Shown: in pieces, positions 1-64,000 of the stretch
Layout: the number at the start of each line of letters is the position of its first letter
How positions within the stretch are numbered: the stretch's first letter is position 1
NCBI GenBank assembly: GCA_964035545.1
Contig: CAXIUT010000103.1
Location: 620,001 to 684,000, forward strand
Reading direction: 5' to 3'
DNA: 64,000 nucleotides
Source: Bugula neritina
Lineage: Eukaryota; Animalia; Bryozoa
Notes under the pieces: model-generated
Told to the model about the DNA's origin: nothing
The model's input: the letters and a program-made list of their open reading frames with translations, nothing else
Databases searched by the model: none
Made by a program: the position numbers and the translations under genes

Positions 1-945
1 ACTCATCACTTGCATGTGTTTATAGACTTGATAAATTTTTTTATGCAAAACTTGATGCCTGCTTCAAAGACACCAGTGCTTAATTACTGTGTTAACTGTA
101 TTGGCACGTTGCCATGAGATATTTGGTAATATTTCGCATCACAACAAACTCTTCAGAAAGTTAAGAAAATCAGTCTAGAAAGTTAATGAAATAAACCTAC
201 CAGAAAGAGTAAGCCAGATGTAACAAGTAGATCCAAAACAAGTTGATTAACAATTGAAGTTGAAATCTCCATGTAGTCAACACTTTAGTCCTAATGTCAA
301 ATGCAAACGTCTGCAATCAAACTGTGTAGACTTCATGAGCTGGTTAGCTGAAAGGACTCATTAAAGTTCTTAACTCTTGTGTGTATAGTGATGCCCATCT
401 TGAACTAGAGAGGGCTGACTGAAGACTGCTACTTTGTGAAAATTGACAATGCATATTATTATTATTCATTGTTTAGATTCACGACTGCCATAAACAATGA
501 TAAAATATTCATTGTTGGTACTACTGAGTAGAATAAAATATAATATAATATTATTTTCTGGACAAATAAATAATATCAAATGCATATTATAACTTACCAT
601 AAATCTACAGTGCTTCACATCTTCACTTTTTTCTGCAATGTTATTTCTTTGCAGTTAGAAGTACTAGTTGAAAATATGACTATGAAACATAACCCTTCAA
701 TTTCATTGCACCAGCACCAGTTGCAAGATAGGTGTGTTGGGAGTTATCTTTCCCAAAATTTTGTTCTTTGTGTTTATACGAAGCAGACACAGGCTAATAT
801 TAGTTTTGTTATTTGCAAGAGTTTTTCTGTCTGATTGTCCATCAGCAAAAGTTTGGCCTTGCAGTTATTATGGAAATACCAGTGATGCTGGAAGACCTTT
901 GCATTGTACACCCGCTTTTACTATTGAATTTAGATGTTTTATTTT

Positions 946-974
946 CCCATCCCCTCTCCTGCCCCCCTGTCCCC
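946..974 (-). other. G-quadruplex-forming motif (one per satellite unit; first copy given)
   Basis: The minus strand reads GGGG-ACA-GGGGGG-CAGGAGA-GGGG-AT-GGG, which fits four G3+ runs with 1-7-nt loops. Confidence 0.6.
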
Positions 975-3900
975 TCTAACAACCAGCAATCCTGACTCAT
1001 GTGAATTGTGTTATTGTTCTAGAGTTGGCCCATGGGCCTACAGTATACGATTTGAAGCTTTATAGTTTACAGGCAGTGGAGATGAGTCACTGCTAAAACC
1101 CATTTTGTTAGTAGACTATATTGCTCTTCAATCATCAGTTTTCATATTAAAAGAGAAAGCTCATCTGCAGCGCCATTTCACAGTGTTTTATTTTGCTAGA
1201 GCAATAACTAATTTTAGATGCCTTTGCAAACATATGAGAAATAAATGAGTGATTCTATGAAAAGAGGTGTTTGCAGCAACTGTCCACTTTTGATTTTTAA
1301 GCGGCATGGAAACTTTTGTAGTTTTAAATAATATCTCCAAACTCATCACTTGCATGTGTTTATAGACTTGATAAATTTTTTTATGCAAAACTTGATGCCT
1401 GCTTCAAAGACACCAGTGCTTAATTACTGTGTTAACTGTATTGGCACGTTGCCATGAGATATTTGGTAATATTTCGCATCACAACAAACTCTTCAGAAAG
1501 TTAAGAAAATCAGTCTAGAAAGTTAATGAAATAAACCTACCAGAAAGAGTAAGCCAGATGTAACAAGTAGATCCAAAACAAGTTGATTAACAATTGAAGT
1601 TGAAATCTCCATGTAGTCAACACTTTAGTCCTAATGTCAAATGCAAACGTCTGCAATCAAACTGTGTAGACTTCATGAGCTGGTTAGCTGAAAGGACTCA
1701 TTAAAGTTCTTAACTCTTGTGTGTATAGTGATGCCCATCTTGAACTAGAGAGGGCTGACTGAAGACTGCTACTTTGTGAAAATTGACAATGCATATTATT
1801 ATTATTCATTGTTTAGATTCACGACTGCCATAAACAATGATAAAATATTCATTGTTGGTACTACTGAGTAGAATAAAATATAATATAATATTATTTTCTG
1901 GACAAATAAATAATATCAAATGCATATTATAACTTACCATAAATCTACAGTGCTTCACATCTTCACTTTTTTCTGCAATGTTATTTCTTTGCAGTTAGAA
2001 GTACTAGTTGAAAATATGACTATGAAACATAACCCTTCAATTTCATTGCACCAGCACCAGTTGCAAGATAGGTGTGTTGGGAGTTATCTTTCCCAAAATT
2101 TTGTTCTTTGTGTTTATACGAAGCAGACACAGGCTAATATTAGTTTTGTTATTTGCAAGAGTTTTTCTGTCTGATTGTCCATCAGCAAAAGTTTGGCCTT
2201 GCAGTTATTATGGAAATACCAGTGATGCTGGAAGACCTTTGCATTGTACACCCGCTTTTACTATTGAATTTAGATGTTTTATTTTCCCATCCCCTCTCCT
2301 GCCCCCCTGTCCCTTCTAACAACCAGCAATCCTGACTCATGTGAATTGTGTTATTGTTCTAGAGTTGGCCCATGGGCCTACAGTATACGATTTGAAGCTT
2401 TATAGTTTACAGGCAGTGGAGATGAGTCACTGCTAAAACCCATTTTGTTAGTAGACTATATTGCTCTTCAATCATCAGTTTTCATATTAAAAGAGAAAGC
2501 TCATCTGCAGCGCCATTTCACAGTGTTTTATTTTGCTAGAGCAATAACTAATTTTAGATGCCTTTGCAAACATATGAGAAATAAATGAGTGATTCTATGA
2601 AAAGAGGTGTTTGCAGCAACTGTCCACTTTTGATTTTTAAGCGGCATGGAAACTTTTGTAGTTTTAAATAATATCTCCAAACTCATCACTTGCATGTGTT
2701 TATAGACTTGATAAATTTTTTTATGCAAAACTTGATGCCTGCTTCAAAGACACCAGTGCTTAATTACTGTGTTAACTGTATTGGCACGTTGCCATGAGAT
2801 ATTTGGTAATATTTCGCATCACAACAAACTCTTCAGAAAGTTAAGAAAATCAGTCTAGAAAGTTAATGAAATAAACCTACCAGAAAGAGTAAGCCAGATG
2901 TAACAAGTAGATCCAAAACAAGTTGATTAACAATTGAAGTTGAAATCTCCATGTAGTCAACACTTTAGTCCTAATGTCAAATGCAAACGTCTGCAATCAA
3001 ACTGTGTAGACTTCATGAGCTGGTTAGCTGAAAGGACTCATTAAAGTTCTTAACTCTTGTGTGTATAGTGATGCCCATCTTGAACTAGAGAGGGCTGACT
3101 GAAGACTGCTACTTTGTGAAAATTGACAATGCATATTATTATTATTCATTGTTGAGATTCACGACTGCCATAAACAATGATAAAATATTCATTGTTGGTA
3201 GTACTGAGTAGAATAAAATATAATATAATATTATTTTCTGGACAAATAAATAATATCAAATGCATATTATAACTTACCATAAATCTACAGTGCTTCACAT
3301 CTTCACCTTTTTCTGCAATGTTGATTCTTTGCAGTTAGAAGTACTAGTTGAAAATATGACTATGAAACATAACCCTTCAATTTCATTGCACCAGCACCAG
3401 TTGCAAGATAGGTGTGTTGGGAGTTATCTTTCCCAAAATTTTGTTCTTTGTGTTTATACGAAGCAGACACAGGCTAATATTAGTTTTGTTATTTGCAAGA
3501 GTTTTTCTGTCTGATTGTCCATCAGCAAAAGTTTGGCCTTGCAGTTATTATGGAAATACCAGTGATGCTGGAAGACCTTTGCATTGTACACCCGCTTTTA
3601 CTATTGAATTTAGATGTTTTATTTTCCCATCCCCTCTCCTGCCCCCCTGTCCCCTCTAACAACCAGCAATCCTGACTCATGTGAATTGTGTTATTGTTCT
3701 AGAGTTGGCCCATGGGCCTACAGTATACGATTTGAAGCTTTATAGTTTACAGGCAGTGGAGATGAGTCACTGCTAAAACCCATTTTGTTAGTAGACTATA
3801 TTGCTCTTCAATCATCAGTTTTCATATTAAAAGAGAAAGCTCATCTGCAGCGCCATTTCACAGTGTTTTATTTTGCTAGAGCAATAACTAATTTTAGATG

Positions 3901-6900
3901 CCTTTGCAAACATATGAGAAATAAATGAGTGATTCTATGAAAAGAGGTGTTTGCAGCAATTGTCCACTTTTGATTTACAAGCGGCATGGAAACTTTTGTA
4001 GTTTTAAATAATATCTCCAAACTCATCACTTGCATGTGTTTATAGACTTGATAAATTTTTTTATGCAAAACTTGATGCCTGCTTCAAAGACACCAGTGCT
4101 TAATTACTGTGTTAACTGTATTGGCACGTTGCCATGAGATATTTGGTAATATTTCGCATCACAACAAACTCTTCAGAAAGTTAAGAAAATCAGTCTAGAA
4201 AGTTAATGAAATAAACCTACCAGAAAGAGTAAGCCAGATGTAACAAGTAGATCCAAAACAAGTTGATTAACAATTGAAGTTGAAATCTCCATGTAGTCAA
4301 CACTTTAGTCCTAATGTCAAATGCAAACGTCTGCAACCAAACTGTGTAGACTTCATGAGCTGGTTAGCTGAAAGGACTCATTAAAGTTCTTAACTCTTGT
4401 GTGTATAGTGATGCCCATCTTGAACTAGAGAGGGCTGACTGAAGACTGCTACTTTGTGAAAATTGACAATGCATATTATTATTATTCATTGTTTAGATTC
4501 ACGACTGCCATAAACAATGATAAAATATTCATTGTTGGTACTACTGAGTAGAATAAAATATAATATAATATTATTTTCTGGACAAATAAATAATATCAAA
4601 TGCATATTATAACTTACCATAAATCTACAGTGCTTCACATCTTCACTTTTTTCTGCAATGTTATTTCTTTGCAGTTAGAAGTACTAGTTGAAAATATGAC
4701 TATGAAACATAACCCTTCAATTTCATTGCACCAGCACCAGTTGCAAGATAGGTGTGTTGGGAGTTATCTTTCCCAAAATTTTGTTCTTTGTGTTTATACG
4801 AAGCAGACACAGGCTAATATTAGTTTTGTTATTTGCAAGAGTTTTTCTGTCTGATTGTCCATCAGCAAAAGTTTGGCCTTGCAGTTATTATGGAAATACC
4901 AGTGATGCTGGAAGACCTTTGCATTGTACACCCGCTTTTACTATTGAATTTAGATGTTTTATTTTCCCATCCCCTCTCCTGCCCCCCTGTCCCCTCTAAC
5001 AACCAGCAATCCTGACTCATGTGAATTGTGTTATTGTTCTAGAGTTGGCCCATGGGCCTACAGTATACGATTTGAAGCTTTATAGTTTACAGGCAGTGGA
5101 GATGAGTCACTGCTAAAACCCATTTTGTTAGTAGACTATATTGCTCTTCAATCATCAGTTTTCATATTAAAAGAGAAAGCTCATCTGCAGCGCCATTTCA
5201 CAGTGTTTTATTTTGCTAGAGCAATAACTAATTTTAGATGCCTTTGCAAACATATGAGAAATAAATGAGTGATTCTATGAAAAGAGGTGTTTGCAGCAAC
5301 TGTCCACTTTTGATTTTTAAGCGGCATGGAAACTTTTGTAGTTTTAAATAATATCTCCAAACTCATCACTTGCATGTGTTTATAGACTTGATAAATTTTT
5401 TTATGCAAAACTTGATGCCTGCTTCAAAGACACCAGTGCTTAATTACTGTGTTAACTGTATTGGCAGTTGCCATGAGATATTTGGTAATATTTCGCATCA
5501 CAACAAACTCTTCAGAAAGTTAAGAAAATCAGTCTAGAAAGTTAATGAAATAAACCTACCAGAAAGAGTAAGCCAGATGTAACAAGTAGATCCAAAACAA
5601 GTTGATTAACAATTGAAGTTGAAATCTCCATGTAGTCAACACTTTAGTCCTAATGTCAAATGCAAACGTCTGCAATCAAACTGTGTAGACTTCATGAGCT
5701 GGTTAGCTGAAAGGACTCATTAAAGTTCTTAACTCTTGTGTGTATAGTGATGCCCATCTTGAACTAGAGAGGGCTGACTGAAGACTGCTACTTTGTGAAA
5801 ATTGACAATGCATATTATTATTATTCATTGTTTAGATTCACGACTGCCATAAACAATGATAAAATATTCATTGTTGGTACTACTGAGTAGAATAAAATAT
5901 AATATAATATTATTTTCTGGACAAATAAATAATATCAAATGCATATTATAACTTACCATAAATCTACAGTGCTTCACATCTTCACTTTTTTCTGCAATGT
6001 TATTTCTTTGCAGTTAGAAGTACTAGTTGAAAATATGACTATGAAACATAACCCTTCAATTTCATTGCACCAGCACCAGTTGCAAGATAGGTGTGTTGGG
6101 AGTTATCTTTCCCAAAATTTTGTTCTTTGTGTTTATACGAAGCAGACACAGGCTAATATTAGTTTTGTTATTTGCAAGAGTTTTTCTGTCTGATTGTCCA
6201 TCAGCAAAAGTTTGGCCTTGCAGTTATTATGGAAATACCAGTGATGCTGGAAGACCTTTGCATTGTACACCCGCTTTTACTATTGAATTTAGATGTTTTA
6301 TTTTCCCATCCCCTCTCCTGCCCCCCTGTCCCCTCTAACAACCAGCAATCCTGACTCATGTGAATTGTGTTATTGTTCTAGAGTTGGCCCATGGGCCTAC
6401 AGTATACGATTTGAAGCTTTATAGTTTACAGGCAGTGGAGATGAGTCACTGCTAAAACCCATTTTGTTAGTAGACTATATTGCTCTTCAATCATCAGTTT
6501 TCATATTAAAAGAGAAAGCTCATCTGCAGCGCCATTTCACAGTGTTTTATTTTGCTAGAGCAATAACTAATTTTAGATGCCTTTGCAAACATATGAGAAA
6601 TAAATGAGTGATTCTATGAAAAGAGGTGTTTGCAGCAACTGTCCACTTTTGATTTTTAAGCGGCATGGAAACTTTTGTAGTTTTAAATAATATCTCCAAA
6701 CTCATCACTTGCATGTGTTTATAGACTTGATAAATTTTTTTATGCAAAACTTGATGCCTGCTTCAAAGACACCAGTGCTTAATTACTGTGTTAACTGTAT
6801 TGGCACGTTGCCATGAGATATTTGGTAATATTTCGCATCACAACAAACTCTTCAGAAAGTTAAGAAAATCAGTCTAGAAAGTTAATGAAATAAACCTACC

Positions 6901-9900
6901 AGAAAGAGTAAGCCAGATGTAACAAGTAGATCCAAAACAAGTTGATTAACAATTGAAGTTGAAATCTCCATGTAGTCAACACTTTAGTCCTAATGTCAAA
7001 TGCAAACGTCTGCAATCAAACTGTGTAGACTTCATGAGCTGGTTAGCTGAAAGGACTCATTAAAGTTCTTAACTCTTGTGTGTATAGTGATGCCCATCTT
7101 GAACTAGAGAGGGCTGACTGAAGACTGCTACTTTGTGAAAATTGACAATGCATATTATTATTATTCATTGTTTAGATTCACGACTGCCATAAACAATGAT
7201 AAAATATTCATTGTTGGTACTACTGAGTAGAATAAAATATAATATAATATTATTTTCTGGACAAATAAATAATATCAAATGCATATTATAACTTACCATA
7301 AATCTACAGTGCTTCACATCTTCACTTTTTTCTGCAATGTTATTTCTTTGCAGTTAGAAGTACTAGTTGAAAATATGACTATGAAACATAACCCTTCAAT
7401 TTCATTGCACCAGCACCAGTTGCAAGATAGGTGTGTTGGGAGTTATCTTTCCCAAAATTTTGTTCTTTGTGTTTATACGAAGCAGACACAGGCTAATATT
7501 AGTTTTGTTATTTGCAAGAGTTTTTCTGTCTGATTGTCCATCAGCAAAAGTTTGGCCTTGCAGTTATTATGGAAATACCAGTGATGCTGGAAGACCTTTG
7601 CATTGTACACCCGCTTTTACTATTGAATTTAGATGTTTTATTTTCCCATCCCCTCTCCTGCCCCCCTGTCCCCTCTAACAACCAGCAATCCTGACTCATG
7701 TGAATTGTGTTATTGTTCTAGAGTTGGCCCATGGGCCTACAGTATACGATTTGAAGCTTTATAGTTTACAGGCAGTGGAGATGAGTCACTGCTAAAACCC
7801 ATTTTGTTAGTAGACTATATTGCTCTTCAATCATCAGTTTTCATATTAAAAGAGAAAGCTCATCTGCAGCGCCATTTCACAGTGTTTTATTTTGCTAGAG
7901 CAATAACTAATTTTAGATGCCTTTGCAAACATATGAGAAATAAATGAGTGATTCTATGAAAAGAGGTGTTTGCAGCAACTGTCCACTTTTGATTTTTAAG
8001 CGGCATGGAAACTTTTGTAGTTTTAAATAATATCTCCAAACTCATCACTTGCATGTGTTTATAGACTTGATAAATTTTTTTATGCAAAACTTGATGCCTG
8101 CTTCAAAGACACCAGTGCTTAATTACTGTGTTAACTGTATTGGCACGTTGCCATGAGATATTTGGTAATATTTCGCATCACAACAAACTCTTCAGAAAGT
8201 TAAGAAAATCAGTCTAGAAAGTTAATGAAATAAACCTACCAGAAAGAGTAAGCCAGATGTAACAAGTAGATCCAAAACAAGTTGATTAACAATTGAAGTT
8301 GAAATCTCCATGTAGTCAACACTTTAGTCCTAATGTCAAATGCAAACGTCTGCAATCAAACTGTGTAGACTTCATGAGCTGGTTAGCTGAAAGGACTCAT
8401 TAAAGTTCTTAACTCTTGTGTGTATAGTGATGCCCATCTTGAACTAGAGAGGGCTGACTGAAGACTGCTACTTTGTGAAAATTGACAATGCATATTATTA
8501 TTATTCATTGTTGAGATTCACGACTGCCATAAACAATGATAAAATATTCATTGTTGGTAGTACTGAGTAGAATAAAATATAATATAATATTATTTTCTGG
8601 ACAAATAAATAATATCAAATGCATATTATAACTTACCATAAATCTACAGTGCTTCACATCTTCACCTTTTTCTGCAATGTTGATTCTTTGCAGTTAGAAG
8701 TACTAGTTGAAAATATGACTATGAAACATAACCCTTCAATTTCATTGCACCAGCACCAGTTGCAAGATAGGTGTGTTGGGAGTTATCTTTCCCAAAATTT
8801 TGTTCTTTGTGTTTATACGAAGCAGACACAGGCTAATATTAGTTTTGTTATTTGCAAGAGTTTTTCTGTCTGATTGTCCATCAGCAAAAGTTTGGCCTTG
8901 CAGTTATTATGGAAATACCAGTGATGCTGGAAGACCTTTGCATTGTACACCCGCTTTTACTATTGAATTTAGATGTTTTATTTTCCCATCCCCTCTCCTG
9001 CCCCCCTGTCCCCTCTAACAACCAGCAATCCTGACTCATGTGAATTGTGTTATTGTTCTAGAGTTGGCCCATGGGCCTACAGTATACGATTTGAAGCTTT
9101 ATAGTTTACAGGCAGTGGAGATGAGTCACTGCTAAAACCCATTTTGTTAGTAGACTATATTGCTCTTCAATCATCAGTTTTCATATTAAAAGAGAAAGCT
9201 CATCTGCAGCGCCATTTCACAGTGTTTTATTTTGCTAGAGCAATAACTAATTTTAGATGCCTTTGCAAACATATGAGAAATAAATGAGTGATTCTATGAA
9301 AAGAGGTGTTTGCAGCAATTGTCCACTTTTGATTTACAAGCGGCATGGAAACTTTTGTAGTTTTAAATAATATCTCCAAACTCATCACTTGCATGTGTTC
9401 ATAGACTTGATAAATTTTTTTATGCAAAACTTGATGCCTGCTTCAAAGACACCAGTGCTTAATTACTGTGTTAACTGTATTGGCACGTTGCCATGAGATA
9501 TTTGGTAATATTTCGCATCACAACAAACTCTTCAGAAAGTTAAGAAAATCAGTCTAGAAAGTTAATGAAATAAACCTACCAGAAAGAGTAAGCCAGATGT
9601 AACAAGTAGATCCAAAACAAGTTGATTAACAATTGAAGTTGAAATCTCCATGTAGTCAACACTTTAGTCCTAATGTCAAATGCAAACGTCTGCAATCAAA
9701 CTGTGTAGACTTCATGAGCTGGTTAGCTGAAAGGACTCATTAAAGTTCTTAACTCTTGTGTGTATAGTGATGCCCATCTTGAACTAGAGAGGGCTGACTG
9801 AAGACTGCTACTTTGTCAAAATTGACAATGCATATTATTATTATTCATTGTTGAGATTCACGACTGCCATAAACAATGATAAAATATTCATTGTTGGTAC

Positions 9901-12900
9901 TACTGAGTAGAATAAAATATAATATAATATTATTTTCTGGACAAATAAATAATATCAAATGCATATTATAATTTACCATAAATCTACAGTGCTTCACATC
10001 TTCACTTTTTTCTGCAATGTTATTTCTTTGCAGTTAGAAGTACTAGTTGAAAATATGACTATGAAACATAACCCTTCAATTTCATTGCACCAGCACCAGT
10101 TGCGAGATAGGTGTGTTGGGCGTTATCTTTCCCAAAATTTTGTTCTTTGTGTTTATACGAAGCAGACACAGGCTAATATTAGTTTTGTTATTTGCAAGAG
10201 TTTTTCTGTCTGATTGTCCATCAGCAAAAGTTTGGCCTTGCAGTTATTATGGAAATACCATTGATGCTGGAAGACCTTTGCATTGTACACCCGCTTTTAC
10301 TATTGAATTTAGATGTTTTATTTTCCCATCCCCTCTCCTGCCCCCCCTGTCCCCTCTAACAACCAGCAATCCTGACTCATGTGAATTGTGTTATTGTTCT
10401 AGAGTTGGCCCATGGGCCTACAGTATACGATTTGAAGCTTTATAGTTTACAGGCAGTGGAGATGAGTCACTGCTAAAACCCATTTTGTTAGTAGACTATA
10501 TTGCTCTTCAATCATCAGTTTTCATATTAAAAGAGAAAGCTCATCTGCAGCGCCATTTCACAGTGTTTTATTTTGCTAGAGCAATAACTAATTTTAGATG
10601 CCTTTGCAAACATATGAGAAATAAATGAGTGATTCTATGAAAAGAGGTGTTTGCAGCAATTGTCCACTTTTGATTTACAAGCGGCATGGAAACTTTTGTA
10701 GTTTTAAATAATATCTCCAAACTCATCACTTGCATGTGTTTATAGACTTGATAAATTTTTTTATGCAAAACTTGATGCCTGCTTCAAAGACACCAGTGCT
10801 TAATTACTGTGTTAACTGTATTGGCACGTTGCCATGAGATATTTGGTAATATTTCGCATCACAACAAACTCTTCAGAAAGTTAAGAAAATCAGTCTAGAA
10901 AGTTAATGAAATAAACCTACCAGAAAGAGTAAGCCAGATGTAATAAGTAGATCCAAAACAAGTTGATTAACAATTGAAGTTGAAATCTCCATGTAGTCAA
11001 CACTTTAGTCCTAATGTCAAATGCAAACGTCTGCAATCAAACTGTGTAGACTTCATGAGCTGGTTAGCTGAAAGGACTCATTAAAGTTCTTAACTCTTGT
11101 GTGTATAGTGATGCCCATCTTGAACTAGAGAGGGCTGACTGAAGACTGCTACTTTGTGAAAATTGACAATGCATATTATTATTATTCATTGTTGAGATTC
11201 ACGACTGCCATAAACAATGATAAAATATTCATTGTTGGTAGTACTGAGTAGAATAAAATATAATATAATATTATTTTCTGGACAAATAAATAATATCAAA
11301 TGCATATTATAACTTACCATAAATCTACTGTGCTTCACATCTTCACCTTTTTCTGCAATGTTATTTCTTTGCAGTTAGAAGTACTAGTTGAAAATATGAC
11401 TATGAAACATAACCCTTCAATTTCATTGCACCAGCAGCAGTTGCAAGATAGGTGTGTTGGGAGTTTTCTTTCCCAAAATTTTGTTCTTGGTGTTTATACG
11501 AAGCAGACACAGGCTAATATTAGTTTTGTTATTTGTAAGAGTTTTTCTGTCTGATTGTCCATCAGCAAAAGTTTGGCCTTGCAGTTATTATGGAAATACC
11601 ATTGATGCTGGAAGACCTTTGCATTGTACACCCGCTTTTACTATTGAATTTAGATGTTTTATTTTCCCATCCCCTCTCCTGCCCCCCCTGTCCCCTCTAA
11701 CAACCAGCAATCCTGACTCATGTGAATTGTGTTATTGTTCTAGAGTTGGCCCATGGGCCTACAGTATACGATTTGAAGCTTTATAGTTTACAGGCAGTGG
11801 AGATGAGTCACTGCTAAAACCCATTTTGTTAGTAGACTATTTTGCTCTTCAATCATCAGTTTTCATATTAAAAGAGAAAGCTCATCTGCAGCGCCATTTC
11901 ACAGTGTTTTATTTTGCTAGAGCAATAACTAATTTTAGATGCCTTTGCAAACATATGAGAAATAAATGAGTGATTCTATGAAAAGAGGTGTTTGCAGCAA
12001 TTGTCCACTTTTGATTTACAAGCGGCATGGAAACTTTTGTAGTTTTAAATAATATCTCCAAACTCATCACTTGCATGTGTTTATAGACTTGATAAATTTT
12101 TTTATGCAAAACTTGATGCCTGCTTCAAAGACACCAGTGCTTAATTACTGTGTTAACTGTATTGGCACGTTGCCATGAGATATTTGGTAATATTTCGCAT
12201 CACAACAAACTCTTCAGAAAGTTAAGAAAATCAGTCTAGAAAGTTAATGAAATAAACCTACCAGAAAGAGTAAGCCAGATGTAACAAGTAGATCCAAAAC
12301 AAGTTGATTAACAATTGAAGTTGAAATCTCCATGTAGTCAACACTTTAGTCCTAATGTCAAATGCAAACGTCTGCAATCAAACTGTGTAGACTTCATGAG
12401 CTGGTTAGCTGAAAGGACTCATTAAAGTTCTTAACTCTTGTGTGTATAGTGATGCCCATCTTGAACTAGAGAGGGCTGACTGAAGACTGCTACTTTGTGA
12501 AAATTGACAATGCATATTATTATTATTCATTGTTGAGATTCACGACTGCCATAAACAATGATAAAATATTCATTGTTGGTACTACTGAGTAGAATAAAAT
12601 ATAATATAATATTATTTTCTGGACAAATAAATAATATCAAATGCATATTATAATTTACCATAAATCTACAGTGCTTCACATCTTCACTTTTTTCTGCAAT
12701 GTTATTTCTTTGCAGTTAGAAGTACTAGTTGAAAATATGACTATGAAACATAACCCTTCAATTTCATTGCACCAGCACCAGTTGCAAGATAGGTGTGTTG
12801 GGCGTTATCTTTCCCAAAATTTTGTTCTTTGTGTTTATACGAAGCAGACACAGGCTAATATTAGTTTTGTTATTTGCAAGAGTTTTTCTGTCTGATTGTC

Positions 12901-15614
12901 CATCAGCAAAAGTTTGGCCTTGCAGTTATTATGGAAATACCATTGATGCTGGAAGACCTTTGCATTGTACACCCGCTTTTACTATTGAATTTAGATGTTT
13001 TATTTTCCCATCCCCTCTCCTGCCCCCCTTGTCCCCTCTAACAACCAGCAATCCTGACTCATGTGAATTGTGTTATTGTTCTAGAGTTGGCCCATGGGCC
13101 TACAGTATACGATTTGAAGCTTTATAGTTTACAGGCAGTGGAGATGAGTCACTGCTAAAACCCATTTTGTTAGTAGACTATTTTGCTCTTCAATCATCAG
13201 TTTTCATATTAAAAGAGAAAGCTCATCTGCAGCGCCATTTCACAGTGTTATATTTTGCTAGAGCAATAACTAATTTTAGATGCCTTTGCAAACATATGAG
13301 AAATAAATGAGTCATTCTATGAAAAGAGGTGTTTGCAGCAATTGTCCACTTTTGATTTACAAGCGGCATGGAAACTTTTGTAGTTTTAAATAATATCTCC
13401 AAACTCATCACTTGCATGTGTTTATAGACTTGATAAATTTTTTTATGCAAAACTTGATGCCTGCTTCAAAGACACCAGTGCTTAATTACTGTGTTAACTG
13501 TATTGGCACGTTGCCATGAGATATTTGGTAATATTTCGCATCACAACAAACTCTTCAGAAAGTTAAGAAAATCAGTCTAGAAAGTTAATGAAATAAACCT
13601 ACCAGAAAGAGTAAGCCAGATGTAACAAGTAGATCCAAAACAAGTTGATTAACAATTGAAGTTGAAATCTCCATGTAGTCAACACTTTAGTCCTAATGTC
13701 AAATGCAAACGTCTGCAATCAAACTGTGTAGACTTCATGAGCTGGTTAGCTGAAAGGACTCATTAAAGTTCTTAACTCTTGTGTGTATAGTGATGCCCAT
13801 CTTGAACTAGAGAGGGCTGACTGAAGACTGCTACTTTGTGAAAATTGACAATGCATATTATTATTATTCATTGTTGAGATTCACGACTGCCATAAACAAT
13901 GATAAAATATTCATTGTTGGTACTACTGAGTAGAATAAAATATAATATAATATTATTTTCTGGACAAATAAATAATATCAAATGCATATTATAATTTACC
14001 ATAAATCTACAGTGCTTCACATCTTCACTTTTTTCTGGAATGTTATTTCTTTGCAGTTAGAAGTACTAGTTGAAAATATGACTATGAAACATAACCCTTC
14101 AATTTCATTGCACCAGCACCAGTTGCAAGATAGGTGTGTTGGGCGTTATCTTTCCCAAAATTTTGTTCTTTGTGTTTATACGAAGCAGACACAGGCTAAT
14201 ATTAGTTTTGTTATTTGCAAGAGTTTTTCTGTCTGATTGTCCATCAGCAAAAGTTTGGCCTTGCAGTTATTATGGAAATACCATTGATGCTGGAAGACCT
14301 TTGCATTGTACACCCGCTTTTACTATTGAATTTAGATGTTTTATTTTCCCATCCCCTCTCCTGCCCCCCCTGTCCCCTCTAACAACCAGCAATCCTGACT
14401 CATGTGAATTGTGTTATTGTTCTAGAGTTGGCCCATGGGCCTACAGTATACGATTTGAAGCTTCATAGTTTACAGGCAGTGGAGATGAGTCACTGCTAAA
14501 ACCCATTTTGTTAGTAGACTATTTTGCTCTTCAATCATCAGTTTTCATATTAAAAGAGAAAGCTCATCTGCAGCGCCATTTTACAGTGTTTTATTTTGCT
14601 AGAGCAATAACTAATTTTAGATGCCTTTGCAAACATATGAGAAATAAATGAGTGATTCTATGAAAAGAGGTGTTTGCAGCAATTGTCCACTTTTGATTTA
14701 CAAGCGGCATGGAAACTTTTGTAGTTTTAAATAGTATCTCCAAACTCATCACTTGCATGTGTTTATAGACTTGATAAATTTTTTTATGCAAAACTTGATG
14801 CCTGCTTCAAAGACACCAGTGCTTAATTACTGTGTTAACTGTATTGGCACGTTGCCATGAGATATTTGGTAATATTTCGCATCACAACAAACTCTTCAGA
14901 AAGTTAAGAAAATCAGTCTAGAAAGTTAATGAAATAAACCTACCAGAAAGAGTAAGCCAGATGTAACAAGTAGATCCAAAACAAGTTGATTAACAATTGA
15001 AGTTGAAATCTCCATGTAGTCAACACTTTAGTCCTAATGTCAAATGCAAACGTCTGCAATCAAACTGTGTAGACTTCATGAGCTGGTTAGCTGAAAGGAC
15101 TCATTAAAGTTCTTAACTCTTGTGTGTATAGTGATGCCCATCTTGAACTAGAGAGGGCTGACTGAAGACTGCTACTTTGTGAAAATTGACAATGCATATT
15201 ATTATTATTCATTGTTGAGATTCACGACTGCCATAAACAATGATAAAATATTCATTGTTGGTACTACTGAGTAGAATAAAATATAATATAATATTATTTT
15301 CTGGACAAATAAATAATATCAAATGCATATTATAATTTACCATAAATCTACAGCGCTTCACATCTTCACTTTTTTCTGCAATGTTATTTCTTTGCAGTTA
15401 GAAGTACTAGTTGAAAATATGACTATGAAACATAACCCTTCAATTTCATTGCACCAGCACCAGTTGCAAGATAGGTGTGTTGGGCGTTATCTTTCCCAAA
15501 ATTTTGTTCTTTGTGTTTATACGAAGCAGACACAGGCTAATATTAGTTTTGTTATTTGCAAGAGTTTTTCTGTCTGATTGTCCATCAGCAAAAGTTTGGC
15601 CTTGCAGTTATTAT

Positions 15615-15622
15615 GGAAATAC
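15615..15622 (+). repeat. Target-site duplication, left copy (GGAAATAC)
   Basis: Occurs once at this offset in uninterrupted units (e.g. 872-879) and is duplicated on both sides of the insertion. Confidence 0.92.
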
Positions 15623-16687
15623 CAGTGCATCACACGGCTTTTACGACTGTCAGGGTCGATCCTCATTTTGCCATTTTGCGATATTAGCCGCAATAAACAA
15701 TATATTTTCGTGCGATAACATCGACTGTCTAGGGCGCTACTGTTGACGAATCAGAACAAAGAGAGCACATGAGTGCTGTAAACATGTACGTGTTGTTATG
15801 GTTACTAATGATGATCTGCTAAGTAATTTTTGTAGTAGACAACTCTCACAGAAATCATTAATTTGTCTTTTCCTTATTTAGCTAACAACTTTTGCCTAGA
15901 AAAGAGAGAAGGCAAGGTGGCTCAAGCGATGCTGTATTTTTTTAGAATGTTTTAGCTTAAATTCTGTTTGGTTTATCCTACTAGAATGTTACCTGCTGCA
16001 GCATCAACACTATCATTGCAAAACTATATCTACTTATAACAAAATCTTGATGCCCATAGCAAAATTATCTACTTTATTGTGGCGGATGTGCAAGAGTTTG
16101 GAGTCATCTCATCAATTACACATAGCAACAGAAGAACACAATATAGAAATAACAGAAAGCCAAAGACGGTATACCTTTATTTTTAACCAAGAAAGAATTT
16201 TGTTAAACATTATATTGTTAAGTTCACCATAAAAAAACTGATTTTACAAGTGGTTACATCTTTTCCGAAAATAAAGGTGCCATGAAGCAGCCGAAAATGA
16301 AGTCGTCCGCTCACCAGACACCTAAAAAATAATTATGCAACATGATATTTTTAAAATTAAACACAGATATGCAACAGTCATCACCTACATAATTTTTTAT
16401 AAATTTAACAAGCTTGTTTAGTGAAAGTGTATAATACAAACACTAATGTTGATAGCGAAAATGCCATGTTCATGCAAGATAGTAAATCAATATAAATAAG
16501 AACTCATATCATATCTATGTTATATATGTATTCAATTCTGGTTTATGCTTTATGCCTTCAACTATGAGTGCACAACCACTAATCCTATTTCTACCAACAC
16601 CATCTCTACCGCTAACAGTACTAACGTCAGAACCAAAAACAACTTCACCACTACTACTAATAATTCTATTATTTTATTATTATTACT

Positions 16688-16853
16688 TCTACTACTATAC
16701 TACTATACTACTGCTACTACTACTACTACTAGTGCTACTGCTACTACTACTTCTACTACTGCTGCTGCTGCTACTACTTCTACTACTGCTACTACTGCTG
16801 CTACTACTACTACTGCTACTACTACTACTGCTACTACTACTTTTACCACTACT
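16688..16853. repeat. (ACT/GCT)n compound trinucleotide microsatellite
   Basis: Directly visible. It produces the poly-T/A, poly-L and poly-V ORFs in the track. Confidence 0.95.
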
Positions 16854-18699
16854 AATATTGTTTCTACTACAAATACTGTAAATCTTACCAGCAGCAAGTT
16901 ATATTGGAAACTGTTTGCTCATATTTTTATCATTGTATTAGTGCAATAACAAAATGTTTATATTTTAATATAGTCAAACCTTTTAAAAAACTAGGCTGCT
17001 ACTTATGAACTAAGAAGTTGTGCTACCCACCTTGATATGCACTCAGCTCCAACACCAAGCAGGTGGTTATGATGCTTCTCCACAATAGCCAGGCTATCCA
17101 GCTGTCCGATTGTATGCATCTACGTAAAAATTATTGGCATATGGTGCAAGAAATGATTAAAAACCAGATAGGTGTGCTAGAATTTATACAGCATAATATA
17201 GAGTAAGGTAAAAGAGAACAGACCGTCAAGTGGTACAGCATAGAAACAATTACTAGCTATTATATGCTTTATAGAAGTTGGCAAATTGTAGCCCACTAGA
17301 TATGAACTTTAGTTAGCATTTTATTTTGGCTTTCAGCAACTGCTTTAATCACTGATCTTGGTAAAACCAATATGTTTACAAATTAACACCTCCACTAGAT
17401 AGGTATACAGGTCAAAATATTCCAATTGGTGACATACTAAAAGAAAATGTATATTTATTCATTTTTAAAAGATTGCTAATAATTTATAAAACAGCGTCGA
17501 AATCACTAAAGTAACAGCGCAAATAAGTTTATTAAACAGCATTATAGGATTGCCTATTACTAGTTTCATGATTTCTATTATTTTACTGGTTTCAAACATA
17601 ATATAGGCTGAAAAAGCAATATTAGTTCTCTCACTTTTGCTAACTACATTGCTTGGAAGGCCATCATAATTAGATTAGATCAAACAAATGTGTTGACAGG
17701 TAGACTGGAACAGGCCTAAAATTTGCAAGGTATAATTTAAATTTATCTGGCCTGAAATTGCTGAAACTGACAATACAATAATATGAGAAACGAGCAGGGT
17801 TTTTTATTAAAGCTAGCAAAAATAATTCCTCTACATATAATTAACATACAGTCCATACATATAATATATTACTATGTCCAGGCAGCAGTGCTTGTTCTAG
17901 CCAAAAGAAAACTGATTTAATGGCTGATTTTAATGGCCAACAAGAAATTTATGGCGCACAGTGGCATTGTCATATTTTTAATATTCAAAATTACAGTTCT
18001 AATCTATCAATCATTTTATCAATACTACTATACTATAATCTACTCCTGCTGCTGCTGCTGCTGGTTCTACCACTGCTACCATACTGTTGAGTAATGCAAG
18101 CTAAGTAATTTAAATTACAATTAAAAAAGTTATCGGACTTTCTTTTCTATTACCTGTCTAGTTTAGCATTTCTTTCATCATAGCTTGCCATATTAACTTG
18201 AAAATTCACAGGGTTTGAGTTAGACCTATGGAATATACTTACAAGTAGAATGAACCCACAGTTCTGCAATATATCATAAAAACATTCAAAATAAAACTAT
18301 AGGAAAACCAAGTAAATGCTTCTAAGTATTAGCGCAAGTAAAGATGCTATGCAATCTATCCAACATGCAGCCAAATGTCTCAAAATAGGCTTCAGAGTTA
18401 TAAATATAAAATGTTTCCAAATCAAGGCTAGCAACACTTCTGTTGTTGTGATAGCAAATTTTGCTTAATAAAGTAAGGAAACCAGCTTCCCTTGCATGAC
18501 TCAATTTCTATTAAAGAAAAATTATACTCTCCTATAATCGCTGAAACACAGGCCTGTCACAAGTACATGAATGGTAAATCTAGATGTTTCCCTAAAACCA
18601 TCATCAAAACAGTAAACACACTGCAAAATATTTATTTTTACTTTTTCTGCTCAAACATTTAAATGGGCTCTGCAGGATATGACAAATACCAAAATAATT

Positions 18700-19200
18700 C
18701 CACTTTGTGAACTAGCAAATATGGACAAACAACCACCCTAATATTCACGCCAAAAGAAAAGTCTACGCAGTTGGTGTTCTCAGCATTCTTCCTTGTGGAT
18801 CAAAAACATGGGCAACATGTGGACTGCAAGAATCAAAGCTCAGCACTTTTCATACCTGGAGTTTAAGATGCATGTTGAGTAAAATCTGGGAAGATAAAAT
18901 GATAAATGAAGATGTATTTGAAATCACAGACTCGGATTCTCTTTCTTCAAAACTGAATTTCTTCTGTCTTCACTGGGCTGGTCAACATGCCAAAGTATCT
19001 CATCCGCCGCACTCGATTGCATGCATTAATATCAAAAGGAACTCATCCAGCTAGAAGAACTTATATCTAAGGTTTGAGGATGTCCTGAAACAAGAGCTTA
19101 AGGAATTTTACATAAAATCCAATCAATTTACCACCTCTCAAATGGAGGCAAAGCATTCTTGCAGGATGGGCATTCAACACTGGAAACAATATAAAGGGAG
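18700..19200 (+). mobile_element. RTE-clade non-LTR retrotransposon 3' fragment (degenerate)
   Basis: Reads IWTNNHPNIHAKRKVYAVGVLSILPCGSKTW...QESKLSTFHTWSLRCMLSKIWEDKMINEDVFE...LHWAGQH, later LRFEDVLKQELK and KWRQSILAG. These are typical post-RT motifs of RTE elements (K.VY...VLS.LLYGSETW; W.DK..N; LRWAGH). Boundaries approximate. Confidence 0.85.
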
Positions 19201-20569
19201 CTATGGCTAGATGTTCAAGACATGAATGCTAAGGGTGTCATGTATATGATCACTGAGATATTTATGACAATCTCTCAATATACCTTAGCATATTAAATAT
19301 GCTTGTAGTTATAGCTATTACTATAGTTGTTATATATGCTACTAACTAACAAGCAATAACCGTATTACAAACATAGGTGAATAAGAAAAATAATTCAACA
19401 GTGGTGATATCAGTATAGGTATTATAATTTAGCAATTGGCATACAAATTAAAAATGATGAATATAATGATGGTTAAAGTTATTAGATACCTAAACTTATA
19501 CCTATATTAATTAAAACAGTGACTTGTTGAAAAATAAATAAATTAATATTCATTAAAACTTTATTAAATTAAAAGATAATGTTGAAGTAAAATGAACAGT
19601 TAAAATTAATTTATTCACAATAATTTTAACTTTTTATGATCAACCTTAAAATAAAAACTCAAGTATTTGTAGCAAAGTTTTGAATAAAGTTGGATTTTGC
19701 AACGGTTTGAGATACTTTCACTAGCACTATGTGCATAACTGTATAAGTTTTATCATATTAATACAGTTACATACTCATACTCAAATATATAGTAACATTT
19801 TCAATAAATCAGGTATTGGTATTGAGATTGCGTTGGTCGAGATAACATCATGGTTACTCACTTATGGTTGTATACTTTAGCTTATACTTTTAGTTACATG
19901 TACTACTGCCCTATTATTAAACTTAATCTTAGTCTGTCATCACTTAGAAAACATAGTTCAGTCTTGAGGCAAATCAGTTTGAGTGTCGTTAGTTTCATTA
20001 CCACTAATCATTAGATTTAGTCAGTGTACTTAAAATTTATTGATCAATATTACCATCAAATTTAAGTGACTATTATTATGAATACTATATCTATCAAATA
20101 TCAAAAACTGCAAGCTTAATAAGTATGATTAAGAAAATCACAGCCAACATGGCGATGATTGAATTGTATGCTCGTGCTATTGAGATTCCTAACATAAAGG
20201 TTAACCTTACATAATGATTAGATAACAATCATATTCAATTTTTCATTACTGTCATTTGTTAGGAAAAGCATCCAGTCATAATTACTCCTATGCTCCAACC
20301 AAATAATTGCTTAGCCCCATTTAACAAAAAACCTTTCCCATCAGGGGTTTCTCACAGGGATGCCAACTATAAACTTGCGCAAGTTTTATTTAATAGTAAA
20401 TTAATTTACTTATATAAAAATTATTACATTCACAGTGATACATTGATGGTCATAATGTTTTATATATCAATATCATCATTATGATACAATTATCACTATT
20501 ACTATATGATATCTTATCAATAAAATTTCATAAAGTTCATGAAAAACATTAAATATAACAATTTAATTA

Positions 20570-21830
20570 AAACTAAATCACTGCCAAAGGGCAAGGTAGA
20601 GTCAAAATTAAATAAGCTATAGGGTGTAGGCTATAAGTGTAAGTATAATTATCACTATAAAACTAAGTGACTGATGAGTTGGTACTTGGTAGAATAAACA
20701 TAAAATGAACATAAACAATCATAAACTAAAACACCATTACATATATGATTTATGACCCTTTGGTTTCTATTTTTAATTTTAGCTTTACCTTGTCTTTTGG
20801 CATTGGTTATAGTATTAGTTTAGGTTACACCACTATCAGTTACTATGACTATGAGTATGAGTGAGTAGCCTTGCCCGTAGAACTAGGAGTAAGAGTAGAT
20901 CACTAGAAGTAGAAGTATGGGTATCGGGGTGTGACTATAAGTATAACTCATAGTCATAGTATGATTATCTTACTGAAAGTGATACTCATAAACCTCAAGT
21001 GATAATCATAATGATACTCAGCATGACATGTAAGGTGTATGATAGTCAGTCTCGGTTATACAGAGTAGAATATCAAACTTTAAGTTTAACTGCTACTTTG
21101 AAGTAGGACTTAGACATCACCATTTATGGGTATGTCATGCCGTCATAGACTATAGACATAGTATAAGGTTCTAATACTATAAGTATAACTATTACTACTA
21201 TAAGTATAAGTCTTTAAGTTTAAGTATAACTATATTTACTATTGATTAATTTCGATTTGATACTATTACTATTAGTAATACTGTATTAGTATTAGTATTA
21301 CACTTTACAGTATTACTATTAGTATTAGTTGATCCCATACTGATAGTGATACTCATACCACTACCATTATGATTATGATTAAGAGTACTACAGTGAGTTA
21401 TACTCACAGCTATACTGATTACTAATTTAAGATCACTCTAATCAGTAACTGTTATCACTAAGTATTAGTGGATTATTTATCATTTTATGATTTTATCATA
21501 GTCATAGTGAAACTGATTGAGTAATACTTATAGTTATAGCTATATTCATATTGGTAGTGATACTGATAGTGATGCTGATAGACTTAGACTTAGAGTTAGA
21601 GTGTGAGTCAGAGTGAGAGCGATATTCATGTTTATAAATATGATTATCATTATAACTAAGACTAAGAGTAAGAGCAAATGTAAAGTCTAATCGTGACATT
21701 ATAACTATTACCATTAGTGCATTCGTATTACTATTAGTATTAGTATTACTAATTATTAATCTATTTTCCAATAATAACCATGCATATGCCCTAGCCTATA
21801 ACTATAAGTTTGAGCACGCCTATGGTATTC
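20570..21830. repeat. Low-complexity region with degenerate hexamer periodicity (AGTATT/AGTATA/ACTATA-like)
   Basis: Recurring tagtat, agtata, actata and gagtaa motifs. The alternating-residue ORF 21502-21771 (SNTNTNSN, SISITISIT) reflects a 6-bp period. Confidence 0.75.
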
Positions 21831-22232
21831 AAAATTGAAATTGAATCTTTGGGTCATTTGACCAAAGGAGCCGCGGACTCAATTAGGCATTGGACCTTGG
21901 GGGCGATTCTAGTGTTCAAGTAGAACCGATATTCGGTCAAAACAGGTCTGGTCTATCATGGTGGCCAGTAATTTATCTGCGCAAATTTACTCGACTCTTG
22001 TGTTCATAATAAACTCGGCCTGACTACTCCGCAAATGGGGCGATAATCATAAATTTCATAATAATATATTATTAGAGACTAATTTAGTATGTATACACAT
22101 GTCGGTAATTACAATCTAGTTCCATTCTTCAGGAAAACCCATTACGGATCAGGTTGGTACTATTGCTATTAGGTTGAGAATATTATTAGTAAAACAATCA
22201 CAATGTGCTCATTTTTGATATAAATTATTATT

Positions 22233-22312
22233 ACTACTAGTACAGTAGTAGTACTAGTAGTAGTAGTACTCTAGTTACTAGTACTAGTAGTAGTAGTAGG
22301 CCCACTAGTAGT
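22233..22312. repeat. Degenerate (TAG)n microsatellite
   Basis: Runs of tagtagtag and tactag. Confidence 0.85.
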
Positions 22313-22684
22313 TATGGTGTCTAATACCTTGATTGAGAACTGTGAAAATCATTAGATTTAGTGATAACAGACTACCACTGTAAGTCTGTAAGTGCTTTAG
22401 TACTAGATGTACCACAAGTATCAATGCTTTAGGTTTTTATGGTGTTAAATACTCATTTTTTACAGTGATTGTTATTTTATTGGTACGTGTTCTGTTACTT
22501 GTGAGTATTGTTACAATTCCAAATGAATAAGCCATTTTAAGTAAATACTCTTATACGGTGTGAATATTGATATGAATTATATGTTTCACATTTACCGCTA
22601 TAGTTTTATCAGTATGATATACATTTTTTTAATAATAATGATCATAAAACATCATCATTAAAAGTGTAAAGTTTTACTCCACTT

Positions 22685-23200
22685 TTTGGGACCAGTTGCT
22701 GCTTCTGGTAGCATAGGTAGAGTCTTTGCTCATTTATCCTAACACACTAAGGTTTGAGTTTTATCTTTATTGCAACATCCAAAAACCTTTGCCGACCTTG
22801 TTCTTACAATCAACTATGAAACCTTGTGAGTCTATGCCTAGTAGATGCATTACTGATAAATAACTAATAATATCTGCTTGTTATATGGGGAAGAATTTTT
22901 TGCATAGTAATTTCTCTCGTGTTTGTATTTTGATTTTTCTAATGTCAATATACTTAAGAAATATCCTGGAAAGCATTTTTTGCCAGTTCATTTCTTCTCT
23001 TTATTTCTTGTTCATTTTAACCATGCAATATCAGTTATTAACTCTCCAAGGTATACTGTTTTAATTATTCGTTGCTCTGGTGTAGCATCTAGGATGGTGT
23101 TGATTTTAAGTGTGGTGCAGACTTTTTGAAAATCATGGCTTTTGTTTTAAAACCTTTCTTATCCATATCACAAAGTTTTCTTGCTTGTTTACCGCAATGA
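22685..23200 (-). mobile_element. RTE-clade LINE fragment (degenerate, internally deleted)
   Basis: The minus strand gives, with frameshifts, KTKAMIF, VYLGELITD, EQEIKRRNELAKNAF, RKIKIQTREKLL, GRQRFLD and YATRSSNW, in the order expected for the RT C-terminus and tail of RTE elements. Confidence 0.75.
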
Positions 23201-23643
23201 GTCTTAATCTAAATAAAAAAGCAATATTTGATCAATTAAATTTTCAATCTGAAATTGGTTTTCAAACTGCTTTTGCCATTTAGTGTTCTTTTGCTGATGC
23301 TATATTAATGTGATTTTAAAAGGGAGTTTGCTGCGTTATTAGATGTACTTATAATATGGGTATTTAAGTTCAATGGGAATATAAATATCCTTTTCATTAT
23401 TGAAATGTTCACAATGACAACTCTGTTCATATGAGCTGCTGACTACAACTTAAAAGTTATCTGTTTGGAATGATTTTTATAGACTCTTGATAATGATTGC
23501 GTATGATTTACAGTACAATACTATTTACCAACTATTGTTCGATGGTCACATGTCTTGTTTTATTTTTTCATTTTTTTTGTTTTCAATATGAGCAAACAAG
23601 TAAGAATTGTATGGGTACGTTAAATTATTATTTAATTTTTCAG

Positions 23644-23769
23644 AATATTTCAGTTGGTGACCACTGTGGAGGAATTGAATGGAAAGCTGCAAAGACGGTT
23701 TCAGGCACTTATATGTAAGGCATTGGATATGGAGAGAGGGAGATCTGTGCTTATCCTTATATAATGCAA
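23644..23769 (+). pseudogene. Degenerate exon of KDZ/Zisupton-type transposase
   Basis: Bounded by ttttcag| and |gtaagt. Reads NISVGDHCGGIEWKAAKTVS, then through frameshifts RH / LICKALDMERG / EICAYPYIMQ. This matches the recalled Zisupton-type pattern CG..W.AA...CRH..L.AL(N/D)M.RGE..AYP..LQ. The intervening LDE.G segment appears deleted. Confidence 0.75.
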
Positions 23770-24391
23770 GTAAGTTAATTAATGTATTGCTGGCTTTTAT
23801 TTATATGCATATAAAGTTTGTTTAGTGACTATTTGTGCTTGAAATTATTTGCAAAATTTAATTTGTCCTCTGCTTATAAAAATCTATTCAGAACTTTTTG
23901 CCTGTAGAATCTTCAACGTTTTAATTATATTTTTGTGGAGTTTTAGAAACAATTTCTTGGTACACAATCTGTTGCTACCAATGTAAGGTGACGGTACTTC
24001 TCTTGACTTCTAAAATGCAAGCAAAGCTTGTTTCCTCTCACGATTACTTTTTGAGTGTGATGTTCGCTAAGGCACACATTTGAACATGTCAGTTACTACA
24101 CTTTAATAGATGTTTTAGTATTAGATATATTTTAGTTTTAGGTAACATGAAATATTGAAAATAATGTATGCGAATCTGGTGAATGTTTAGACTTCAACTA
24201 CCCCTATGCAAATGCAGGTTTAAACCATATAATCAAACTAAAAATCAATTATTTTTCTTTATATTTGATTTCTAGTTTTTTAGGTGAGAACTTGTTTTGT
24301 TTTGTTAAAAATTGTGGTTGGAAAATATCCTTATTCACCAGGCCACAGCTGCAACATTTACACTGCATGTCATCGTGATTTATGATTGAAG

Positions 24392-24509
24392 GCTAAGTGC
24401 AGTGGTAGAGTGTGGCAAGGCATAGGTCTAAGTACTGAAGAGACCACGGAGCAGAAAAATATTTATATCTCAAGATGTGGCTTGATTACACAGCATATGA
24501 ATTATGATG
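24392..24509 (+). pseudogene. Degenerate exon of KDZ/Zisupton-type transposase (catalytic Glu region)
   Basis: Reads AKCSGRVWQGIGLSTEETTEQKNIYISRCGLITQHMNYD followed by |gtaac. This matches the KDZ pattern G...G.G.T.GE..EQ.NS.LSR....T..M and lies in the correct order downstream of the previous exon. Confidence 0.8.
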
Positions 24510-26399
24510 GTAACAAAATATATGCCTTTCAACTTTAAAGTTTTTTTAAGCTTGCATTAATCTTATTCAAGATAGTATCTGTCCAAGCATTTAACAGCAC
24601 ATTGTATAAGGTTTTGCAAATGTTATTTAACTTTGTTTACTACTTGTTTTTTGCTATTTTCAACAACTCGAACATGCCGCCAGTTTTTGTAATTTTCAAA
24701 CAAGAAATTTCACAAACTCCATCAAATTGATTCAAATAGATGTTATATGCACTATGCAGTTACAAAAGAATATTTTATTAACTAATTATGAGTCATAGTG
24801 TGTTGTAAAAATCTAAAACTTAACTATGTATTATTATGTCTCGTAAGACTATTTTTCAAAAAATTCCAAAGGGTTTTATTTATATATAACTCAAAGCCTG
24901 CAAAGTTTTTTTTTGTCCAAAGTTCTTATTGTGACAATTAAAAGTCACATCATAGTTTTTATTCTGTTGAATTACTTCATCACCCTTCGAAATTATTTCT
25001 TTCACTATGATTATTATAGTTGCTACCTATGATTACCTAATTCAACATATATTCTTATTGTTATCAATTTTTTTTCATAACTGTCTTAATTCCATTTTCA
25101 AAAACGTATTTAAAAATGATATTAGCAAGTTGAATAGTTAGTTAAATGTGGCTTCAGATGCCATACGTGCATACATTGTCACTTTTTACATAGGCAATCA
25201 TTGTATTTCCTAAATTAATTATTTCTTTTTAGTTTAAAATGAACTACTCGATGGCTGTTGTGGTGAAGCTGAAAAATGCTGACATAGAAGATGTAATGGA
25301 AAGACTTTGTTTTGCTTGTCCAGGTAAATCATTTGTACAAAATTAAAAGTCTATTATGATAACAGATGATCTAAAAATAAATTGCATATCTTAAGGCTTA
25401 GTGGTAATATAATATACTTTGAGCACAAATTTAAATGATTAAAAAGCCCTGCATTGCTTACCTAGTATATTATCTCTTTACACATATTAGAAAAAGAAGT
25501 CATCATAATTTTTTTACTACAGAACATAGTCAAATTATTACATTTACTTTTACATGAATAATCAGTTTCTCAGTTTTTTTCTTTATCTTCATGAACAAGC
25601 ATTAACTTTGAAGACCTAAAAATAATGCACACAATTTTGAGGTATTTTTCTTCTTAAGTGTTTAAAATGTTTGACAGTTGGAAGAATATTTGGACATGAT
25701 GTCAGTATGTTTCCTAGTTTTTCATATGGTTGAACTTGATTTTTGTCATTCTCCTATACTCCTCAAGTGTGGAGTCCTGAATGTACACTTTTACTACGCT
25801 ATTGTTCAGGGTTGTTTTAATTTTACTCTGTTACTTTACTATATTTTAATCAACAAACCCCTAATTTATATTGATGGTATTTATGGTTATATTTTAGTCA
25901 AGCTGACCTAACACTTGTTCAGTTCAGGCTCATCAATGTATGTTTGGTTTAGAAAATTAAACTGCAATGTGAAGTATTCAGACTAGTTACTTAACTAAAA
26001 AATGCACTAAATGCAAGGAAATATTATGTTAATATTTGTTACCATAGTTCATTTCAAACTCATACATGTGATCAACAAAATACTTCATTTTGTTTTGCAG
26101 TGTAATCAAGATGAAATTATGAATGATGAAATTATGGATGGCAGCCAATTTATTTTGACTATCAGACAAGGACTACAGTTTTTATGGTAATTTCAATTTT
26201 TGAATATATCTCTTATATTATACATAAAATGTTCACCTTCTGCTTTAATTTGCAGCCAGGTTTTACTCATGGCTGCTGTATTCAAGTCACCTCATCACAC
26301 AGCCAATCTACAAGACTGTCATAAAAGTTGCTATTATATTTTTTCACCAATTAATTAAAAGAAATAGAACTTCGGCTTCACAAGTGGTGTCACTCTCAT

Positions 26400-26679
26400 A
26401 CTCATTGTTTTACTTAATTTTGCCATCCTCCTATTCTTCACTGTATTCTTTTAGGTCGCAGTGTTCTGCACTAATCTATGATCTCTTTTGATTTTTAACC
26501 CCCATGTTTAAATGTTTTGGTCTTGCTCCCTTTCTCTGGAGTTTCACACTGATGTAGCTGATTCCCTTCTTGTTTTATTGTTCTCTGCTGCATAGGTGCC
26601 CATATTATTCCAGCCTTCTCTTTCCCACAAATATAGTTACTGCATTTACTGCCGCCCTGTCTCAGATCCCTTCATTTCT
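26400..26679 (-). mobile_element. RTE-clade LINE 3' fragment (degenerate)
   Basis: The minus strand reads RNEGI*DRAAVNAVTIFVGKRRLE*YGHLCSRE, matching RNE.IR.R..V.......RRL.WYGH..R. It abuts the MITE at 26680. Confidence 0.6.
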
Positions 26680-27184
26680 GGGAACGAAGCAATATTCCGA
26701 AGGCCCATTGCTCCGAAGGTCCATTAGTCCGAAAATTAGTACACACAGGCATCCTCACTGAGAATATCATTAATATCACTCACAATTCAGTTTAAGTTCT
26801 TGCTATATTATTGATCTGTGGGTGGCATGCGTGTTGCCTATTTGTGATTGTTTAGCCTGAGATTACACTATGATCAATAAGGGCTGTATCGTTTATCAAC
26901 ATTCCATTATGGCTGCTCCATAAACAAAGTACACACCAAGCTATTCATTAGCCTGTCACCTCGCAAGCCTGTAATTAATAATGTACCGTACGCATAATCA
27001 TGTTGATAGATGATGTAGCAAGTAGGCAACACACATGCCACCCACAGAGCAATAACATAGCTAGAACTTAAACTGAATTGTGAGTGAAATTAATGATATT
27101 CTCATTGAGGATGCCTGTGTGTACTAATTTTCGGACTAATGGACCTTCGGAGCAATGGGCATTCAGAATATTGACTAGTTACCC
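26680..27184. mobile_element. MITE / fold-back element (~505 bp) with ~165-bp terminal inverted repeats
   Basis: 26680-26844 is the near-perfect reverse complement of ~27020-27184. Ends are GGG...CCC. The arms contain ~15-16-bp TCCGAAGG(T/C)CCATT subrepeats. No coding capacity; TSD not clear. Confidence 0.88.
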
Positions 27185-28169
27185 TCATTGCTTATGTAGC
27201 ACAACTCATCTCCATGAAACCTAATTGATCCTCTAGGTACTAAGAACTAGGGGCTGTCTGCAGTCATAATTTATTGCCAAAAGACATTGTCAGTCAAATG
27301 CACATTTTATATCAGCATTTTCAATTTTGTTGGCGTCTTCTTGATGGAGCCTTACCCTATTTCTTTTTCTACCCCTGTTTTGCATACTCTGTTGCTATGT
27401 GTCACTTCAATGAAACCATCGCCTCAACTTATTTAGTTTGACTGTTGAAATATATTTTGCTTTTACAGGTCTAAAAGAAAGTGGCCATTTGAGTTTAAGT
27501 GCAGCTTCACTATTGACAAGAACATCTACGTTAGAGAAGAAAAGCATCTAGCTATATAATCAAGATGATTTGCATCCTGATTGTTACGATACCGCATGGT
27601 TCTGTTGTCATACTATTGTTCTTTCATACCTTTGTACTTTTTATTGTAAAGAGCTAGGCTTGAGCTCTGTAATAGGCAAGCCTACAATATATATTGACTG
27701 ACAACAAATATGTCATCTCTCTCCCACATAATCGCAAGGAGTTACATTCTAGTATTGGTTCTAAAAACTCACACCTTAGTAATTAGATGCATAGCACAAA
27801 GTCTTAGCAATAGGGAGTATTGGTAAATTTTCCACATGAGTGGTGAGGAAATAACACTAACTTGAGACCTTTCTAAAACTCAACATTGCATTGCAAATAA
27901 GCTATACTTATTGTGCTTTATTCAGTGCTAGCTGGTATTTTTCAGACTGTTGGCCACAGCAAAGTATTTTGCCTTTTTTTGTACACATAGCCTAATGGTT
28001 GATTTAAGAAAATTGGAAGCTGCAGCCTACATGCACTGCAATTCATCATTCTCATTCCGAAATGGATTTCTCATCACCTCATGGAACTAATTACATAACG
28101 AAGGACACCACAACTGATGAGTTACTGCAACTACAAATTCACAAAATGCTCAGTCATAGAAGCGAAGTA

Positions 28170-28330
28170 CACTGCGTTTCCATTATCGCATTATGCGAAT
28201 GGATTTTTTCATTCGGCTAATGGGAACAGTTACATCCGATGAAACGCAACTATAAGTTAATGCAAACCACAAACCGCAAATAATCCGTACAGAATTCATT
28301 CGCATTATGCGAAGTCATGGAAACGCAGTG
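28170..28330. mobile_element. Small MITE (161 bp)
   Basis: Perfect 14-bp TIR CACTGCGTTTCCAT...ATGGAAACGCAGTG, extending imperfectly to ~35 bp. The quasi-palindrome TCGCATTATGCGAA occurs in both arms. Confidence 0.8.
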
Positions 28331-30326
28331 ATAAAGAAGTCAATGTCAGCCCTGGTGAATATTTACCTAAAAGGCAACAAACAAATTTTACTGCACCATT
28401 TCAACAAGTTAAGATATAAAACGCCTATTCTTTTAATTTGATTGTTCAGCTTGGTTTTATTTTTAGATTGTACCAGCTGGTGCAATAAAAATATATTTGG
28501 AAAGGCTTCAGTTTTATAGAGGAAAAGCAGTGAAATAACTTTCGTTTTACCATGCACCCCTAATCAACGCTCTTGTAGTTTAAGAGCTTAGGTTAATAAA
28601 GTTTCTCAGCTAATTAATCCCACCTGCACACATTTTTACACATAATTATCAGTCGTCTCAGCACCATGCAATAGTTAGATTAAAAGGGTCATTTATTGAC
28701 AATTAAAAGCCATAGTTAGCAGAGTAGTTAAAAGCCTTTTTTCAATAATAAGTTTTTGGTTGCATTTTTCAAGTTATTCTTTCATTGTAAATTAAGATAA
28801 AAACAAAAACTGCAGGGCTTACCTACAGCCAAGTAGAGAAATTATATTCAATATGCTGTCAAAGGCAAACAAACTATATGAACTATTATAATATGATATT
28901 AACTATGCACATGTGCTATGCTTCTATTTATTTTTGAATTGTGGCTCAGATATGCTAAATACTCGAACTGCGGTTACTTCTTTTTCTGTTCAGCTGTATA
29001 AGTCAATAGGTAGTATTTTAGGATTGAAGTTTTTTCTTAAATAGAATTTCTATAGGGTAGTCTTTAGTATAAATTCTTTGTCTGCTAAAATCTATGAGCA
29101 AAATAATATTTATAGTACTCTGTTTTGAAAGAATAGCACACCATTTGGTACAGGAATTTGGCCCCTATAAAAATGCAAGTGTTGGTGATGGAAGTAGTAA
29201 ACGAATTGCTACTGCAAGTGTAGAGTAGTGTGACTTTCAGCCATGACAGAACGTACTTCAGAGCATAATGACATAGCATAACGTCAATAGTTGTGCATTA
29301 CACGGTTTAGTTGCCTGCTGGCCCGTTTGTAACACATTCTGTTAGTGCAAATAAGTGGTAATCCAGTAGGCCTAATGGAACTGCATTCGTGAACTATTTA
29401 TAGTTAACATATTATGTCAACCACAATATCATTACCCTTTGACCATCTTTGTTTTCCATATGCCTATTGTGAACTGCATAATGTTAGCCAACATGTTTTG
29501 TAAGCTTATCAGTTTAGCTATAGCTATATAAATGCTTGTAAGCTTGCTCGCACCTGGCAATACCATGGTAGGCCAACTGCTAGGACCATGACTAGTGCAG
29601 CCACAATTAATATAACCAACCAGCTTTCACTGTAGTGTGGCCATATGTTTGGCTTTGTTAATATTTTGTCAGAGTGCAAGTCTCAACTGATGCCATAAAT
29701 TGCAATGTGAAAACTATCATGAATCAAGTAATATGTTGGTAAAGATATGCAAAAATGTATAACAAGTCACAAAGTTATCTCAAAACAATCAGGGTTTCAA
29801 ATTTCATCACTGATGGCCATAGCTCAAGCAAGTTGAATATCATTGCAACAAAAAGGAAGCAACTTATTTTCTCCAAAAAATTTGTTATTGTAAAAATAAG
29901 TAAAATTAATTTAATTTTTAAAATTTACCTCTAATATTAGTTTAGATCTTTTCATGATTTGCGGACGTAAACCTAAAATTAAGGCTGCATGCATGTTTTC
30001 TCAAACCAAAGTGTGTTTACCTATAAAAGATAATTTGACTTGTCAATCTATTACCTAGGTCCTAGTACATCAGTGTATATTTATATACCATAGCTCTGAC
30101 CGCTGGCTGTGCCTTAGTAATAATATACAAACTACAGTTTATTTTTAACCGTTGGTTTATTTAATCAAGATACCTTTGCAAGTAGCAACAGAGTCATAGG
30201 CCAATTTTAAAACAAGATGGCAATCCACTGCTAGTAAACACCCTGATGGAATATAACCCACTCATTTTTCTAGCTGTTGTTTATATCATTATAGTATAAT
30301 CCCTTATGTATTGGCATTCTTCCTAA

Positions 30327-30411
30327 GGTGATGCATTGGCTTCGTGGTAAACCGCGTTTCCTTTGCACTCATTGGGTATGGGTTCAATCCTCGCAGTTAG
30401 CTAAATTTTTT
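30327..30411 (+). mobile_element. tRNA-derived SINE head or tRNA pseudogene
   Basis: A-box-like TGGCTTCGTGG (30337-30347) and B-box GGTTCAATCC (30381-30390) at tRNA-like spacing, followed by a T-run at 30406-30411. No clean cloverleaf. Confidence 0.55.
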
Positions 30412-30834
30412 GCAATCTTGCATTCTTGTCAAATACTTCCACTAAATTATTTTTACTAATTTTACACATTGATATGTGTAATAATAGTGATGGGTCAAAT
30501 ATGACTATAGTTGTAGAATTTCTTTCACTTTTTAAATAACACTCAACAGGTGGACAGTGTATATAGTACATACATATTAGTTAGATACTGAACACTGGGC
30601 TAAATATAGGGTTTAGTTATTAAGTAAATATTGATAGTTGGTGCAATAATGGAGAAATTAAGTTATGTACATGTTCTTGTGATTACATTTTTATTAACCC
30701 GCACCCCACGCTAAAATTTGTTATCCAGATGAAGAAGGTTAAGCTATCAAAGCTTTTAAATTACTGCACAGAAGTGTAAAAATAGCAGCCTATTTCTTCT
30801 TGTTATATAGTGAAATGACATTCATTATGTATAT

Positions 30835-30837
<3 letters not shown>

Positions 30838-30902
<65 letters not shown>
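30838..30902. repeat. (TA)n microsatellite, ~32 units
   Basis: Directly visible. Confidence 0.98.
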
Positions 30903-30905
<3 letters not shown>

Positions 30906-32648
30906 AATTCTGTTACATCATATTTTAGCTTTAAAACAAGCATGTTATGTCCATTTGTTTATCACACCCCTGCAGTAAATATGTCAAAAATTCCTTACTT
31001 TTGCTACCTAAAATTTTTTTTAAAATATAAGCAGCTACATAGAGCATTTTTTCAAGTTAGAAAATATGTATATATATTTTTAACTACGTTTTAAAAGGAA
31101 TACAAATATGTAAACCCCAAAGCAGTGATTGTCTTCTTTCAATGCCATATTTTTGATGACACCAAGAAAGAAGGTGATAATGCAACTCCTAAGAGCATGT
31201 GCACTATGTCGCTCCTCTCATGTCTGAGAGTATACCATTTGTATTAATGTATGAAGTCTTCAACATATATTTCAACTTATTTTTGCAAGTAACTCATGAC
31301 AGTAAACTATATGCTTGCTTTTCTTCATGTGTGTGTGCATGTGTGAGTGTGTGTGTAAAAATGCAGCACTCATAATAGTTGCTATTTTATGAACAGCTTA
31401 CTATAGCTACAGTTATATGTAATTGCATGGGAATGTTGCAAGTGTTTGCTAAAAGATGGTATATATAAAACATGTCGACGAATTTGTTGTAGAAAAATTT
31501 AAATAATTACTTAGCATTTAGCAATAAAATTGTTCATGTACAAATCAGAAACACCAAGTTGTATGCATATATTTCAAATAGTATGCATGAATTTGCAAAA
31601 AAAACTAGAACTTATACTTTCACTATGAGTATATGTTTTATATATGTGCTCATTTTGTATATACTGCACAATATGTTATTTACAATGTTAAACCAAAATA
31701 ATCAGAACTCAATATAGTGTAATACAGGCACATCTAAAATGTTAACAAATATAACATTAAAAACAAGAAACAAAATTGTTGGTATCTTTTACTTAATTTT
31801 TTACAAGCAAAAAATTATTCTTGCCGCAAACTAAATTTAAATGCTGAGGTTCGTAAAGTTATATGTTTGTTAAATTATTTTGCATTTGTTTATATTCTAC
31901 AAATAATTTCTACATCTTTTATATAATTGCGATATTTCTTTTCGTCTACTACATGCAGCTCATTATATGCATATGTAGGCTATATACAATGCAGCATAAA
32001 ATTTTATAATACTAAGCAAAAAATGCTATGAAAATAAAAACATTTTACAAAATGATATTATATTATGGTAGCAATAAAGTTGTAATAGACTATTATTTAA
32101 TGAGAAGACAATTATGTCTTTATAATGAAGATTGATAAATTTATAATATGAGCTGAAATTGAGTGAGAAGACAATTATGCTTTCAAAATACTTACAAGAC
32201 TAAATTCTTATCTAATAGCTACAGTAATTAATATCCTTTGTTTAGAACAAAGTCTCAAAGGAGCGGATTTAAATAAAAATTCAGACCTGCATTTGTTAAA
32301 GCTTTTCAATCAAAATTATTACATTATATTATTCTTTCTCATAACTCCTAGCTTCTTAAACCTTTTGCATGAAAAAATTGATTTAGAATGCAAATTACTG
32401 CTAGAAATTGCCGTGTTTTAATGTCAACCCTAACTGTATCCACCACTTGTTTTAGTTGTTACGATCGTTGCCTAACCAATGAAGTTGAACTGGTTGTACC
32501 TCCAGCCAATCAATTACTTATTTCAATTGCGCCTCATTAGGCTAGGATCGTTGACGAAATCTATATAATGTAATACAAATCCCATTACCACTGATTGACC
32601 CGAAGTTCTCTACGACTTCTATAGTGGTATAGGATAATAGATATACTG

Positions 32649-32656
32649 GGAAATAC
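32649..32656 (+). repeat. Target-site duplication, right copy (GGAAATAC)
   Basis: The junction reads ...GATATACTG|GGAAATAC|CATTGATGCTGG, and the satellite continues in register. Confidence 0.92.
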
Positions 32657-35600
32657 CATTGATGCTGGAAGACCTTTGCATTGTACACCCGCTTTTACTA
32701 TTGAATTTAGATGTTTTATTTTCCCATCCCCTCTCCTGCCCCCCCTGTCCCCTCTAACAACCAGCAATCCTGACTCATGTGAATTGTGTTATTGTTCTAG
32801 AGTTGGCCCATGGGCCTACAGTATACGATTTGAAGCTTTATAGTTTACAGGCAGTGGAGATGAGTCACTGCTAAAACCCATTTTGTTAGTAGACTATTTT
32901 GCTCTTCAATCATCAGTTTTCATATTAAAAGAGAAAGCTCATCTGCAGCGCCATTTCACAGTGTTTTATTTTGCTAGAGCAATAACTAATTTTAGATGCC
33001 TTTGCAAACATATGAGAAATAAATGAGTGATTCTATGAAAAGAGGTGTTTGCAGCAATTGTCCACTTTTGATTTACAAGCGGCATGGAAACTTTTGTAGT
33101 TTTAAATAATATCTCCAAACTCATCACTTGCATGTGTTTATAGACTTGATAAATTTTTTTATGCAAAACTTGATGCCTGCTTCAAAGACACCAGTGCTTA
33201 ATTACTGTGTTAACTGTATTGGCACGTTGCCATGAGATATTTGGTAATATTTCGCATCACAACAAACTCTTCAGAAAGTTAAGAAAATCAGTCTAGAAAG
33301 TTAATGAAATAAACCTACCAGAAAGAGTAAGCCAGATGTAACAAGTAGATCCAAAACAAGTTGATTAACAATTGAAGTTGAAATCTCCATGTAGTCAACA
33401 CTTTAGTCCTAATGTCAAATGCAAACGTCTGCAATCAAACTGTGTAGACTTCATGAGCTGGTTAGCTGAAAGGACTCATTAAAGTTCTTAACTCTTGTGT
33501 GTATAGTGATGCCCATCTTGAACTAGAGAGGGCTGACTGAAGACTGCTACTTTGTGAAAATTGACAATGCATATTATTATTATTCATTGTTGAGATTCAC
33601 GACTGCCATAAACAATGATAAAATATTCATTGTTGGTACTACTGAGTAGAATAAAATATAATATAATATTATTTTCTGGACAAATAAATAATATCAAATG
33701 CATATTATAATTTACCATAAATCTACAGTGCTTCACATCTTCACTTTTTTCTGCAATGTTATTTCTTTGCAGTTAGAAGTACTAGTTGAAAATATGACTA
33801 TGAAACATAACCCTTCAATTTCATTGCACCAGCACCAGTTGCAAGATAGGTGTGTTGGGCGTTATCTTTCCCAAAATTTTGTTCTTTGTGTTTATACGAA
33901 GCAGACACAGGCTAATATTAGTTTTGTTATTTGCAAGAGTTTTTCTGTCTGATTGTCCATCAGCAAAAGTTTGGCCTTGCAGTTATTATGGAAATACCAG
34001 TGATGCTGGAAGACCTTTGCATTGTACACCCGCTTTTACTATTGAATTTAGATGTTTTATTTTCCCATCCCCTCTCCTGCCCCCCCTGTCCCCTCTAACA
34101 ACCAGCAATCCTGACTCATGTGAATTGTGTTATTGTTCTAGAGTTGGCCCATGGGCCTACAGTATACGATTTGAAGCTTTATAGTTTACAGGCAGTGGAG
34201 ATGAGTCACTGCTAAAACCCATTTTGTTAGTAGACTATATTGCTCTTCAATCATCAGTTTTCATATTAAAAGAGAAAGCTCATCTGCAGCGCCATTTCAC
34301 AGTGTTTTATTTTGCTAGAGCAATAACTAATTTTAGATGCCTTTGCAAACATATGAGAAATAAATGAGTCATTCTATGAAAAGAGGTGTTTGCAGCAATT
34401 GTCCACTTTTGATTTACAAGCGGCATGGAAACTTTTGTAGTTTTAAATAATATCTCCAAACTCATCACTTGCATGTGTTTATAGACTTGATAAATTTTTT
34501 TATGCAAAACTTGATGCCTGCTTCAAAGACACCAGTGCTTAATTACTGTGTTAACTGTATTGGCACGTTGCCATGAGATATTTGGTAATATTTCGCATCA
34601 CAACAAACTCTTCAGAAAGTTAAGAAAATCAGTCTAGAAAGTTAATGAAATAAACCTACCAGAAAGAGTAAGCCAGATGTAATAAGTAGATCCAAAACAA
34701 GTTGATTAACAATTGAAGTTGAAATCTCCATGTAGTCAACACTTTAGTCCTAATGTCAAATGCAAACGTCTGCAATCAAACTGTGTAGACTTCATGAGCT
34801 GGTTAGCTGAAAGGACTCATTAAAGTTCTTAACTCTTGTGTGTATAGTGATGCCCATCTTGAACTAGAGAGGGCTGACTGAAGACTGCTACTTTGTGAAA
34901 ATTGACAATGCATATTATTATTATTCATTGTTGAGATTCACGACTGCCATAAACAATGATAAAATATTCATTGTTGGTAGTACTGAGTAGAATAAAATAT
35001 AATATAATAGTATTTTCTGGACAAATAAATAATATCAAATGCATATTATAACTTACCATAAATCTACTGTGCTTCACATCTTCACCTTTTTCTGCAATGT
35101 TATTTCTTTGCAGTTAGAAGTACTAGTTGAAAATATGACTATGAAACATAACCCTTCAATTTCATTGCACCAGCACCAGTTGCAAGATAGGTGTGTTGGG
35201 AGTTATCTTTCCCAAAATTTTGTTCTTGGTGTTTATACGAAGCAGACACAGGCTAATATTAGTTTTGTTATTTGTAAGAGTTTTTCTGTCTGATTGTCCA
35301 TCAGCAAAAGTTTGGCCTTGCAGTTATTATGGAAATACCATTGATGCTGGAAGACCTTTGCATTGTACACCCGCTTTTACTATTGAATTTAGATGTTTTA
35401 TTTTCCCATCCCCTCTCCTGCCCCCCCTGTCCCCTCTAACAACCAGCAATCCTGACTCATGTGAATTGTGTTATTGTTCTAGAGTTGGCCCATGGGCCTA
35501 CAGTATACGATTTGAAGCTTTATAGTTTACAGGCAGTGGAGATGAGTCACTGCTAAAACCCATTTTGTTAGTAGACTATTTTGCTCTTCAATCATCAGTT

Positions 35601-38600
35601 TTCATATTAAAAGAGAAAGCTCATCTGCAGCGCCATTTCACAGTGTTTTATTTTGCTAGAGCAATAACTAATTTTAGATGCCTTTGCAAACATATGAGAA
35701 ATAAATGAGTGATTCTATGAAAAGAGGTGTTTGCAGCAATTGTCCACTTTTGATTTACAAGCGGCATGGAAACTTTTGTAGTTTTAAATAGTATCTCCAA
35801 ACTCATCACTTGCATGTGTTTATAGACTTGATAAATTTTTTTATGCAAAACTTGATGCCTGCTTCAAAGACACCAGTGCTTAATTACTGTGTTAACTGTA
35901 TTGGCACGTTGCCATGAGATATTTGGTAATATTTCGCATCACAACAAACTCTTCAGAAAGTTAAGAAAATCAGTCTAGAAAGTTAATGAAATAAACCTAC
36001 CAGAAAGAGTAAGCCAGATGTAACAAGTAGATCCAAAACAAGTTGATTAACAATTGAAGTTGAAATCTCCATGTAGTCAACACTTTAGTCCTAATGTCAA
36101 ATGCAAACGTCTGCAATCAAACTGTGTAGACTTCATGAGCTGGTTAGCTGAAAGGACTCATTAAAGTTCTTAACTCTTGTGTGTATAGTGATGCCCATCT
36201 TGAACTAGAGAGGGCTGACTGAAGACTGCTACTTTGTGAAAATTGACAATGCATATTATTATTATTCATTGTTGAGATTCACGACTGCCATAAACAATGA
36301 TAAAATATTCATTGTTGGTACTACTGAGTAGAATAAAATATAATATAATATTATTTTCTGGACAAATAAATAATATCAAATGCATATTATAATTTACCAT
36401 AAATCTACAGTGCTTCACATCTTCACTTTTTTCTGCAATGTTATTTCTTTGCAGTTAGAAGTACTAGTTGAAAATATGACTATGAAACATAACCCTTCAA
36501 TTTCATTGCACCAGCACCAGTTGCAAGATAGGTGTGTTGGGCGTTATCTTTCCCAAAATTTTGTTCTTTGTGTTTATACGAAGCAGACACAGGCTAATAT
36601 TAGTTTTGTTATTTGCAAGAGTTTTTCTGTCTGATTGTCCATCAGCAAAAGTTTGGCCTTGCAGTTATTATGGAAATACCATTGATGCTGGAAGACCTTT
36701 GCATTGTACACCCGCTTTTACTATTGAATTTAGATGTTTTATTTTCCCATCCCCTCTCCTGCCCCCCCTGTCCCCTCTAACAACCAGCAATCCTGACTCA
36801 TGTGAATTGTGTTATTGTTCTAGAGTTGGCCCATGGGCCTACAGTATACGATTTGAAGCTTTATAGTTTACAGGCAGTGGAGATGAGTCACTGCTAAAAC
36901 CCATTTTGTTAGTAGACTATTTTGCTCTTCAATCATCAGTTTTCATATTAAAAGAGAAAGCTCATCTGCAGCGCCATTTCACAGTGTTGTATTTTGCTAG
37001 AGCAATAACTAATTTTAGATGCCTTTGCAAACATATGAGAAATAAATGAGTCATTCTATGAAAAGAGGTGTTTGCAGCAATTGTCCACTTTTGATTTACA
37101 AGCGGCATGGAAACTTTTGTAGTTTTAAATAATATCTCCAAACTCATCACTTGCATGTGTTTATAGACTTGATAAATTTTTTTATGCAAAACTTGATGCC
37201 TGCTTCAAAGACACCAGTGCTTAATTACTGTGTTAACTGTATTGGCACGTTGCCATGAGATATTTGGTAATATTTCGCATCACAACAAACTCTTCAGAAA
37301 GTTAAGAAAATCAGTCTAGAATGTTAATGAAATAAACCTACCAGAAAGAGTAAGCCAGATGTAATAAGTAGATCCAAAACAAGTTGATTAACAATTGAAG
37401 TTGAAATCTCCATGTAGTCAACACTTTAGTCCTAATGTCAAATGCAAACGTCTGCAATCAAACTGTGTAGACTTCATGAGCTGGTTAGCTGAAAGGACTC
37501 ATTAAAGTTCTTAACTCTTGTGTGTATAGTGATGCCCATCTTGAACTAGAGAGGGCTGACTGAAGACTGCTACTTTGTGAAAATTGACAATGCATATTAT
37601 TATTATTCATTGTTGAGATTCACGACTGCCATAAACAATGATAAAATATTCATTGTTGGTACTACTGAGTAGAATAAAATATAATATAATATTATTTTCT
37701 GGACAAATAAATAATATCAAATGCATATTATAATTTACCATAAATCTACAGTGCTTCACATCTTCACTTTTTTCTGCAATGTTATTTCTTTGCAGTTAGA
37801 AGTACTAGTTGAAAATATGACTATGAAACATAACCCTTCAATTTCATTGCACCAGCACCAGTTGCAAGATAGGTGTGTTGGGCGTTATCTTTCCCAAAAT
37901 TTTGTTCTTTGTGTTTATACGAAGCAGACACAGGCTAATATTAGTTTTGTTATTTGCAAGAGTTTTTCTGTCTGATTGTCCATCAGCAAAAGTTTGGCCT
38001 TGCAGTTATTATGGAAATACCATTGATGCTGGAAGACCTTTGCATTGTACACCCGCTTTTACTATTGAATTTAGATGTTTTATTTTCCCATCCCCTCTCC
38101 TGCCCCCCCTGTCCCCTCTAACAACCAGCAATCCTGACTCATGTGAATTGTGTTATTGTTCTAGAGTTGGCCCATGGGCCTACAGTATACGATTTGAAGC
38201 TTTATAGTTTACAGGCAGTGGAGATGAGTCACTGCTAAAACCCATTTTGTTAGTAGACTATTTTGCTCTTCAATCATCAGTTTTCATATTAAAAGAGAAA
38301 GCTCATCTGCAGCGCCATTTCACAGTGTTGTATTTTGCTAGAGCAATAACTAATTTTAGATGCCTTTGCAAACATATGAGAAATAAATGAGTCATTCTAT
38401 GAAAAGAGGTGTTTGCAGCAATTGTCCACTTTTGATTTACAAGCGGCATGGAAACTTTTGTAGTTTTAAATAATATCTCCAAACTCATCACTTGCATGTG
38501 TTTATAGACTTGATAAATTTTTTTATGCAAAACTTGATGCCTGCTTCAAAGACACCAGTGCTTAATTACTGTGTTAACTGTATTGGCACGTTGCCATGAG

Positions 38601-41600
38601 ATATTTGGTAATATTTCGCATCACAACAAACTCTTCAGAAAGTTAAGAAAATCAGTCTAGAATGTTAATGAAATAAACCTACCAGAAAGAGTAAGCCAGA
38701 TGTAATAAGTAGATCCAAAACAAGTTGATTAACAATTGAAGTTGAAATCTCCATGTAGTCAACACTTTAGTCCTAATGTCAAATGCAAACGTCTGCAATC
38801 AAACTGTGTAGACTTCATGAGCTGGTTAGCTGAAAGGACTCATTAAAGTTCTTAACTCTTGTGTGTATAGTGATGCCCATCTTGAACTAGAGAGGGCTGA
38901 CTGAAGACTGCTACTTTGTGAAAATTGACAATGCATATTATTATTATTCATTGTTGAGATTCACGACTGCCATAAACAATGATAAAATATTCATTGTTGG
39001 TACTACTGAGTAGAATAAAATATAATATAATATTATTTTCTGGACAAATAAATAATATCAAATGCATATTATAATTTACCATAAATCTACAGTGCTTCAC
39101 ATCTTCACTTTTTTCTGGAATGTTATTTCTTTGCAGTTAGAAGTACTAGTTGAAAATATGACTATGAAACATAACCCTTCAATTTCATTGCACCAGCACC
39201 AGTTGCAAGATAGGTGTGTTGGGCGTTATCTTTCCCAAAATTTTGTTCTTTGTGTTTATACGAAGCAGACACAGGCTAATATTAGTTTTGTTATTTGCAA
39301 GAGTTTTTCTGTCTGATTGTCCATCAGCAAAAGTTTGGCCTTGCAGTTATTATGGAAATACCATTGATGCTGGAAGACCTTTGCATTGTACACCCGCTTT
39401 TACTATTGAATTTAGATGTTTTATTTTCCCATCCCCTCTCCTGCCCCCCCTGTCCCCTCTAACAACCAGCAATCCTGACTCATGTGAATTGTGTTATTGT
39501 TCTAGAGTTGGCCCATGGGCCTACAGTATACGATTTGAAGCTTTATAGTTTACAGGCAGTGGAGATGAGTCACTGCTAAAACCCATTTTGTTAGTAGACT
39601 ATTTTGCTCTTCAATCATCAGTTTTCATATTAAAAGAGAAAGCTCATCTGCAGCGCCATTTCACAGTGTTATATTTTGCTAGAGCAATAACTAATTTTAG
39701 ATGCCTTTGCAAACATATGAGAAATAAATGAGTCATTCTATGAAAAGAGGTGTTTGCAGCAATTGTCCACTTTTGATTTACAAGCGGCATGGAAACTTTT
39801 GTAGTTTTAAATAATATCTCCAAACTCATCACTTGCATGTGTTTATAGACTTGATAAATTTTTTTGTGCAAAACTTGATGCCTGCTTCAAAGACACCAGT
39901 GCTTAATTACTGTGTTAACTGTATTGGCACGTTGCCATGAGATATTTGGTAATATTTCGCATCACAACAAACTCTTCAGAAAGTTAAGAAAATCAGTCTA
40001 GAAAGTTAATGAAATAAACCTACCAGAAAGAGTAAGCCAGATGTAATAAGTAGATCCAAAACAAGTTGATTAACAATTGAAGTTGAAATCTCCATGTAGT
40101 CAACACTTTAGTCCTAATGTCAAATGCAAACGTCTGCAATCAAACTGTGTAGACTTCATGAGCTGGTTAGCTGAAAGGACTCATTAAAGTTCTTAACTCT
40201 TGTGTGTATAGTGATGCCCATCCTGAACTAGAGAGGGCTGACTGAAGACTGCTACTTTGTGAAAATTGACAATGCATATTATTATTATTCATTGTTGAGA
40301 TTCACGACTGCCATAAACAATGATAAAATATTCATTGTTGGTAGTACTGAGTAGAATAAAATATAATATAATATTATTTTCTGGACAAATAAATAATATC
40401 AAATGCATATTATAACTTACCATAAATCTACTGTGCTTCACATCTTCACCTTTTTCTGCAATGTTATTTCTTTGCAGTTAGAAGTACTAGTTGAAAATAT
40501 GACTATGAAACATAACCCTTCAATTTCATTGCACCAGCACCAGTTGCAAGATAGGTGTGTTGGGAGTTATCTTTCCCAAAATTTTGTTCTTGGTGTTTAT
40601 ACGAAGCAGACACAGGCTAATATTAGTTTTGTTATTTGTAAGAGTTTTTCTGTCTGATTGTCCATCAGCAAAAGTTTGGCCTTGCAGTTATTATGGAAAT
40701 ACCATTGATGCTGGAAGACCTTTGCATTGTACACCCGCTTTTACTATTGAATTTAGATGTTTTATTTTCCCATCCCCTCTCCTGCCCCCCCCTGTCCCCT
40801 CTAACAACCAGCAATCCTGACTCATGTGAATTGTGTTATTGTTCTAGAGTTGGCCCATGGGCCTACAGTATACGATTTGAAGCTTTATAGTTTACAGGCA
40901 GTGGAGATGAGTCACTGCTAAAACCCATTTTGTTAGTAGACTATTTTGCTCTTCAATCATCAGTTTTCATATTAAAAGAGAAAGCTCATCTGCAGCGCCA
41001 TTTCACAGTGTTTTATTTTGCTAGAGCAATAACTAATTTTAGATGCCTTTGCAAACATATGAGAAATAAATGAGTGATTCTATGAAAAGAGGTGTTTGCA
41101 GCAATTGTCCACTTTTGATTTACAAGCGGCATGGAAACTTTTGTAGTTTTAAATAGTATCTCCAAACTCATCACTTGCATGTGTTTATAGACTTGATAAA
41201 TTTTTTTATGCAAAACTTGATGCCTGCTTCAAAGACACCAGTGCTTAATTACTGTGTTAACTGTATTGGCACGTTGCCATGAGATATTTGGTAATATTTC
41301 GCATCACAACAAACTCTTCAGAAAGTTAAGAAAATCAGTCTAGAAAGTTAATGAAATAAACCTACCAGAAAGAGTAAGCCAGATGTAACAAGTAGATCCA
41401 AAACAAGTTGATTAACAATTGAAGTTGAAATCTCCATGTAGTCAACACTTTAGTCCTAATGTCAAATGCAAACGTCTGCAATCAAACTGTGTAGACTTCA
41501 TGAGCTGGTTAGCTGAAAGGACTCATTAAAGTTCTTAACTCTTGTGTGTATAGTGATGCCCATCTTGAACTAGAGAGGGCTGACTGAAGACTGCTACTTT

Positions 41601-44600
41601 GTGAAAATTGACAATGCATATTATTATTATTCATTGTTGAGATTCACGACTGCCATAAACAATGATAAAATATTCATTGTTGGTACTACTGAGTAGAATA
41701 AAATATAATATAATATTATTTTCTGGACAAATAAATAATATCAAATGCATATTATAATTTACCATAAATCTACAGTGCTTCACATCTTCACTTTTTTCTG
41801 CAATGTTATTTCTTTGCAGTTAGAAGTACTAGTTGAAAATATGACTATGAAACATAACCCTTCAATTTCATTGCACCAGCACCAGTTGCAAGATAGGTGT
41901 GTTGGGCGTTATCTTTCCCAAAATTTTGTTCTTTGTGTTTATACGAAGCAGACACAGGCTAATATTAGTTTTGTTATTTGCAAGAGTTTTTCTGTCTGAT
42001 TGTCCATCAGCAAAAGTTTGGCCTTGCAGTTATTATGGAAATACCATTGATGCTGGAAGACCTTTGCATTGTACACCCGCTTTTACTATTGAATTTAGAT
42101 GTTTTATTTTCCCATCCCCTCTCCTGCCCCCCCTGTCCCCTCTAACAACCAGCAATCCTGACTCATGTGAATTGTGTTATTGTTCTAGAGTTGGCCCATG
42201 GGCCTACAGTATACGATTTGAAGCTTTATAGTTTACAGGCAGTGGAGATGAGTCACTGCTAAAACCCATTTTGTTAGTAGACTATTTTGCTCTTCAATCA
42301 TCAGTTTTCATATTAAAAGAGAAAGCTCATCTGCAGCGCCATTTCACAGTGTTGTATTTTGCTAGAGCAATAACTAATTTTAGATGCCTTTGCAAACATA
42401 TGAGAAATAAATGAGTCATTCTATGAAAAGAGGTGTTTGCAGCAATTGTCCACTTTTGATTTACAAGCGGCATGGAAACTTTTGTAGTTTTAAATAATAT
42501 CTCCAAACTCATCACTTGCATGTGTTTATAGACTTGATAAATTTTTTTATGCAAAACTTGATGCCTGCTTCAAAGACACCAGTGCTTAATTACTGTGTTA
42601 ACTGTATTGGCACGTTGCCATGAGATATTTGGTAATATTTCGCATCACAACAAACTCTTCAGAAAGTTAAGAAAATCAGTCTAGAATGTTAATGAAATAA
42701 ACCTACCAGAAAGAGTAAGCCAGATGTAATAAGTAGATCCAAAACAAGTTGATTAACAATTGAAGTTGAAATCTCCATGTAGTCAACACTTTAGTCCTAA
42801 TGTCAAATGCAAACGTCTGCAATCAAACTGTGTAGACTTCATGAGCTGGTTAGCTGAAAGGACTCATTAAAGTTCTTAACTCTTGTGTGTATAGTGATGC
42901 CCATCTTGAACTAGAGAGGGCTGACTGAAGACTGCTACTTTGTGAAAATTGACAATGCATATTATTATTATTCATTGTTGAGATTCACGACTGCCATAAA
43001 CAATGATAAAATATTCATTGTTGGTAGTACTGAGTAGAATAAAATATAATATAATATTATTTTCTGGACAAATAAATAATATCAAATGCATATTATAACT
43101 TACCATAAATCTACTGTGCTTCACATCTTCACCTTTTTCTGCAATGTTATTTCTTTGCAGTTAGAAGTACTAGTTGAAAATATGACTATGAAACATAACC
43201 CTTCAATTTCATTGCACCAGCACCAGTTGCAAGATAGGTGTGTTGGGAGTTATCTTTCCCAAAATTTTGTTCTTGGTGTTTATACGAAGCAGACACAGGC
43301 TAATATTAGTTTTGTTATTTGTAAGAGTTTTTCTGTCTGATTGTCCATCAGCAAAAGTTTGGCCTTGCAGTTATTATGGAAATACCATTGATGCTGGAAG
43401 ACCTTTGCATTGTACACCCGCTTTTACTATTGAATTTAGATGTTTTATTTTCCCATCCCCTCTCCTGCCCCCCCCCTGTCCCCTCTAACAACCAGCAATC
43501 CTGACTCATGTGAATTGTGTTATTGTTCTAGAGTTGGCCCATGGGCCTACAGTATACGATTTGAAGCTTTATAGTTTACAGGCAGTGGAGATGAGTCACT
43601 GCTAAAACCCATTTTGTTAGTAGACTATTTTGCTCTTCAATCATCAGTTTTCATATTAAAAGAGAAAGCTCATCTGCAGCGCCATTTCACAGTGTTTTAT
43701 TTTGCTAGAGCAATAACTAATTTTAGATGCCTTTGCAAACATATGAGAAATAAATGAGTGATTCTATGAAAAGAGGTGTTTGCAGCAATTGTCCACTTTT
43801 GATTTACAAGCGGCATGGAAACTTTTGTAGTTTTAAATAGTATCTCCAAACTCATCACTTGCATGTGTTTATAGACTTGATAAATTTTTTTATGCAAAAC
43901 TTGATGCCTGCTTCAAAGACACCAGTGCTTAATTACTGTGTTAACTGTATTGGCACGTTGCCATGAGATATTTGGTAATATTTCGCATCACAACAAACTC
44001 TTCAGAAAGTTAAGAAAATCAGTCTAGAAAGTTAATGAAATAAACCTACCAGAAAGAGTAAGCCAGATGTAACAAGTAGATCCAAAACAAGTTGATTAAC
44101 AATTGAAGTTGAAATCTCCATGTAGTCAACACTTTAGTCCTAATGTCAAATGCAAACGTCTGCAATCAAACTGTGTAGACTTCATGAGCTGGTTAGCTGA
44201 AAGGACTCATTAAAGTTCTTAACTCTTGTGTGTATAGTGATGCCCATCTTGAACTAGAGAGGGCTGACTGAAGACTGCTACTTTGTGAAAATTGACAATG
44301 CATATTATTATTATTCATTGTTGAGATTCACGACTGCCATAAACAATGATAAAATATTCATTGTTGGTACTACTGAGTAGAATAAAATATAATATAATAT
44401 TATTTTCTGGACAAATAAATAATATCAAATGCATATTATAATTTACCATAAATCTACAGTGCTTCACATCTTCACTTTTTTCTGCAATGTTATTTCTTTG
44501 GAGTTAGAAGTACTAGTTGAAAATATGACTATGAAACATAACCCTTCAATTTCATTGCACCAGCACCAGTTGCGAGATAGGTGTGTTGGGCGTTATCTTT

Positions 44601-47600
44601 CCCAAAATTTTGTTCTTTGTGTTTATACGAAGCAGACACAGGCTAATATTAGTTTTGTTATTTGCAAGAGTTTTTCTGTCTGATTGTCCATCAGCAAAAG
44701 TTTGGCCTTGCAGTTATTATGGAAATACCATTGATGCTGGAAGACCTTTGCATTGTACACCCGCTTTTACTATTGAATTTAGATGTTTTATTTTCCCATC
44801 CCCTCTCCTGCCCCCCCTGTCCCCTCTAACAACCAGCAATCCTGACTCATGTGAATTGTGTTATTGTTCTAGAGTTGGCCCATGGGCCTACAGTATACGA
44901 TTTGAAGCTTTATAGTTTACAGGCAGTGGAGATGAGTCACTGCTAAAACCCATTTTGTTAGTAGACTATTTTGCTCTTCAATCATCAGTTTTCATATTAA
45001 AAGAGAAAGCTCATCTGCAGCGCCATTTCACAGTGTTATATTTTGCTAGAGCAATAACTAATTTTAGATGCCTTTGCAAACATATGAGAAATAAATGAGT
45101 CATTCTATGAAAAGAGGTGTTTGCAGCAATTGTCCACTTTTGATTTACAAGCGGCATGGAAACTTTTGTAGTTTTAAATAATATCTCCAAACTCATCACT
45201 TGCATGTGTTTATAGACTTGATAAATTTTTTTGTGCAAAACTTGATGCCTGCTTCAAAGACACCAGTGCTTAATTACTGTGTTAACTGTATTGGCACGTT
45301 GCCATGAGATATTTGGTAATATTTCGCATCACAACAAACTCTTCAGAAAGTTAAGAAAATCAGTCTAGAAAGTTAATGAAATAAACCTACCAGAAAGAGT
45401 AAGCCAGATGTAATAAGTAGATCCAAAACAAGTTGATTAACAATTGAAGTTGAAATCTCCATGTAGTCAACACTTTAGTCCTAATGTCAAATGCAAACGT
45501 CTGCAATCAAACTGTGTAGACTTCATGAGCTGGTTAGCTGAAAGGACTCATTAAAGTTCTTAACTCTTGTGTGTATAGTGATGCCCATCCTGAACTAGAG
45601 AGGGCTGACTGAAGACTGCTACTTTGTGAAAATTGACAATGCATATTATTATTATTCATTGTTGAGATTCACGACTGCCATAAACAATGATAAAATATTC
45701 ATTGTTGGTAGTACTGAGTAGAATAAAATATAATATAATATTATTTTCTGGACAAATAAATAATATCAAATGCATATTATAACTTACCATAAATCTACTG
45801 TGCTTCACATCTTCACCTTTTTCTGCAATGTTATTTCTTTGCAGTTAGAAGTACTAGTTGAAAATATGACTATGAAACATAACCCTTCAATTTCATTGCA
45901 CCAGCACCAGTTGCAAGATAGGTGTGTTGGGAGTTATCTTTCCCAAAATTTTGTTCTTTGTGTTTATACGAAGCAGACACAGGCTAATATTAGTTTTGTT
46001 ATTTGTAAGAGTTTTTCTGTCTGATTGTCCATCAGCAAAAGTTTGGCCTTGCAGTTATTATGGAAATACCATTGATGCTGGAAGACCTTTGCATTGTACA
46101 CCCGCTTTTACTATTGAATTTAGATGTTTTATTTTCCCATCCCCTCTCCTGCCCCCCCCTGTCCCCTCTAACAACCAGCAATCCTGACTCATGTGAATTG
46201 TGTTATTGTTCTAGAGTTGGCCCATGGGCCTACAGTATACGATTTGAAGCTTTATAGTTTACAGGCAGTGGAGATGAGTCACTGCTAAAACCCATTTTGT
46301 TAGTAGACTATTTTGCTCTTCAATCATCAGTTTTCATATTAAAAGAGAAAGCTCATCTGCAGCGCCATTTCACAGTGTTTTATTTTGCTAGAGCAATAAC
46401 TAATTTTAGATGCCTTTGCAAACATATGAGAAATAAATGAGTGATTCTATGAAAAGAGGTGTTTGCAGCAATTGTCCACTTTTGATTTACAAGCGGCATG
46501 GAAACTTTTGTAGTTTTAAATAGTATCTCCAAACTCATCACTTGCATGTGTTTATAGACTTGATAAATTTTTTTATGCAAAACTTGATGCCTGCTTCAAA
46601 GACACCAGTGCTTAATTACTGTGTTAACTGTATTGGCACGTTGCCATGAGATATTTGGTAATATTTCGCATCACAACAAACTCTTCAGAAAGTTAAGAAA
46701 ATCAGTCTAGAAAGTTAATGAAATAAACCTACCAGAAAGAGTAAGCCAGATGTAACAAGTAGATCCAAAACAAGTTGATTAACAATTGAAGTTGAAATCT
46801 CCATGTAGTCAACACTTTAGTCCTAATGTCAAATGCAAACGTCTGCAATCAAACTGTGTAGACTTCATGAGCTGGTTAGCTGAAAGGACTCATTAAAGTT
46901 CTTAACTCTTGTGTGTATAGTGATGCCCATCTTGAACTAGAGAGGGCTGACTGAAGACTGCTACTTTGTGAAAATTGACAATGCATATTATTATTATTCA
47001 TTGTTGAGATTCACGACTGCCATAAACAATGATAAAATATTCATTGTTGGTACTACTGAGTAGAATAAAATATAATATAATATTATTTTCTGGACAAATA
47101 AATAATATCAAATGCATATTATAATTTACCATAAATCTACAGTGCTTCACATCTTCACTTTTTTCTGCAATGTTATTTCTTTGGAGTTAGAAGTACTAGT
47201 TGAAAATATGACTATGAAACATAACCCTTCAATTTCATTGCACCAGCACCAGTTGCAAGATAGGTGTGTTGGGCGTTATCTTTCCCAAAATTTTGTTCTT
47301 TGTGTTTATACGAAGCAGACACAGGCTAATATTAGTTTTGTTATTTGCAAGAGTTTTTCTGTCTGATTGTCCATCAGCAAAAGTTTGGCCTTGCAGTTAT
47401 TATGGAAATACCATTGATGCTGGAAGACCTTTGCATTGTACACCCGCTTTTACTATTGAATTTAGATGTTTTATTTTCCCATCCCCTCTCCTGCCCCCCC
47501 TGTCCCCTCTAACAACCAGCAATCCTGACTCATGTGAATTGTGTTATTGTTCTAGAGTTGGCCCATGGGCCTACAGTATACGATTTGAAGCTTTATAGTT

Positions 47601-50600
47601 TACAGGCAGTGGAGATGAGTCGCTGCTAAAACCCATTTTGTTAGTAGACTATATTGCTCTTCAATCATCAGTTTTCATATTAAAAGAGAAAGCTCATCTG
47701 CAGCGCCATTTCACAGTGTTTTATTTTGCTAGAGCAATAACTAATTTTAGATGCCTTTGCAAACATATGAGAAATAAATGAGTGATTCTATGAAAAGAGG
47801 TGTTTGCAGCAATTGTCCACTTTTGATTTACAAGCGGCATGGAAACTTTTGTAGTTTTAAATAATATCTCCAAACTCATCACTTGCATGTGTTTATAGAC
47901 TTGATAAATTTTTTTATGCAAAACTTGATGCCTGCTTCAAAGACACCAGTGCTTAATTACTGTGTTAACTGTATTGGCACGTTGCCATGAGATATTTGGT
48001 AATATTTCGCATCACAACAAACTCTTCAGAAAGTTAAGAAAATCAGTCTAGAAAGTTAATGAAATAAACCTACCAGAAAGAGTAAGCCAGATGTAACAAG
48101 TAGATCCAAAACAAGTTGATTAACAATTGAAGTTGAAATCTCCATGTAGTCAACACTTTAGTCCTAATGTCAAATGCAAACGTCTGCAATCAAACTGTGT
48201 AGACTTCATGAGCTGGTTAGCTGAAAGGACTCATTAAAGTTCTTAACTCTTGTGTGTATAGTGATGCCCATCTTGAACTAGAGAGGGCTGACTGAAGACT
48301 GCTACTTTGTGAAAATTGACAATGCATATTATTATTATTCATTGTTGAGATTCACGACTGCCATAAACAATGATAAAATATTCATTGTTGGTAGTACTGA
48401 GTAGAATAAAATATAATATAATATTATTTTCTGGACAAATAAATAATATCAAATGCATATTATAACTTACCATAAATCTACTGTGCTTCACATCTTCACC
48501 TTTTTCTGCAATGTTATTTCTTTGCAGTTAGAAGTACTAGTTGAAAATATGACTATGAAACATAACCCTTCAATTTCATTGCACCAGCACCAGTTGCAAG
48601 ATAGGTGTGTTGGGCGTTATCTTTCCCAAAATTTTGTTCTTTGTGTTTATACGAAGCAGACACAGGCTAATATTAGTTTTGTTATTTGCAAGAGTTTTTC
48701 TGTCTGATTGTCCATCAGCAAAAGTTTGGCCTTGCAGTTATTATGGAAATACCAGTGGTGCTGGAAGACCTTTGCATTGTACACCCGCTTTTACTATTGA
48801 ATTTAGATGTTTTATTTTCCCATCCCCTCTCCTGCCCCCCCTGTCCCCTCTAACAACCAGCAATCCTGACTCATGTGAATTGTGTTATTGTTCTAGAGTT
48901 GGCCCATGGGCCTACAGTATACGATTTGAAGCTTTATAGTTTACAGGCAGTGGAGATGAGTCACTGCTAAAACCCATTTTGTTAGTAGACTATATTGCTC
49001 TTCAATCATCAGTTTTCATATTAAAAGAGAAAGCTCATCTGCAGCGCCATTTCACAGTGTTTTATTTTGCTAGAGCAATAACTAATTTTAGATGCCTTTG
49101 CAAACATATGAGAAATAAATGAGTGATTCTATGAAAAGAGGTGTTTGCAGCAATTGTCCACTTTTGATTTACAAGCGGCATGGAAACTTTTGTAGTTTTA
49201 AATAATATCTCCAAACTCATCACTTGCATGTGTTTATAGACTTGATAAATTTTTTCATGCAAAACTTGATGCCTGCTTCAAAGACACCAGTGCTTAATTA
49301 CTGTGTTAACTGTATTGGCACGTTGCCATGAGATATTTGGTAATATTTCGCATCACAACAAACTCTTCAGAAAGTTAAGAAAATCAGTCTAGAAAGTTAA
49401 TGAAATAAACCTACCAGAAAGAGTAAGCCAGATGTAACAAGTAGATCCAAAACAAGTTGATTAACAATTGAAGTTGAAATCTCCATGTAGTCAACACTTT
49501 AGTCCTAATGTCAAATGCAAACGTCTGCAATCAAACTGTGTAGACTTCATGAGCTGGTTAGCTGAAAGGACTCATTAAAGTTCTTAACTCTTGTGTGTAT
49601 AGTGATGCCCATCTTGAACTAGAGAGGGCTGACTGAAGACTGCTACTTTGTGAAAATTGACAATGCATATTATTATTATTCATTGTTGAGATTCACGACT
49701 GCCATAAACAATGATAAAATATTCATTGTTGGTACTACTGAGTAGAATAAAATATAATATAATATTATTTTCTGGACAAATAAATAATATCAAATGCATA
49801 TTATAACTTACCATAAATCTACAGTGCTTCACATCTTCACTTTTTTCTGCAATGTTATTTCTTTGCAGTTAGAAGTACTAGTTGAAAATATGACTATGAA
49901 ACATAACCCTTCAATTTCATTGCACCAGCACCAGTTGCAAGATAGGTGTGTTGGGAGTTATCTTTTCCAAAATTTTGTTCTTTGTGTTTATACGAAACAG
50001 ACACAGGCTAATATTAGTTTTGTTATTTGTAAGAGTTTTTCTGTCTGATTGTCCATCAGCAAAAGTTTGGCCTTGCAGTTATTATGGAAATACCAGTGAT
50101 GCTGGAAGACCTTTGCATTGTACACCCGCTTTTACTATTGAATTTAGATGTTTTATTTTTCCATCCCCTCTCCTGCCCCCCCTGTCCCCTCTAACAACCA
50201 GCAATCCTGACTCATGTGAATTGTGTTATTGTTCTAGAGTTGGCCCATGGGCCTACAGTATACGATTTGAAGCTTTATAGTTTACAGGCAGTGGAGATGA
50301 GTCACTGCTAAAACCCATTTTGTTAGTAGACTATATTGCTCTTCAATCATCAGTTTTCATATTAAAAGAGAAAGCTCATCTGCAGCGCCATTTCACAGTG
50401 TTTTATTTTGCTAGAGCAATAACTAATTTTAGATGCCTTTGCAAACATATGAGAAATAAATGAGTGATTCTATGAAAAGAGGTGTTTGCAGCAATTGTCC
50501 ACTTTTGATTTACAAGCGGCATGGAAACTTTTGTAGTTTTAAATAATATCTCCAAACTCATCACTTGCATGTGTTTATAGACTTGATAAATTTTTTCATG

Positions 50601-53600
50601 CAAAACTTGATGCCTGCTTCAAAGACACCAGTGCTTAATTACTGTGTTAACTGTATTGGCACGTTGCCATGAGATATTTGGTAATATTTCGCATCACAAC
50701 AAACTCTTCAGAAAGTTAAGAAAATCAGTCTAGAATGTTAATGAAATAAACCTACCAGAAAGAGTAAGCCAGATGTAACAAGTAGATCCAAAACAAGTTG
50801 ATTAACAATTGAAGTTGAAATCTCCATGTAGTCAACACTTTAGTCCTAATGTCAAATGCAAACGTCTGCAATCAAACTGTGTAGACTTCATGAGCTGGTT
50901 AGCTGAAAGGACTCATTAAAGTTCTTAACTCTTGTGTGTATAGTGATGCCCATCTTGAACTAGAGAGGGCTGACTGAAGACTGCTACTTTGTGAAAATTG
51001 ACAATGCATATTATTATTATTCATTGTTGAGATTCACGACTGCCATAAACAATGATAAAATATTCATTGTTGGTAGTACTGAGTAGAATAAAATATAATA
51101 TAATATTATTTTCTGGACAAATAAATAATATCAAATGCATATTATAACTTACCATAAATCTACTGTGCTTCACATCTTCACCTTTTTCTGCAATGTTATT
51201 TCTTTGCAGTTAGAAGTACTAGTTGAAAATATGACTATGAAACATAACCCTTCAATTTCATTGCACCAGCACCAGTTGCAAGATAGGTGTGTTGGGCGTT
51301 ATCTTTCCCAAAATTTTGTTCTTTGTGTTTATACGAAGCAGACACAGGCTAATATTAGTTTTGTTATTTGCAAGAGTTTTTCTGTCTGATTGTCCATCAG
51401 CAAAAGTTTGGCCTTGCAGTTATTATGGAAATACCAGTGATGCTGGAAGACCTTTGCATTGTACACCCGCTTTTACTATTGAATTTAGATGTTTTATTTT
51501 CCCATCCCCTCTCCTGCCCCCCCTGTCCCCTCTAACAACCAGCAATCCTGACTCATGTGAATTGTGTTATTGTTCTAGAGTTGGCCCATGGGCCTACAGT
51601 ATACGATTTGAAGCTTTATAGTTTACAGGCAGTGGAGATGAGTCACTGCTAAAACCCGTTTTGTTAGTAGACTATATTGCTCTTCAATCATCAGTTTTCA
51701 TATTAAAAGAGAAAGCTCATCTGCAGCGCCATTTCACAGTGTTTTATTTTGCTAGAGCAATAACTAATTTTAGATGCCTTTGCAAACATATGAGAAATAA
51801 ATGAGTGATTCTATGAAAAGAGGTGTTTGCAGCAATTGTCCACTTTTGATTTACAAGCGGCATGGAAACTTTTGTAGTTTTAAATAATATCTCCAAACTC
51901 ATCACTTGCATGTGTTTATAGACTTGATAAATTTTTTTATGCAAAACTTGATGCCTGCTTCAAAGACACCAGTGCTTAATTACTGTGTTAACTGTATTGG
52001 CACGTTGCCATGAGATATTTGGTAATATTTCGCATCACAACAAACTCTTCAGAAAGTTAAGAAAATCAGTCTAGAATGTTAATGAAATAAACCTACCAGA
52101 AAGAGTAAGCCAGATGTAACAAGTAGATCCAAAACAAGTTGATTAACAATTGAAGTTGAAATCTCCATGTAGTCAACACTTTAGTCCTAATGTCAAATGC
52201 AAACGTCTGCAATCAAACTGTGTAGACTTCATGAGCTGGTTAGCTGAAAGGACTCATTAAAGTTCTTAACTCTTGTGTGTATAGTGATGCCCATCTTGAA
52301 CTAGAGAGGGCTGACTGAAGACTGCTACTTTGTGAAAATTGACAATGCATATTATTATTATTCATTGTTGAGATTCACGACTGCCATAAACAATGATAAA
52401 ATATTCATTGTTGGTAGTACTGAGTAGAATAAAATATAATATAATATTATTTTCTGGACAAATAAATAATATCAAATGCATATTATAACTTACCATAAAT
52501 CTACTGTGCTTCACATCTTCACCTTTTTCTGCAATGTTATTTCTTTGCAGTTAGAAGTACTAGTTGAAAATGTGACTATGAAACATAACCCTTCAATTTC
52601 ATTGCACCAGCACCAGTTGCAAGATAGGTGTGTTGGGAGTTATCTTTCCCAAAATTTTGTTCTTGGTGTTTATACGAAGCAGACACAGGCTAATATTAGT
52701 TTTGTTATTTGTAAGAGTTTTTCTGTCTGATTGTCCATCAGCAAAAGTTTGGCCTTGCAGTTATTATGGAAATACCAGTGATGCTGGAAGACCTTTGCAT
52801 TGTACACCCGCTTTTACTATTGAATTTAGATGTTTTATTTTCCCATCCCCTCTCCTGCCCCCCCTGTCCCCTCTAACAACCAGCAATCCTGACTCATGTG
52901 AATTGTGTTATTGTTCTAGAGTTGGCCCATGGGCCTACAGTATACGATTTGAAGCTTTATAGTTTACAGGCAGTGGAGATGAGTCACTGCTAAAACCCAT
53001 TTTGTTAGTAGACTATATTGCTCTTCAATCATCAGTTTTCATATTAAAAGAGAAAGCTCATCTGCAGCGCCATTTCACAGTGTTTTATTTTGCTAGAGCA
53101 ATAACTAATTTTAGATGCCTTTGCAAACATATGAGAAATAAATGAGTGATTCTATGAAAAGAGGTGTTTGCAGCAATTGTCCACTTTTGATTTACAAGCG
53201 GCATGGAAACTTTTGTAGTTTTAAATAATATCTCCAAACTCATCACTTGCATGTGTTTATAGACTTGATAAATTTTTTTATGCAAAACTTGATGCCTGCT
53301 TCAAAGACACCAGTGCTTAATTACTGTGTTAACTGTATTGGCACGTTGCCATGAGATATTTGGTAATATTTCGCATCACAACAAACTCTTCAGAAAGTTA
53401 AGAAAATCAGTCTAGAATGTTAATGAAATAAACCTACCAGAAAGAGTAAGCCAGATGTAACAAGTAGATCCAAAACAAGTTGATTAACAATTGAAGTTGA
53501 AATCTCCATGTAGTCAACACTTTAGTCCTAATGTCAAATGCAAACGTCTGCAATCAAACTGTGTAGACTTCATGAGCTGGTTAGCTGAAAGGACTCATTA

Positions 53601-56600
53601 AAGTTCTTAACTCTTGTGTGTATAGTGATGCCCATCTTGAACTAGAGAGGGCTGACTGAAGACTGCTACTTTGTGAAAATTGACAATGCATATTATTATT
53701 ATTCATTGTTGAGATTCACGACTGCCATAAACAATGATAAAATATTCATTGTTGGTAGTACTGAGTAGAATAAAATATAATATAATATTATTTTCTGGAC
53801 AAATAAATAATATCAAATGCATATTATAACTTACCATAAATCTACAGTGCTTCACATCTTCACTTTTTTCTGCAATGTTATTTCTTTGCAGTTAGAAGTA
53901 CTAGTTGAAAATATGACTATGAAACATAACCCTTCAATTTCATTGCACCAGCACCAGTTGCAAGATAGGTGTGTTGGGAGTTATCTTTTCCAAAATTTTG
54001 TTCTTTGTGTTTATACGAAGCAGACACAGGCTAATATTAGTTTTGTTATTTGTAAGAGTTTTTCTGTCTGATTGTCCATCAGCAAAAGTTTGGCCTTGCA
54101 GTTATTATGGAAATACCAGTGATGCTGGAAGACCTTTGCATTGTACACCCGCTTTTACTATTGAATTTAGATGTTTTATTTTCCCATCCCCTCTCCTGCC
54201 CCCCCTGTCCCCTCTAACAACCAGCAATCCTGACTCATGTGAATTGTGTTATTGTTCTAGAGTTGGCCCATGGGCCTACAGTATACGATTTGAAGCTTTA
54301 TAGTTTACAGGCAGTGGAGATGAGTCGCTGCTAAAACCCATTTTGTTAGTAGACTATATTGCTCTTCAATCATCAGTTTTCATATTAAAAGAGAAAGCTC
54401 ATCTGCAGCGCCATTTCACAGTGTTTTATTTTGCTAGAGCAATAACTAATTTTAGATGCCTTTGCAAACATATGAGAAATAAATGAGTGATTCTATGAAA
54501 AGAGGTGTTTGCAGCAATTGTCCACTTTTGATTTACAAGCGGCATGGAAACTTTTGTAGTTTTAAATAATATCTCCAAACTCATCACTTGCATGTGTTTA
54601 TAGACTTGATAAATTTTTTTATGCAAAACTTGATGCCTGCTTCAAAGACACCAGTGCTTAATTACTGTGTTAACTGTATTGGCACTTTGCCATGAGATTT
54701 TTGGTAATATTTCGCATCACAACAAACTCTTCAGAAAGTTAAGAAAATCAGTCTAGAATGTTAATGAAATAAACCTACCAGAAAGAGTAAGCCAGATGTA
54801 ACAAGTAGATCCAAAACAAGTTGATTAACAATTGAAGTTGAAATCTCCATGTAGTCAACACTTTAGTCCTAATGTCAAATGCAAACGTCTGCAATCAAAC
54901 TGTGTAGACTTCATGAGCTGGTTAGCTGAAAGGACTCATTAAAGTTCTTAACTCTTGTGTGTATAGTGATGCCCATCTTGAACTAGAGAGGGCTGACTGA
55001 AGACTGCTACTTTGTGAAAATTGACAATGCATATTATTATTATTCATTGTTGAGATTCACGACTGCCATAAACAATGATAAAATATTCATTGTTGGTAGT
55101 ACTGAGTAGAATAAAATATAATATAATATTATTTTCTGGACAAATAAATAATATCAAATGCATATTATAACTTACCATAAATCTACTGTGCTTCACATCT
55201 TCACCTTTTTCTGCAATGTTATTTCTTTGCAGTTAGAAGTACTAGTTGAAAATATGACTATGAAACATAACCCTTCAATTTCATTGCACCAGCACCAGTT
55301 GCAAGATATGTGTGTTGGGAGTTATCTTTCCCAAAATTTTGTTCTTGGTGTTTATACGAAGCAGACACAGGCTAATATTAGTTTTGTTATTTGTAAGAGT
55401 TTTTCTGTCTGATTGTCCATCAGCAAAAGTTTGGCCTTGCAGTTATTATGGAAATACCAGTGATGCTGGAAGACCTTTGCATTGTACACCCGCTTTTACT
55501 ATTGAATTTAGATGTTTTATTTTCCCATCCCCTCTCCTGCCCCCCCTGTCCCCTCTAACAACCAGCAATCCTGACTCATGTGAATTGTGTTATTGTTCTA
55601 GAGTTGGCCCATGGGCCTACAGTATACGATTTGAAGCTTTATAGTTTACAGGCAGTGGAGATGAGTCACTGCTAAAACCCATTTTGTTAGTAGACTATAT
55701 TGCTCTTCAATCATCAGTTTTCATATTAAAAGAGAAAGCTCATCTGCAGCGCCATTTCACAGTGTTTTATTTTGCTAGAGCAATAACTAATTTTAGATGC
55801 CTTTGCAAACATATGAGAAATAAATGAGTGATTCTATGAAAAGAGGTGTTTGCAGCAATTGTCCACTTTTGATTTACAAGCGGCATGGAAACTTTTGTAG
55901 TTTTAAATAATATCTCCAAACTCATCACTTGCATGTGTTTATAGACTTGATAAATTTTTTTATGCAAAACTTGATGCCTGCTTCAAAGACACCAGTGCTT
56001 AATTACTGTGTTAACTGTATTGGCACGTTGCCATGAGATATTTGGTAATATTTCGCATCACAACAAACTCTTCAGAAAGTTAAGAAAATCAGTCTAGAAA
56101 GTTAATGAAATAAACCTACCAGAAAGAGTAAGCCAGATGTAACAAGTAGATCCAAAACAAGTTGATTAACAATTGAAGTTGAAATCTCCATGTAGTCAAC
56201 ACTTTAGTCCTAATGTCAAATGCAAACGTCTGCAATCAAACTGTGTAGACTTCATGAGCTGGTTAGCTGAAAGGACTCATTAAAGTTCTTAACTCTTGTG
56301 TGTATAGTGATGCCCATCTTGAACTAGAGAGGGCTGACTGAAGACTGCTACTTTGTGAAAATTGACAATGCATATTATTATTATTCATTGTTGAGATTCA
56401 CGACTGCCATAAACAATGATAAAATATTCATTGTTGGTACTACTGAGTAGAATAAAATATAATATAATATTATTTTCTGGACAAATAAATAATATCAAAT
56501 GCATATTATAACTTACCATAAATCTACAGTGCTTCACATCTTCACTTTTTTCTGCAATGTTATTTCTTTGCAGTTAGAAGTACTAGTTGAAAATATGACT

Positions 56601-59600
56601 ATGAAACATAACCCTTCAATTTCATTGCACCAGCACCAGTTGCAAGATAGGTGTGTTGGGAGTTATCTTTTCCAAAATTTTGTTCTTTGTGTTTATACGA
56701 AACAGACACAGGCTAATATTAGTTTTGTTATTTGTAAGAGTTTTTCTGTCTGATTGTCCATCAGCAAAAGTTTGGCCTTGCAGTTATTATGGAAATACCA
56801 GTGATGCTGGAAGACCTTTGCATTGTACACCCGCTTTTACTATTGAATTTAGATGTTTTATTTTCCCATCCCCTCTCCTGCCCCCCCTGTCCCCTCTAAC
56901 AACCAGCAATCCTGACTCATGTGAATTGTGTTATTGTTCTAGAGTTGGCCCATGGGCCTACAGTATACGATTTGAAGCTTTATAGTTTACAGGCAGTGGA
57001 GATGAGTCGCTGCTAAAACCCATTTTGTTAGTAGACTATATTGCTCTTCAATCATCAGTTTTCATATTAAAAGAGAAAGCTCATCTGCAGCGCCATTTCA
57101 CAGTGTTTTATTTTGCTAGAGCAATAACTAATTTTAGATGCCTTTGCAAACATATGAGAAATAAATGAGTGATTCTATGAAAAGAGGTGTTTGCAGCAAT
57201 TGTCCACTTTTGATTTACAAGCGGCATGGAAACTTTTGTAGTTTTAAATAATATCTCCAAACTCATCACTTGCATGTGTTTATAGACTTGATAAATTTTT
57301 TTATGCAAAACTTGATGCCTGCTTCAAAGACACCAGTGCTTAATTACTGTGTTAACTGTATTGGCACGTTGCCATGAGATATTTGGTAATATTTCGCATC
57401 ACAACAAACTCTTCAGAAAGTTAAGAAAATCAGTCTAGAATGTTAATGAAATAAACCTACCAGAAAGAGTAAGCCAGATATAACAAGTAGATCCAAAACA
57501 AGTTGATTAACAATTGAAGTTGAAATCTCCATGTAGTCAACACTTTAGTCCTAATGTCAAATGCAAACGTCTGCAATCAAACTGTGTAGACTTCATGAGC
57601 TGGTTAGCTGAAAGGACTCATTAAAGTTCTTAACTCTTGTGTGTATAGTGATGCCCATCTTGAACTAGAGAGGGCTGACTGAAGACTGCTACTTTGTCAA
57701 AATTGACAATGCATATTATTATTATTCATTGTTGAGATTCACGACTGCCATAAACAATGATAAAATATTCATTGTTGGTAGTACTGATTAGAATAAAATA
57801 TAATATAATATTATTTTCTGGACAAATAAATAATATCAAATGCATATTATAACTTACCATAAATCTACTGTGCTTCACATCTTCACCTTTTTTTGCAATG
57901 TTATTTCTTTGCAGTTAGAAGTACTAGTTGAAAATATGACTATGAAACATAACCCTTCAATTTCATTGCACCAGCACCAGTTGCAAGATAGGTGTGTTGG
58001 GAGTTATCTTTCCCAAAATTTTGTTCTTGGTGTTTATACGAAGCAGACACAGGCTAATATTAGTTTTGTTATTTGTAAGAGTTTTTCTGTCTGATTGTCC
58101 ATCAGCAAAAGTTTGGCCTTGCAGTTATTATGGAAATACCAGTGATGCTGGAAGACCTTTGCATTGTACACCCGCTTTTACTATTGAATTTAGATGTTTT
58201 ATTTTCCCATCCCCTCTCCTGCCCCCCCTGTCCCCTCTAACAACCAGCAATCCTGACTCATGTGAATTGTGTTATTGTTCTAGAGTTGGCCCATGGGCCT
58301 ACAGTATACGATTTGAAGCTTTATAGTTTACAGGCAGTGGAGATGAGTCACTGCTAAAACCCATTTTGTTAGTAGACTATATTGCTCTTCAATCATCAGT
58401 TTTCATATTAAAAGAGAAAGCTCATCTGCAGCGCCATTTCACAGTGTTTTATTTTGCTAGAGCAATAACTAATTTTAGATGCCTTTGCAAACATATGAGA
58501 AATAAATGAGTGATTCTATGAAAAGAGGTGTTTGCAGCAATTGTCCACTTTTGATTTACAAGCGGCATGGAAACTTTTGTAGTTTTAAATAATATCTCCA
58601 AACTCATCACTTGCATGTGTTTATAGACTTGATAAATTTTTTTATGCAAAACTTGATGCCTGCTTCAAAGACACCAGTGCTTAATTACTGTGTTAACTGT
58701 ATTGGCACGTTGCCATGAGATATTTGGTAATATTTCGCATCACAACAAACTCTTCAGAAAGTTAAGAAAATCAGTCTAGAATGTTAATGAAATAAACCTA
58801 CCAGAAAGAGTAAGCCAGATGCAACAAGTAGATCCAAAACAAGTTGATTAACAATTGAAGTTGAAATCTCCATGTAGTCAACACTTTAGTCCTAATGTCA
58901 AATGCAAACGTCTGCAATCAAACTGTGTAGACTTCATGAGCTGGTTAGCTGAAAGGACTCATTAAAGTTCTTAACTCTTGTGTGTATAGTGATGCCCATC
59001 TTGAACTAGAGAGGGCTGACTGAAGACTGCTACTTTGTGAAAATTGACAATGCATATTATTATTATTCATTGTTGAGATTCACGACTGCCATAAACAATG
59101 ATAAAATATTCATTGTTGGTAGTACTGAGTAGAATAAAATATAATATAATATTATTTTCTGGACAAATAAATAATATCAAATGCATATTATAACTTACCA
59201 TAAATCTACAGTGCTTCACATCTTCACTTTTTTCTGGAATGTTATTTCTTTGCAGTTAGAAGTACTAGTTGAAAATATGACTATGAAACATAACCCTTCA
59301 ATTTCATTGCACCAGCACCAGTTGCAAGATAGGTGTGTTGGGAGTTATCTTTTCCAAAATTTTGTTCTTTGTGTTTATACGAAGCAGACACAGGCTAATA
59401 TTAGTTTTGTTATTTGTAAGAGTTTTTCTGTCTGATTGTCCATCAGCAAAAGTTTGGCCTTGCAGTTATTATGGAAATACCAGTGATGCTGGAAGACCTT
59501 TGCATTGTACACCCGCTTTTACTATTGAATTTAGATGTTTTATTTTCCCATCCCCTCTCCTGCCCCCCCTGTCCCCTCTAACAACCAGCAATCCTGACTC

Positions 59601-62600
59601 ATGTGAATTGTGTTATTGTTCTAGAGTTGGCCCATGGGCCTACAGTATACGATTTGAAGCTTTATAGTTTACAGGCAGTGGAGATGAGTCGCTGCTAAAA
59701 CCCATTTTGTTAGTAGACTATATTGCTCTTCAATCATCAGTTTTCATATTAAAAGAGAAAGCTCATCTGCAGCGCCATTTCACAGTGTTTTATTTTGCTA
59801 GAGCAATAACTAATTTTAGATGCCTTTGCAAACATATGAGAAATAAATGAGTGATTCTATGAAAAGAGGTGTTTGCAGCAATTGTCCACTTTTGATTTAC
59901 AAGCGGCATGGAAACTTTTGTAGTTTTAAATAATATCTCCAAACTCATCACTTGCATGTGTTTATAGACTTGATAAATTTTTTTATGCAAAACTTGATGC
60001 CTGCTTCAAAGACACCAGTGCTTAATTACTGTGTTAACTGTATTGGCACTTTGCCATGAGATTTTTGGTAATATTTCGCATCACAACAAACTCTTCAGAA
60101 AGTTAAGAAAATCAGTCTAGAATGTTAATGAAATAAACCTACCAGAAAGAGTAAGCCAGATGTAACAAGTAGATCCAAAACAAGTTGATTAACAATTGAA
60201 GTTGAAATCTCCATGTAGTCAACACTTTAGTCCTAATGTCAAATGCAAACGTCTGCAATCAAACTGTGTAGACTTCATGAGCTGGTTAGCTGAAAGGACT
60301 CATTAAAGTTCTTAACTCTTGTGTGTATAGTGATGCCCATCTTGAACTAGAGAGGGCTGACTGAAGACTGCTACTTTGTGAAAATTGACAATGCATATTA
60401 TTATTATTCATTGTTGAGATTCACGACTGCCATAAACAATGATAAAATATTCATTGTTGGTAGTACTGAGTAGAATAAAATATAATATAATATTATTTTC
60501 TGGACAAATAAATAATATCAAATGCATATTATAACTTACCATAAATCTACTGTGCTTCACATCTTCACCTTTTTCTGCAATGTTATTTCTTTGTAGTTAG
60601 AAGTACTAGTTGAAAATATGACTATGAAACATAACCCTTCAATTTCATTGCACCAGCACCAGTTGCAAGATATGTGTGTTGGGAGTTATCTTTCCCAAAA
60701 TTTTGTTCTTGGTGTTTATACGAAACAGACACAGGCTAATATTAGTTTTGTTATTTGTAAGAGTTTTTCTGTCTGATTGTCCATCAGCAAAAGTTTGGCC
60801 TTGCAGTTATTATGGAAATACCAGTGATGCTGGAAGACCTTTGCATTGTACACCCGCTTTTACTATTGAATTTAGATGTTTTATTTTCCCATCCCCTCTC
60901 CTGCCCCCCCTGTCCCCTCTAACAACCAGCAATCCTGACTCATGTGAATTGTGTTATTGTTCTAGAGTTGGCCCATGGGCCTACAGTATACGATTTGAAG
61001 CTTTATAGTTTACAGGCAGTGGAGATGAGTCGCTGCTAAAACCCATTTTGTTAGTAGACTATATTGCTCTTCAATCATCAGTTTTCATATTAAAAGAGAA
61101 AGCTCATCTGCAGCGCCATTTCACAGTGTTTTATTTTGCTAGAGCAATAACTAATTTTAGATGCCTTTGCAAACATATGAGAAATAAATGAGTGATTCTA
61201 TGAAAAGAGGTGTTTGCAGCAATTGTCCACTTTTGATTTACAAGCGGCATGGAAACTTTTGTAGTTTTAAATAATATCTCCAAACTCATCACTTGCATGT
61301 GTTTATAGACTTGATAAATTTTTTTATGCAAAACTTGATGCCTGCTTCAAAGACACCAGTGCTTAATTACTGTGTTAACTGTATTGGCACGTTGCCATGA
61401 GATATTTGGTAATATTTCGCATCACAACAAACTCTTCAGAAAGTTAAGAAAATCAGTCTAGAATGTTAATGAAATAAACCTACCAGAAAGAGTAAGCCAG
61501 ATGTAACAAGTAGATCCAAAACAAGTTGATTAACAATTGAAGTTGAAATCTCCATGTAGTCAACACTTTAGTCCTAATGTCAAATGCAAACGTCTGCAAT
61601 CAAACTGTGTAGACTTCATGAGCTGGTTAGCTGAAAGGACTCATTAAAGTTCTTAACTCTTGTGTGTATAGTGATGCCCATCTTGAACTAGAGAGGGCTG
61701 ACTGAAGACTGCTACTTTGTCAAAATTGACAATGCATATTATTATTATTCATTGTTGAGATTCACGACTGCCATAAACAATGATAAAATATTCATTGTTG
61801 GTAGTACTGATTAGAATAAAATATAATATAATATTATTTTCTGGACAAATAAATAATATCAAATGCATATTATAACTTACCATAAATCTACTGTGCTTCA
61901 CATCTTCACCTTTTTTTGCAATGTTATTTCTTTGCAGTTAGAAGTACTAGTTGAAAATATGACTATGAAACATAACCCTTCAATTTCATTGCACCAGCAC
62001 CAGTTGCAAGATAGGTGTGTTGGGAGTTATCTTTCCCAAAATTTTGTTCTTGGTGTTTATACGAAGCAGACACAGGCTAATATTAGTTTTGTTATTTGTA
62101 AGAGTTTTTCTGTCTGATTGTCCATCAGCAAAAGTTTGGCCTTGCAGTTATTAAGGAAATACCAGTGATGCTGGAAGACCTTTGCATTGTACACCCGCTT
62201 TTACTATTGAATTTAGATGTTTTATTTTCCCATCCCCTCTCCTGCCCCCCCTGTCCCCTCTAACAACCAGCAATCCTGACTCATGTGAATTGTGTTATTG
62301 TTCTAGAGTTGGCCCATGGGCCTACAGTATACGATTTGAAGCTTTATAGTTTACAGGCAGTGGAGATGAGTCGCTGCTAAAACCCATTTTGTTAGTAGAC
62401 TACATTGCTCTTCAATCATCAGTTTTCATATTAAAAGAGAAAGCTCATCTGCAGCGCCATTTCACAGTGTTTTATTTTGCTAGAGCAATAACTAATTTTA
62501 GATGCCTTTGCAAACATATGAGAAATAAATGAGTGATTATATGAAAAGAGGTGTTTGCAGCAATTGTCCACTTTTGATTTACAAGCGGCATGGAAACTTT

Positions 62601-64000
62601 TGTAGTTTTAAATAATATCTCCAAACTCATCACTTGCATGTGTTTATAGACTTGATAAATTTTTTTATGCAAAACTTGATGCCTGCTTCAAAGACACCAG
62701 TGCTTAATTACTGTGTTAACTGTATTGGCACGTTGCCATGAGATATTTGGTAATATTTCGCATCACAACAAACTCTTCAGAAAGTTAAGAAAATCAGTCT
62801 AGAAAGTTAATGAAAATAACCTACCAGAAAGAGTAAGCCAGATGTAACAAGTAGATCCAAAACAAGTTGATTAACAATTGAAGTTGAAATCTCCATGTAG
62901 TCAACACTTTAGTCCTAATGTCAAATGCAAACGTCTGCAATCAAACTGTGTAGACTTCATGAGCTGGTTAGCTGAAAGGACTCATTAAAGTTCTTAACTC
63001 TTGTGTGTATAGTGATGCCCATCTTGAACTAGAGAGGGCTGACTGAAGACTGCTACTTTGTGAAAATTGACAATGCATATTATTATTATTCATTGTTGAG
63101 ATTCACGACTGCCATAAACAATGATAAAATATTCATTGTTGGTACTACTGAGTAGAATAAAATATAATATAATATTATTTTCTGGACAAATAAATAATAT
63201 CAAATGCATATTATAACTTACCATAAATCTACAGTGCTTCACATCTTCACTTTTTTCTGCAATGTTATTTCTTTGCAGTTAGAAGTACTAGTTGAAAATA
63301 TGACTATGAAACATAACCCTTCAATTTCATTGCACCAGCACCAGTTGCAAGATAGGTGTGTTGGGAGTTATCTTTTCCAAAATTTTGTTCTTTGTGTTTA
63401 TACGAAACAGACACAGGCTAATATTAGTTTTGTTATTTGCAAGAGTTTTTCTGTCTGATTGTCCATCAGCAAAAGTTTGGCCTTGCAGTTATTATGGAAA
63501 TACCAGTGATGCTGGAAGACCTTTGCATTGTACACCCGCTTTTACTATTGAATTTAGATGTTTTATTTTCCCATCCCCTCTCCTGCCCCCCCTGTCCCCT
63601 CTAACAACCAGCAATCCTGACTCATGTGAATTGTGTTATTGTTCTAGAGTTGGCCCATGGGCCTACAGTATACGATTTGAAGCTTTATAGTTTACAGGCA
63701 GTGGAGATGAGTCGCTGCTAAAACCCATTTTGTTAGTAGACTATATTGCTCTTCAATCATCAGTTTTCATATTAAAAGAGAAAGCTCATCTGCAGCGCCA
63801 TTTCACAGTGTTTTATTTTGCTAGAGCAATAACTAATTTTAGATGCCTTTGCAAACATATGAGAAATAAATGAGTGATTCTATGAAAAGAGGTGTTTGCA
63901 GCAATTGTCCACTTTTGATTTACAAGCGGCATGGAAACTTTTGTAGTTTTAAATAATATCTCCAAACTCATCACTTGCATGTGTTTATAGACTTGATAAA
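32649..64000. repeat. Macrosatellite tandem array, right arm (~23.4 copies of the same 1341-1343-bp unit)
   Basis: Same unit and orientation. It resumes exactly in register after the insertion: 33698-15323 = 1341+17026+8. Confidence 0.99.

Follow-up and report, generated by a model that had tools for sequence, protein, structure and literature searches.

A probable non-autonomous member of a giant KDZ/Zisupton-type transposon family in a macrosatellite of Bugula neritina

A macrosatellite interrupted by 17 kb of other DNA raises the question of what the insertion is and which enzyme moved it. The window analysed here, 64,000 nucleotides of a Bugula neritina contig, contains the satellite on both sides of the insertion (1-15622 and 32649-64000; here and below, features to which a strand was assigned lie on the plus strand unless stated otherwise). 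Self-BLAST delimited a unit of 1,341 bp, with ~99% identity among the unit variants. The insertion occupies positions 15623-32648 and measures 17,026 bp, in agreement with the 17 kb given in an earlier note made from the sequence alone. The interrupted unit aligned up to 15624 on the left and from 32649 on the right with an overlap of 8-10 bp, and the satellite resumed at 32649 in perfect register, as had been proposed. At the left junction GGAAATAC is followed directly by CAGTGCATC, and at the right junction GATATACTG is followed by GGAAATAC. Both copies of GGAAATAC (15615-15622 and 32649-32656) are identical, confirming an exact 8-bp target-site duplication (TSD). The 5′ terminus CAGTGCATC (15623-15631) and the 3′ terminus GATATACTG (32640-32648) match in inverted orientation at 7 of 9 positions, of which CAGT/ACTG alone is perfect; this corresponds to the imperfect 9-bp repeats described before, and no longer inverted repeat was found at the element termini. 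Since 18 of the 35 satellite units themselves read GGAAATAC-CAGTG, the element resembles the satellite over its first five bases. Other family copies fixed the boundary at 15623, as did Logan contigs from two runs, in which the match breaks precisely at this position and different flanks follow; none of the short Logan contigs listed bridged a junction. Empty-site controls were provided by 34 uninterrupted target sites within the window, the number of units the earlier note had estimated. The whole contig (738 kb) is repeat-rich and mostly satellite.

Both termini co-occurred ~30 times in the genome at distances of 17-32 kb, and 31 distinct 3′ flanks of the family were counted. In 9/9 copies with both junctions available the TSD was perfect, 8 bp long and different from all others. 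These copies and their TSDs demonstrate transposition at the level of the family, and they supply the further copies with both ends and different TSDs that the earlier reading called for. Three structural forms were distinguished, designated A (~17.0 kb), B and the long form C (26-32 kb). Pieces of a CxC3-KDZ gene are found in all three, with matching strand and relative position, and the largest form has the full set. The window element belongs to the A subfamily and was 99.0-100% identical to eight A sister copies over ~9.85 kb, indicating that it moved recently and bearing out its description as a fresh insertion. An inverted neighbour copy is located 17.4 kb away (C112:601154-618179) and is identical over ~15.7 kb (positions 1278-5878 and 6001-17026); the right junction of this copy was not recovered in a pattern search. 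Copying by fold-back or unequal crossover, and likewise a fold-back assembly artefact, were excluded because the orientation of the satellite is constant around both copies and the two occupy different unit positions.

In five copies of 26-32 kb, three collinear KDZ exons are preceded on their own strand, at a distance of ~1.4 kb, by a putative CxC3 exon. The KDZ exons cover positions 54-111, 108-165 and 165-205 of the KDZ model PF18758 (length 217) with 28.9, 20.5 and 18.2 bits, only the first lying above the Pfam cut-off of 26.6 bits. The CxC3 exon matched PF18804 with 22-23.5 bits (23.5 bits in the five long copies), below the cut-off of 26.6; PF18804 is listed in the precomputed Pfam annotation of the related P0002. 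L051, a metagenome contig with 94-96% identity over 8 kb of the interior of the five copies, served as a proxy for the long form. On this contig the same exons are open, with canonical GT-AG borders and in-frame joins (exons ~110-180 bp, introns 110-250 bp), and the KDZ exons scored 26.4, 21.7 and 20.2 bits against PF18758. For one L051 exon, 72 of 100 matches by ESM Atlas features pointed to KDZ (best score 0.96). The C-type gene was seen intact, over ~2.6 kb of exons, on this proxy contig only. SWIM (PF04434) gave no match within any family copy, a weak negative as the domain is short and might be split by an intron.

Exon-by-exon comparison with L051 revealed a relic of this gene in the window copy and thereby overturned the view of the element interior as unrelated cargo. 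The relic exons are collinear with those of L051 and share 66-82% DNA identity with them; tblastn with the L051 KDZ exons gave E values of 3e-5 (23650-23775), 1e-8 (24009-24125) and 2.6e-15 (24386-24577). The first exon relic (23644-23769, PF18758 positions ~55-99) coincides at both of its ends with a conserved AG acceptor and GT donor, in line with the intron bounds proposed for it. It has lost 53 bp including the Cys-Arg-His motif and contains an in-frame TAA. In a relic at 23947-24092 (PF18758 positions ~120-165), TGG has become the stop TGA, 1 bp is deleted and the splice donor has changed from GT to TT. Best conserved is the relic at 24392-24509 (PF18758 positions ~165-203), which displays the GLST-E-ETTEQ motif and 53-62% amino acid identity to L051, with a tblastn match extending to 24577. 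Relics of transposase exons further downstream were found at 25254-25337 (44% identity over 34 aa to L051 4828-4956) and, with an acidic tail, at 26077-26130 (67% over 18 aa; 82% over 117 bp of DNA). According to the same comparison, neither the CxC3 exon nor the first catalytic ('DGN') exon is present. The window copy is non-autonomous because these exons are missing and because of the deletions, stops and the lost splice donor; judged by its sequence, it is a defective mosaic and not a functional transposon. Pfam found no KDZ or CxC match in any stop-free piece of at least 36 aa of the window copy on either strand, and the two segments that had been named as KDZ (23644-23769 and 24392-24509) gave no match at E up to 10. 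ESM Atlas returned no usable match for the best relic exon. Both segments are homologous to the KDZ exons of L051, as had been suspected, but decayed and invisible to Pfam. The KDZ/Zisupton-like assignment itself holds, since the long copies carry CxC3-like and KDZ exons and the window contains homologues, including a third exon (23947-24092) beyond the two proposed. On sequence grounds the family belongs to the KDZ superfamily, with the TSD length of Zisupton or Dileera, an assignment made at superfamily level. The B subfamily retains a CxC3 relic with a TGA stop (Pfam E 2.3e-4); as it keeps upstream exons only, A and B would seem to derive from one gene by complementary deletions.

The remainder of the window element consists of regions common to the family and of nested repeats. 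A subterminal CGAC-N7-GTCG is located at element positions 22-36. The 5′ region common to all subfamilies (15623-18541) shares 97-98% identity with the long copies that bear KDZ and includes a (TAC)n array (16684-16878). It also contains two minus-strand exons spliced in RNA-like Logan contigs: 17031-17100 with the donor AG/GTGGGT is joined to 16321, the edge of the exon 16258-16321 on the acceptor side of a 709-nt GT-AG intron, and the next donor, GTAACC, lies at 16257. A nested non-LTR retrotransposon fragment follows (18542-20381), recognised together with its reverse-transcriptase tail (18716-19051) by peptide reading and giving no Pfam match; it occurs in A and B and not in the long C copies. 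The rest of the common 5′ region (20382-23204) comprises blocks 93-94% identical to C copies and low-complexity stretches (21264-21749 and 22232-22310). Downstream of the gene relic we found an inverted pair with 165-nt arms, 92% complementary and separated by 174 nt (26680-27183), and an old nested copy of a dispersed ~3.6-kb repeat with 67-78% identity to five loci (27631-30657), which itself harbors a SINE/MITE-like insert of ~165 bp (28168-28333). The 3′ region (31053-32648) is common to the long copies at 91-96% identity. Two candidate features were set aside. A 122-bp block at 20257-20378 (81% to L052/L053) is not an exon because stops and indels occur in all frames, and an AA_permease_2 match of one plus-strand piece (E 3.8e-4) is probably compositional, none of ten GC-richer candidates tested being its source.

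From the observed structure, copies, TSDs, homology and decay, the reading we favour, with a probability of roughly 85%, is that the window element is a decayed, non-autonomous A member of a young family of giant KDZ cut-and-paste transposons with the C copies as helper. In this model a multi-exon CxC3-KDZ transposase would be made by the 26-32 kb C copies, would recognise terminal and subterminal sequences common to A and C, and would excise the element and insert it at a staggered 8-bp cut, the repair of which would yield the duplication. We infer the C-type protein as the active enzyme, as well as the cut-and-paste chemistry and the mosaic route. Cross-mobilisation of A by C is plausible, with a C 3′ end that is only 91-96% identical to that of A. 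The ends of the window copy are 91-98% identical to long C copies and the gene relic 66-82%, which suggests recombination or template switching. A C-like element and an older relative might have been the partners, for example in gap repair after excision.

Instead of the C-type gene, the helper might be an intact copy that escaped detection and belongs, like the A and B gene relics, to an older lineage (~70% DNA identity to C). The relics of A and B are equally distant from L051 and C (66-82% and 70% DNA identity), and the LINE fragment present in A and B and missing from C implies that an 'AB-type' ancestor existed. In contrast, the genome-wide PF18758 search, in which the best candidates were scored, returned the C type, with five copies, and a distinct family whose 451-aa frames consist of a single exon, and no third, multi-exon type. 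We therefore consider a helper of the older lineage improbable, and the C-type helper remains the preferred reading.

Even less probable is a mobilisation by a hAT transposase with the KDZ pieces as passenger DNA. hAT elements generate 8-bp duplications and have YARNG ends, a consensus which the CAGTG...CACTG-like termini fit, and intact-looking hAT genes exist in the genome (e.g. 563-aa frames with a Dimer_Tnp_hAT score of 65.5 bits). TSD length and YARNG-like termini are common to hAT and Zisupton and thus do not discriminate between them. However, none of the 20 genomic matches to the hAT dimerisation domain (PF05699) is located inside any family copy, and the same CxC3-KDZ gene pieces occur in all three forms, as expected of deletion derivatives of a KDZ element. 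Moreover, hAT inverted repeats are typically longer than 4-9 bp. A hAT identity of the element, suggested by the 8-bp TSD and the YARNG ends, was rejected because no copy contained a hAT transposase or dimerisation domain and the family carries a KDZ gene. An assembly error, segmental duplication or rearrangement instead of transposition would fit a contig that is mostly satellite, the identical inverted second copy 17.4 kb away and the lack of a listed contig or read bridging a junction, but can practically be dismissed given that six other contigs carry the same termini and TSD length at 8 further loci and that the match to contigs from two runs breaks off precisely at 15623.

The KDZ family with its C-type helper was compared with known systems. 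It resembles the Zisupton superfamily as defined in Repbase, which comprises the Zisupton and Dileera clades of KDZ (Bohne et al. 2012, cited in PMC9297572 and PMC12730594), in its 8-bp TSD, a KDZ transposase (PF18758) with a putative CxC cluster before it, many small exons and large size. Differences are the inverted repeat with 4 perfect bases (7/9) and the state of the window copy, a dead mosaic derivative. Whereas CxC4 plus SWIM is the canonical Zisupton structure (PMC11343200), the copies described here carry a CxC3-like exon, and SWIM was not found in them. Zisupton has been reported in lancelets, sea stars, mussels and nematodes, and multi-exon Zisupton transposases have been described (PMC9297572). 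Some KDZ elements are reported to lack clear inverted repeats (PMC12730594, PMC11343200). Kyakuja shares CA...TG termini and a virtually absent inverted repeat, but produces 7-bp duplications, as opposed to 8 bp for Zisupton and Dileera (PMC12730594) and in 9/9 copies here. The Cryptococcus elements KDZ1-3 and KDZx1 (6.4-10.9 kb, termed 'gigantic', mobility shown experimentally; PMC11343200) likewise combine a CxCn plus KDZ gene with extra non-transposase DNA, and KDZx1 has an 8-bp TSD and weak or undetected inverted repeats; they are, however, fungal and 2-5 times smaller. Zisupton-3_cRei of Chlamydomonas reinhardtii (31.7 kb; bioRxiv 10.1101/2022.05.23.493040) is of the same giant size class (17-32 kb here) and also shows evidence of recent mobility, its excision having been observed in a mutation-accumulation line. 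It is a single-copy element of a green alga, whereas the present family, in another host, has three structural forms and ~30 copies, the majority of which are non-autonomous. An invertebrate host and giant size would thus not be new for Zisupton (PMC9297572; bioRxiv 10.1101/2022.05.23.493040). The family is a candidate new family of the known KDZ/Zisupton superfamily and not a new class of system.

It nevertheless provides a fully documented KDZ/Zisupton family from outside the fungi, fish and algae, in which ends and TSDs are defined and an autonomous-type form stands beside two deletion forms that complement each other. An almost complete lack of inverted repeats does not prevent the movement of elements of 17-32 kb, and non-autonomous copies can combine near-identical ends with a much older interior. 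For annotation, a large gap in a satellite array is accounted for and ~30 loci (roughly 0.6 Mb) are joined into one TE family. Furthermore, decayed KDZ genes that single-exon Pfam searches miss were revealed by a better-preserved sister copy. We tentatively raise the possibility that the family is active now, the CxC3-KDZ transposase of the 26-kb copies moving chimeric elements of 17-32 kb in trans, and that it may favour a CAGT-like satellite motif. A landing preference near such a motif is suggested by the two identical copies, which are ~12 bp apart in unit phase, and by the element end that mimics the target. If true, few of the cut-and-paste systems that are mobile in animals today would be larger than this one, with its near-zero inverted repeat, young ends and old body. 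The sequence was also present in runs of one organism and in marine plankton, seawater and symbiont metagenomes.

Nearly the whole window consists of macrosatellite units of 1,341 bp with ~99% identity, and this array is interrupted only once. Alignment of the interrupted unit ends on the left at 15624 and restarts at 32649 with an overlap of 8-10 bases, which agrees with the earlier note that the host unit resumes in register. The sequence is ...GGAAATAC|CAGTGCATC... at the left junction of the window copy and ...GATATACTG|GGAAATAC... at its right junction, placing an insert of 17,026 bp at 15623-32648 between exact 8-bp duplicates. Both junctions thus bear out the proposed 8-bp target duplication (TSD), and the intact target was counted in 34 uninterrupted units of the window, matching the approximately 34 empty-site controls suggested before. 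The imperfect 9-bp terminal inverted repeats (CAGT...ACTG) were recovered as well: seven of nine positions are inverted, the perfect part being CAGT/ACTG only, and a search for a longer inverted repeat between the element ends revealed none. The insertion itself is therefore confirmed.

The sequence GGAAATAC-CAGTG is present in 18 of the 35 satellite units themselves. Since the satellite mimics the first five bases of the element, the boundary would be uncertain by up to 5 bases if judged from the window locus alone. Comparison with the other family members fixed it at 15623, and short Logan contigs from two runs break at exactly this position and pass into other flanks. The first five bases of the element equal the sequence displaced by the insertion (15615-15630; the same 18 of 35 units), a match which may reflect target preference or coincidence.

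The first and last 500 bp of the element occur 30-40 times each in the 216-Mb assembly and pair at a spacing of 17-32 kb. Eight other copies, examined at both junctions, all displayed a perfect 8-bp duplication, different in each case (ATTTAAAG, GTTAAAAA, CACTTACA, GCAAATTT, GCCCTGCC, GCAATTAT, AATTTTAC and CATTCGTT). The genome-wide check of the termini proposed in the earlier note was thus positive. The paired ends and differing TSDs define a family whose termini are fixed and whose TSDs measure 8 bp; as explanations for the family as a whole, they exclude chance, segmental duplication or misassembly. No two of 31 copies have the same 3′ flank, and these flanks exhibit only a weak target preference, for a purine at position 1, A at position 7 and C at position 8.

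A second copy, of the A form described below, resides in inverted orientation in the same satellite, 1.8 kb to the left of the window (contig C112, 601154-618179; loci L002 and L022). Across ~15.7 kb (element positions 1278-5878 and 6001-17026) its sequence is the same as that of the window copy. On the left it is flanked by sequence ending in ...TTGCAGTTG, which in unit phase places it ~12 bp upstream of the target used by the window copy; the last base of this flank deviates from the satellite unit. Its right junction gave no match in a pattern search. An inverted, identical neighbour 17.4 kb away at another unit position fits local transposition and not unequal crossing-over. A GCAGT motif adjoins the site of this copy, too.

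Copies of the family fall into the structural forms A, A′, B and C. The A form (~17.0 kb) comprises nine copies including the window copy, with 99.0-100% identity to the latter over ~9.85 kb. A′ (18.1-18.6 kb) corresponds to A with an additional 1.17-kb segment at a TGAT microhomology. The B form (17.4-20 kb) has the first ~6.7 kb (94-96% identity) and the last 0.65 kb (78-85%) in common with A. The C form (26-32 kb) has five copies, one of them, of 26 kb, at C7:12121255-12147360. Its identity to A is 97-98% over element positions 1-2919, 93-94% in blocks as far as 7582 and 91-96% over the final ~1.6 kb. A locus outside every listed copy (contig C7, 11939205-11940439) matches window positions 16900-18030 at 75% and may represent either a diverged fragment or the origin of the common 5′ region.

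A genome-wide search with the Pfam KDZ (Kyakuja-Dileera-Zisupton) model PF18758 revealed that every C copy has three collinear exons, all on the element's strand and at a distance of ~10.5-11.3 kb from its 5′ end. The model positions matched are 54-111, 108-165 and 165-205, at 28.9, 20.5 and 18.2 bits, respectively, of which the first exceeds the Pfam cut-off. About 1.4 kb upstream lies a CxC3 (PF18804) exon at 23.5 bits, below the cut-off. Matches to the hAT dimerisation domain were obtained in the genome search, none of them inside any family copy, and a search for a SWIM domain likewise found none in the copies. Using the B-type CxC3 relic as query, we found a 123-aa protein that led to the metagenome contig L051 (8,073 bp), which along its full length matches the interior of each of the five C copies at 94-96% identity. 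L051 served as proxy for the C-copy gene, and exon states were read on it. Open frames are retained in the CxC3 exon, in an exon with the motif HIDGNMKLYKY and in all three KDZ exons; these exons are joinable in frame at canonical GT-AG sites. The ESM Atlas features of the last KDZ exon designate KDZ in 72 of 100 hits, with a best score of 0.96. Longer copies with the same ends as the window copy thus encode an apparently open CxC3-KDZ gene, as read on L051.

Two JGI metagenome contigs (L052 and L053) carry a related CxC3 exon with 63% amino-acid identity to the B-type relic, and have a SINE/MITE-like repeat and a 122-bp non-coding block in common with the window element. Their source is a close relative of the host, or else the host as part of a host-associated metagenome. 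Single open frames of 451 aa (38.8 bits) at C4:11721561, C4:11728328, C5:10985459 and C8:6196648 define a distinct KDZ gene family; its structure is unrelated to the multi-exon gene of the family studied here.

The window copy itself yielded no KDZ match in Pfam or the ESM Atlas. Its interior was considered as unrelated cargo, an idea dropped because alignment with L051 demonstrated gene homology: window positions 23638-26183 and L051 3048-7117 are collinear, with a DNA identity of 66-82%. The two intron-bounded segments assigned to KDZ in the earlier note correspond exactly to the first and third KDZ exons; their homology holds through L051, whereas the Pfam detection proposed for them failed. 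The first relic (23644-23769, positions ~55-99) retains acceptor and donor but has lost 53 bp including the Cys-Arg-His motif and contains an in-frame TAA. The second, previously overlooked (23947-24092, positions ~120-165), shows a TGG to TGA change, a 1-bp deletion and a donor altered from GT to TT. The third (24392-24509, positions ~165-203) is 53-62% identical to L051 at the amino-acid level (tblastn E 2.6e-15), and two downstream exons persist as faint relics (25254-25337 and 26077-26130). The A form lacks the CxC3 exon and the exon holding the first catalytic aspartate. B displays the reverse: it retains the upstream exons, the CxC3 exon being interrupted by a TGA, but has no KDZ exons. 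Given these opposite exon sets, A and B look like complementary deletion derivatives of a single gene, and neither is able to produce transposase.

The recent, near-identical copies thus belong to a form without coding capacity for its own enzyme. We propose that A depends on the C-type protein, or on one closely related to it, which would act on the common terminal and subterminal sequences in trans. A would then have moved by cut-and-paste, the target being cut with an 8-bp stagger like that reported for Zisupton/Dileera (PMC12730594). Identity between A and C, 93-98% in the ends, drops abruptly to 66-82% in the gene relic, a step which rules out uniform decay. Recombination or template switching, for example in gap repair, is the likely origin of such a mosaic, with a C-like element and an older relative as partners. 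The fresh insertion proposed earlier thus stands and its Zisupton/KDZ-like assignment is supported, except that the copy itself is corrected to a defective, trans-mobilised mosaic.

In its transposase domain, 8-bp TSD and multi-exon gene, the family agrees with the KDZ/Zisupton superfamily. The CxC match falls below the threshold, the ends have a minimal inverted repeat, and SWIM was not found. Known Zisupton hosts include lancelets, sea stars, mussels and nematodes (PMC9297572), and excision of a 31.7-kb Zisupton was reported from a Chlamydomonas line (bioRxiv 10.1101/2022.05.23.493040), so that neither size nor an invertebrate host would be new. Jumping was demonstrated for Cryptococcus KDZ elements of 6-11 kb (PMC11343200).

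The window copy further contains a nested LINE fragment (18542-20381; reverse-transcriptase tail 18716-19051), which is absent from C, an old member of a dispersed repeat of ~3.6 kb (27631-30657) that holds a SINE/MITE-like insert (28168-28333), a 165-nt inverted pair (26680-27183) and several microsatellites. In the 5′ region common to all forms, a minus-strand exon pair (16258-16321 and 17031-17100) is joined from 17031 to 16321 over a canonical 709-nt GT-AG intron. The spliced join was seen in RNA-like Logan contigs from two runs, one contig having an odd palindromic end; Pfam recognised no domain in the transcript. One stop-free plus-strand piece of the element matched AA_permease_2 (Pfam, E 3.8e-4). 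Ten candidates for the source piece were all negative, and the match may be compositional.

CpG-containing motifs are concentrated at the element ends (15623-15760 and 32550-32648), and three of the six CGAC in 17 kb fall within 100 nt of a terminus. ACGACT (at +21/-37) and GTTGACGAA (at +119/about -97) are repeated in direct orientation at the ends, and CGAC-N7-GTCG occupies element positions 22-36. All these motifs are candidate transposase-binding sites.

Sequencing runs containing the sequence derive from one organism and from marine plankton, seawater and symbiont metagenomes. Introns are ordinary, at 100-700 nt, on the contigs where the family resides, and no contig resembled human DNA. 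In run X1, satellite words reached ~100 times the depth of the ~30-copy element, which suggests thousands of satellite units amounting to several Mb, depth being a poor measure of copy number.
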